Assembly (NCBI GenBank): GCA_044376595.1 | Contig: JBILKS010000001.1 | Span: forward strand, 1 to 35,453 | Direction of reading: 5' to 3' | DNA from: Ilumatobacteraceae bacterium | GTDB taxonomy: Bacteria > Actinomycetota > Acidimicrobiia > Acidimicrobiales > Ilumatobacteraceae | DNA: 35,453 nt | Part shown: one piece after another, positions 1 through 35,453 of the stretch | Numbering within the stretch: the stretch's first letter is position 1 | How the letters are laid out: every line of letters begins with the position of its first letter | Translations under genes and position numbers: made by a program | The notes under the pieces: generated by a model | Databases searched by the model: none | Seen by the model: only the letters and a program-made list of their open reading frames with translations | What the model was told of the DNA's origin: nothing

Positions 1-55
1 CCATCGTTCCAATGTTCACGTGAGGCTTCGTACGCTCAAACTTTGCCTTAGACAT
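1..55 (-). CDS. tuf: Elongation factor Tu, first 18 codons only (gene continues past the left edge)
   Basis: Reverse complement of 1..55 translates as MSKAKFERTKPHVNIGTM, the near-universal EF-Tu N-terminus. GGAG (rc of 65..68) lies 9 nt upstream of the ATG at 55. tRNA-Thr and tRNA-Met sit upstream, as in tufB-type loci. Confidence 0.85.
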   Translation of the reverse strand, partial: MSKAKFERTKPHVNIGTM

Positions 56-130
56 ATCTGATTACTCCAATTGCTAAAAAGTGACTGCTATGAGGTGGAC
101 TGCTTGACGGTGGTAATTACGGGATGACAT

Positions 131-207
131 TGGTAGCGGCGATCGGGATCGAACCGATGACCTTCCGATTATGAGCCGGATGCTCTGACCAACTGAGCTA
201 CGCCGCC
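131..207 (-). tRNA. tRNA-Met (anticodon CAT), elongator type, CCA encoded
   Basis: rc = GGCGGCGTAGCTCAGTTGGTCAGAGCATCCGGCTCATAATCGGAAGGTCATCGGTTCGATCCCGATCGCCGCTACCA. Cloverleaf folds by hand: D arm GCTC/GAGC, anticodon loop CTCATAA, T arm ATCGG/CCGAT with loop TTCGATC. No C1:A72 mismatch and no GGG/CCC anticodon stem, so not an initiator. A lysidine-modified tRNA-Ile2 cannot be excluded by eye. Confidence 0.85.
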
Positions 208-224
208 ATGGTCGAGCCTGGCGG

Positions 225-297
225 AGCCCTCTGTGGGAATCGAACCCACGACCTTTTCCTTACCATGGAAACGCTCTGCCGACTGAGCTAAGAGGGC
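225..297 (-). tRNA. tRNA-Thr (anticodon GGT), CCA not encoded
   Basis: rc = GCCCTCTTAGCTCAGTCGGCAGAGCGTTTCCATGGTAAGGAAAAGGTCGTGGGTTCGATTCCCACAGAGGGCT. Acceptor stem GCCCTCT/AGAGGGC (7 bp), anticodon stem TTTCC/GGAAA with loop ATGGTAA, T loop TTCGATT. Confidence 0.9.
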
Positions 298-402
298 GTG
301 ACCCAGGCGAACCTGAGTCGGGTGGTGATGCTATCGGCGCATTTTCCGAGTACTTCACCCAGTTCCACCGACTTTCACTTTGCCGACAGGTAGTTTCGGG
401 AC

Positions 403-960
403 ATGTCCGTGTCAGCCGGCTCCTCCCCGAGCGTCTTCGTGCGCCAGGCCACGGTGGCCGATGCCCCTGCCATTGCCGCGATTTACAACCACGAAGTCGA
501 GCACACCACGTCCACCTTTGATCTGGTTCCACGGTCCCTCGCAGAGCAAGAAGCATGGATTTCCGCTCGGAGCGGGGCCTTCAGCGCCATCGTCGCGGTC
601 AACCCGGAGGGCGAAGTCCTGGGCTTCGGGGCCCTCTCGCCCTACAAGGAACGGGCGGCCTATCGAACATCGGTCGAGGATTCCGTCTACGTGGATCGAT
701 CCCTTGCACGACGCGGAATCGGACGCCTGATCCTGGGACATCTGCTGGATGTGGCTGGAAATTCAGGTTTTCATGCTGTTTTTGCCCGAATCGAGGCCTC
801 TGGCGCCGCATCCCGAGCTCTCCACGAGGCATGCGGATTTCGGCTGGTGGGGGTGGAGACCGAAGTGGGCCGCAAATTCAACCGCTGGCTCGACGTGGCC
901 GTGATGGAGTGCCTCCTTCATCAACGGCAAGAACATCAACGGCAAGAACTTCAGCGATAA
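403..960 (+). CDS. GNAT-family N-acetyltransferase, phosphinothricin / methionine sulfoximine acetyltransferase (PAT/MddA-like)
   Basis: 185-aa ORF. The N-terminus VFVRQATVADAPAIAAIYNHEVEHTTSTFD and the core VYVDRSLARRGIGRLILGHLL ... RALHEACGFRLVGVETEVGRKFNRWLDVAVME match the PAT-family pattern (R/Q-x-x-G-x-G/A acetyl-CoA loop). Confidence 0.8.
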   Translation: MSVSAGSSPSVFVRQATVADAPAIAAIYNHEVEHTTSTFDLVPRSLAEQEAWISARSGAFSAIVAVNPEGEVLGFGALSPYKERAAYRTSVEDSVYVDRSLARRGIGRLILGHLLDVAGNSGFHAVFARIEASGAASRALHEACGFRLVGVETEVGRKFNRWLDVAVMECLLHQRQEHQRQELQR

Positions 961-995
961 GAACATCGCCGACAAGAACTTCGGCAACAAAAAGA
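921..995. repeat. Five tandem 15-bp units spanning the 3' end and stop codon of the acetyltransferase gene
   Basis: Units are tcaacggcaagaaca / tcaacggcaagaact / tcagcgataagaaca / tcgccgacaagaact / tcggcaacaaaaaga. In the gene frame they encode HQRQEHQRQELQR*. Confidence 0.8.
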
Positions 996-1033
996 AACGA
1001 CCCCGTCTCAGTCACCTGAGGCGGAGTCGTTTC
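985..1033 (-). terminator. Intrinsic terminator for the tRNA-Tyr transcript; may also act on the convergent acetyltransferase gene
   Basis: 994..1011 pairs with 1016..1033: an 18-bp stem with one mismatch and one G-U pair, loop tcac. On the minus strand the stem is followed directly by TTTTTGTTG (rc of 985..993). Confidence 0.7.
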
Positions 1034-1089
1034 CGGGTTGGGCTGTAACCACGGCTTTCACCGTGTGTACTCACGACTTGCGTCGTGCG

Positions 1090-1171
1090 TGGGCCGGGAA
1101 GGATTTGAACCTCCGTAGGCAATGCCGGCAGATTTACAGTCTGCTCCCTTTGGCCGCTCGGGCACCGACCC
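1090..1171 (-). tRNA. tRNA-Tyr (anticodon GTA), long variable arm, CCA not encoded
   Basis: rc begins GGGTCGGTGCCCGAGCGGCCAAAGGGAGCAGACTGTAAATCTGCC and ends GGAGGTTCAAATCCTTCCCGGCCCA. Acceptor stem GGGTCGG/CCGGCCC, discriminator A. D arm and anticodon arm are almost identical to E. coli tRNA-Tyr. Confidence 0.9.
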
Positions 1172-1213
1172 CTATGGATGGGCAAGGCTAACTGGCTGGC
1201 TAGCGTTTCCCTC

Positions 1214-1702
1214 ATGCCCTCTTTCGATGTCATCTCCGAAGTGGATCGCCAGGAACTGCGCAACGCCGTCGACCAGGCCCAGCGGGAAATGGCCAACCGG
1301 TTCGACTTCAAGAACACCAACTCCTCCATCGAGCAGAACGAGCTGGTGATCACCATCAAGACCATCAGCGAGGAAAAGGCCCGTGCCGTACGGGTGCTTC
1401 TGGAGGAGAAGTTCGTGAAGCGGGGCATGTCCCTGAAGGGCATCGACTGGGGCAAGTTCGAGCAGGCCTCGGGAGACACCGTCCGCCAGGTGGTGACGGT
1501 CAAGGTGGGAATCGGCTCCGACAAGGCTCGAGAGATCAACAAACTGATCAAGGAAAAGGGCCCCAAAGGCGTATCCAGCCAAACCCAGGGCGAACAGATC
1601 CGCGTCACCGGGAAAAAGCGTGATGATCTTCAGGCAATCATCACGTTGCTGAAGAGCGAAGATCTGGGTGTTCCGCTGCAGTTCGAGAACTTCCGCGACT
1701 GA
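1214..1702 (+). CDS. yajQ: YajQ-family (UPF0234) nucleotide / cyclic-di-GMP binding protein
   Basis: From the ATG at 1214 the protein starts MPSFDVISEVDRQELRNAVDQAQREMANRFDFK, nearly colinear with the E. coli YajQ N-terminus (MPSFDIVSEVD...). Length 162 aa is typical. The ORF-track start at 1178 adds 12 non-homologous residues. Confidence 0.9.
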   Translation: MPSFDVISEVDRQELRNAVDQAQREMANRFDFKNTNSSIEQNELVITIKTISEEKARAVRVLLEEKFVKRGMSLKGIDWGKFEQASGDTVRQVVTVKVGIGSDKAREINKLIKEKGPKGVSSQTQGEQIRVTGKKRDDLQAIITLLKSEDLGVPLQFENFRD

Positions 1703-1736
1703 AAACCCCCGCCGCCAGAAGATCAGTCCCAGAGGA

Positions 1737-3680
1737 TCAGTCTTCGGCGTGCTCTGCAGCCTTGTGCTGCAACTCGGTCACCACACTGGCATCGGCGAGG
1801 GTGGTGGTGTCCCCCAGATTGCGACCCTCAGCCACGTCCCGCAACAGGCGCCGCATGATCTTTCCGCTGCGTGTCTTCGGAAGATCGGGAGTGAAGTAAA
1901 CGGTCTTGGGTTTGGCGATGGCGCCGATTTCTTTTGCCACGTGATTGCGGAGATCGGCTTCGTTCGCCTCCGCCCCGCCACGCAACGTGACATAGGCAAT
2001 GATCGCCTGACCGGTGGTGGCATCGTTCGCCCCCACCACTGCTGCTTCGGCAACGCTGGGATGCGACACCAACGCCGATTCCACCTCGGTCGTGGAGATG
2101 CGGTGACCCGACACGTTCATCACGTCGTCAACACGACCCAGCAACCAGAGGTAACCGTCGTCGTCGAGCTTTGCGCCGTCGCCGGCGAAGTAACGACCGG
2201 GAAAACGGCTCCAGTACGTTTCGCGATAACGCTCGGGGTCACCCCAGATTCCCCGCAACATTCCGGGCCATGGATGCGTCAACGTGAGATAGCCGCCGCC
2301 ATGTGTGACCACTGCACCGTTCTCGTCGACCACTTCGGCTCCGACACCGGGAATCGGGAAGGTGGCGGATCCGGGTTTTGTGGTGGTGGCGCCGGGCAGC
2401 GGACTGATCATGATTCCACCCGTTTCGGTTTGCCACCACGTATCGACGATCGGACACTGCGACCGTCCGATGTGTTCGTGGTACCACATCCACGCTTCAG
2501 GGTTGATCGGCTCTCCCACACTTCCGATCACCCGCAGCGATGACAGATCGTGCTTGGCCGGCTCTTGATCGCCCCACTTCATGAACGTTCGAATGGCAGT
2601 TGGCGCGGTGTAGAAGATGGTCACCTTGTACTTCTCGATGATGCTCCACAAACGATCATTCCCCGGGAAGTTGGGAACACCCTCGTAGATCACCTGCGTG
2701 GCGCCGTTGGCCAACGGTCCGTAGACGATGTACGAATGACCGGTGACCCAACCGACATCTGCGGTGCACCAATACACGTCGGTCTCTGGATGGAGATCGA
2801 AGACATACTTGTGTGTGTACGCCACATGGGTCAGATAGCCACCCGTGGTGTGCATGATGCCCTTGGGTCTGCCGGTTGTGCCGCTGGTGTACAAGAGAAA
2901 CAACAACTGCTCGGAGTCCATCGGCTCGGCCGGACACACGTCATCGGCTTGCGCCATGAGCTCGTGATACCAGTGATCCCGCCCGTCGACCATGTTGATG
3001 TCGTTGCCACCGCGCCGCACCACCACCACGTGTTCGATCGAATGCGTGTTGGCCACTGCTTCGTCGGCTTGGGGTTTGAGTGCAAACACTTCACCGCGAC
3101 GATGGCCACCATCGGCGGTGATCAACACCTTTGCCTCGGCATCGTTGATGCGATCTGCAAGCGCCTGCGAACTGAAGCCACCGAACACCACTGAGTGCAC
3201 CGCTCCGATGCGGGCGCAGGCGAGCATCGCCACCACGGCTTCGGGAATCATCGGGAGATAGATGTTGACACGGTCACCTTTGGCGACACCCAGGTTCTTC
3301 AGAGCATTCGAGAAACGCTGCACTTCGGCAAGCAAGTCGGCGTAGGTGATGGTGCGCTGGTCGCCCGGTTCACCCTCCCAATGGATGGCCACCTTGTCTC
3401 CCCTGCCGGCCTCGACGTGACGATCCAGACAGTTGTGGGCAACATTGAGTTGACCACCGACGAACCAGCGACTGAACGGCAGATTCCATTCGCACACGGT
3501 GTCCCACGGCGACGACCACGACACCAATTCATCGGCTTGACGGGCCCAGAACGCTTCATAATCAACAGCGGCCTCGTCGTAGAGGTGCGTCCCGACAACG
3601 AGCGCATGACGCTTGAAATCTGCAGAGGGCGGAAAGGTGCGTTGCTCGAGAAGAAGATCTGAGATCGTGTCGTCGGACAT
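1737..3680 (-). CDS. acs: Acetyl-CoA synthetase (AMP-forming)
   Basis: 647 aa from the ATG at 3680 ([19 protein letters not shown]...). Signatures present: [11 protein letters not shown] (AMP-binding motif), WWQTETGG, and a C-terminal [14 protein letters not shown]. The 845-aa track ORF is an upstream run-on. Confidence 0.95.
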
Positions 3681-3776
3681 GGCATCACCATAGTTCCACC
3701 AATTCGATGCCCGTCCATGACGATTGTCGGCTGTCTCGTGCTTCACACCTGCAAGTCGACGGAGTACATTTGGTCC
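3681..3776. promoter_or_regulatory. Divergent intergenic region between acs and the TetR gene; presumed promoters and operator
   Basis: 96-bp spacer between divergent starts. Only weak inverted repeats are visible (ggcatc at 3681..3686 and its inverted copy gatgcc 19 nt downstream; gtcgac). No confident -10/-35 call. Confidence 0.3.
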
Positions 3777-4565
3777 ATGCCAAAGGCAGCATCGAAGCGC
3801 GTATCGAAGAAGTTGTCCGGAGCCAAGACACCTCCCGGAAGCACGACACAGAAGAAAACACAGACCAAGACACAGACCAAGACACAGACGAAGCCGCGCA
3901 AGAAGTCGTCTCCTGGCCGTACCTCCAGGAACGTCGTCAATATCGACGGTCGTGATCGGCGTCCTTGGGCACTCGCCAGCAAGGAACGGCTCCTCGAAGC
4001 CGCAACCGAAGAAATTGCTGCAGTTGGATTCGAACGGGCGCGCCTCGCAGAAATCGCCCAACGTGCCGACATGACCCCCGGGTCGGTGTACACATGGTTC
4101 GCCAACAAAGAAGAGCTCTTCCGGGCGGCCCTTGAATCCGCCTTGGCCGCTCAGTTGCACAGCAACATCACGTTTCTCGAAAGCGCAAACCTCGACTCGT
4201 CGGCATGGATGATGAAGCTTGCGCTGACCGTTCCGCGCAATGCGGGCGATTCGGGGCCCACTTCCGCACAGCAACTCTTGGTCGAGGCGTACTACGCGTC
4301 ATGGCGTGATCCATCTGCACGGGAAATGCTCGAACCGCGCATCCACGAGCACTATGCGATGTACCGCAAGATCGTCGCAGACGCCCAAGCCGAATCCTCC
4401 ATAGACAAGGATCTCGACACGCATCTTCTTGCAACTCTGCTTCTCGCAATACCGCTCGGAATGGCATTGGCCAACATGGCTGGCCTTGACCGTCCCGACG
4501 ACGCAGCGTGGATCGAAGTGGCGGGCCGCTTCGACAAGGCAATGCGTCCCGTCAAGAAGCGTTGA
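3777..4565 (+). CDS. TetR/AcrR-family transcriptional regulator with a lysine-rich N-terminal extension
   Basis: Helix-turn-helix region [45 protein letters not shown] is the classic TetR N-domain. It is preceded by about 60 basic residues including [16 protein letters not shown]. The start at ATG 3777 (GGAG about 12 nt upstream) is preferred over 3717. Confidence 0.8.
3846..3893. repeat. Four tandem 12-bp units encoding (TQ-K/T-K) repeats inside the TetR N-terminal tail
   Basis: Units are acacagaagaaa / acacagaccaag / acacagaccaag / acacagacgaag. Confidence 0.85.
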
Positions 4566-5604
4566 CGGCGTCGACCTTCCAGGTCAGGACGTCGAACGAA
4601 CCCAAGCCATCGGGGTCGACCAGCGCTTCGGCTTCACTCACGCGGGATCGCATTTTCATGGCCGCCACATCGGGTCGTGCAGCAGCAGCCTCCCAAGCCC
4701 GCTTGCCTTCCTCGACGAGTTCGTCGATACCCCACAGTTGGAGAAACTGCCGCTGGGTGCGGACGTTGTGAGGTTCCCTCACCACCGCAAGTTGATCGAT
4801 CATCACCTGCGTCGTGATGTCTTGTGCTCCGGGATTCGCCAAGTAATGGCCGCCGCGTTCGTGACCGACATAGGTACGCAGCCACTGGCGCCACGGATGT
4901 GCAGCCGCCATCGCCGTGAGCGGCCAGCAGTAATCGATAGCCACCACGTAGCCCCGTTCGAGAGTGTCGAGGGCAGTGGACAACCACTCTTGTGCCCCCC
5001 TCTGCAGGGGAAGACGGGACCCGTGTTGTGCCGTGGTCGGAAAGAACGACGGCAGCGAGTCCGACGTGGAAGGTCGCAACACTTCGGTGCAACGGTCGTC
5101 TTCGGCAGTCACCCATGCTTCACGCCACCCATGATCGAAGACCATCAGGTCGAACACGAGATTGTCGAGCAGTTCATTGGCAAGCACGACGCCGGTGAAC
5201 CGACCATCTGGCATCTCGGCAAGCGATTCGACCCACTCGGGGTGTTTGGCTCGTTGGGCTGCTGAAATCTCCACCGCGACATATCGCCACGAAGTTGCAC
5301 AGCGGGGCTGCGCTGCCGCGATCGTTCTGGCCAAGGTTCCGGGCCCTGCACCTGCTTCGATCACCGTGAAGTCGGCGGGTTGGCCGAGTTCGTCCCACCA
5401 CGCATCGAGTGCACGTGCCACGACTGCACCGAACAAGGGGCCCACCTCCGGAGAGGTGAGAAAGTCTCCACGACGCCCCGCCGAGCCGTGCGATGCATAG
5501 AAGCCGTTTTCTCCGTAGAGCGCGAGCTCCATGAAGCGGCGAAAGGGAACACTTCCACCTTCGGCACGAATGGCCGCGAGGATGTGATCAGCCGCCGACG
5601 GCAC
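4552..5604 (-). CDS. SAM-dependent methyltransferase, MidA / NDUFAF7 family (DUF185)
   Basis: Family hallmarks: ILAAIRAEGGSVPFRRFMELALYGENGFYAS...GRRGDFLTSPEVGPLFG and the SAM-binding motif VIEAGAGPGTLA. There is no in-frame ATG upstream of FMELAL. A GTG at 5604 gives a typical 24-residue lead-in and overlaps the nuoN stop (5588..5590) by 17 nt. The 3' end overlaps the convergent TetR gene by 14 nt. Confidence 0.8.
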   Translation of the reverse strand: MPSAADHILAAIRAEGGSVPFRRFMELALYGENGFYASHGSAGRRGDFLTSPEVGPLFGAVVARALDAWWDELGQPADFTVIEAGAGPGTLARTIAAAQPRCATSWRYVAVEISAAQRAKHPEWVESLAEMPDGRFTGVVLANELLDNLVFDLMVFDHGWREAWVTAEDDRCTEVLRPSTSDSLPSFFPTTAQHGSRLPLQRGAQEWLSTALDTLERGYVVAIDYCWPLTAMAAAHPWRQWLRTYVGHERGGHYLANPGAQDITTQVMIDQLAVVREPHNVRTQRQFLQLWGIDELVEEGKRAWEAAAARPDVAAMKMRSRVSEAEALVDPDGLGSFDVLTWKVDAVNAS

Positions 5605-7114
5605 CGGAAATGGCGGTGCTCGCGAAAGTGGCGAGATCACCGAAATGCAATGCCACACCCGGCAGCACGCCAAGCGCCAACGTGGCGAGGCCGGTAATGC
5701 CGAGCGCCAACACCAATGGTGCGGGTGTGTTGATCGGAGCGGTGTCGCCGTCGGGCACCGGACGCATCCAGATTTCACGCATGACGTTGCCGTAGTAACC
5801 GAATGCGATCACCGAGTTCACGGCACCCACCACCGCAATGGCGTATCCCCAGCCGGTACCGGCATCGAGCACTGCCTGGAATGCGGCAAACTTGCCGATC
5901 CAACCACCAAGCGGAGGAATACCAGCGAGCGAACCGAGGAAGATGGTCATCAGCGTGGCCAGGCCCGGCGCATAACTGAAGAGTCCGCCGAAAGAACTGA
6001 TTTCACCGCTGCGGGTCTTGCGGGACACCGAAAGGATGATGGCGAACATGCCCAGGCTGGTTGCCGCGTACACGATGAGATACGTGACGACCGACCGCAA
6101 CACCGCGGCCGATGCATCACCCTCTGCCGCAACGGCAAGCGGCATCAGAATGAAGCCGCCCTGACTGATCGAGGAGTAGGCCAACATGCGAACGATGTTC
6201 GTTTGGCGCAGAGCAACCACATTTCCCACCGTCATGGTGAGAACGGCGAGTACCCAGATGAGCGGCTGCCACACGTCGGAAGCCGAAGGCACTGCCACGT
6301 ACAACACCGTGACCAACGCAACGAAACCGGCGGCCTTCGATGCCACCGAAAGGAATGCGGTGACGGGAGTGGGAGCACCCTGATAGGTGTCGGGTGCCCA
6401 GGTGTGGAAGGGAACCGCCGACACCTTGAACGCAAAACCCACGACGATGAACACCACGGCGAGGATGCGCACAGCAGTGAGGTCACCGGTGATCTCGCTG
6501 GCAAGGCCCGAGAGAAGGGTGGAGTTGGTCACGCCGTACAACAACGACATGCCGTAGAGCATCACTGCCGATGCAAAAACGCCGAGAAGGAAGTACTTCA
6601 CACCGGCTTCGTTGCTCTTCAGGTCTCGCTTACGCCAGGCGGCAAGCATGTAGGCCGGAATCGAGAGGAACTCGAGGGCAACGAACATGGAGATCAGATC
6701 GCGACTCGATGTCATCATCACCATGCCGGTGATGCTGGTGAGCATGAGCACCCAGTACTCACCCTTGTAGTAGTCGCCCTCTTCGATATAGGTGGTGGAC
6801 AAGAGAACCACGACGTAACCGACGAGAAGGAAGAGACCCTTCATGATCAAACTGAAGTCGTCGATGACGTAACGGCCGTCGAACATCGACCGCACACCGG
6901 CATCATCGAGTGCGAGTGTCAGAACCGGAATGAATGCTCCGAGCAGGGTGAAGCCTGTGAGGCTGGCCAAGAGCCACTTGCTGCGCTCGGCCAGGAAGAG
7001 ATCCGCCAACAAGACGACACAGATGCCGCATGCAAGAACGATCTCCGGGGCGAGGGCGTGGTAGTCGACAATCGGCGCCACCCAGTCGGCCGCTGCAAGA
7101 AGCGAGGACAACAC
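5588..7114 (-). CDS. nuoN: NADH-quinone oxidoreductase subunit N (cluster 1, the 11-gene cluster)
   Basis: 508-aa polytopic antiporter-like protein with VPFHTWAPDTYQGAPTPVTAF. GTG start at 7114 with GGAGG 8 nt upstream. Paralog of 18163..19674. Confidence 0.9.
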   Translation of the reverse strand: MLSSLLAAADWVAPIVDYHALAPEIVLACGICVVLLADLFLAERSKWLLASLTGFTLLGAFIPVLTLALDDAGVRSMFDGRYVIDDFSLIMKGLFLLVGYVVVLLSTTYIEEGDYYKGEYWVLMLTSITGMVMMTSSRDLISMFVALEFLSIPAYMLAAWRKRDLKSNEAGVKYFLLGVFASAVMLYGMSLLYGVTNSTLLSGLASEITGDLTAVRILAVVFIVVGFAFKVSAVPFHTWAPDTYQGAPTPVTAFLSVASKAAGFVALVTVLYVAVPSASDVWQPLIWVLAVLTMTVGNVVALRQTNIVRMLAYSSISQGGFILMPLAVAAEGDASAAVLRSVVTYLIVYAATSLGMFAIILSVSRKTRSGEISSFGGLFSYAPGLATLMTIFLGSLAGIPPLGGWIGKFAAFQAVLDAGTGWGYAIAVVGAVNSVIAFGYYGNVMREIWMRPVPDGDTAPINTPAPLVLALGITGLATLALGVLPGVALHFGDLATFASTAISGAVGG

Positions 7115-7117
7115 GGA

Positions 7118-8713
7118 TCAGCCTCCGATGTTCGTGAGAATCGAGGCAACAGCCGGGTCGATGACCTTGAACAACAAGTTCGGCACGACACCGAAAAGAA
7201 GAATCGCTGCCAAGAGCGGTGTCCAGGCAATCCACTCGAACATCGTGACGTCGTGGATCTCTTCAGTGTCGTGGCCGTGACCGTCACTGTGGCCGTGATC
7301 ATGGCCGTGATCATGGCCGGCACCATGGCCGGCAGCGTGGCCGTCGTTCTTCGGCTCACCGAACGCCGTGCGCTGATAGAGCCACAAGAGATAGGCGGCG
7401 GCAAGCACGGTTCCCATGGCTGCGATCACCATGTACACACGGAAGAGCTCCTCAGAGAGGCCATCGGCCGGGTTGTAGGCCGAAAGGATTGCGGGGAACT
7501 CACCCCAGAACCCGGCTAGTCCGGGCAGACCGAGCGATGCCATGGCACAAAAGCCGAGGATCCAACCCATCTTGGGGATCTGCTTCAACATGCCACTGAG
7601 CTTGGCGATCTCCAAGGTGTGGTAGCGCTCTTTCACGCTTCCGGCAATGAAGAACAACATGCCGGTGATCAGACCGTGAGCAACCATGCCGAACACTGCT
7701 GCGTTGATGCCGAAGGACGTGAGGGTGGAGATTCCCAACATCACAAAGCCCATGTGGGCTACCGATGAAAAAGCGATGAGTCGCTTCATGTCGGTCTGAG
7801 CGAGACAGCCGAGCGCACCGTAAATGATGCCAATGACTGCCAGCAGTCCGATCCACGGCGCCCATTCGATGGCCGCATCGGGAAGAACAGGAATCGCAAT
7901 ACGAACGAACCCGTAGGTGCCCAACTTCAACAAGATGGCGGCGAGGATCACAGAGCCCTGCGTGGGCGCCTGGGTATGGGCGTCGGGCAGCCACGTGTGG
8001 AACGGGAACATCGGCACCTTCACGGCGAAACCGATGAACATGCCCGCAAAGATCCACACCTGGGTGTTCTTGGCAATGGCGCCACCGTTCTCCACCAGAT
8101 ACGGAATCGCAAAGCTCTCGGCACCGGTCTTGAAGAAGAGTGCGAGGAAGGCCACCAGCATGAGAGCTGAACCGAACATCGTGTAGAGGAAGAACTTGAG
8201 CGATGCGTACTGGCGGTTCTCGCCGCCCCACACGCCGATCATGAAGTACATCGGCAACAGCACCAACTCGAAGAACACGAAGAACAGCACCAGATCCTGG
8301 GCGATGAATGTTCCGGCCATACCGGTCTGCAACACGAGCATGAGGATGAAGAACGCCTTCGGATTGCCCGGCGACGGAACATGGTTCCAGCTGTAGATCA
8401 TCACGAGAACCGTGATGACCATCGAGAGGAAGTAGAGCGGCAAACTGATGCCGTCGATTCCGATGTAGTAGGTGCTCTTGATGACCGAGATCCAGTTGGT
8501 CTCCGCCACGAATTGCATGTCTCCAGCACGGTCGTAGTTGAACTGTGTCAGCGTGTACACGCCGACACCGAGTGTTGCCACGGCGGTGATCAGTGCCACT
8601 GCCTTGTTCAACTGCTCTTCCGCTTTGGGGATGAACAGCATCACCAGCACACCGGCTAGCGGTAGGAAGGTGCCGACGCTGAGCACCCAGTTGGCGTCAC
8701 GGAGTTGTTCCAT
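7118..8713 (-). CDS. nuoM: NADH-quinone oxidoreductase subunit M (cluster 1), with a His-rich loop insert
   Basis: 531 aa with FPFHTWLPDAHTQAPTQGSVILA and LKRLIAFSSVAHMGF signatures. GAGGAG SD upstream of the ATG at 8713. Confidence 0.9.
   Translation of the reverse strand: MEQLRDANWVLSVGTFLPLAGVLVMLFIPKAEEQLNKAVALITAVATLGVGVYTLTQFNYDRAGDMQFVAETNWISVIKSTYYIGIDGISLPLYFLSMVITVLVMIYSWNHVPSPGNPKAFFILMLVLQTGMAGTFIAQDLVLFFVFFELVLLPMYFMIGVWGGENRQYASLKFFLYTMFGSALMLVAFLALFFKTGAESFAIPYLVENGGAIAKNTQVWIFAGMFIGFAVKVPMFPFHTWLPDAHTQAPTQGSVILAAILLKLGTYGFVRIAIPVLPDAAIEWAPWIGLLAVIGIIYGALGCLAQTDMKRLIAFSSVAHMGFVMLGISTLTSFGINAAVFGMVAHGLITGMLFFIAGSVKERYHTLEIAKLSGMLKQIPKMGWILGFCAMASLGLPGLAGFWGEFPAILSAYNPADGLSEELFRVYMVIAAMGTVLAAAYLLWLYQRTAFGEPKNDGHAAGHGAGHDHGHDHGHSDGHGHDTEEIHDVTMFEWIAWTPLLAAILLFGVVPNLLFKVIDPAVASILTNIGG
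7250..7348 (-). repeat. Low-complexity coding repeat encoding NDGHAAGHGAGHDHGHDHGHSDGHGHDTEEIHD in NuoM (cluster 1)
   Basis: Roughly 12-nt periodic gtggccgtga(c/t)c / atggccg... units on the plus strand. 10 His in 33 residues. Confidence 0.85.
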
Positions 8714-8726
8714 GCCGAATTGCTCC

Positions 8727-11060
8727 TCAGGTGTTGATGATGATTAGGACGAGACCTGCAACTGCCGCAGCAGCGAAGAGCAGAGCCCCGTATTGGTTGA
8801 CCTTGCCGGACTGCACCGGACGCAGAGCGCCTCCGGTGCCCCGGGCGAGAGTGCCCGATCCGTTGACCGCCCCGTCGACCACACGCTGGTCGACGTTGCG
8901 ATACACCCAGCCGGCCACCTTGCGGGTGACCAGGCCGAAACCGTTGACGATGCCGTCGAGAATGTTCTGGTTGATCCAGTAGGCCGCCTTGGCGATCGGG
9001 TGAGCGATGCCATGAACGATGACCTTTTCATAGAGAGCATCGAGGTAGTACTTGTTGACCAGGAAGGTGTAACCGCCGGCCAGCAATTTGTTCCGCTTGG
9101 TGAGGCCCACGAGCGCACCAGTCTTCTTGGTGTACAACTGAACGCTCACCAGCCAACTGATCACGATTCCGGCGAACACGATGGCCAACGACAGTGCCGC
9201 CTTCGACCACTTGAAGGGTGCGTGCTTCAACTGTGGTGCGTAACACACGCCGGCCTCGGGAGTTTTCTTGCCGCACGGCGAGTCGTACTTGCCCCCAGCC
9301 TGCAACGCCGCCGCAGGCACCACGTACTTCGCATGGCCGGCAGCTCCGTGGTCCATGTCTTCGACGACGACGCCCCGTGGTTCGACCCACTTCTTCATGT
9401 TCTCCCAACGCTCACCGAAAGGCGTTGCGTTGAGCAGACCAGCGCCGATGGCCAGCGTGGCGAGGATCACCAACGGCACCGTGATGAGCGCATTGCTCTC
9501 GTGCGGTCCGTGCGATGCGTGTGCGTCATGACCGTGGTCATCGTGACCGTGGTCATCATGGCCGTGCGCATCATCGCCGTGATCATCATGCTCTTCGTCG
9601 TGATGCTCACCGGCCGCGGCGCCGCGTGGGCTGCCGAAGAAAGTGAGGTACGTCGCGCGGGTCATGTACGCAGCAGTCATGAAGGCGCCGACCAGGCCCA
9701 CGATCATGAACGCGTTGTATCCGGCGTAGCCAACGTTGTCGATGATTTCGTCTTTCGAGAAGAAGCCCGACAGGGGGAACACACCGCACAGCGCAAGAGT
9801 CGAGATGACCCAAGTGACGAAAGTGATCGGCATGAACTTGCGCAGGCCGCCCATGTCCTTCTTCATGTCGAAAGAGTGATGTGAGCCGCTGTGGCTCACC
9901 GAACCGGCGCCGAGGAACAGGCATGCCTTGAAGAACGCGTGGGTAAAGATGTGGAAGACGGCTGGCAGCCACGCTCCGGCGCCCAGGCCCATCATCATGT
10001 AACCCAACTGGCTCACCGTTGAGTACGCGAGGACCTTCTTGATGTCGTTCTGAACGAAAGCCAGGGCCGCAGCAATCACGATAGTGATGCCGCCAATCAG
10101 CGTGATCATGTTCATGCCCGAGCCGTAGATGTTCATGCCCTCGAAAAACACGGGGTAGAGACGAGCCACCAGGAACACGCCTGCCACAACCATGGTGGAC
10201 GAGTGCAGAAGCGAACTGACAGGAGTGGGCCCGGCCATGGCATCGGGCAACCACGTGTGCAAGGGGAACTGGCCGCTCTTGCCGATGCAGGCGATGAACA
10301 ACGCCACTGCGCCCATCGTGATGGCCGTGCTGCTGGGGTTGCCGCTCAGCGCCCACGCCGACAGGCCCCGAATGCTGAAGCCGGACACACCCAGGTGCTC
10401 TTGCGTCCAGGAGTTGGCACTGAAGAACAGAATGCTGGTTCCGACCAAGAGGCCGATGTCGCCGGTACGCGTGGTGAAGAAGGCCTTGAGTGCGGCACGG
10501 CTGTTGGCGCCGTCTTCCCACCAGTGACCGATCAGCATGAACGAGCAGAGGCCCATGATTTCCCAGCCAAGAATCAACTGGATCATGTTGTCGGCGATGA
10601 CCATGTTCATCATGCCGGCCGAGAACAACGTGAGTGACGCGAAGAAGTGCGTGTAGCGACGGTCACCGCGCAGGTACTCGAGCGAATAAATCTGCACGAG
10701 CGACGAGATGAACGCAACCACCACGAGAACCGTCAAGGCAAGACCGTCGATGTGCTGGCCAATGGTGAAGGAGAAACCGCCGCTGTCCCACCATGTCCAC
10801 GACTTGATCACCGGGTCGATGAACTGCTCTTCACCGGCACCGTTGACCCGCTGGATCCACTGATAGCCGGCTCCGCCGGCCATCACCAGCGAGGCAAGCA
10901 TGGAGAGAACGCCGAACTCGCTTCCCTTCATGGGCATCTTCTTCCCGAAGAAGATGATGAGGGCGAATGCAACCGCCGGAACGATGGGAATGATCCAGAC
11001 GTGTTCCAGGAACCAGCCGGATTTCAGGGCCTCAGCGGCCACTTCAGATGCAGCAAACAT
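8727..11060 (-). CDS. nuoL: NADH-quinone oxidoreductase subunit L (cluster 1), unusually long at 777 aa
   Basis: FPLHTWLPDAMAGPTPVSSLLHSSTMVVAGVFL signature. C-terminal lateral-helix region ...NKYYLDALYEKV...VDGAVNG... and a final TM. Two insertions relative to the cluster-2 paralog (636 aa). Confidence 0.9.
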   Translation of the reverse strand: MFAASEVAAEALKSGWFLEHVWIIPIVPAVAFALIIFFGKKMPMKGSEFGVLSMLASLVMAGGAGYQWIQRVNGAGEEQFIDPVIKSWTWWDSGGFSFTIGQHIDGLALTVLVVVAFISSLVQIYSLEYLRGDRRYTHFFASLTLFSAGMMNMVIADNMIQLILGWEIMGLCSFMLIGHWWEDGANSRAALKAFFTTRTGDIGLLVGTSILFFSANSWTQEHLGVSGFSIRGLSAWALSGNPSSTAITMGAVALFIACIGKSGQFPLHTWLPDAMAGPTPVSSLLHSSTMVVAGVFLVARLYPVFFEGMNIYGSGMNMITLIGGITIVIAAALAFVQNDIKKVLAYSTVSQLGYMMMGLGAGAWLPAVFHIFTHAFFKACLFLGAGSVSHSGSHHSFDMKKDMGGLRKFMPITFVTWVISTLALCGVFPLSGFFSKDEIIDNVGYAGYNAFMIVGLVGAFMTAAYMTRATYLTFFGSPRGAAAGEHHDEEHDDHGDDAHGHDDHGHDDHGHDAHASHGPHESNALITVPLVILATLAIGAGLLNATPFGERWENMKKWVEPRGVVVEDMDHGAAGHAKYVVPAAALQAGGKYDSPCGKKTPEAGVCYAPQLKHAPFKWSKAALSLAIVFAGIVISWLVSVQLYTKKTGALVGLTKRNKLLAGGYTFLVNKYYLDALYEKVIVHGIAHPIAKAAYWINQNILDGIVNGFGLVTRKVAGWVYRNVDQRVVDGAVNGSGTLARGTGGALRPVQSGKVNQYGALLFAAAAVAGLVLIIINT
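9495..9611 (-). repeat. Low-complexity coding repeat encoding GEHHDEEHDDHGDDAHGHDDHGHDDHGHDAHASHGPHES in NuoL (cluster 1)
   Basis: Repeated gtcatgaccgtg / gtcatcgtgaccgtg / gtcatcatggccgtg units on the plus strand. 13 His and 11 Asp in 39 residues. Confidence 0.85.
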
Positions 11061-11062
11061 CG

Positions 11063-11362
11063 TTAACCCTTCATCTCCGACAGTTCGTCAAGCGCAATCG
11101 AACGACGATTGCGGTAGACGAGGAGCACCAACGCCAGACCCACGCCCACTTCCGCAGCGGCCACGGCGATGATGTACAACGCAAAAACATGCCCATCGAC
11201 GCTGCCGTTGCGCAGCGCAAAAGCGAGAAGGTTGATGTTGACCGAGTTCAAGATGAGCTCGATCGACATGAGAACCATCACGGCGTTGCGACGGGCGATG
11301 ACTCCATAGACACCGATGCAGAACAACACGGCACCGAGGAGGAGGAACTGGTTCACCAACAT
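11063..11362 (-). CDS. nuoK: NADH-quinone oxidoreductase subunit K (cluster 1)
   Basis: 99 aa, 3 TM, with SIELILNSVNINLLAF and IAVAAAEVGVGLALV motifs. Confidence 0.9.
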   Translation of the reverse strand: MLVNQFLLLGAVLFCIGVYGVIARRNAVMVLMSIELILNSVNINLLAFALRNGSVDGHVFALYIIAVAAAEVGVGLALVLLVYRNRRSIALDELSEMKG

Positions 11363-11365
11363 GTC

Positions 11366-11860
11366 TCAGTCCTTCCTTGCCAGAACGATGGCTCCGATGA
11401 CGGCAACCAAGAGAACGAATGACAGTGCCCAGAACGGCAACAGGTACGGGCCGAAGATCTCGTCGGAAATCTGCTGGGTGTTCACGACGGCCGCATCGGT
11501 GGGCAGCTCTTCGTCACCAAAACCCGAGATCAAGGCAATGACCATGACGGTCAACAACAGGCCGGCGGCCGGAAGACCGAGGTACCACGTGGAGTTGTTC
11601 AGTTCCTTTTCTTGGCCCAACTGCGCGCGGGTGAGCATGGTTCCGAAGAGGAACAACACCATCACGGCTCCGACATAGACGAGGATCTGGGTGATCGCCA
11701 CGAACTCGGCGGCGAGGATGATGTACTGCGCCGCGGCGCCCGTGAGCACCAACACCAACCACAGTGCGGCGTGCACCACGTTCTTCACGGTGACCACGCG
11801 CACGGCACCAAAGACCATGATGAGAGCAACGATCCCGAAGGCGATGTTCTGGGCAACCAT
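11366..11860 (-). CDS. nuoJ: NADH-quinone oxidoreductase subunit J (cluster 1)
   Basis: 164 aa from the ATG at 11860 ([23 protein letters not shown]...). ILVYVGAVMVLFLF motif. The ATG shares one base with the nuoI TAA (TAATG). The upstream part of the 263-aa track ORF overlaps nuoI and is rejected. Confidence 0.85.
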   Translation of the reverse strand: MVAQNIAFGIVALIMVFGAVRVVTVKNVVHAALWLVLVLTGAAAQYIILAAEFVAITQILVYVGAVMVLFLFGTMLTRAQLGQEKELNNSTWYLGLPAAGLLLTVMVIALISGFGDEELPTDAAVVNTQQISDEIFGPYLLPFWALSFVLLVAVIGAIVLARKD

Positions 11861-12351
11861 TACTTCTTGCCCTTCTTCTCTGCACCGGCTTCGAGCTCGG
11901 GGGCTTCGGGCACCGTCTCCATCCACTCGCCCAACTTGGCTTTGTCGTGAAGAAGATCGGCAATGCGCGGTTCGGAGTATTCGTATTCGGGGCTCCAGAA
12001 CAGCGCGTCGAACGGGCACACTTCGACGCAGATTCCGCAATACATGCAGAGTGCGTAGTCGATGTCGAATCGATCGAGTTTGTTGACTTGGCGCGGCTTG
12101 CCTCCGGCGCGGCGGGGCGGTGCCAGTTCCTTGTGTCCCTCGATGTAGATGCACCAATCAGGACACGAACGCGCACAGAGCATGCACGACGTGCAGTTTC
12201 CCTCGTGGAGAGCGATGACACCGCGCGCACGAATCGGCGGTGCTTCTTTTTCGTGGGGGTATTGAACGGTGTTGGCACCCTTTGTGATGGTTTCCACCAT
12301 CGTGTTGAGGGTGACACCGAGACCCTTGAAGAGACCGGGAACCTTCGCCAT
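11860..12351 (-). CDS. nuoI: NADH-quinone oxidoreductase subunit I (cluster 1), 2x[4Fe-4S] ferredoxin-type
   Basis: From the ATG at 12351 ([15 protein letters not shown]...). Contains [12 protein letters not shown] and [16 protein letters not shown] overlap with the nuoH stop. Confidence 0.9.
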
Positions 12352-13403
12352 CAGAACGCCACCTTCAGAACAGCCGTCACCATGATGTTGACGAGCGAGA
12401 CGGGGATCAGGAACTTCCACGCGAAGCGCTGGAGTTGGTCTTCACGGAAACGGGGGAAGCTGAAACGCACCCACATGCTGAGGAACACCAGCAACATCAT
12501 CTTCGTGAACATGATCAGCGGGCCGACCACATTCATCCAGTTGTCGATGTCGCCGATGGAGTCCCATCCGAACCATGCAAACGGAACTCCCCAACCGCCC
12601 AGGAACAACACCGATGCGATGAGAGCGAAAACTCCGGCCGTGGCAAACTCGGCGATGAAGAAGATGAGGAATCGGAAACCCGAGTACTCGGTCATGTAGC
12701 CCGACACCAGTTCCGATTCCGCGATGGGCATGTCGAACGGTGTCTGGGTGAGTTCGGCCTGTACCGCGATCATGAAGACCGCGAAACCAACGAACTGAGT
12801 GAGGATGTAGGGATTGCCCAGACCGTTCCAGCCGAACATCTCGCCGGCATTCTGCGCAACGACAATCTGCTGGAGGTTCATGGTTCCGGCCTGGATCACC
12901 ACGCCGACAACTGCAAGAACCATGGGCAACTCGTAGGCGATCAGCTGACCGGCTGCGCGCAAACCACCGAGCAACGAGTACTTGTTGGCACTGGCCCAAC
13001 CCGCAATCAAGATGCCGAGCACCGAGACCGACGAGACTGCCAACGCATAGAACACACCGGCCTCGAAGTCGGTGAACCACGCGTCGGGCCCGAAGGGCAC
13101 GACCGCCACCAGGAGGAACGTGCTGGTGAGAACGACAAGTGGTGCGATCTTGAAGATGAACTTGTCGGCACGCTCCGGGTAGAGGTCTTCTTTCTGAAGC
13201 CACTTGCCGACTTCGGCAAACAACTGCATCGATCCGTATGGGCCGGCTTCCATCGGGCCGAGGCGACTCTGCATGAACGACATCATCTTGAAGAGGAAGA
13301 CGTACACGATGGTTCCCGCGGGCAGGAGAACGGCAACGATGCCACCCAGCACGCGGAAAAGTGACTGAGCCCAATAGGGCATGCTTGCGAGTAACGCGAT
13401 CAT
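12351..13403 (-). CDS. nuoH: NADH-quinone oxidoreductase subunit H (cluster 1)
   Basis: 350 aa polytopic with [45 protein letters not shown] and RFREDQL motifs. ATGA overlap with the nuoD stop. Confidence 0.9.
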
Positions 13404-14602
13404 CAGCGGTCAATGTCTCCGAGAATGAAGTACAGCGAAGCCAGAATGGTGATGATGTCGGGCACGTACACGCCCTTCAGCAACCACGGCACGATGGAAA
13501 TGTTGTTGAAACTGGCCGAACGGATCTTGACGCGGAAGGGGCCGAGATCGCCCTTCGAGACCACGTAGTAACCCATCTCGCCGAGAGGATTTTCTGTTGC
13601 CACCCAGGCTTCGCCCTCGGGCACCTTGATGATGCGCGGCACCTTGGTCATGACAGGCCCCGACGGAATCGAGTCGAGAAGTCGCTCAACGATGTACGTG
13701 GACTCGCGAGTCTCCTGGAGACGCACCCAACAACGCGCATACGAGTCGCCGTCGAGGTGCGTCCACACCTTCCAGTCGACCTTGTCCCATGCCATCGGCA
13801 GTTTTTGATCGCGACGGAGATCCCAGTCGACGCCGCTGGCACGCAGGTTGGCTCCGGACATTCCGTACTGCAGCGCAATGTCGCGAGGGATCACACCGAT
13901 ACCGCGTGTTCGTGACTCGAAGATCTCGTTGCCGAACAACAGTCCTTCGATTTCGTCGCAGAACTTGCGCATCTTCTTCATCACGGCGCGCGTCTCGTCG
14001 ATCCAACCGGCGGGCAGATCGTCCTTCAGTCCGCCAATGCGGTCGAAGTTCGGGTGGAAGCGACCACCCGTGGCGCTTTCGATGAGGTTGAGAACGTATT
14101 CGCGATCGCGGAATGCGAAGAAGACCGGTGTGACTGCTCCCAGCTGCACGCCGAGGTCACCGAGGAACAACGACACGTTTGCGATGCGCGAAAGCTCGAA
14201 GAGGATGGTGCGAATCCACTGCGCACGGGGCGGGGCTTCGATCTCCATCAGTTGCTCTGCGGCAAGGATGAAGGGAACCTCGTTGGCGAAGCTTCCCAGC
14301 CAGTCGATGCGGTTGACCAAGGCCGTCACCTGCGGGAAAGTGCGCACTTCCGTGAGCTTTTCGTATCCACGGTGCATGTAACCGGCCGAAGGCTCGGCCC
14401 AGATCACTTGCTCGCCGTCGAGACGCGCAATGATCCGCAGTGTGCCGTGCGTGGCCGGATGCTGCGGACCGATGTTGAGCGTCATTCCCTCGGTTTCGAG
14501 TTCCACGTTGACGCGGGCATCAGCGGCCTGCGATGCGATGTAGGCCAACTGTTGGCGATCACTCTGCGGGCTGTTCTGCCTGCCGCCGTCGAGCATTGTC
14601 AT
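13403..14602 (-). CDS. nuoD: NADH-quinone oxidoreductase subunit D (cluster 1), 49-kDa subunit homolog
   Basis: 399 aa with MTLNIGPQHPATHGTLRII, HRGYEKL and a C-terminal LGDIDR. No RxCGxC or DPCxxC Ni-Fe ligand motifs. It is followed directly by nuoH, so nuoE/F/G are absent. Confidence 0.9.
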   Translation of the reverse strand: MTMLDGGRQNSPQSDRQQLAYIASQAADARVNVELETEGMTLNIGPQHPATHGTLRIIARLDGEQVIWAEPSAGYMHRGYEKLTEVRTFPQVTALVNRIDWLGSFANEVPFILAAEQLMEIEAPPRAQWIRTILFELSRIANVSLFLGDLGVQLGAVTPVFFAFRDREYVLNLIESATGGRFHPNFDRIGGLKDDLPAGWIDETRAVMKKMRKFCDEIEGLLFGNEIFESRTRGIGVIPRDIALQYGMSGANLRASGVDWDLRRDQKLPMAWDKVDWKVWTHLDGDSYARCWVRLQETRESTYIVERLLDSIPSGPVMTKVPRIIKVPEGEAWVATENPLGEMGYYVVSKGDLGPFRVKIRSASFNNISIVPWLLKGVYVPDIITILASLYFILGDIDR

Positions 14603-15204
14603 TCTGATGCTCCTTCGCCCTCATCGTCGCCACCAGGCAACGGTTCTACATCGACGATGCCCGGCCATGGCTTGACCATGCGTGCGAGCAACGGGAAATC
14701 CTTTCGCAACGGGTAGCCCTCGAAGTCGGAGGGAAGATACATGTTGCGAAGATCGGGGTGGCCGGCGAAGGTGATGCCGAACATTTCGTGGGCCTCACGT
14801 TCGTGCCAGTTGGCTCCGGCAAAAACACCGGTCCACGAATCCACCGTCCAGGTGTCTTCGGGAACGTCGGCTTTCAAGGTGATTCCTTGGTGGGTGCGAT
14901 GGTTGACCAAACGGGCAAAAACCTGAACCCGAGTTGCACCGCCTGCGTAGCCCTGACGAATAGTCATGTCGATGGGGGCTTTTTCCACGGTGGGGTCTTC
15001 TTCGCCCTTCCCGTACGGAGAGGGCATCCAATCGATGGCCGAAAGGAACGAGAAATAGTCGAAGCCGAGTTTGTCGCGCAGCGCAACGGCGGCATCGCGC
15101 CAGGCATCGGTGCGAACACGCACCCACGGATCTTGGCCGGGCTTTTCGAAGGTCTCTTCGACGAGATCTCCGAGTACAGCGGTGATGTCAGCGAGCGACG
15201 ACAA
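14599..15204 (-). CDS. nuoC: NADH-quinone oxidoreductase subunit C (cluster 1); start codon uncertain
   Basis: [38 protein letters not shown] signature. No in-frame ATG in a plausible position. A TTG at 15204 (AAGGG 8 nt upstream) overlaps the nuoB 3' end by 17 nt. In-frame GTGs further upstream are alternatives. Confidence 0.75.
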
Positions 15205-15751
15205 CTGGTTCGCCCTTTCGCTCGGCTTGTTGTGCCGCGTCGGCACCTTGCGACATGGCGACGTAACCCTCACCGCGCCAACGTGCCCCCATGTCTTCGT
15301 TCTTGATGCGCTGTTGCAACAAGACGATGCCCTCAAGCAGAGCCTCGGGCCGAGGTGGGCACCCGGGCACGTACACATCCACGGGAATGATCTGGTCGAC
15401 ACCCTTGGTGACGGAGTAGCTGTCCCAATACGGACCGCCACAGTTTGCGCAGCTTCCCATGGAGATCACGTACTTCGGTTCGGGCATCTGCTCGTAGAGG
15501 CGCTTGATAGCAGGAGCCATCTTGTCTGTCACTGTTCCGGAAATGACGACGAGGTCAGCCTGACGGGGACTGGCCGGCAACGGAATCACGCCGAGGCGCA
15601 TCACGTCGTAGCGAGGAGAACCGAATGCCGCACCCATTTCGATGGCGCAACAGGCCAATCCCCACTGATACACCCACAAGCTGTACGAGCGTCCAAGATT
15701 GAAAAGTGAAGTCAGCGGCTTGGGCAACCGACCACGATCTACGAGTCCCAT
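15188..15751 (-). CDS. nuoB: NADH-quinone oxidoreductase subunit B (cluster 1), N2 cluster-binding
   Basis: 187 aa with [21 protein letters not shown] and [11 protein letters not shown]. It carries a hydrophilic C-terminal extension of about 35 aa. Confidence 0.9.
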
Positions 15752-15812
15752 AAATCTTTCTCTCTCGACCTTTTCTCTGCGTCTTCTCTACGACCCACAC
15801 GGATGTGCGGGG
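15752..15812 (-). other. Unusually long, purine-rich spacer between nuoA and nuoB (cluster 1)
   Basis: Minus-strand reading: gggtgtagccccgcacatccgtgtgggtcgtagagaagacgcagagaaaaggtcgagagagaaagattt, then ATG. Every other junction in both nuo clusters is at most 13 nt or overlapping. Confidence 0.5.
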
Positions 15813-16178
15813 CTACACCCAACGCAGGACGCGCTTGCGCCATGCATAGACAAGGCCGAGCAACAGCACGGCCACGAATATTCCCATTTCAACGAGACCA
15901 AAAGTCCCGTAACGCTCGAGCTGTGTGGCCCACGGGAAGAGGAACACCGCTTCGACATCGAACACCACGAACAACAGGGCAAACACGTAATAGCGAATCT
16001 GGCTCTGCGACCAGCCCTCGCCCACCGGATCCACGCCACTTTCGTAGGCCATCGACTTCTCGCGCGATGGCTTGACCGGACGCACGAGAGAGGCCACCCA
16101 CAAAAGGAGACCGGCGAGGAGTAATGCTGCGAGGCCGAACCAGACAACCGTCAGGTATGACCGTAAGAAGGGGGACAT
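15813..16178 (-). CDS. nuoA: NADH-quinone oxidoreductase subunit A (cluster 1)
   Basis: 121 aa from the ATG at 16178 (MSPFLRSYLTVVWFGLAALL...). YESGVDPVG...YYVFALLFVVFDVEAVFLFPWA motif. GAGGG SD 3 nt upstream. Confidence 0.85.
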   Translation of the reverse strand: MSPFLRSYLTVVWFGLAALLLAGLLLWVASLVRPVKPSREKSMAYESGVDPVGEGWSQSQIRYYVFALLFVVFDVEAVFLFPWATQLERYGTFGLVEMGIFVAVLLLGLVYAWRKRVLRWV

Positions 16179-16218
16179 CGCCCTCGAAACTACTACTTGG
16201 GCCCTGAAAATCAGGAAA

Positions 16219-16902
16219 TCAAGTCGCGTGTTCGAAGAACCAATCCACCAGCGTGGCTGCGTGCGCGGCCGATGTGTGGGCGCGCTTTTCAGTCTCGGCG
16301 CACAACTCCTGGGGCGAGATTCCGACCTTGTGAAGTTCGTCGGCACCCGGCCCCGACGACCAGCGTTCGATGATCTGTGGGGTCACTTCAGGATGGAACT
16401 GCACCCCGAAACTGCGACCAAGACGGAACACCTGGACCCCCACGGGACTTGTTGCCAAGATCTCGGCCTCTTCTGGGGGAAGGCAACGGTCGTAATGCCA
16501 CTGCAACCACACGGCATCGTCCACAGCAGGAAGTGTGACCTGCGTCACAGTCCAATCGATGGAAAACCACCCGATCTCTGGTTTTTCGGCCCTTTTCACC
16601 TCCCCGCCCAGCGCATGGGCGAGAATCTGACCGCCAAAACAGATGCCGAACACGGGGATCCCCGCCTGGTGGGCAGCCCGCAAAAGGGCGGCCTCGGCCT
16701 CCACCAGGTGTGCGATGTCGGGCCAATACACCGACCAATCCGATCCGAGAGGCACCACCACAGCAACATCGGAGCTGAGTTGTGGCCACTCGAGGGCGTC
16801 CTCGCGGGCCCATTGCTCGCAGACGAAGCCACGCTCGCGCAACAACCGCCCAACGACTCCCCCGTCGTTGTCACCCCGGTTGGCAATCAGCACTGCGCGC
16901 AC
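16219..16902 (-). CDS. Class I glutamine amidotransferase (GuaA-like GATase1 domain protein)
   Basis: Nucleophile elbow GICFGGQ and the His/Glu pair in VQFHPE. Start taken as the GTG at 16902 (VRAVLIANRG...). The track ORF uses a TTG at 16938, which would overlap the divergent ilvA start. The stop lies 40 nt upstream of nuoA (cluster 1). Confidence 0.75.
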   Translation of the reverse strand: MRAVLIANRGDNDGGVVGRLLRERGFVCEQWAREDALEWPQLSSDVAVVVPLGSDWSVYWPDIAHLVEAEAALLRAAHQAGIPVFGICFGGQILAHALGGEVKRAEKPEIGWFSIDWTVTQVTLPAVDDAVWLQWHYDRCLPPEEAEILATSPVGVQVFRLGRSFGVQFHPEVTPQIIERWSSGPGADELHKVGISPQELCAETEKRAHTSAAHAATLVDWFFEHAT

Positions 16903-16922
16903 AGGGGTACCGTAGGTCACAC

Positions 16923-18143
16923 ATGGGCGAACCCACAATCAGCCGTGACGAGATTCTCAGCGCCCGCCAAGCCGGTGCGGCATACGTCAAGCACACGCCC
17001 GTCACCGAATCGGCCACCCTCACTGCCATGTGCGGTGGAAACGTTGTCGTGAAGGCCGAGAGCCTTCAACGCACAGGTTCGTTCAAGATTCGCGGCGCGA
17101 TGAACAAGTTGTCCACCCTGCGCAACGATCCCGCGAGCGATCTCACGAAGGGTGTGGTGGCCGGAAGTGCCGGAAACCACGCCCAGGCGCTGGCGTTCGC
17201 CGCACAAGTCAACGGGGTTCCGTGCGAAATCTTCGTGCCCGCCGGCGCATCACTCTCGAAGATCGCCGCATGCCGTTCGTATGGTGCCACCATCTCCGAA
17301 GGTGGCGACTCACTCGACAACGCAGTTGCTCGTGCACAAGAACGCGCTGCTGACACCGGCATGAACTTCTGCCACCCCTACGACGACCCCGCCGTTGTTG
17401 CCGGGCAGGCAACCCTCGGCCTCGAACTTCTCGAGGACATTGCCGACCTGCGATGCGTGATCATCCCGCTGGGTGGAGGCGGACTCGCGGGAGGCACGGC
17501 CATAGCCCTGAAACAACACGATCCATCGATCACGGTGATCGGCGTCCAAGTGGAAGCGTGCGCACCGTACGCCCACGTTCCGGCACCCGAAGGGCCGGTG
17601 GTCACATTGGCCGACGGTATCGCCGTGAAGCGACCCGGCGTCATCACTCGTCCAATCATCGAGAAGTGGCTGGATGATGTGGTGGTGGTGTCCGAAGACG
17701 ATGTTGCCGATGCGATGGTCTTGCTGATGGAACGCGGCAAACTCCTGGTCGAAGGCGCTGGCGCGGTCGGCGCATCGGCATTGATGAGAGGTGTCGTCAA
17801 GCCGTCGGCGTTGGGGACCACCTGCGTGGTGCTGTCCGGCGGCAACGTTGACCTCGGACTCGTTCCCGGCCTGGTACGGCGCCATGAGACAAAAGCGGGA
17901 CGACGTCTTCTTCTCTTCGTTCGCATTTCCGACCGACCGGGAGGTCTTGCGCAACTACTCACCCTTCTCGCTTCCACCGGCGCGAATCTGATCGAGGTGG
18001 AACATGTGCGCGAAGGTGTCGATCTCCACGTACGCGAGACCGGTGTTCAGATCGTTCTCGAAACACGTGGCGCAGACCACGCTGATTCAGTGATCGAGGT
18101 TGTCCGCACGGCCGGCTACGACGTCGACGAACTCAGCCACTGA
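16923..18143 (+). CDS. ilvA: Threonine ammonia-lyase (threonine dehydratase), PLP-dependent, with one C-terminal ACT-like regulatory domain
   Basis: 406 aa from the ATG at 16923 (MGEPTISRDEIL...). PLP-lysine motif SLQRTGSFKIRGAMNKL, glycine loop IPLGGGGLAGG, and a C-terminal segment of about 80 aa (RLLLFVRISDRPGGLAQLL...). Confidence 0.85.
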   Translation: MGEPTISRDEILSARQAGAAYVKHTPVTESATLTAMCGGNVVVKAESLQRTGSFKIRGAMNKLSTLRNDPASDLTKGVVAGSAGNHAQALAFAAQVNGVPCEIFVPAGASLSKIAACRSYGATISEGGDSLDNAVARAQERAADTGMNFCHPYDDPAVVAGQATLGLELLEDIADLRCVIIPLGGGGLAGGTAIALKQHDPSITVIGVQVEACAPYAHVPAPEGPVVTLADGIAVKRPGVITRPIIEKWLDDVVVVSEDDVADAMVLLMERGKLLVEGAGAVGASALMRGVVKPSALGTTCVVLSGGNVDLGLVPGLVRRHETKAGRRLLLFVRISDRPGGLAQLLTLLASTGANLIEVEHVREGVDLHVRETGVQIVLETRGADHADSVIEVVRTAGYDVDELSH

Positions 18144-18144
18144 C

Positions 18145-18164
18145 GGCCCGCCTTCGGGCGGGTC
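18145..18164. terminator. GC-rich hairpin between the convergent ilvA and nuoN (cluster 2) genes
   Basis: ggcccgcc-ttcg-ggcgggtc: an 8-bp stem (one G-U pair) with a TTCG loop. It overlaps the nuoN stop codon. No U-tract on either side, so function is uncertain. Confidence 0.4.
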
Positions 18165-19674
18165 AGCGGGCGAATTCGATGACGTTGCGGGTGGCATCAA
18201 GCAGCCAACCCGGAACGATTCCCACCACAAGGGTGAATACTGCAGCCGCAGTGACGGTGACTCCGGTGAGGAAAGGTACGTGCGGTGCCGCCGGACCACC
18301 ATCCGAGTCGTCCATCCACACGCTGACCATGATGCGCAGGTAGAGGAACGCTCCGATGACCGATGCCACCATGGCGATGATCGCGATGGCGTAACTCTCG
18401 ACAACGACAGCCGACTGGATCACTCCGAACTTGGCCACGAAACCGGACGTGAGCGGCACGCCTGCTTGTGCAAGAAGGAAGAGTGTCATGGCAAGTGCAA
18501 GTGCCGGACGTTGGCGCCCGAGACCACGGAAATCGTCGAGTGCAGTGGAACCATCGCCCTTGCCGGAGACCAACCCCACCACGGCGAAGGTGCCGACAAC
18601 GAGGACCGAGTAGAGCAAGAGATACGTCATCGAAGCCGCAATGCCGTCGCTCGCATCGGTCTTTCCCGTGTGCGCAGCGGCTTCGATGCCCAGGATGATG
18701 AATCCGGCGTGGCTGATCGACGAGTAGGCCAGCATGCGCTTCACATTGGTCTGGACCACGGCGAGAAGTGAACCAACCACCAAGCTGAGCACCGCCATCA
18801 CCCAGATCACCGGACGCCAGTCGTCGACGCGGCTCTGGAGTGCCGTCACCGTGATGCGCAAGAGCGCCGCGAATGCCGCCGTCTTGCCGGCACTGGCCAT
18901 GAAAGAGGTGACGGGAGTGGGTGCACCTTGGTACACGTCGGGTGTCCACACCTGGAACGGAACGGCGGCGACCTTGAATGCCAATCCCACCAGCAGCAGG
19001 CCGATTCCCACCAGCAACATGGTGTCGTTGCGCGGGAAAGCCTGGGACTCGGAGAGGTTCGTGGCGATCTCGGACAGGTTGGTGCTCTTGGTGGCGCCGT
19101 AGATCAATGCGATGCCGTAGAGGAAGAACGCGGAGGAGAAGCCACCAAGTATGAAGTACTTCAGGCCGGCCTCTTGGCTTTCGGTACGGCGACGGTTGCT
19201 TGCGGCAAGCACGTACAACGCCAGGCTCAGGGTTTCGAGACCGAGGAACAACACGATCAGATCGTTGGCCATCACCATGATCACGCCACCTATGGCGGCG
19301 GCGAGATAGAGCACGAACAGCTCCGGTCCGTCTTCGTTCTCGCGAACCAGATAGTCGCTCGTGGTGAAACTGACAAGCACGACCGCGACGCAAATGGTGA
19401 TGATTCCGAGCAACGAGAAGTGGTCGATCGACAGCGCACCCCCCAGCGCCGTGTACGGCTTGCCATCGGAAATGTTGTCCCACACGAAGAAGCTGAGAAC
19501 GATCGCGGTGCCGGCGGACGCGGCGCTGACGATGCCGTAGAGACCCTTCGGCCATTGTGGAGCCAACGATCCCGCCAACATCAAGAAACACGTGCCGGCC
19601 AAGAGAGCGAGAACCGGACTGAGGCTGAACCAAGGAATGGGCGGCCCGACGAGTGAATCAACAGCCAACATCAT
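18163..19674 (-). CDS. nuoN: NADH-quinone oxidoreductase subunit N (cluster 2, the 14-gene cluster)
   Basis: 503 aa with VPFQVWTPDVYQGAPTPVTSF and LKYFILGGFSSAFFLYG. ATGA overlap with the nuoM stop. Confidence 0.9.
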   Translation of the reverse strand: MMLAVDSLVGPPIPWFSLSPVLALLAGTCFLMLAGSLAPQWPKGLYGIVSAASAGTAIVLSFFVWDNISDGKPYTALGGALSIDHFSLLGIITICVAVVLVSFTTSDYLVRENEDGPELFVLYLAAAIGGVIMVMANDLIVLFLGLETLSLALYVLAASNRRRTESQEAGLKYFILGGFSSAFFLYGIALIYGATKSTNLSEIATNLSESQAFPRNDTMLLVGIGLLLVGLAFKVAAVPFQVWTPDVYQGAPTPVTSFMASAGKTAAFAALLRITVTALQSRVDDWRPVIWVMAVLSLVVGSLLAVVQTNVKRMLAYSSISHAGFIILGIEAAAHTGKTDASDGIAASMTYLLLYSVLVVGTFAVVGLVSGKGDGSTALDDFRGLGRQRPALALAMTLFLLAQAGVPLTSGFVAKFGVIQSAVVVESYAIAIIAMVASVIGAFLYLRIMVSVWMDDSDGGPAAPHVPFLTGVTVTAAAVFTLVVGIVPGWLLDATRNVIEFAR

Positions 19675-21260
19675 CAGCCCTCACTGTGCTCTTCTTTGGT
19701 TTCCGACGAATCGTGTTCGATCGGTGCCGGAGCTTGGTATTCGAACGTCTCACCCGTGCGCTCTTCCACATGGGTCACCAACGACTTCACGCTGGGTTCG
19801 ATGCGCTCGAGCATGGGCTTGGGATAGATGCCCGTGAAGCCGATGGCTGCGATGAACGTGAGCAACAAGAGACCTTCACGCAACTTCAACTCAGGGAACG
19901 ACGCATTTGCCTCGTCGGGTTCGCCGTGGAAGACGCGCTGGTAGGCCCACAAGAGATAGAGCGCGGCAAGGATCACTCCGGTGGCACCGATCACGACCCA
20001 CCACCTGGCGGTGTCGAACGAACCGATGAGGATGAGGAACTCGCCCACGAAACCGTTGAGGCCCGGCACGCCGATGGACGACAACATCACCACCATGAAG
20101 GCCGCTGCAAAGATCGGAGCAACCGATTGCAGACCCTTCAGTTCGGCAATCTGACGTGTGTGACGGCGCTCGTAGATCATGCCCACCAAGAGGAACAGCG
20201 CTCCGGTGGAGATGCCGTGGTTCACCATCTGCATCACACCGCCGGTGATGGCCTGCGACGTGAAGGCGAAGGTTCCGAGGACGATGAACCCGAGGTGGGC
20301 AACCGATGAATACGCCACGAGGCGCTTCAGGTCCTTTTGCATCGTGGCCGCAATGGCTCCCCACAAGATTCCGATGACGGCGAGAGTGAGGAAGAGTGGC
20401 TGTGCCCACACCGCGGCCTCGGGAAAGAGGTACAAACCGAAGCGAAGAAAACCGTAGGTTCCCAACTTCAGAAGAACGCCGGCGAGAATCACCGAGCCAC
20501 CGGTGGGGGCCTGTGTGTGAGCGTCGGGCAACCACGTATGCAAGGGGAACAACGGCACCTTGACTGCGAACGCAATGGCGAACGCGAAGAACAACCATCG
20601 CCCTGTACTTGTGGCGAATGAGGCTTCTTCGGCAAGTTTGACGAGATCGAAGGTGATGTATCCGAGGCTGTTCTTGGCAAGCACGGCTGTGGCAATGATT
20701 CCCACCAACATGAAAGCCGAGCCGAACATCGTGTACAGGAAGAACTTGGTGGCCGCGTAGACGCGCTGGTCGTATCCCCAACCGCCGATGAGGAAGTACA
20801 TCGGCACGAGAACGATCTCGAAGAACACAAAGAACAAGAACAGGTCAAGGCTGACAAAACTGCCCATGACGCCGGCCTCGAGAATCAACATCCAACCCAG
20901 GTAGCGCTTGTGATCGTGATGCGGATCGATGCCGACGATCACAAGTGGGAACAGCAAGCCGGTGAGCACCACCAAGAAGAGCGAAATTCCGTCGACACCA
21001 AGATGCCAACCGATTCCCCAGTCACGGATCCACGGATGTTGCGACACGAACTGGAACCCAGCGTCGTGACTGTCGAACGAGGACAGGAGCCAAATGCTGA
21101 GACCTGCAGTGACGACACTTGCCACGATGGCAATGATCTTGGTGATCTCCGGCCGCCGATTGCTCGACGTCACGGTGAGAATGCCGCCGATGAGCGGCAC
21201 AACGATCAGTGCGGTGAGAATCGGGAACGCGACGGTTCCGCCGCCACTTGCTGCGAACAT
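19674..21260 (-). CDS. nuoM: NADH-quinone oxidoreductase subunit M (cluster 2)
   Basis: 528 aa from the ATG at 21260 (MFAASGGGTVAFPILTALIVVP...). FPLHTWLPDAHTQAPTGGSVILA motif. ATGA overlap with the nuoL stop. Confidence 0.9.
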   Translation of the reverse strand: MFAASGGGTVAFPILTALIVVPLIGGILTVTSSNRRPEITKIIAIVASVVTAGLSIWLLSSFDSHDAGFQFVSQHPWIRDWGIGWHLGVDGISLFLVVLTGLLFPLVIVGIDPHHDHKRYLGWMLILEAGVMGSFVSLDLFLFFVFFEIVLVPMYFLIGGWGYDQRVYAATKFFLYTMFGSAFMLVGIIATAVLAKNSLGYITFDLVKLAEEASFATSTGRWLFFAFAIAFAVKVPLFPLHTWLPDAHTQAPTGGSVILAGVLLKLGTYGFLRFGLYLFPEAAVWAQPLFLTLAVIGILWGAIAATMQKDLKRLVAYSSVAHLGFIVLGTFAFTSQAITGGVMQMVNHGISTGALFLLVGMIYERRHTRQIAELKGLQSVAPIFAAAFMVVMLSSIGVPGLNGFVGEFLILIGSFDTARWWVVIGATGVILAALYLLWAYQRVFHGEPDEANASFPELKLREGLLLLTFIAAIGFTGIYPKPMLERIEPSVKSLVTHVEERTGETFEYQAPAPIEHDSSETKEEHSEG

Positions 21261-23170
21261 CACGCCAACCCCCGAATCACGAACCACGCCAGCATGACGA
21301 CGACTGCGATGCCGATGATCGCCGCGTATGCGCGAACGAAACCGCTCTGCACCCGTCGGGCGTTCCCGCTTGCCGTGCGCACCAAGACACCGGTTCCACG
21401 TACCGCACCGTCGATGACATTGGCATCAGCCCACGTGACGCCGTCGAATGCCTTGCGGCCCGGGCCTCCCATGAAATCCGAGACCGCTTTGTCGTAGCGC
21501 CAGCCATCGGCAAGCAGCTGTGGTTCGATGGGCGCGATCTTCTTCTTGGCGTACACGGTGTATGCCGCAAAGATGCCGGCGGCCGCCACCACGATTGCAA
21601 CGCCCATCAACAGGTACTTGTTCTCGTAGGCCCACGTACCGGAGATGTGTGCTTCACCGTGTTCGACAACGGGCTCGAGCCATTTCTCGAGGAAATGCAG
21701 ATCCTTCGTGAATGGCAACTGCAGGAGTCCGCCGAAAACGGAGAGAGCTGCCAGAACCACCAGCGGGAAAAGCATGATTTTCGGACTCTCGTGCGGCTTG
21801 AAGTCGCCGTGCGCGCCGTGCTCTTCGCTCTGATCCTTCCAGCGGGCATCGCCGAAGAAGACCATGATGACCTGTCGCGTCATGTAGAACGCCGTCAAGA
21901 GTGCAGTGACGAGACCAACCACGTACAGGGCCCGATTGTTGGCATAGACGTAGAGCAGGATCTCGTCTTTCGACCAGAATCCGGCGAAGGGCGGTACGCC
22001 GGCGATGGCCAACCAGCCGATGATGAATGTTCCGGCCGTGACGGGCATCAACACACGCAGAGCACCCATCTTGCGCATGTCCTGCTCGTGGTGCATACCG
22101 TGGATCACCGATCCCGAACCGAGGAACAAGAGAGCCTTGAAGAAGGCGTGGGTGATCATGTGGAAGATCGCCGCCACGTAGGCACCCGATCCGACGGCAA
22201 GGAACATGTAACCCAGTTGCGACACAGTGGAATACGCCAACACCTTCTTGATGTCGGTCTGCGCAACCGCGACGGTTGCGGCAAACAACGCGGTGGCTGC
22301 ACCAACGACCGCAATGATCATCGGCGCCCAGTCGTACGCTTCGGCGATGACCGGGTTCATGCGGGTCATGAGGAACACGCCTGCAGTCACCATGGTGGCG
22401 GCGTGGATCAACGCCGACACCGGGGTGGGTCCCTCCATGGCGTCGGGCAACCAGAGATAGAGAGGCAGCTGTGCGCTCTTGCCGCACGCGCCGACGAACA
22501 ACATGAGTGCCATTGCCGTGGCGGTCACATGACTGATTGCTCCGGCGTGCGCAGCCTCGTTGATTCCCACATACGAGAGTGTTCCCACCGCGCTGAAGGC
22601 CAGGAACATCGCCATCATCACGCCCCAGTCACCGACGCGATTGGTGACGAAGGCCTTCTTGCCGGCGGTCGCCGCGCTGTCGCGGGTGTGCCAGAAGGAG
22701 ATGAGGAAGTACGAACAGGTACCGACGCCTTCCCAACCCAGGAAGGTGACCAAAAGGTTCTCACCCAACACCAACATCAACATGGAGAAGGCGAAGAGGT
22801 TGAGGTAGATGAAGAACTTCGAGAACTTCGGATCACCGTGCATGTAGCCGATGGCGTAGATGTGGATCAGTGTTCCGATGCCCGTGACGAACAACGCCAT
22901 GGTGATCGACAGCGGGTCGGCGAGGAATGCCAACTTGACTTCCAACGATCCAACCGGAAGCCAGGTGAACAGATCAACGATCTGCGAACGCTCGTCACCA
23001 CTCTTCGACAGCATGTCGAAAAAGGCCAGAGCGGTGACCACGAATGCTCCGCCGCACATGGCCGCGGCGAGCCAACCCGCCCTTGGCTCGCCCAAACGGC
23101 GACCAAAGACCACCAACAACAAGAATCCCGCGAGAGGCAGGGCAGGAATCAACCAGACGATGTCGAGCAT
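21260..23170 (-). CDS. nuoL: NADH-quinone oxidoreductase subunit L (cluster 2)
   Basis: 636 aa with LPLYLWLPDAMEGPTPVSALIHAATMVTAGVFL and C-terminal lateral helix VIDGAVRGTG...RRVQSG plus a final TM. Confidence 0.9.
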   Translation of the reverse strand: MLDIVWLIPALPLAGFLLLVVFGRRLGEPRAGWLAAAMCGGAFVVTALAFFDMLSKSGDERSQIVDLFTWLPVGSLEVKLAFLADPLSITMALFVTGIGTLIHIYAIGYMHGDPKFSKFFIYLNLFAFSMLMLVLGENLLVTFLGWEGVGTCSYFLISFWHTRDSAATAGKKAFVTNRVGDWGVMMAMFLAFSAVGTLSYVGINEAAHAGAISHVTATAMALMLFVGACGKSAQLPLYLWLPDAMEGPTPVSALIHAATMVTAGVFLMTRMNPVIAEAYDWAPMIIAVVGAATALFAATVAVAQTDIKKVLAYSTVSQLGYMFLAVGSGAYVAAIFHMITHAFFKALLFLGSGSVIHGMHHEQDMRKMGALRVLMPVTAGTFIIGWLAIAGVPPFAGFWSKDEILLYVYANNRALYVVGLVTALLTAFYMTRQVIMVFFGDARWKDQSEEHGAHGDFKPHESPKIMLFPLVVLAALSVFGGLLQLPFTKDLHFLEKWLEPVVEHGEAHISGTWAYENKYLLMGVAIVVAAAGIFAAYTVYAKKKIAPIEPQLLADGWRYDKAVSDFMGGPGRKAFDGVTWADANVIDGAVRGTGVLVRTASGNARRVQSGFVRAYAAIIGIAVVVMLAWFVIRGLA

Positions 23171-23175
23171 TGCAG

Positions 23176-23496
23176 TTAACCCTTCAGATCCGCGAGGTCG
23201 TCGGCGCTGACCTGTTGACGGTTACGCATGATGGACACGATGATTCCGAGACCCACCACGACTTCGGCCGCGGCAACGACCATCACGAAGAAGACCGCCG
23301 TTTGGCCGTTGATGTCTGTGAGTTCGGTAGCCAGGGCCACGAACGAGAGGTTGACGGCATTCAGCATCAACTCGATGCACATGAACATCACGAGCGGGTT
23401 TCGCCGCACCATGACGCCGACCATGCCGATGGCGAAAAGCAACGCGGCGAGGATCAGGTACCACGTGGTGGTGGGGGCAACTGCGGCGGCAATCAT
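23176..23496 (-). CDS. nuoK: NADH-quinone oxidoreductase subunit K (cluster 2)
   Basis: 106 aa with [16 protein letters not shown] and [18 protein letters not shown] overlap with the nuoJ stop. Confidence 0.9.
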
Positions 23497-24032
23497 GCGT
23501 CGACCTTTTCCGACTTGCGCTTGCGCGTGAGAACGACGGTTCCGACAACAGCAACGATCAACAGAACGGACGTCACCTCGAAAGCCACCACGTAGTCGCC
23601 GAATATCGAGCGAGCGATCTGGCGGATGTTGCCGTCGGGCTCATCGAGCGTCGCCCCGGCAATTCCCTCACCTCGAAACTTGAGCGTGTCGCGGCTGCTG
23701 ACGATGGCGGTGGTGACGAGTGCGAGAACGCCGACGCCGAGAATGATGGCCAATGGGCGCTGTATTCCCAGTGGTTCGGTCTTCAGTTCCTCGGCTTTGT
23801 CGACGCCGAGAAGCATGATGACGAAGAGGAACAACACCACGATGGCACCGGCATAGACGATGACCTGCACCGCAGCGAGAAAATGGGCTTCCAACGACAC
23901 GAAGATCACGGCGATACCGAACAAGGTGAGAACCAAGCTGAGTGCTGCGTGCACGGGATTGGAGCGCAGAATCACTCCGAGTGCCCCAGCCAGGATCATT
24001 CCGGCCGCGCAGACGAAAACAAAGAGTTCCAT
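23493..24032 (-). CDS. nuoJ: NADH-quinone oxidoreductase subunit J (cluster 2)
   Basis: 179 aa from the ATG at 24032 ([16 protein letters not shown]...). [18 protein letters not shown] motif. TAATG overlap with the nuoI stop, as in cluster 1. Confidence 0.85.
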
Positions 24033-24673
24033 TACTTCGCGTCCCGCTCGCCCTGAACGGGCTCGGCTGCCCGAACTCCGTAACCCAACTCGCCGCTCCA
24101 CGACACGACACCTTCGAAGTCGGCGTCTCCTGACGGCGCGGTGGCCCGCATCCAACCCGACGTGTGCTGATCTTCCCCCGGACGCCAGTCTTCCCACGGC
24201 AGATGCTGGGGCATGCCCTTGTCATCGACCAGGAGTTCATCCTTGGTGTAGATCGCATCCTTGCGATTGGTGAACGAAAACTCGAACAACTTGGTCTCTG
24301 TGATGGCCTCTGTGGGGCAGGCCTCGACACACATGTCGCAGTGGATGCAACGGAGGTAGTTGATCTCGTAGATGAACCCGAAGCGTTCTCCGGGCGACGT
24401 GGGATTCTGTGGATCGTTGTCCTTGCCACGAACGTAGATGCACTTGGCAGGGCACACACCGGCGCAGAGTTCGCATCCGATGCACTTCTCCATGCCGTCT
24501 TCGTAGCGATTCAACACGTGGCGGCCGTGCAGGCGTTCCGGCTTGGGAACCTTTGCATCACGCGATTCTTTCTTGCCCTTGCGGAAATAACGACCGCCCG
24601 AGTACTCGGTTGTGACGCGATTGCGCTTGCCGTGCTGACGCACGGTCACGAGAAAACCTCCGAGGTAACCCAT
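24032..24673 (-). CDS. nuoI: NADH-quinone oxidoreductase subunit I (cluster 2)
   Basis: 213 aa with [12 protein letters not shown] and [12 protein letters not shown]. Basic N-terminal and long C-terminal extensions. Confidence 0.9.
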
Positions 24674-25909
24674 TTAGAACGACACCCCCTCAGCCTCTCG
24701 ATTCTTCGCACTCGCCCGGAAGGCCAGCTGCATCATGATGAAACATACGACGACGACAGCGAGCGACAGCGGAATGACGATCAACTGATCCCACCCCTTG
24801 TCGTCGGCGAGACGCTGCGCGGCCAGCAACATGAACCACCCGAGCGAAGCCGGAATGAGGAACTTCCAGCCGATGTCCATGAGCTGGTCGTAACGGAAAC
24901 GGGGCAACGTGGCCCGGATCCAGACGTACACGTAGAGGAACACCAAGACCTTGAGCAGCAACCACACGGTTCCCTCGAGCCCGTTGGGGATGATGGGGAT
25001 GTCGAGGGTGGTGTCGCCGATGCTGATGGGCTGCGGGCCACCGAAGAACAGCGTGACCATCACTGCCGACATGGTGACGACGTTCATGAACTCCGCCAAG
25101 AAGAACAGGGCGAAACGAATCGACGAGTATTCGGTGTTGAATCCACCAACAAGTTCCTGCTCGGCTTCGACGAGGTCAAAAGGTGGGCGATTGAGTTCGG
25201 CGGTGGCTGAAATCAGGAAGATGACGAAGGGCACCACTCCGGTGGCAACCACGCCCCACGAACCGATCGAGCCTTGTGAACCGACGATGCCGCTGGTCGA
25301 CAGGGTTCCGGTGACCAGAATCACCGCTGCGAGCGACAATCCCAGCGCAGCCTCGTAGCTCACCATCTGGGCAGAAGCACGCACCGATCCGAGCAGCGGA
25401 TACTTCGATCCACTGGACCATCCGGCAAGCATGATGCCGTACACGGCGATGGAGGAGATGGCCAACGCAAACAACACCCCGATGGGCGGGTCGGCCAACT
25501 GAACGCGTGTCTGGTGTCCGAACCAGGTGACGAATCCACCATTGCCGTCGCGGAAGTCGCCTCCGAGCGGAATGATCGAGAAGGCGAGGAACGCCGGGAT
25601 CAGTGCGAGAAACGGTGCAAGGCGAAATACGAAACGATCCGCGCGCTCGGGGAGAAGGTCCTCTTTGAAGAACAACTTCGTTCCGTCGGCAAGTGTCTGG
25701 AGAATGCCCCACGGTCCGGCTTGGTTCGGCCCGAGACGGTTGTGCATACCGGCCACGGCCTTGCGCTCGAACCACACCATCAACATCGTTGCCAACAGCC
25801 CGATGACAAAGACCACCAGAACCTTGATCAAGACGATGAGGAGCGGCGTCCAGAGCAGATCGCCCTCGAGCAACGGATCAACGGCAAGGAAAGAGACGAG
25901 GGTGTTCAT
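24674..25909 (-). CDS. nuoH: NADH-quinone oxidoreductase subunit H (cluster 2)
   Basis: 411 aa with HNRLGPNQAGPWG, PPFDLVEAEQELVGGFNTEYSSIRFALFFLAEF and RFRYDQLM. Confidence 0.9.
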   Translation of the reverse strand: MNTLVSFLAVDPLLEGDLLWTPLLIVLIKVLVVFVIGLLATMLMVWFERKAVAGMHNRLGPNQAGPWGILQTLADGTKLFFKEDLLPERADRFVFRLAPFLALIPAFLAFSIIPLGGDFRDGNGGFVTWFGHQTRVQLADPPIGVLFALAISSIAVYGIMLAGWSSGSKYPLLGSVRASAQMVSYEAALGLSLAAVILVTGTLSTSGIVGSQGSIGSWGVVATGVVPFVIFLISATAELNRPPFDLVEAEQELVGGFNTEYSSIRFALFFLAEFMNVVTMSAVMVTLFFGGPQPISIGDTTLDIPIIPNGLEGTVWLLLKVLVFLYVYVWIRATLPRFRYDQLMDIGWKFLIPASLGWFMLLAAQRLADDKGWDQLIVIPLSLAVVVVCFIMMQLAFRASAKNREAEGVSF

Positions 25910-28248
25910 CAGATGTTCTCCACTCGGACGTCGGTGACGGCATCGCCGGAGACCAGCAGCTCACGCACGTCAGCTCCCGTTTGGTTGAACGGAATCCACG
26001 CGGTTCCCTTCGACACGCCGTCGTCGGCGCGCACCGGCAGGATGAGCGAGGTCCGCGTGGTGGACACGCGCACCTCCCGGCCCGCTGTGGCTCCGAGACG
26101 TTCGATGTCACGCGGGTTCAAGTGCACGGCAGTTCCGACACCCAACTGCGCGAGAGCCGGACTGTTGGCTGTACCCACAGCACGGTCGTACATCTTGCGC
26201 GAGACCACCAAACGAAAATCGTACGAGTTCCGATCGGGCGCAGTGACGCCTTGTGTCGTCATCGTCTCGACTGGAGTGACGGGATGCGCATCAGTGGCGA
26301 GATCCGTGAGTGAACCGATCTGAAGATCGCAGTCGAGTCGCATCGACAGTTCGGTTGCCACCATCCAGTCGGGTCGACTGGTACCGCGTGCAGTGACCTG
26401 CTGCGAAAGACAACTGATGCGACCCTCGATGTTCGTGGTGCTGCCCGTGCGCTCGGCGTATGCGGCAACCGGCAACACGATGTCGGCGATCGAGGACGAC
26501 GCCGTGAGGAAGGTGTCGAGAGCAACGATGCTTCGAGCACCTGCCATGCCACGCCGTGCAAGATCGACATCGGGAACGTCGTTCACCGGATCGGCTCCCA
26601 GCAGAACCAGACACTCGATCTGACCGTCGGCGGCGGCCCGCAGAATCGACTGGGTGTCGGCGCCACTGGTGGGAGCAAGACCTGCGCTCAATGCGCCCCG
26701 CACGTTTCCGCGACGCAGAACAGGAAGGACGCGAAGCCCTGCCACACCGGCGGCGAGCGCGTTGTACGCCTGGGCGGTGAAGTCGGCTGACTCGGCGAGA
26801 TTTGCCCGACCCAGCACGACGACGACATTGCCCTTGGCGAACTGCGCAGCGATCTCGGAGTCTCCGAGCGCACCGCGAACGGCGGCTGCCTGTGCGCCGG
26901 GCTCGAAAGGAATCGACTTCCACACGTACGGCGTCATGCCGCTGGACTTGGTGGAAAACTCGACGATGCGCACGCCGCGCTTCGTGGCGGCATCGCGCAA
27001 ACGCAGGTACAGGACCGGCAGTTCTTCTTTCAGATCCGGGGCGAGCAACACGACCGTGGTGGCCGCGGCTGCGTCGTTGATGCTGGCCTGGGGCAAGCCG
27101 AATATCTCGGAGGACAACCCGTCATCAAGTTGCGCATCGCGTTGCGTGATACCGAGCGAATCGGCCAGACGTGCCCATGCACGAGCATCCTCGTTTGCCA
27201 GACGCGATCCACCGATGATCGCCACGCTGTCGACGCCGCGTGAGCTGATTGCGAGCCGAATCGAACGTGCGGCTGCTTCGAGCGCCGTGTTCCATGACGC
27301 CGGTTCGAGGCCATTGGCCGATTTCATCAGCGGTGTTTCGACACGCGCATCGGCATTGATGGATTCGAAGTTGAAGCGACCGCGATCACACAGCCAACCC
27401 CAGTTCACGTCGTCGTCGTCGATTCCCTGATAACGCAGCAACTGGTCACGGCTGGACTGCACCGAAGTGCGGCAACCAACGGCACAAGTGGTACAGGTGC
27501 TCTCCGACTCTTCGAGATCCCACGGACGGGCCTTGAATCGATAGGGCTTGGCCGTCAATGCACCAACAGGACAGATCTGCACGGTGTTGCCGGAGAAGTA
27601 GGACGAAAAGGGCTCGTCGGGAAAGGTGAGCACCTGTGTGTTGTTCCCCCGATGAGTGAACGAAATCAACGGATCACCCGCGACGTCACTGGCAAAGCGC
27701 GTGCAGCGATCACAGAGGATGCAACGCTCACGGTCGAGATACACCAAGTCGCTGATGGCGATGGGCTTTTCGTAGTGACGCTTCTCTTCGACATAGCGAC
27801 TTTCGCCGGGACCGTGCGAGAACGCCTGATCTTGCAATGGGCATTCACCACCCTTGTCGCAGACCGGACAGTCGAGTGGGTGGTTGGCGAGAAGAAGTTC
27901 GAGGATGCCCTCTTGCGCTCTCTTGACCTGCTCGGTTTCCGTGCGCACGACCTGTCCGTCAGCCACCGGAGTCATGCACGACACCACCATCATCGGCCCA
28001 CGTGGACCTTCGACCTCGACCAGACACTGGCGGCACATGCCGACTGCCTTCATGCGGGGGTGGTAGCAGAAGCGCGGAATGAAGTCACCGGACCGATCAG
28101 CGGCGGCGATGATGAGTTCGCCCTTGCGTGCATCCACCTGACGGCCGTTGATGCTGATGCTGACGGCGTTCGGATCGACGACGACCGGGGTCTCTTCCGG
28201 CGCGGACTCATCGTGCGAAGCGGTCTCGGATTCGGTGGTACTCATCAT
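25909..28248 (-). CDS. nuoG: NADH-quinone oxidoreductase subunit G (cluster 2), 75-kDa Fe-S subunit
   Basis: 779 aa. 2Fe-2S region FCYHPRMKAVGMCRQCLVEV, then HPLDCPVCDKGGECPLQD and CILCDRCTRF...CPVGAL, followed by a molybdopterin-oxidoreductase-like domain. Confidence 0.9.
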   Translation of the reverse strand: MMSTTESETASHDESAPEETPVVVDPNAVSISINGRQVDARKGELIIAAADRSGDFIPRFCYHPRMKAVGMCRQCLVEVEGPRGPMMVVSCMTPVADGQVVRTETEQVKRAQEGILELLLANHPLDCPVCDKGGECPLQDQAFSHGPGESRYVEEKRHYEKPIAISDLVYLDRERCILCDRCTRFASDVAGDPLISFTHRGNNTQVLTFPDEPFSSYFSGNTVQICPVGALTAKPYRFKARPWDLEESESTCTTCAVGCRTSVQSSRDQLLRYQGIDDDDVNWGWLCDRGRFNFESINADARVETPLMKSANGLEPASWNTALEAAARSIRLAISSRGVDSVAIIGGSRLANEDARAWARLADSLGITQRDAQLDDGLSSEIFGLPQASINDAAAATTVVLLAPDLKEELPVLYLRLRDAATKRGVRIVEFSTKSSGMTPYVWKSIPFEPGAQAAAVRGALGDSEIAAQFAKGNVVVVLGRANLAESADFTAQAYNALAAGVAGLRVLPVLRRGNVRGALSAGLAPTSGADTQSILRAAADGQIECLVLLGADPVNDVPDVDLARRGMAGARSIVALDTFLTASSSIADIVLPVAAYAERTGSTTNIEGRISCLSQQVTARGTSRPDWMVATELSMRLDCDLQIGSLTDLATDAHPVTPVETMTTQGVTAPDRNSYDFRLVVSRKMYDRAVGTANSPALAQLGVGTAVHLNPRDIERLGATAGREVRVSTTRTSLILPVRADDGVSKGTAWIPFNQTGADVRELLVSGDAVTDVRVENI

Positions 28249-29642
28249 TCACCCCCTACGGCGGTGACAGGGATGCGATTGCGCTTGGTGACACGCGCCG
28301 CAAACTCTTCCGGGAACAGCGTGAGAGCGGAGTTGACCGGTGCGTAGGCAGACGGTCCGACGAAACAGATGGTTGTCATCTTGTACGGAAAAGGCACTGC
28401 AGACAATCCCAAACGTTCACTGGAGGCGTGTGGGAAATCACCGGGACAGATCGAGCTGCCCACTTCGACAAGCTGTTCGAGGTCGGCATCGGTGCCGTGT
28501 CCATCGACAATACGTGTGAGGATCCGCTCGAGCCACGTTCCGCCTTCGCGACACGGTGTGCACTTGCCGCACGATTCGTGCGCGTAGAACCGCGTGAGGG
28601 TGAGTGCCGCCGCGGGAATGTCGGTTGTTTCGTCCATCACCATGATGGCTCCCGATCCGAGCATCGATCCGGCCGGACCAACTTGGCTTCCTTCGAAAGG
28701 AAGATCGAGTTGGTCGGGCAGGAACCAAGGAGCCGAACCGCCGCCCGGAACGAACGCCTTCAGTTGGCGACCGTTGCGAATCCCCTGGCAGAACTCCTCA
28801 CCGTAGAAGAGATCACGGAAGGTGGTGATGCCGTTGATGATCTCGTAGACGCCCGGACGATTCACGTGACCTGACACCGCAACCATGCGCGTACCGGGGG
28901 ACGTCTTCGTACCGATCGCCGTGTAGGCCTCGGCCCCGTTGCGTGCGAGCCACGGCAGATTGGCCAGAGTCTCGACGTTGTTCACGATCGTGGGCTGACC
29001 GTACAGACCGATTGCAGCCGGGAAGTACGGGGGCTTCAAACGTGGCATTCCACGGTTGCCTTCGAGACTTTCGATCAAAGCAGTTTCTTCGCCCACCACA
29101 TAGGCACCGGCTCCCCAATGCAACACGATGTCGACCGAGAATTGTGATCCGAGAATGTTCTTGCCCACGTAACCGGCGGCGTACGCCTCGTTCAGCGCCG
29201 CGGCAACGCGCTCTTGTGCAAGGGCCATCTCTCCCCGGATGTACAGGAAGCAACGCGACAGTCCGGCCGCGTAACAAGCGATCAAACAACCTTCGATCAA
29301 CTGATGGGGATCGCGCTCCATGAGCAGACGGTCCTTGTAAGTGCCCGGTTCGCTTTCGTCGCCGTTGACCACGAGGTAGCGCGGATAGACACCCTGCGGC
29401 GTGAGACCCCATTTGGTTCCGGCAGGAAATCCTGCCCCGCCTCTTCCCAGCACTGTTGCATTCTTGACTTCTTCGTGAACGTCGGACGCGGGACGTGACA
29501 GGGCACTTCGCAAACCCGAATAACCATCGGTGGCGAGGTAACGGTCGAGCGTGTACGAGTCGGCGTACTCGAAACGCGACGTCACGATCCTCGGGCGATC
29601 ACCGGCATAGAAGCCCGCCGCGTGTGCGTAAGAACCGGTCAT
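28245..29642 (-). CDS. nuoF: NADH-quinone oxidoreductase subunit F (cluster 2), NADH/FMN-binding
   Basis: 465 aa from the ATG at 29642 (MTGSYAHAAGFY...). GRGGAGFPAGTKW (FMN/NADH site) and ESCGKCTPCREG (N3 cluster). ATGA overlap with the nuoE stop. The 547-aa track ORF is an upstream run-on. Confidence 0.9.
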   Translation of the reverse strand: MTGSYAHAAGFYAGDRPRIVTSRFEYADSYTLDRYLATDGYSGLRSALSRPASDVHEEVKNATVLGRGGAGFPAGTKWGLTPQGVYPRYLVVNGDESEPGTYKDRLLMERDPHQLIEGCLIACYAAGLSRCFLYIRGEMALAQERVAAALNEAYAAGYVGKNILGSQFSVDIVLHWGAGAYVVGEETALIESLEGNRGMPRLKPPYFPAAIGLYGQPTIVNNVETLANLPWLARNGAEAYTAIGTKTSPGTRMVAVSGHVNRPGVYEIINGITTFRDLFYGEEFCQGIRNGRQLKAFVPGGGSAPWFLPDQLDLPFEGSQVGPAGSMLGSGAIMVMDETTDIPAAALTLTRFYAHESCGKCTPCREGGTWLERILTRIVDGHGTDADLEQLVEVGSSICPGDFPHASSERLGLSAVPFPYKMTTICFVGPSAYAPVNSALTLFPEEFAARVTKRNRIPVTAVGGE

Positions 29643-30253
29643 AGTGCGGCCTTCCCATCCATCCATACGGGAGCGTCGGTGACGTCTTCGGGACGAACCG
29701 CACCCACTGCCCGATCCGCCGGGATGTGCTGACGTACTTTTGCAAGCGTTCCGTGCGGCGGAATCTCGTCTGCCAATTTCCCTGCGGCAAGGTCGTCGAT
29801 CAGGGTGTCGAGTTGATCGGGTGTCATGCGGAATCGGTAGCGGTAGTTGACCTGGAGACAAGGAGCCTCGGTGCATGCCGCCTGACACTCGGCGTGTTCG
29901 AGCGTGAAAAGTCCGTCGGGTGTGGTTCCACCGGGCTTGACCCCGAGACGATGCTCGGCGCGATGCATCAACTCATCGGCACCCAGCAATGCGCACGACA
30001 TGGTGCCGCAGATGTTGATGACGTACTTGCCGACGGGTTCGAACTTGAACATCTCGTAGAACGACGCGGTTCCGAGAACCTCGGCAGGCGTGACACCCAC
30101 GAGCTCGGCGATGTGCTTCATTGCGGTTTCCGTGACGTAGCCGTTTTGCTCTTGCGAGAGATGCAGCAATGGGATCAGCGCCGACTTGGGTCGTGGGTAC
30201 CGCGAGATGATCTCCTGTGCGATCGCCACGTTTGCATCGTTCAAGCGGCTCAT
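29639..30253 (-). CDS. nuoE: NADH-quinone oxidoreductase subunit E (cluster 2), 2Fe-2S
   Basis: 204 aa from the ATG at 30253 (MSRLNDANVAIAQEIISRYP...). ICGTMSCALLG and ECQAACTEAPCLQVN cysteine motifs. ATGA overlap with the nuoD stop. Confidence 0.9.
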   Translation of the reverse strand: MSRLNDANVAIAQEIISRYPRPKSALIPLLHLSQEQNGYVTETAMKHIAELVGVTPAEVLGTASFYEMFKFEPVGKYVINICGTMSCALLGADELMHRAEHRLGVKPGGTTPDGLFTLEHAECQAACTEAPCLQVNYRYRFRMTPDQLDTLIDDLAAGKLADEIPPHGTLAKVRQHIPADRAVGAVRPEDVTDAPVWMDGKAAL

Positions 30254-31596
30254 CGGTCCACCTCGCCAAGCACCGGGTCCACGGAGGAAATCACCGCAAC
30301 GGCGTCGGCCACAAGACCGTTGCGCATCATGTGCGGCAGACACTGAACGTTGACGAACGACGGTGCACGCATGTGAATGCGGTACGGCTTTGGTGAACCG
30401 TCACTGACGATGTAGCACCCGATCTCGCCGCGTGGACTCTCGATACCCACGTACACCTCGCCTTCGGGCACCTTGAATCCCTCGGTGAAGATCTTGAAGT
30501 GGTGGATCAAGGCCTCCATCGACTCATCGATGCGAGCGCGTGGCGGCGGTGTGACCTTCTTGTCCTGGATGCGATAGTCGCCCGACGGCATGCGGTCGAG
30601 AATCTGACGAACGATCTTCATCGACTCACGGATCTCGTTGAGGCGAATCGCGTAGCGATCGAAGGCGTCGCCATAGGAACCGACGATGACGTCAAACTCC
30701 ATCTCTTCGTAGCGGAGATACGGCATGTCACGACGCAAATCCCACGGCACTCCGGTGGAGCGCAGAATCGGACCCGTGGCACCGAGCGCCGCGGCCTCTT
30801 GAGCCGTGATGACACCGACACCCTGCAGGCGCTCGCGCCAGATGGGCTGATCTGTCATCAACACGTCGTACTCGGCGAGGCGGGCGGGGAGACGATCGAG
30901 GATGTCGAGAACATCGTCTCGCCATCCGGCGGGAAGATCGGCTGCCAGACCGCCGGGCCGGATGAAGTTGTGATTCATCCGCAAGCCGGTGACCTTCTGG
31001 AAGAAGCGCAGAACTTCTTCTCGTTCACGCCAGCCGTAGATCATCATCGACACCGCACCGATGTCCATGCCGTTGGTGGCGAGGAACAAGAGGTGGCTCG
31101 ACATGCGATTCAGCTCGGAGAGCAACATCCGCATCCACACCGCGCGCTCAGGAATGTCGTTGTCGATACCCAACAACTTTTCCACCGCCATGGAGAACAC
31201 GAGTTCGTTGTTCAAGGGTGACAGATAGTCCATGCGAGTGACGTTGGTGCCACCCTGCATGTAGGTGAGATCCTCACCGGTCTTTTCCATCCCGGTGTGC
31301 AGGTAGCCGATGATCGGCTTGCAACGCAGAACTCGTTCACCCTGCAACTCCAACATCAGGCGCAAAACTCCGTGCGTGCTGGGATGTTGCGGTCCCATGT
31401 TGATGATCATCGTCTGATCTTCTGCGACTTCAGCGTCGTTGACGTCGTGACCCAGAGCCGCAGCCTCGGTCTCGCTGAGTCGCAGCACGGCTCCGACTTC
31501 GCGCATGACTTCCTTGGCAGTGAGTTCGCTGCGTGAGCGCATCTCTTGATTGCCCTCGCCGGTGGCCTGTGGCGTTGCGGTGATGAGATCGGTCAT
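30250..31596 (-). CDS. nuoD: NADH-quinone oxidoreductase subunit D (cluster 2)
   Basis: 448 aa with MIINMGPQHPSTHGVLRLMLEL, HTGMEK and a C-terminal SVDPVLGEVDR. Confidence 0.9.
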   Translation of the reverse strand: MTDLITATPQATGEGNQEMRSRSELTAKEVMREVGAVLRLSETEAAALGHDVNDAEVAEDQTMIINMGPQHPSTHGVLRLMLELQGERVLRCKPIIGYLHTGMEKTGEDLTYMQGGTNVTRMDYLSPLNNELVFSMAVEKLLGIDNDIPERAVWMRMLLSELNRMSSHLLFLATNGMDIGAVSMMIYGWREREEVLRFFQKVTGLRMNHNFIRPGGLAADLPAGWRDDVLDILDRLPARLAEYDVLMTDQPIWRERLQGVGVITAQEAAALGATGPILRSTGVPWDLRRDMPYLRYEEMEFDVIVGSYGDAFDRYAIRLNEIRESMKIVRQILDRMPSGDYRIQDKKVTPPPRARIDESMEALIHHFKIFTEGFKVPEGEVYVGIESPRGEIGCYIVSDGSPKPYRIHMRAPSFVNVQCLPHMMRNGLVADAVAVISSVDPVLGEVDR

Positions 31597-32102
31597 GTGG
31601 GTGAACCTTTGAACTGAACGGGAATGCGCCCGATGGCGTAGTCCTTGCGCAATGGGTGTCCTTCCCAGTCTTCGGGCATCAAGATGCGCGAAGGGTCGGG
31701 GTGTCCGTCGAACCCGATGCCGAACATGTCGAACACCTCGCGTTCCATTGCCTCGGTCCCGGGATACAGATCGAACGCGGTGGGCAAGACTGCATCAGAC
31801 TCGGGAACTTCGACACGCACACGAATTCGTTCACGCCGTTCGAGCGAGATCAGATTCAGCACGACTTCGAAACGCTCTTTCGGTTTGCCCACACGAGACT
31901 GATAGGTGGAGTAATCGACCGCGGTGAGGTCCGAACACAGAACGAAGGTGTCGTCGACCAATGCCTTGAGGGTTGCGATGTACTGCTCTCGCGTTGGGTG
32001 CAGAACAACCTGCCCGCGCGAATCGGAGACATTCACTCCGTAACGCTGCGACACGACAGGGGTTTGGTCAGTCGTCTCTTGTGAGTCGGGCGAGTCGCTC
32101 AT
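31593..32102 (-). CDS. nuoC: NADH-quinone oxidoreductase subunit C (cluster 2)
   Basis: 169 aa from the ATG at 32102 (MSDSPDSQETTDQ...). EREVFDMFGIGFDGHPDPSRILMPEDWEGHPLRKDY motif. Confidence 0.85.
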   Translation of the reverse strand: MSDSPDSQETTDQTPVVSQRYGVNVSDSRGQVVLHPTREQYIATLKALVDDTFVLCSDLTAVDYSTYQSRVGKPKERFEVVLNLISLERRERIRVRVEVPESDAVLPTAFDLYPGTEAMEREVFDMFGIGFDGHPDPSRILMPEDWEGHPLRKDYAIGRIPVQFKGSPT

Positions 32103-32103
32103 G

Positions 32104-32691
32104 TCAGCGGGCTCCGAGGATGACGGGGGCCGACACGGCACCCGCCGGGATTTCGGTGACATGAATGTTGGCACCTGCGCCTGTTTCGCTGCGCCTGCGC
32201 ATGATCTCGCCGTTTTCGATCAACTGGTGCAAGGTCTCGATTGCATGAATCAACGTCTCGGGCGTGGGGGGACATCCCGGTGCATACACATCCACGGGAA
32301 CCACCTGATCGACACCCTGGACGATGGCGTAGTTGTTGAACATGCCGCCACTCGATGCACACACGCCCATGGAGATGACCCACTTGGGTTCCATCATTTG
32401 GTCGTACACCTGGCGGAGCACCGGAGCCATTTTCTGGCTCACGCGACCGGCAACGATCATGATGTCTGCCTGACGCGGCGAAGCGCGAAACACCTCCATG
32501 CCGAAACGGCCGATGTCGTAGTGTGCCGCGCCCGTTGCCATCATTTCGATGGCACAACACGCAAGACCGAACGAGGCCGGCCACGAGGAACGGGCACGTG
32601 ACCAGTTCACCAGATCTTCGATACGACCCGTGAGGAAGTTGTGTTGGAGTCCCCCGAGTCCGTCGTCGAGCACGTTTCCCACCAGTCCCAT
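32104..32691 (-). CDS. nuoB: NADH-quinone oxidoreductase subunit B (cluster 2)
   Basis: 195 aa with [22 protein letters not shown] and [11 protein letters not shown]. Confidence 0.9.
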
Positions 32692-33179
32692 TATGCGGCC
32701 TCACCCTGTTGGTCGATTTCAGTGTGACGTCCTTCGGCACCCACGCGACGGATCGTCGACGATGTGGTTCGGGTGGAAGAGATCACGCCGTCGAGAGAAC
32801 TGTCGAGACGCTGGTACTTCTGCACGGGTCCCCAATCCAATGCACCGCGGGCAACCACGTAGACGAACGCGACGAAGAACACCGCACTGAATGCGAGCAT
32901 TTCGAAAAAGGCGAACGAGCCGAGGAACTGACGATCCACTGCGAAGGGATAGACGAAGATGATTTCGATGTCGAACATGATGAACAACATCGCCACGATG
33001 TAGAAGGACACCGGAAAACGCTGTGGGGGTTCGCGACTCGGCACGATGCCGCACTCGTACGGGGCTTCTTTCGCGGCATTCGGTCGATTCGGAGCCAACA
33101 GCTTCGATGCCACCAAGCTGAGTGCACCGAAGAGGAACGCCAAGATCCCGAGAACCACGACCGGGAGGTATTGCCCCAC
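32691..33179 (-). CDS. nuoA: NADH-quinone oxidoreductase subunit A (cluster 2), with a hydrophilic C-terminal extension of about 40 aa
   Basis: 162 aa, GTG start at 33179. YECGIVPS...[22 protein letters not shown] motif. The TAA shares one base with the nuoB ATG. Confidence 0.85.
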
Positions 33180-33183
33180 TGTT

Positions 33184-34008
33184 CTAGACCTCTGCCGGAT
33201 TCAACTCGCCCGAGACGTTCTGGCGAACGAAACGATCACGACGGTGCAACAACCAGCACAGAATCGCGAAGATGAGCGTGGAGCCGATGGTGATGAAAGC
33301 GGCCGGCTGGCGACGTGACCCGAGATCGCGCACCATCAAGAGGTAACGATGTGGCTGCGTCTCGTCGATCACCGGTTTGGCTGGGGCGCGACCCGGTTCG
33401 GTGCGCTGCGGCACGAGTGGCGCAACTTCGACCAGCGCGTAGCGAGGCTTGTGGAAGAACGCGACAAAGTCGAGGGATTCGCCAATCTTGGGGCTGCGCT
33501 CGCCACCGCGGTCGTACACCGCGATCGAGGTGTACTCGCCCGCGGCGAACTCCTGCGCCTTGTTCTGCAAGATGTCGTCGGCAGATGCAATGGCCTGTCC
33601 ACGACGCGGATCTGCTTCGTCGAGTTTGGTCCAACCTTCACTGGTGAGGTCGGCTTCGACGGCGGCAGCGACTTCTCGCGGCGTCGCACCCTCGTCGACC
33701 TTGACGGGCTTTTCCACCACTTCGGCGCGATCAATCAACGTTCCGTCTCGGATGATGGAGATCGGATTGGCCGGTTTCCATGACGGTTGGGTTCCCTGCA
33801 AACCGATGCCGTACGTCCACCACACGGCTCCCATCAGTGCCATCCATCCGGCAAGACCTGCCAAGGACAACAACAGGCCCAAGCGGGCTCCGACGTTGGT
33901 GCCCAAGATGAGATAGGTACTCCCCATCAGAACCACCACGCCGATGAGAACCACAGTGATACCGCGGATCTCCGGTTCCCATGAAATGGCCAGAAGGCTC
34001 GACAACAT
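33184..34008 (-). CDS. Uncharacterised membrane protein (2 N-terminal TM, soluble domain of about 170 aa, 1 C-terminal TM)
   Basis: 274-aa ORF. Predicted TMs: ITVVLIGVVVLMGSTYLIL, LGLLLSLAGLAGWMALMGAVWW and AAFITIGSTLIFAILCWLL. I recognise no family signature. The ATG overlaps the cytochrome c stop (ATGA), and the stop lies 4 nt before the nuoA GTG. Confidence 0.7.
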   Translation of the reverse strand: MLSSLLAISWEPEIRGITVVLIGVVVLMGSTYLILGTNVGARLGLLLSLAGLAGWMALMGAVWWTYGIGLQGTQPSWKPANPISIIRDGTLIDRAEVVEKPVKVDEGATPREVAAAVEADLTSEGWTKLDEADPRRGQAIASADDILQNKAQEFAAGEYTSIAVYDRGGERSPKIGESLDFVAFFHKPRYALVEVAPLVPQRTEPGRAPAKPVIDETQPHRYLLMVRDLGSRRQPAAFITIGSTLIFAILCWLLHRRDRFVRQNVSGELNPAEV

Positions 34009-35069
34009 CAGAGGCTCCTCACGTATTCGACGACGGCCTTGATCTGCTCGTCGGTGTAGACGCTGCCGAAGCCAGGCATGCGTCCGCCGCCCTGGCCCTG
34101 CTCGCCGTACTTCTTGCCGTATTCCGAACCTGACTTGATGAAGGCGATCATCTCGTCTTGGTTGGGGAACTGACGGATGGAGGATCCACCGGTGAGGTTG
34201 GGCCCGAAGGCACCGCCACCCGTGGCCTGCGGGTCACCGTATGACCATCCCTTGGTGTGGCAACGTGCGCATGAGTATGCACCACCTCCGAGATCGAGAT
34301 TGAAGAGTGCCTCACCGATCGACTTGTAGGCGCCGGTCTTCACCAAGCGCTCGGCTTCGGCTTGGAGTTCGTCCTGCTTCGCTACGGGCAAGTGTCCACC
34401 ATCGCAGTTGATCGCCTTGGCGTCGGGGTTGTCGCAGTCTTCGCGCGGCACCTGGATGCTCTTCAGATAGTCGATCAGCGTCTGGATCTGTTGCTCGTTC
34501 ATCGGGCCACCACCGACAACGCCCCATGGGGACATCGGCGAGAAGGGGCGGCCGTATTCCAGGATGAAGCGCACCTCTTCGTCGCTGAAGCGATAGAAGA
34601 CGGTGTTGAGTGACGGCGCCTTCCACGACACAGCCTTGACTTCGCCAGTCTTCGGATCTGTCACGGCGAACGGTGCAACACCACCGATGGCACTCATGCC
34701 GCCATGGCAACCGGCACAGTTGAATCCGCCATTGGCGGTGGAGTCGAACAACTTGCCGCCCCACTTGGCGAATCGCTTTTCGAATCCGAACGATGCACCC
34801 TCTTGGCGACTCGGTTCGAGAACCCAGTACAAGGGCAACGACACCGTGAGAACGGCGAGAAAACCGAGGCCGAGAAGCTGCGTGCGCTCGAGCTTGCGTC
34901 CCTCGAGGACTTCGTCTTCGTAATAGGGCTTGCGGTTGGCTGCAAGTTCGATCTCCGAACCCAACTCACGACGCGAACCGCGGATGTTGAATGCGGCATA
35001 GAGAACCCACGCCGTCACGACGAGGCCGAAGATGATCCAGGCGACGTTGGTGGTTGTGTTTGCAATCAT
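34008..35069 (-). CDS. Membrane-anchored diheme c-type cytochrome
   Basis: 353 aa. Two N-terminal TM helices, then two CxxCH heme motifs (CAGCH, CARCH) with Met-ligand regions (SPMSPWG; GGGRMPGFG). The start is 2 nt after the Rieske gene stop. Confidence 0.85.
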   Translation of the reverse strand: MIANTTTNVAWIIFGLVVTAWVLYAAFNIRGSRRELGSEIELAANRKPYYEDEVLEGRKLERTQLLGLGFLAVLTVSLPLYWVLEPSRQEGASFGFEKRFAKWGGKLFDSTANGGFNCAGCHGGMSAIGGVAPFAVTDPKTGEVKAVSWKAPSLNTVFYRFSDEEVRFILEYGRPFSPMSPWGVVGGGPMNEQQIQTLIDYLKSIQVPREDCDNPDAKAINCDGGHLPVAKQDELQAEAERLVKTGAYKSIGEALFNLDLGGGAYSCARCHTKGWSYGDPQATGGGAFGPNLTGGSSIRQFPNQDEMIAFIKSGSEYGKKYGEQGQGGGRMPGFGSVYTDEQIKAVVEYVRSL

Positions 35070-35071
35070 GA

Positions 35072-35453
35072 TCAGTGACCGCCTCCGCCTGCGGCCAGAC
35101 AGTGCGGGCCTTCGGCTTCTTGACCTGTTGTGTTGACGCCGATGGGCGGACCACCGAAGACTGCGCCGGTGTCGATGACCAGAACACCGTTGTTGATTGC
35201 TACACCGAAGCGATCCATGCCACGGGGCGCCGGGCCACCCTTCTTTTCACCCACGCGGTCGTACATCGATCCGTGGCAGCCGCACTCGAACCACTGCGAG
35301 CTCTTGCACTCGGGTACGCGACAACCGAGGTGCGGGCACTTCTGGTAGAGCGCCACGACTCCAGCTTGCATACCGGCGATGACCGGGCCCTGAGCGCCGT
35401 AGACGGCCTCGGCTTTTGCAAGCGCATCTTTCGGATACTCGGTGACCCATGCA
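35072..35453 (-). CDS. Rieske [2Fe-2S] iron-sulfur protein, C-terminal part (5' end lies beyond the right edge)
   Basis: The frame is open to the window edge (AWVTEYPKDALAKAEAVYGAQGPVIAGMQAGVVALYQK...). Rieske boxes CPHLGC and CGCHGS are about 13 residues apart and include the extra disulfide Cys pair typical of bc1/b6f-type Rieske proteins. Confidence 0.85.
   Translation of the reverse strand, partial: AWVTEYPKDALAKAEAVYGAQGPVIAGMQAGVVALYQKCPHLGCRVPECKSSQWFECGCHGSMYDRVGEKKGGPAPRGMDRFGVAINNGVLVIDTGAVFGGPPIGVNTTGQEAEGPHCLAAGGGGH

Follow-up and report, generated by a model that had tools for sequence, protein, structure and literature searches.

A MidA/NDUFAF7-type methyltransferase gene overlapping nuoN of an 11-gene nuo cluster in an Ilumatobacteraceae bacterium

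The stretch of DNA analyzed here (the window, 35,453 nucleotides from an Ilumatobacteraceae bacterium, contig JBILKS010000001.1 of assembly GCA_044376595.1) carries two nuo clusters, one of 11 and one of 14 genes, both within 30 kb and on one strand, and a methyltransferase-like gene lies at the end of the first. NDUFAF7/MidA (human and Dictyostelium; PDB codes: 5ztz and 5zu0) is a mitochondrial complex I assembly factor that carries out the symmetric dimethylation of Arg85 of NDUFS2 (mature numbering). The question raised by this locus is whether its product would act on a complex I-type enzyme, and on which of the two. On balance, and with some reserve, we favor the reading in which MidA would be a maturation factor dedicated to the enzyme without the N-module, with Arg78 of NuoD1 as its substrate and with translation coupled to that of nuoN.

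The methyltransferase gene and its overlap with nuoN

The features of the locus are the following.

3717..4565, plus strand: convergent gene for a TetR-family regulator (Pfam TetR_N, E 2.2e-12)
4552..5604, minus strand: midA-like gene, 350 aa, GTG start, TGA stop; PF02636/COG1565
5329..5364, minus strand: SAM-binding motif I VIEAGAGPGTLA, aa 81-92 (family alignment)
5428..5469, minus strand: family hallmark loop GDFLTSPEVGPLFG, aa 46-59 (family alignment)
5588..5604, minus strand: nuoN1/midA overlap of 17 nt (nuoN1 3′ end ...GAVGG*, midA 5′ end MPSAAD...)
5588..7114, minus strand: nuoN1, final structural gene in the 11-gene cluster (NCBIfam TIGR01770 NuoN, E 2.4e-113)
7118..16178, minus strand: 11-gene cluster without nuoN1 (a Pfam match for each subunit, as for the ten genes below)
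7118-8713, minus strand: nuoM1
8727-11060, minus strand: nuoL1
11063-11362, minus strand: nuoK1
11366-11860, minus strand: nuoJ1
11860-12351, minus strand: nuoI1
12351-13403, minus strand: nuoH1
13403-14602, minus strand: nuoD1
14599-about 15240/15273 (start uncertain), minus strand: nuoC1
15188-15751, minus strand: nuoB1
15813-16178, minus strand: nuoA1

The product of the midA-like gene is a SAM-dependent methyltransferase of the MidA/NDUFAF7 type by both family and fold. It matches Pfam PF02636 (Methyltransf_28) with 104.3 bits (E 9.7e-30; gathering cut-off 23.3 bits) over profile positions 2-237 of 249, and no NCBIfam model matches it at E <= 0.001. The translation of 4552-5604 (minus strand, 350 aa) reads FMELALYGENGFY at aa 24-36, and its hallmark loop GDFLTSPEVGPLFG aligns with DFVTAPELSPLF of 4f3n and DFTTSPEISQMF of 1zkd. 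The family motifs sought (E/D-x-G-x-G-x-G, DFxT[SA]PE, NE[LVY][LF]D, DY[GC] and QDIT) are all present, as VIEAGAGPG, GDFLTSPEVG, ANELLDNL, IDYC and QDITT, and match those of 4f3n and 1zkd. Also, DFxTSPE, GxGxG, NELLDN, DY and QDIT are invariant or nearly so across 32 diverse homologues, including G85, G87 and G89 of SAM motif I. Sequence searches of the PDB return 4f3n, 1zkd and 5ztz, and with the AF2 model (pLDDT 86.7, pTM 0.87) the first six Foldseek matches in the PDB are all MidA-family structures (4f3n, 4g67, 5ztz, 5zu0 and 1zkd chains A and B; TMq 0.72-0.81), the match at rank 7 dropping to a TM of 0.38. Profile search, PDB sequence matches and predicted fold therefore agree with the MidA/DUF185 assignment that a sequence-only reading of this DNA had made. 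Identity to the characterized or crystallized members is just 18-26%, so that any substrate specificity is extrapolated.

The nuo cluster upstream of midA is a contiguous run of nuoA, B, C, D, H, I, J, K, L, M and N, with Pfam and NCBIfam matches for all eleven, and nuoE, F and G are absent from it. nuoD1 and nuoH1 abut at position 13403, nuoH coming directly after nuoD, and relatives show the same gene order. Such a set encodes a complex I-like enzyme of 11 subunits (Nuo11), without the N-module. As had been proposed, midA is the final gene on this strand and overlaps nuoN. On its 3′ side, the midA stop lies within a 14-nt overlap with the end of the TetR gene; this neighbor is confined to the closest relatives, the others having acs behind midA in the same orientation. 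The TetR gene marks the downstream limit of the nuo-midA unit in the present genome.

The nuoN1 stop codon (TGA, 5590-5588) and the midA GTG (5604-5602, in the methyltransferase frame) lie on the common strand, which gives the overlap of 17 nt and places the GTG 14 nt upstream of the nuoN1 stop. This arrangement, read directly in the sequence, is the one described earlier, where the GTG had also been called the only plausible start; the start itself is backed by comparison, but "only" does not hold, given the further in-frame GTG/TTG codons upstream at 5640, 5658, 5673 and 5778. These upstream codons were discarded for want of conservation in relatives. Also discarded was the ATG at 5532 (residue 25), which is not conserved either and would remove residues that align to the PDB members. 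The start is placed at 5604 because the GTG, the (M)PSAAD sequence and the 17-nt overlap are identical in 42 of 80 species-level relatives (the best 80 loci), several of the 42 having no alternative start codon within 60 nt, and because the family members in the PDB align with the protein from residue 7 on.

No purine run resembling a Shine-Dalgarno sequence was found upstream of the midA start (-25..-1), unlike most other nuo genes, which have GGAGG-like runs before their starts. Since such a sequence is missing and the GTG lies so close upstream of the nuoN stop, translation of midA by reinitiation is probable, 5588..5604 being the presumed termination-reinitiation coupling site. In the reading that we favor, midA would be co-transcribed with nuoA-N, closing the operon for the 11-subunit complex I-like enzyme lacking NuoEFG as its twelfth cistron, and ribosomes terminating on nuoN would probably reinitiate at its GTG, so that a small amount of methyltransferase would be made whenever the complex is made. 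A scan of 3600-7300 for promoter and terminator consensus sequences, which covers actinobacterial promoters poorly, gave counts equal to the shuffle expectation. The locus sequence was found among DNA metagenomes only (lake water and subsurface), and in three metatranscriptomes of a related study the region 4400-7200 is uncovered except for one 53-nt nuoN fragment at ~90% identity.

Conservation of the linkage between nuo genes and midA

The sequence-only reading had also proposed that midA is physically linked to nuo genes, and a survey of relatives bears this out. Among the best 80 GTDB species-level loci, all from Acidimicrobiia, the upstream DNA is long enough for a judgment in 78, and in all 78 nuoN of an 11-type cluster lies upstream of midA on the same strand. 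Both genes are immediately adjacent in 69 of them, in 5 the spacing is ~100-600 nt or ambiguous, and in 4 it amounts to 0.76-9.5 kb; a few marine relatives carry 0.8-9.5 kb of other genes between nuoN and midA. Moreover, the linkage holds in all seven distant representatives taken from further clusters at 50% identity (they are 37-51% identical): in six midA comes right behind a nuoN-like gene, in the seventh it lies 3.8 kb from nuoJ-N, and the downstream genes differ (HTH, TetR, DUF418, GerE/MalT). On the other hand, nuo genes are found in 0 of 80 alpha-proteobacterial 1zkd-like MidA loci (652 kb); this contrast set amounts essentially to a single clade (identity to 1zkd 72-78%), to which the result is limited.

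The nuo-linked examples probably all come from one class, Acidimicrobiia, and vertical inheritance of gene order consequently explains part of the conservation; acs, for example, is a frequent downstream neighbor of midA. This leads to the alternative that survives best, although we regard it as rather unlikely: an active MidA-fold methyltransferase whose substrate is not Arg78 of NuoD1 but some small molecule or nucleic acid, or a different protein or residue, and for which adjacency to nuoN would be inherited order without functional coupling. The apparently single-class distribution, with acs, yajQ and GNAT as shared neighbors, is consistent with it. Also, the function of bacterial MidA has been inferred in silico only, a role in DNA methylation being proposed for the Wolbachia protein (PMC12455994), and the alpha-proteobacterial MidA of the 1zkd-like clade is not nuo-linked though its presumed substrate is NuoD, which indicates that linkage and function are separable. 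However, the linkage to nuoN is kept at identities as low as 37-40%, with a complete change of downstream neighbors, and the exact dual-coding overlap is retained in 42 species. Moreover, the sole biochemically established substrate of the family is the arginine of the HRGxE motif (PMC3750175, PMC9006661), and, as described below, this acceptor is found only in the NuoD paralogue of the same operon.

The acceptor arginine in the NuoD and NuoB paralogues

[quoted passage not shown] 2013, PMC3750175), and this site of NDUFS2 dimethylation belongs to the HRGxE motif (PMC8042128), which comes ~30 residues after QHPxxHGxLR. The positions that matter in the window were assigned by alignment.

14369..14371, minus strand: NuoD1 Arg78, codon CGT, GYMH-R-GYEKL (HRGxE), predicted methyl acceptor
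15533..15535, minus strand: NuoB1 Thr73, VISG-T-VTDK, mitochondrial/E. coli-type, at the position of Thermus Nqo6 R83
31294..31296, minus strand: NuoD2 Thr101, codon ACC, GYLH-T-GMEKT, without the acceptor Arg, 14-gene cluster
32443..32445, minus strand: NuoB2 Arg83, IVAG-R-VSQK, Thermus Nqo6 R83-type (alignment to 2fug_6 and 8e9g_B)

The earlier claim that the methylation context QHPxxHGxLR is present in both NuoD copies stands as to presence, being QHPATHGTLR in NuoD1 and QHPSTHGVLR in NuoD2, but fails as to methylation: QHPxxHGxLR was rejected as the site, the mapped Arg85 sitting in HRGxE (PMC3750175, PMC8042128), and its occurrence in both copies is thus without bearing. At the mapped site the paralogues differ. 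Arg78 of NuoD1 is the equivalent of R85 of the bovine 49-kDa subunit and R65 of Paracoccus denitrificans Nqo4, the latter also dimethylated (PMC3750175), whereas Thr101 of NuoD2 aligns with the threonine of Thermus thermophilus Nqo4 and Mycobacterium smegmatis NuoD. Also, the NuoB subunits show the reciprocal swap, with Arg in NuoD1 and Thr in NuoB1 against Thr in NuoD2 and Arg in NuoB2, and in Thermus the Arg of the Nqo6 R83 type occupies the place left by the arginine that NuoD lacks (PMC8042128). This pattern extends to the orthologues, 41 of 41 NuoD1 sequences having Arg at HRGxE (40/40 linked plus L090) and 120 of 120 NuoD2 sequences having Thr, all reading GYLHTGMEK; one of the latter (P0271) and a locus with midA beside the 11-gene cluster (L001) are probably on the same contig, since the longest contig for P0271 measures 98,996 nt, as does the one bearing L001. 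The difference contradicts the premise that both copies carry the site, yet it strengthens the specificity for the N-module-less enzyme that had been tentatively suggested, and it counts against the alternative of another substrate, with the acceptor present in 41/41 orthologues of the same-operon paralogue versus 0/120.

In the favored reading, the proposed substrate would be Arg78 in the HRGxE motif of NuoD1, beside Fe-S cluster N2. This arginine receives the symmetric dimethylation by NDUFAF7 in mitochondria and carries dimethylation in Paracoccus too (PMC3750175); for the present protein, both the choice of substrate and the type of methylation are inferred. Modification would precede or accompany the docking of NuoD1 onto NuoB1, and MidA would serve as a maturation or assembly factor for the 11-subunit enzyme only. 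The 14-subunit complex I would be excluded as a substrate because NuoD2 has Thr at the acceptor position and NuoB2 supplies the Thermus-type Arg83. Arginine methylation of a bacterial NuoD is already known, from Paracoccus (PMC3750175). However, an arginine at HRGxE does not imply methylation, since R249 of E. coli NuoCD is unmodified (PMC3750175).

This last observation also bears on a second alternative, in which MidA would mainly assist assembly of the Q-module by binding NuoD1, as a chaperone or assembly factor without catalysis, methyl transfer being absent or dispensable. In its favor, NDUFAF7 counts as an assembly factor and makes direct contact with NDUFS2 (PMC9006661), and E. coli builds its complex I with the arginine unmethylated (PMC3750175). 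Nonetheless, SAM motif I and the family-invariant residues are all intact and strongly conserved here, and the Dictyostelium knockout is not rescued by a methyltransferase-deficient mutant (PMC9006661), which makes this alternative improbable. That the enzyme serves both complexes, or the 14-subunit one, as the proximity of the clusters on one strand and the shared QHPxxHGxLR might suggest, is scarcely credible, given that this motif is not the methylation site (PMC3750175), that Thr occupies the acceptor position in NuoD2 and its 120 orthologues, and that NuoB2 has the compensating Arg83.

A broader and more tentative proposal, which we hold possible but do not favor, is that arginine methylation of NuoD/49-kDa would predate alpha-proteobacteria and mitochondria, as a maturation step encoded in the operon of the "ancestral" complex I-like enzyme of 11 subunits, and would not be their invention. 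In Acidimicrobiia a translationally coupled MidA would then modify only the paralogue with a NuoD arginine beside N2, the 14-subunit enzyme of the same cell relying on a NuoB arginine. The dimethyl-arginine beside N2 could have a role in assembly, in a "key and lock" with NDUFS7 or in tuning the N2 potential, and removal of NDUFAF7 in mitochondria disrupts complex I assembly (PMC9006661, PMC8042128). With two complex I-type enzymes per cell that differ at the acceptor position, and the methyltransferase gene tied to one of them, these bacteria offer a clean test system for the role of the modification. If the older-step proposal were true, they would represent a natural experiment within one cell on how the dimethyl-arginine affects assembly, the N2 potential and which electron donor is used. 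Methylation of NuoD1 would also carry a modification described as proteobacterial in origin over to monoderm Actinobacteria and the class of enzymes without the N-module. As for annotation, the genes named "SAM-dependent methyltransferase" would be better called nuo-associated MidA, and the site to inspect is HRGxE and not QHPxxHGxLR.

Comparison with known systems

The nuo operon of Rhodobacter capsulatus has an embedded SAM-methyltransferase-like gene, urf7, with a function that is predicted only (PMC9036352); it was rejected as a same-family precedent, being Pfam Methyltransf_24 and 257 aa long. The linkage of nuo and midA has been mentioned once already, as a passing annotation in a rhodopsin paper on Ca. 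Actinomarina, where an NDUFAF7 gene (K18164/PF02636) lies downstream of an 11-subunit nuo operon, by heliorhodopsin (bioRxiv 10.1101/2021.02.01.429150). That system shares with the present one the family, the position after nuoN of the 11-subunit operon, the class Acidimicrobiia and a 14-subunit cluster nearby, and differs in the downstream genes, htpX and pspE in Ca. Actinomarina versus TetR and acs here. The start overlap, the acceptor arginine, the differences between NuoD and NuoB paralogues and the taxonomic breadth are outside that paper.

Compared with NDUFAF7, the protein has the same PF02636 domain, the same fold (TMq 0.77-0.78) and the same hallmark motifs, and the presumed substrate residue is kept in NuoD1. 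However, identity over the structural alignment is 18-19%, and in sequence 5ztz is matched over residues 27-103 only. Moreover, the protein is without a targeting sequence, its gene lies in, and overlaps, the operon of the presumed substrate complex, and the partner is an 11-subunit enzyme lacking the NADH module in a monoderm actinobacterium.

Finally, the best matches in sequence and structure are the proteins of Burkholderia thailandensis (PDB codes: 4f3n and 4g67) and Rhodopseudomonas palustris (PDB code: 1zkd), with E of 8e-17 and 4e-15 and TMq of 0.72-0.81. The proteobacterial MidA genes are not beside nuo (0/80 1zkd-like loci), whereas the one described here overlaps nuoN. Also, in proteobacteria a single 14-subunit enzyme is available as the target, whereas here the choice is between two paralogous enzymes.

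Gene layout around midA

Two nuo clusters, both on the minus strand, lie in the window, and midA, encoding a MidA/NDUFAF7-family methyltransferase, overlaps the end of the one whose products carry the suffix 1.

3717-4565, plus strand: TetR-family gene, convergent to midA, with a 14-nt overlap of the 3' ends
4552-5604, minus strand: midA ORF, 350 aa
5590-5588, minus strand: nuoN1 stop codon TGA
5604-5602, minus strand: midA start codon GTG, in frame with the methyltransferase
5588-16178, minus strand: 11-gene cluster nuoA, B, C, D, H, I, J, K, L, M, N, with a Pfam or NCBIfam match for every gene
16219-16938, minus strand: class-I glutamine amidotransferase-like gene, between the nuo clusters
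16782-18143, plus strand: PALP+ACT gene, threonine dehydratase-like, between the nuo clusters
about 18163-33179, minus strand: 14-gene nuo cluster (suffix 2)
33184-34008, minus strand: membrane protein, encoded just ahead of the 14-gene cluster in the same direction
34008-35069, minus strand: dihaem c-type cytochrome with the motifs CAGCH and CARCH, likewise encoded just ahead of the 14-gene cluster in the same direction

Neither Pfam nor NCBIfam placed nuoE, nuoF or nuoG in the 11-gene cluster, and nuoH1 directly follows nuoD1. Since only the amidotransferase-like and PALP+ACT genes (16219-18143) part the clusters, the paralogous complexes are near chromosomal neighbours. Also, NuoL1 and NuoM1, antiporter-like subunits of the 11-gene cluster, contain His/Asp-rich low-complexity inserts at residues 485-521 (EHHDEEHDDHGDDAHGHDDHGHDDHGHDAHASHGPHE; window 9498-9608) and 458-482 (GHAAGHGAGHDHGHDHGHSDGHGHD; window 7268-7342), respectively, resembling candidate metal- or proton-binding loops. 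The TetR-family gene, with an N-terminal repeat at 3846-3905, represents an insertion confined to the closest relatives of the window (loci L001, L006-L009, and L022). Within the family, acs is often downstream of midA on the same strand, being its direct neighbor in most other Ilumatobacteraceae; in such genomes, the nuo operon may run on into acs.

Family, fold, and start site of the midA product

The three hallmark motifs quoted in the sequence-only reading are all present in the 350-aa translation, and its assignment to the MidA/DUF185 family is secure: PF02636 (Methyltransf_28) matches with 104.3 bits (E 9.7e-30, Pfam), with concordant PDB and fold matches, although no NCBIfam model matched the product. 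A PDB sequence search retrieved two COG1565 proteins, 4f3n (E 8e-17) and 1zkd (E 4e-15), along with Dictyostelium MidA (5ztz, E 9e-10). Moreover, the AlphaFold2 model, obtained with an alignment of 40 homologues, is confident (pLDDT 86.7, pTM 0.87), and a Foldseek search of the PDB with it places MidA-family proteins in ranks one to six (TMq 0.72-0.81), the following match being 0.38. Intact copies of the SAM motif (EAGAGPG) and of DFLTSPE, ANELLDN, DY, and QDIT, typical of the family, are present and are invariant or nearly so in 32 homologues with identity down to 39%; catalytic activity is putative.

The GTG at 5604 was correctly placed inside the 3' end of nuoN1 on the same strand, the overlap being 17 nt. 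It had been considered the only plausible start; further in-frame GTG/TTG codons do exist upstream (5640, 5658, 5673, and 5778), but comparison upholds the site, because PDB family members align from residue 7, the N-terminus (M)PSAAD is kept in relatives, and 42 of 80 species-level genomes share the identical GTG and 17-nt overlap with the nuoN stop, several of them having no alternative start codon within 60 nt. The alignment from residue 7 also excludes the ATG at residue 25. No Shine-Dalgarno-like purine run is found in the 25 nt before the midA GTG, unlike most other nuo genes in the window, which are preceded by GGAGG-like sequences. This absence, along with the overlap, is what termination-reinitiation coupling would be expected to leave in a sequence.

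Conservation of the nuoN-midA linkage

The DNA derives from a freshwater Ilumatobacteraceae bacterium, as indicated by relatives and by the presence of the sequence in lake-water metagenomes. In a scan that covered each GTDB species by a single genome, the 80 best loci are all from Acidimicrobiia and 53-70% identical, and the proposed linkage of MidA to nuo holds in those that can be judged: nuoN of an 11-type cluster is immediately upstream of midA on the same strand in 69, and it is about 100-600 nt away or at an ambiguous distance in five. In four Ilumatobacter-like genomes of marine origin, the overlap is broken by inserted genes spanning 0.76-9.5 kb (L045 and L074, about 9165-9960; L048, 2738-10001; L073, 422-10001), and in the other two the upstream DNA is too short to judge. 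Six metagenome-assembled records (L006, L010, L013, L024, L032, and L057) are titled 'Bifidobacterium' despite an Ilumatobacteraceae-type locus, being probably mislabelled submissions.

Among representatives of seven other 50%-identity subfamily clusters (37-51% identical), six midA genes are directly after a nuoN-like gene and the seventh lies 3.8 kb beyond nuoJ-N, with mutually unrelated downstream genes (HTH; TetR plus MscL; DUF418; opposite-strand TetR; GerE/MalT). In locus L091 of a distant relative (GCA_965190345.1, 6171-12490; 43% identity), nuoN and midA are parted by a pair of opposite-strand DUF2510 genes plus an ORF of 569 aa, and midA precedes an ORF of 195 aa and an HtpX-like M48 peptidase, a layout resembling the Actinomarina NDUFAF7-htpX arrangement (bioRxiv 10.1101/2021.02.01.429150). 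No nuo genes were found in 80 metagenome loci (652 kb) encoding a MidA like that of R. palustris (1zkd), a contrast of limited weight because all of these loci belong to a single clade.

The predicted acceptor arginine and the proposed role of MidA

[quoted passage not shown] 2013, PMC3750175); in Thermus, the gap left by that arginine is taken up by Arg83 of Nqo6 (NuoB) (PMC8042128). The methylated site is thus the HRGxE motif, and QHPxxHGxLR, proposed earlier as the context, is rejected, being about 30 residues upstream of it. The residues around the Fe-S cluster N2 are the following.

14369-14371, minus strand: NuoD1 R78, 11-gene cluster (GYMH-R78-GYEKL)
15533-15535, minus strand: NuoB1 T73, 11-gene cluster (VISG-T73-VTDK)
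31294-31296, minus strand: NuoD2 T101, 14-gene cluster (GYLH-T101-GMEKT)
32443-32445, minus strand: NuoB2 R83, 14-gene cluster (IVAG-R83-VSQK)

The NuoD2 stretch lines up, column for column, with IGYLHTGIEK of M. smegmatis and IGYLHTGFEK of Thermus, and NuoB2 shares its Arg with Nqo6 of Thermus and the NuoB of M. smegmatis. NuoB1 carries Thr as in mitochondrial NDUFS7 (IVAGTLTNK), which together with Paracoccus NuoB is its best PDB match. Because the paralogues swap Arg and Thr reciprocally, a single cell combines the mitochondrial/Paracoccus solution with that of Thermus/Mycobacterium. Arg is present in 40/40 NuoD1 orthologues from midA-linked clusters and in one distant locus (41/41), and GYLHTGMEK in the 120 best NuoD2 orthologues without exception; one of these (P0271) probably shares a 98,996-nt contig with a midA-nuo11 locus. 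The only possible acceptor in these genomes for the known MidA reaction is, then, the NuoD encoded in the same predicted operon. Specificity for the N-module-less enzyme, raised earlier as a possibility, gains support from this difference, although its original motif basis was wrong.

The earlier assignments of midA to the MidA family and, as its probable last gene, to the nuo operon were right. We consider it moderately probable that midA would be the final cistron of the nuo11 transcript, with reinitiation after nuoN providing for its translation, and that its product would dimethylate Arg78 before or during association of NuoD1 with NuoB1 and cluster N2, thereby serving the maturation of the N-module-less enzyme specifically. 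The main rival, another substrate combined with simple inheritance of the gene order, is unlikely but deserves weight: all nuo-linked cases probably belong to one class, and E. coli indicates that Arg at the HRGxE position need not be methylated. However, the nuoN junction persists while downstream genes turn over, and the Arg is in 41/41 NuoD1 against 0/120 NuoD2 orthologues; both speak against this rival. A purely non-catalytic chaperone role is improbable given the conserved SAM site, and action on the 14-subunit enzyme, which is missing the acceptor Arg, is highly improbable.

In human cells and in Dictyostelium, NDUFAF7/MidA has an established function (PMC9006661), and in bacteria, the Paracoccus modification (PMC3750175) aside, this function has been inferred only in silico (PMC9006661, PMC12455994). 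This midA adds a distant new member to a known family, and nothing mechanistically unprecedented is shown; its context was noted once before in passing, in a heliorhodopsin preprint reporting 'NDUFAF7 (K18164/PF02636)' after the 11-subunit nuo operon of Ca. Actinomarina as an accessory assembly component, without further analysis (bioRxiv 10.1101/2021.02.01.429150). A full-text literature search by family identifiers returned no other report of such linkage. The conserved, class-wide coupling to nuoN, the overlapping start lacking a Shine-Dalgarno sequence, and the reciprocal NuoD/NuoB swap, by which only one of the cell's two complex I enzymes is marked as the likely target, appear to be new, and the two-enzyme setting offers a clean, testable system for studying the N2-adjacent dimethyl-arginine. 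Finally, the nuo operon of R. capsulatus also contains a methyltransferase-like gene, urf7, but this one belongs to a different family, Methyltransf_24.

What the first reader, a model, noticed from the sequence alone, without database searches (positions are those of the whole stretch)
5588..16178. Second, 11-gene complex I cluster with no NADH-oxidising module, next to a complete 14-gene cluster
Cluster 1 reads nuoA-B-C-D-H-I-J-K-L-M-N. The nuoD stop overlaps the nuoH start (ATGA at 13403), so nuoE/F/G are truly absent rather than degraded. The complete nuoA-N cluster lies only two genes away (18163..33179). The paralogs are old: NuoK1 and NuoK2 match at less than about half of positions by eye, and junction architecture differs. 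Known 11-subunit complex I relatives (cyanobacterial NDH-1, archaeal Fpo/Fqo) take electrons from ferredoxin or F420H2 rather than NADH. The donor for this enzyme cannot be read from the window, because no FpoF/FrhB-like, flavodoxin or ferredoxin gene is in the cluster. In an actinobacterium-like genome an F420H2- or ferredoxin-driven proton pump would matter physiologically. Sharing NuoEFG in trans is the alternative.
Basis: partly seen in the sequence, partly recalled or inferred. Interest (0 to 1): 0.75.

Follow-up and report, generated by a model that had tools for sequence, protein, structure and literature searches.

The report
Second complex I lacking NADH module
An aquatic actinobacterium (Ilumatobacteraceae) carries, beside its normal 14-gene respiratory complex I, an intact 11-gene version with no NADH-binding part; this arrangement is already published for related bacteria, and its electron donor remains unknown.

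Summary
Window 5588-16178 (minus strand) encodes nuoA-B-C-D-H-I-J-K-L-M-N with no nuoE/F/G, and a complete nuoA-N cluster lies at 18163-33179. The paralogs are 29-47% identical.

It is not new. The same layout, an 11-gene nuo cluster followed by an NDUFAF7-like methyltransferase and sitting close to a 14-gene nuo cluster, is published for Ca. Actinomarinales (PMC7771536; bioRxiv 10.1101/2021.02.01.429150). Here it recurs in about 30 Acidimicrobiia genomes.

All Fe-S ligands and proton-pump residues are kept, so the enzyme looks functional. Nothing in the window or in related loci names the donor. There is no FpoF, ferredoxin or flavodoxin gene, and the subunits fail NCBIfam's Fpo and NdhH cut-offs. 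Ferredoxin-type input is the best guess. Borrowing NuoEFG from the neighbouring cluster is a live rival.

- A PF02636 methyltransferase gene (4552-5604) belongs to the operon. Its presumed target arginine exists in NuoD1 but not in NuoD2.
- The whole actinobacterial lineage has a remodelled quinone pocket: Tyr87 to Trp, Asp139 to Gln, Arg350 to Leu, Asp401 to Tyr, plus NuoH changes. This was partly noted in 2015 for Streptomyces.

Verdict: new member of a known kind, moderate-to-low interest.

The parts
15813..16178 (-). nuoA1 (121 aa from ATG 16178)
   Evidence: PF00507, E 1.6e-35. Start chosen. D74/E76 match E. coli D79/E81.
15188..15751 (-). nuoB1 (187 aa), carries cluster N2
   Evidence: PF01058. 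All four N2 Cys ligands are kept: C34, C35, C101, C131. Passes NCBIfam NF005012.
14599..15204 (-). nuoC1 (~201 aa; start uncertain, TTG 15204). Has a lineage-specific insertion and a C-terminal 'KPWPG..VDVE' tail.
   Evidence: PF00329. Start candidates. Insertion and tail seen in the alignment.
13403..14602 (-). nuoD1 (399 aa), the short-type 49-kDa subunit with a remodelled quinone pocket (W101, D149, Q153, L340, Y391). His52 and Arg78 are kept.
   Evidence: PF00346. Residue mapping to T. thermophilus Nqo4. The ~25-residue helix of 14-subunit NuoDs is absent. NCBIfam scores.
12351..13403 (-). nuoH1 (350 aa). E. coli E36/R37 are replaced by L/F, and E216 by I.
   Evidence: PF00146, E 7e-100. 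Residue comparisons.
11860..12351 (-). nuoI1 (163 aa), two 4Fe-4S motifs and a Lys-rich C-terminal tail
   Evidence: Fer4 families. [11 protein letters not shown] and [11 protein letters not shown] motifs. Tail.
11366..11860 (-). nuoJ1 (164 aa)
   Evidence: PF00499. Y62/G64 kept.
11063..11362 (-). nuoK1 (99 aa)
   Evidence: PF00420. E35/E71 kept. 40% identical to NuoK2.
8727..11060 (-). nuoL1 (777 aa). Extra-long because of a His/Asp-rich loop and a ~75-aa loop with two Cys, located before the lateral helix.
   Evidence: PF00361, PF00662, PF01010. E167/K261/K436/D437 kept. Orthologue lengths of 700-830 aa and the variable His-rich loop.
7118..8713 (-). nuoM1 (531 aa), single copy, with a His-rich loop near the C-terminus
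   Evidence: PF00361, PF01059. E149/K232/K263/E405 kept. His-rich loop.
5588..7114 (-). nuoN1 (508 aa)
   Evidence: PF00361. E148/K230/K260/K408 kept.
4552..5604 (-). NDUFAF7-type (PF02636) SAM-dependent methyltransferase, last gene of the operon (start GTG 5604 or ATG 5532)
   Evidence: PF02636, E 1e-29. Found directly after nuoN1 in most Acidimicrobiia loci. The same pairing is reported in bioRxiv 10.1101/2021.02.01.429150.
16219..18143 (.). Two intervening genes: a glutamine amidotransferase-like gene (16219-16938, minus) and a PALP/ACT threonine-dehydratase-like gene (16782-18143, plus)
   Evidence: Pfam and NCBIfam. Conserved upstream only in the closest relatives L001, L003 and L005.
18163..33179 (-). 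Complete 14-gene nuoA-N cluster (cluster 2), including nuoE, nuoF and nuoG
   Evidence: Pfam. The best PDB match of NuoD2 is M. smegmatis NuoD.

Best explanation
Cluster 1 encodes a complete, functional, stand-alone 11-subunit complex-I-type proton pump. It has a Q-module (NuoB, C, D, I) and a P-module (NuoA, H, J, K, L, M, N), plus a dedicated NDUFAF7-type arginine methyltransferase. It belongs to an actinobacteria-specific lineage.

Shown: all 11 genes are intact and tightly packed. The N2 ligands, both NuoI 4Fe-4S motifs and every checked Lys/Glu/Asp of the proton-translocation machinery are kept. The gene order is conserved in about 30 Acidimicrobiia genomes.

Inferred: with no NuoEFG of its own, the enzyme takes single electrons at the exposed outer 4Fe-4S cluster of NuoI from a soluble low-potential carrier. 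Reduced ferredoxin is the most likely carrier, by analogy with cyanobacterial NDH-1 and with FpoF-less Fpo. Electrons pass via N2 to the membrane quinone (menaquinone in actinobacteria). The quinone pocket has lost the canonical Tyr87/Asp139 proton-donor arrangement, and the reaction is coupled to proton pumping. The methyltransferase probably dimethylates NuoD1 Arg78 next to N2 during assembly.
For: - Gene content and order.
- Cofactor and pump residues kept.
- The 11-gene order plus PF02636 is conserved in about 30 Acidimicrobiia loci. No E/F/G homologue lies beside any of the 80 closest NuoD genes.
- NuoD1 is the short type that lacks the ~25-residue helix found in all five 14-subunit references. 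It shares this trait with the EFG-less clusters of Bacillales, Dehalococcoidia and Acidobacteria. It aligns end-to-end only to short-type models (NF008974, FpoD).
- NuoD1 belongs to a clade separate from NuoD2 and M. smegmatis NuoD.
- Arg78, the equivalent of the bovine NDUFS2 Arg85 that NDUFAF7 methylates (established knowledge), is present in NuoD1 and the whole clade. It is Thr in NuoD2, M. smegmatis and T. thermophilus.
- The literature on 11-subunit enzymes favours ferredoxin-type donors (PMC11238625; PMC3144371).
Against: - No ferredoxin, flavodoxin, oxoacid:ferredoxin oxidoreductase or other donor gene lies in the window, and none is conserved next to the cluster in relatives. The donor is pure inference.
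- The host is an aerobic-type heterotroph with a full NADH-dependent complex I next door.
- The conserved same-strand proximity to nuo14 (16 loci, gaps from 60 nt to 7 kb) fits module sharing equally well.
- The quinone pocket lacks Tyr87 and Asp139. In mutagenesis, changes at these positions cripple quinone reduction (PMC4758237), so even quinone reduction is not certain.
Confidence: 0.5

Rival explanations
1. Module sharing. Cluster 1 is an alternative Q/P-module isoform that docks the NuoEFG N-module made from cluster 2. It would then be a second NADH:quinone oxidoreductase with a different quinone pocket, for example one insensitive to natural Q-site inhibitors or tuned to another quinone.
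For: - nuoN of the 14-gene cluster lies upstream on the same strand in 16 loci. In 5 of them the gap is only 60-310 nt.
- The Streptomyces nuo2 operon lacks nuoC, nuoE, nuoF and nuoG, and its nuoD2 lies elsewhere. If functional, it must borrow at least NuoC from nuo1 (PMC8388888).
- S. fumaroxidans is cited as having one nuoEFG set for two sets of the other genes (PMC4453560).
- Y87W-type changes give inhibitor resistance in mutants (PMC4758237).
Against: - NuoD1 lacks the ~25-residue helix present in every 14-subunit NuoD examined.
- The NuoC C-terminus, which contacts NuoG in T. thermophilus (PMC3144371), is replaced by a clade-specific KPWPG tail.
- The nearest non-actinobacterial relatives are EFG-less clusters.
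- In the closest relatives (L001-L005) no nuo14 gene lies within ~8 kb upstream.
- No docking test could be run here.
Confidence: 0.25
2. F420H2 dehydrogenase. The enzyme works like archaeal Fpo/Fqo and takes hydride from F420H2 through an FpoF/FqoF-like subunit encoded elsewhere in the genome.
For: - Proposed for the Ca. Actinomarinales paralog on the basis of up to 35% identity to M. mazei Fpo (PMC7771536).
- F420 is widespread in actinobacteria, as stated in the same paper.
- NuoD1 aligns end-to-end with the FpoD model.
Against: - No FpoF/FrhB-like gene lies in the window or near the cluster in about 30 relatives.
- FpoD, FpoH, FpoI, FpoC and FpoL scores are far below the NCBIfam cut-offs: 324/600, 240/475, 47/180, 64/220 and 366/1050.
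- Fpo/Fqo are listed only for archaea (PMC8498797).
- FpoD keeps Tyr87 and lacks His38/Asp139 (PMC4758237), which is the opposite of NuoD1.
Confidence: 0.1
3. Different chemistry at the acceptor end. Because the quinone-protonating Tyr and the His-Asp pair are gone, the enzyme may not be a forward quinone reductase. It may run in reverse (quinol to a low-potential acceptor, driven by proton-motive force) or use another acceptor.
For: - Clade-wide Y87W, D139Q/E, T135D/E/S, R350L and D401Y/F changes in NuoD.
- E216I/V and loss of the ER motif in NuoH.
- In a larger protein set, 172 of 174 proteins that are at least 45% identical to NuoD1 have Trp at this position.
Against: - His38, the N2 ligands, the E-channel residues and the antiporter residues are all canonical.
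- Short-chain quinones are still reduced by Tyr87 mutants (PMC4758237).
- No alternative acceptor is suggested by any neighbouring gene.
Confidence: 0.12
4. Decaying or non-functional duplicate.
For: The subunits score below most curated NCBIfam equivalog cut-offs.
Against: - All 11 ORFs are intact with coupled start/stop overlaps.
- NuoD1 orthologues are 53-97% identical across a whole class.
- The catalytic residues are kept.
Confidence: 0.03

Closest known systems
Paralogous 11-gene nuo cluster of Ca. Actinomarinales (Acidimicrobiia), reported in PMC7771536 and bioRxiv 10.1101/2021.02.01.429150
   Same: - Gene order nuoABCDHIJKLMN, followed by an NDUFAF7/PF02636 gene.
- Lacks nuoEFG.
- Lies close to a full 14-gene nuo cluster.
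- Same class of bacteria.
- The NuoD of a Ca. Actinomarina genome (L023) is 53% identical and carries the same Trp.
   Different: - Here there is no heliorhodopsin or Fe(III) ABC transporter between the clusters. Instead there is an amidotransferase-like gene and a threonine-dehydratase-like gene.
- htpX and pspE do not follow the methyltransferase. A TetR gene and an acetyl-CoA synthetase gene follow it.
- NuoL is longer (777 aa against 674 aa).
Streptomyces nuo2 operon plus orphan nuoD2 (PMC8388888)
   Same: - NuoD2 falls in the same Trp-bearing actinobacterial clade (45-50% identity; 100/100 NJ support).
- It is also paired with a PF02636 methyltransferase gene.
   Different: In Streptomyces, nuoD2 is detached from the operon and nuoC is missing. 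Here all 11 genes are contiguous.
[quoted passage not shown] Desulfitobacterium hafniense, Bacillus cereus, Dehalococcoides; PMC11238625, PMC3144371)
   Same: - Same 11-gene order.
- Short-type NuoD without the 25-residue helix.
- No N-module, and an unknown donor thought to be ferredoxin.
   Different: - Only 41-43% NuoD identity.
- Those enzymes keep Tyr87, Thr135, Asp139, Arg/Lys350 and Asp401 in NuoD, and the ER and EAExE motifs in NuoH.
- They have no PF02636 gene in the loci seen.
- Their hosts usually lack a 14-subunit enzyme.
Cyanobacterial/plastid NDH-1 (ferredoxin:plastoquinone oxidoreductase; PDB 6hum and others)
   Same: - Eleven homologous core subunits and no NuoEFG.
- NdhH is the second-best PDB match of NuoD1.
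- It is a likely functional analogue (ferredoxin input).
   Different: - NdhH keeps Tyr87 and Asp139 and has the extra helix.
- The NdhH NCBIfam cut-off is not reached (338 against 583).
- No NdhS/V/O-type genes lie in the window.
Archaeal Fpo/Fqo F420H2 dehydrogenase
   Same: Homologous 11 core subunits and a short-type FpoD.
   Different: - No FpoF/FqoF.
- All Fpo NCBIfam cut-offs are missed by a wide margin.
- The pattern of pocket residues is different (PMC4758237).

Membership tests
Complex I superfamily, 11-subunit core (NuoABCDHIJKLMN) | All 11 core subunits encoded | tested here: met
   Pfam hits for each subunit.
Complex I superfamily, 11-subunit core (NuoABCDHIJKLMN) | Cluster N2 ligands in NuoB (CC...C...C) and two 4Fe-4S motifs in NuoI | tested here: met
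   C34, C35, C101 and C131 in NuoB1. Two CxxCxxCxxxC motifs in NuoI1.
Complex I superfamily, 11-subunit core (NuoABCDHIJKLMN) | Conserved Glu/Lys of the antiporter-like subunits, the NuoK Glu pair and the NuoA Asp/Glu | tested here: met
   All E. coli reference positions are conserved in cluster 1.
Complex I superfamily, 11-subunit core (NuoABCDHIJKLMN) | NuoD lacks the NiFe-hydrogenase Cys pairs | tested here: met
   The NuoD1 sequence has 'QHPATHG' at the N-terminal site and 'LGDIDR' at the C-terminus, with no Cys pair.
Canonical 14-subunit NADH:quinone oxidoreductase | nuoE, nuoF and nuoG between nuoD and nuoH (or elsewhere in the operon) | tested here: not met
   The nuoD1 stop overlaps the nuoH1 start. 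No E/F/G homologue lies in cluster 1 or in any related locus.
Canonical 14-subunit NADH:quinone oxidoreductase | Quinone head-group ligands Tyr87 and His38, with Asp139 (T. thermophilus Nqo4 numbering) | tested here: not met
   His is kept (H52), but Tyr87 is Trp101 and Asp139 is Gln153.
Canonical 14-subunit NADH:quinone oxidoreductase | NuoD groups with NADH-type NuoD of the same phylum | tested here: not met
   NuoD2 groups with M. smegmatis NuoD 99/100. NuoD1 sits in a separate clade 100/100. Deep nodes are unresolved.
Canonical 14-subunit NADH:quinone oxidoreductase | Physical association with an NuoEFG N-module (possibly supplied in trans) | not testable with these tools
   Needs co-purification or multimer modelling.
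Actinobacterial 11-gene nuo paralog (Ca. Actinomarinales type / Streptomyces nuo2 lineage) | Order A-B-C-D-H-I-J-K-L-M-N followed by a PF02636 methyltransferase gene | tested here: met
   The same order is seen in about 30 loci and is described.
Actinobacterial 11-gene nuo paralog (Ca. Actinomarinales type / Streptomyces nuo2 lineage) | Lies near a complete 14-gene nuo cluster on the same strand | tested here: met
   The gap is 2 kb here. 16 related loci show the same arrangement.
Actinobacterial 11-gene nuo paralog (Ca. Actinomarinales type / Streptomyces nuo2 lineage) | NuoD in the Trp-bearing actinobacterial clade | tested here: met
   100/100 NJ bootstrap. Trp is present in every member.
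Cyanobacterial/plastid NDH-1 | NdhH-type subunit (NCBIfam NF005649 cut-off 583) | tested here: not met
   Score 337.6.
Cyanobacterial/plastid NDH-1 | Ferredoxin-docking subunits NdhS, NdhV and NdhO | tested here: inconclusive
   None was found among the window ORFs scanned, and no conserved small neighbour was found. The rest of the genome was not seen.
Fpo/Fqo F420H2 dehydrogenase | FpoF/FqoF input subunit | tested here: inconclusive
   Absent from the window and from the flanks of about 30 related clusters. The whole genome is not available.
Fpo/Fqo F420H2 dehydrogenase | Subunits reach the NCBIfam Fpo model cut-offs | tested here: not met
   FpoD 324/600, FpoH 240/475, FpoI 47/180, FpoC 64/220, FpoL 366/1050.
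Complex I variants with a second NuoM and a lengthened NuoL lateral helix (recalled from memory: Chadwick et al. 2018) | A second nuoM gene in the cluster | tested here: not met
   There is a single nuoM1. By my own reading of the translation and the His-rich loop located, the extra NuoL1 length lies in loops before the lateral helix; this was not tested by structure prediction.

The most novel reading that the evidence does not exclude
The actinobacterial 11-subunit lineage may differ from textbook complex I at both ends. It has an unknown, non-NADH donor. It also has a quinone pocket that has lost the proton-donating Tyr87, the His38-Asp139 ion pair, Arg350 and Asp401, together with NuoH Glu216 and the ER motif.

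If these clade-wide changes are adaptive, the enzyme either reduces its acceptor by a different proton-delivery route or is an intrinsically Q-site-inhibitor-insensitive pump. The inhibitors in question are piericidin- and rotenone-type compounds. Such a pump would be kept by actinobacteria, a phylum that makes such inhibitors. The co-inherited NDUFAF7-type methyltransferase, acting on NuoD Arg78, would be part of this specialised Q-module.
Probability: 0.25. Interest if true: 0.65.

Novelty: new member of a known kind. Interest (0 to 1): 0.32.

Why it matters
[quoted passage not shown] Acidimicrobiia (acIV/Ilumatobacteraceae, Actinomarinales) are abundant in lakes and oceans. A second, differently fuelled proton pump would change how their energy budgets are modelled.

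This window adds another clean example but does not make the question more testable. The more useful lead is that the whole actinobacterial lineage combines three features:
- no N-module;
- a dedicated NDUFAF7-type methyltransferase;
- a consistently remodelled quinone pocket.

These are concrete handles for biochemistry in a culturable host (Streptomyces, Ilumatobacter or Aquihabitans): W-to-Y and Q-to-D back-mutations, inhibitor sensitivity and Arg methylation. The data also argue against an earlier reading that Tyr87-to-Trp is a rare trait of piericidin producers. It is the rule for this paralog.

Tried and rejected
- **Neighbour search for a donor.** I looked for a conserved redox partner next to the cluster by all-against-all clustering of flank ORFs from 30 Acidimicrobiia loci. 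Only the PF02636 gene is conserved class-wide. Acetyl-CoA synthetase and the amidotransferase/dehydratase pair are local (one search was polluted by shadow ORFs and was redone).
- **Motif scan.** A scan for ferredoxin-type Cys motifs in all six frames found only NuoI1 and NuoI2.
- **NuoD phylogeny.** The first attempt timed out. The NJ tree with 100 bootstraps resolves the actinobacterial clade and NuoD2+M. smegmatis. It does not resolve the deep order of the 11- and 14-subunit types, so no claim of an 'ancestral' or 'NdhH/Fpo-related' position is made.
- **Cluster naming.** Naming the 50%-identity representatives by cluster look-up gave almost no taxonomy.
- **Promoter/terminator scan** of 3500-18400 found fewer sites than in shuffles, so it is uninformative.
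- **Extra NuoM / longer lateral helix variant.** Rejected, because there is one nuoM. The extra NuoL length appears, on my own unverified reading of the translation, to lie in loops rather than in the lateral helix.
- **Pseudogene or relic.** Rejected on conservation.
- **Structure prediction was not used.** The tool returns no coordinates and no multimers, so it could test neither the pocket nor NuoEFG docking.
- **Two literature searches gave nothing usable.** These were for FpoI lysine-tail/ferredoxin docking and for F420 in Acidimicrobiia.

Full report
**1. What is in the window**

The window (about 60% G+C) carries two sets of complex I genes on the minus strand. Pfam confirms cluster 1 as nuoA-B-C-D-H-I-J-K-L-M-N. 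It confirms cluster 2 as a complete nuoA-N set with nuoE, nuoF and nuoG.

After checking start codons, cluster 1 runs from 16178 (nuoA1 ATG) to 5588 (nuoN1 stop). The nuoD1 stop codon TGA (13405-13403) shares one base with the nuoH1 ATG (13403-13401). The H/I and I/J junctions have the same 1-nt overlap. So there is no room for nuoEFG and no remnant of them.

Two genes separate the clusters. One is a glutamine amidotransferase-like gene (16219-16938, minus strand), which ends 40 nt before nuoA1. The other is a PALP/ACT threonine-dehydratase-like gene (16782-18143, plus strand). Paralogous subunits are 29-47% identical.

It is a PF02636 (NDUFAF7/MidA-type) SAM-dependent methyltransferase (4552-5604; E about 1e-29).

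**2. Whose genome, and is this known?**

NuoD1's best database hits are 97% identical proteins from Ilumatobacteraceae/Actinomycetota metagenome-assembled genomes. The host is therefore an Acidimicrobiia actinobacterium.

The literature already describes this arrangement in the same class:
- López-Pérez et al. 2020 report two nuo clusters in Ca. Actinomarinales. One is an 11-gene paralog lacking EFG, and they suggest it may use F420 (PMC7771536).
- Bulzu et al. 2021 describe the operon as an 11-subunit complex I followed by NDUFAF7, with the 14-subunit variant 'in close proximity' (bioRxiv 10.1101/2021.02.01.429150).
- Moparthi and Hägerhäll 2011 list actinobacteria among the phyla with 11-subunit complex I. 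They failed to find a universal partner protein (PMC3144371).
- Streptomyces has nuoA-N plus a nuo2 operon and a separate nuoD2 (PMC8388888).
- The donor of such enzymes is still called an open question in 2024, with ferredoxin favoured (PMC11238625).

**3. Distribution and context**

A scan of one genome per species returned the 80 closest NuoD loci. I annotated them by BLAST against the window's own proteins.
- About 30 Acidimicrobiia genomes (53-88% NuoD identity) have the same order A-B-C-D-H-I-J-K-L-M-N. Most have the PF02636 gene right after nuoN.
- In 16 loci the nuoN of a 14-gene cluster lies upstream on the same strand. The gaps range from 60 nt to 7 kb.
- The next relatives (45-50% identity) are the orphan nuoD2 genes of Streptomyces, Intrasporangium, Nocardioidaceae, Micromonospora and others. 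They have no other nuo gene within 10 kb, but very often have a PF02636 gene adjacent.
- Beyond that (41-43% identity) come the EFG-less 11-gene clusters of Bacillales, Dehalococcoidia, Acidobacteria and others.
- None of the 80 loci has a nuoE/F/G homologue beside the NuoD gene.
- Clustering of flank ORFs found no conserved ferredoxin, flavodoxin, FpoF-like or other redox gene.
- The window has no ferredoxin-type motif outside NuoI1 and NuoI2.

**4. Phylogenetic and family placement**

NuoD2's best solved relative is M. smegmatis NuoD. NuoD1's best are T. thermophilus Nqo4 and then cyanobacterial NdhH, with much lower scores.

In an NJ tree with 100 bootstraps, all actinobacterial NuoD1/NuoD2-orphan sequences form one clade (100/100). 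NuoD2 joins M. smegmatis NuoD (99/100). Deeper nodes are unresolved.

A clean structural marker helps. All five 14-subunit references (T. thermophilus, M. smegmatis, E. coli, mouse and the window's NuoD2) have a ~25-residue helix (T. thermophilus 315-336). This helix is absent from NuoD1, from all its actinobacterial relatives, and from all the other EFG-less clusters. NdhH does have residues there, so the marker is not a universal sign of a missing N-module.

NCBIfam tells the same story:
- NuoD1 aligns end-to-end only with short-type models (NF008974, FpoD).
- It passes only the generic NuoD model NF004739 (390 against a cut-off of 360).
- It fails FpoD (324 against 600) and NdhH (338 against 583).
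- NuoH1, NuoI1, NuoC1 and NuoL1 also miss the Fpo cut-offs by a wide margin.

So cluster 1 is not a recent truncated copy of cluster 2. It is also not a member of the Fpo or NDH-1 families. It is a member of a distinct actinobacterial lineage of 11-subunit enzymes.

**5. Is it functional?**

Using E. coli Nuo as a ruler (locus L081), cluster 1 keeps all of the following:
- the four N2 cysteines of NuoB;
- the key Glu/Lys/His/Asp residues of NuoL, NuoM and NuoN;
- the two Glu of NuoK;
- Tyr/Gly of NuoJ;
- Asp/Glu of NuoA.

NuoI1 has both 4Fe-4S motifs. With class-wide conservation, a decaying duplicate is excluded.

**6. The remodelled quinone pocket**

Mapping to T. thermophilus Nqo4 shows that NuoD1 keeps His38 (H52) and the N2-side Arg84. 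The changes in NuoD1 are:
- Trp101 in place of Tyr87, the quinone head-group ligand;
- Asp149 in place of Thr135;
- Gln153 in place of Asp139, the partner of His38;
- Leu340 in place of Arg350;
- Tyr391 in place of Asp401.

Trp replaces Tyr87 in every actinobacterial member: 27 Acidimicrobiia, 4 unclassified Actinomycetota and 31 orphan NuoD2. It does so in none of the 18 non-actinobacterial 11-gene clusters, nor in NuoD2, M. smegmatis, E. coli, mouse or NdhH. In a larger protein set, 172 of 174 proteins that are at least 45% identical to NuoD1 have Trp. Trp also occurs in 11 of 100 more distant representatives.

NuoH co-varies. The loop motif 'FDxPEAExE' is 'FDMP(I/V)AESE' in the whole clade. 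The 'ER(K/R)' motif after TM1 is 'FLFK' in the window's order and 'AE(L/M/H)K' in the others.

Degli Esposti 2015 saw Tyr87-to-Trp, a change at position 401 and NuoH E35/R36 changes in 'piericidin-producing Streptomyces'. He called them rare and linked them to self-resistance. He noted that the same mutation strongly lowers decyl-ubiquinone activity and gives inhibitor resistance (PMC4758237). My data show instead that these changes are the rule for this paralog across the phylum. What they mean functionally is untested.

**7. The methyltransferase link**

The arginine that NDUFAF7 dimethylates in mitochondrial NDUFS2 (bovine Arg85; established knowledge) aligns with NuoD1 Arg78 ('HRG'). All members of the clade have it. 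NuoD2, M. smegmatis NuoD and T. thermophilus Nqo4 have Thr ('HTG').

The PF02636 gene travels with this NuoD type even in Streptomyces, where nuoD2 has left the operon. This supports the inference, not yet a demonstration, that the methyltransferase serves cluster 1 and not cluster 2.

**8. Mechanism and rivals**

- **Best supported (confidence about 0.5):** a stand-alone 11-subunit pump. It is fed at NuoI's outer cluster by a soluble low-potential carrier, most likely ferredoxin. It delivers electrons to menaquinone through an altered pocket.
- **Main rival (about 0.25):** cluster 1 borrows NuoEFG from cluster 2. The conserved tandem layout and the Streptomyces case, where nuo2 lacks nuoC, argue for it. 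The short-type NuoD, the clade-specific NuoC C-terminus and the EFG-less nearest relatives argue against it.
- **F420H2 input (about 0.1):** this lacks any FpoF gene and fails the Fpo family cut-offs. Fpo/Fqo are known only from archaea (PMC8498797).
- **Different acceptor chemistry or reverse operation (about 0.12):** this cannot be excluded, given the pocket changes.

**9. Verdict**

[quoted passage not shown] The added value of this review is threefold: the methyltransferase-arginine link, the phylum-wide remodelled quinone pocket, and the short-NuoD marker. I score interest at about 0.3.

Noticed in passing
window 13403-14602 (-), NuoD1 residues W101, D149, Q153, L340, Y391; window 12351-13403 (-), NuoH1 residues 37-38 and 227: The quinone-pocket residues that are conserved in all other complex I (T. 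thermophilus Tyr87, Thr135, Asp139, Arg350, Asp401; E. coli NuoH E36/R37 and E216) are replaced. The replacement is the same across the whole actinobacterial clade.
   Followed up: yes
window 4552-5604 (-): A PF02636 (NDUFAF7-type) methyltransferase gene is the last gene of the 11-gene operon. Its presumed target arginine ('HRG', Arg78) is present in NuoD1 but is Thr in NuoD2.
   Followed up: partly
loci L029-L062 (e.g. L040 8942-12143, L056 8812-11104, L047 7585-11104): In Streptomyces, Intrasporangium, Nocardioidaceae, Micromonospora and others, an orphan Trp-type nuoD2 has no other nuo gene within 10 kb. It usually sits next to a PF02636 methyltransferase gene. The two appear to be inherited as a pair.
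   Followed up: partly
PMC4758237 compared with loci L001-L062: A 2015 paper reads Tyr87-to-Trp as a rare substitution tied to piericidin-producing Streptomyces. Here it is universal in this paralog, including in Acidimicrobiia. That paper probably compared the nuoD2 paralog.
   Followed up: partly
window 8727-11060 (-), NuoL1 residues ~505-650; window 7118-8713 (-), NuoM1 residues ~465-495: NuoL1 is 777 aa, against 636 aa for NuoL2. It has a His/Asp-rich low-complexity loop (EHHDEEHDDHGDDAHGHDDHGHDDHGHDAH) and a further ~75-aa loop with a Cys pair (CGKKTPEAGVC). NuoM1 has a similar His-rich loop. Long NuoL (700-830 aa) is typical of the Acidimicrobiia cluster, but the His-rich stretches vary between relatives.
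   Followed up: partly
window 14599-15204 (-), NuoC1; window 11860-12351 (-), NuoI1 C-terminus: NuoC of the clade has a variable insertion after 'LSAIDW' and a conserved C-terminal 'KPWPG.VDVE' motif with an acidic tail. NuoI1 and many Acidimicrobiales orthologues end in a short Lys-rich tail (…EKKGKK). Both are possible docking elements for a partner, but this was not tested.
   Followed up: partly
window 13401-13405, 12349-12353, 11858-11862: The stop and start codons of nuoD1/H1, nuoH1/I1 and nuoI1/J1 overlap by one base (TGATG, TGATG, TAATG). This suggests translational coupling.
   Followed up: yes
window 33184-35371 (-): Directly upstream of nuoA2 lie three genes. They are a Rieske protein fragment (35072-35371), a 353-aa membrane-anchored dihaem cytochrome c (CAGCH and CARCH motifs, 34008-35069), and a 274-aa membrane protein with no Pfam or NCBIfam match (33184-34008). 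Respiratory genes appear to be clustered together here.
   Followed up: no
window 16219-16938 (-): A class-I glutamine amidotransferase-like gene ends 40 nt before nuoA1 on the same strand and may be co-transcribed with it. It is conserved upstream only in the closest relatives L001, L003 and L005.
   Followed up: partly
proteins P0150, P0151, P0159, P0177, P0212, P0222, P0225, P0237, P0240, P0245, P0292: Eleven more distant NuoD representatives (34-41% identical to NuoD1, some of them NuoCD fusions) also carry Trp at the Tyr87 position. Others carry F, I, V or H. Loss of the 'essential' tyrosine has therefore happened in other uncharacterised lineages too.
   Followed up: no
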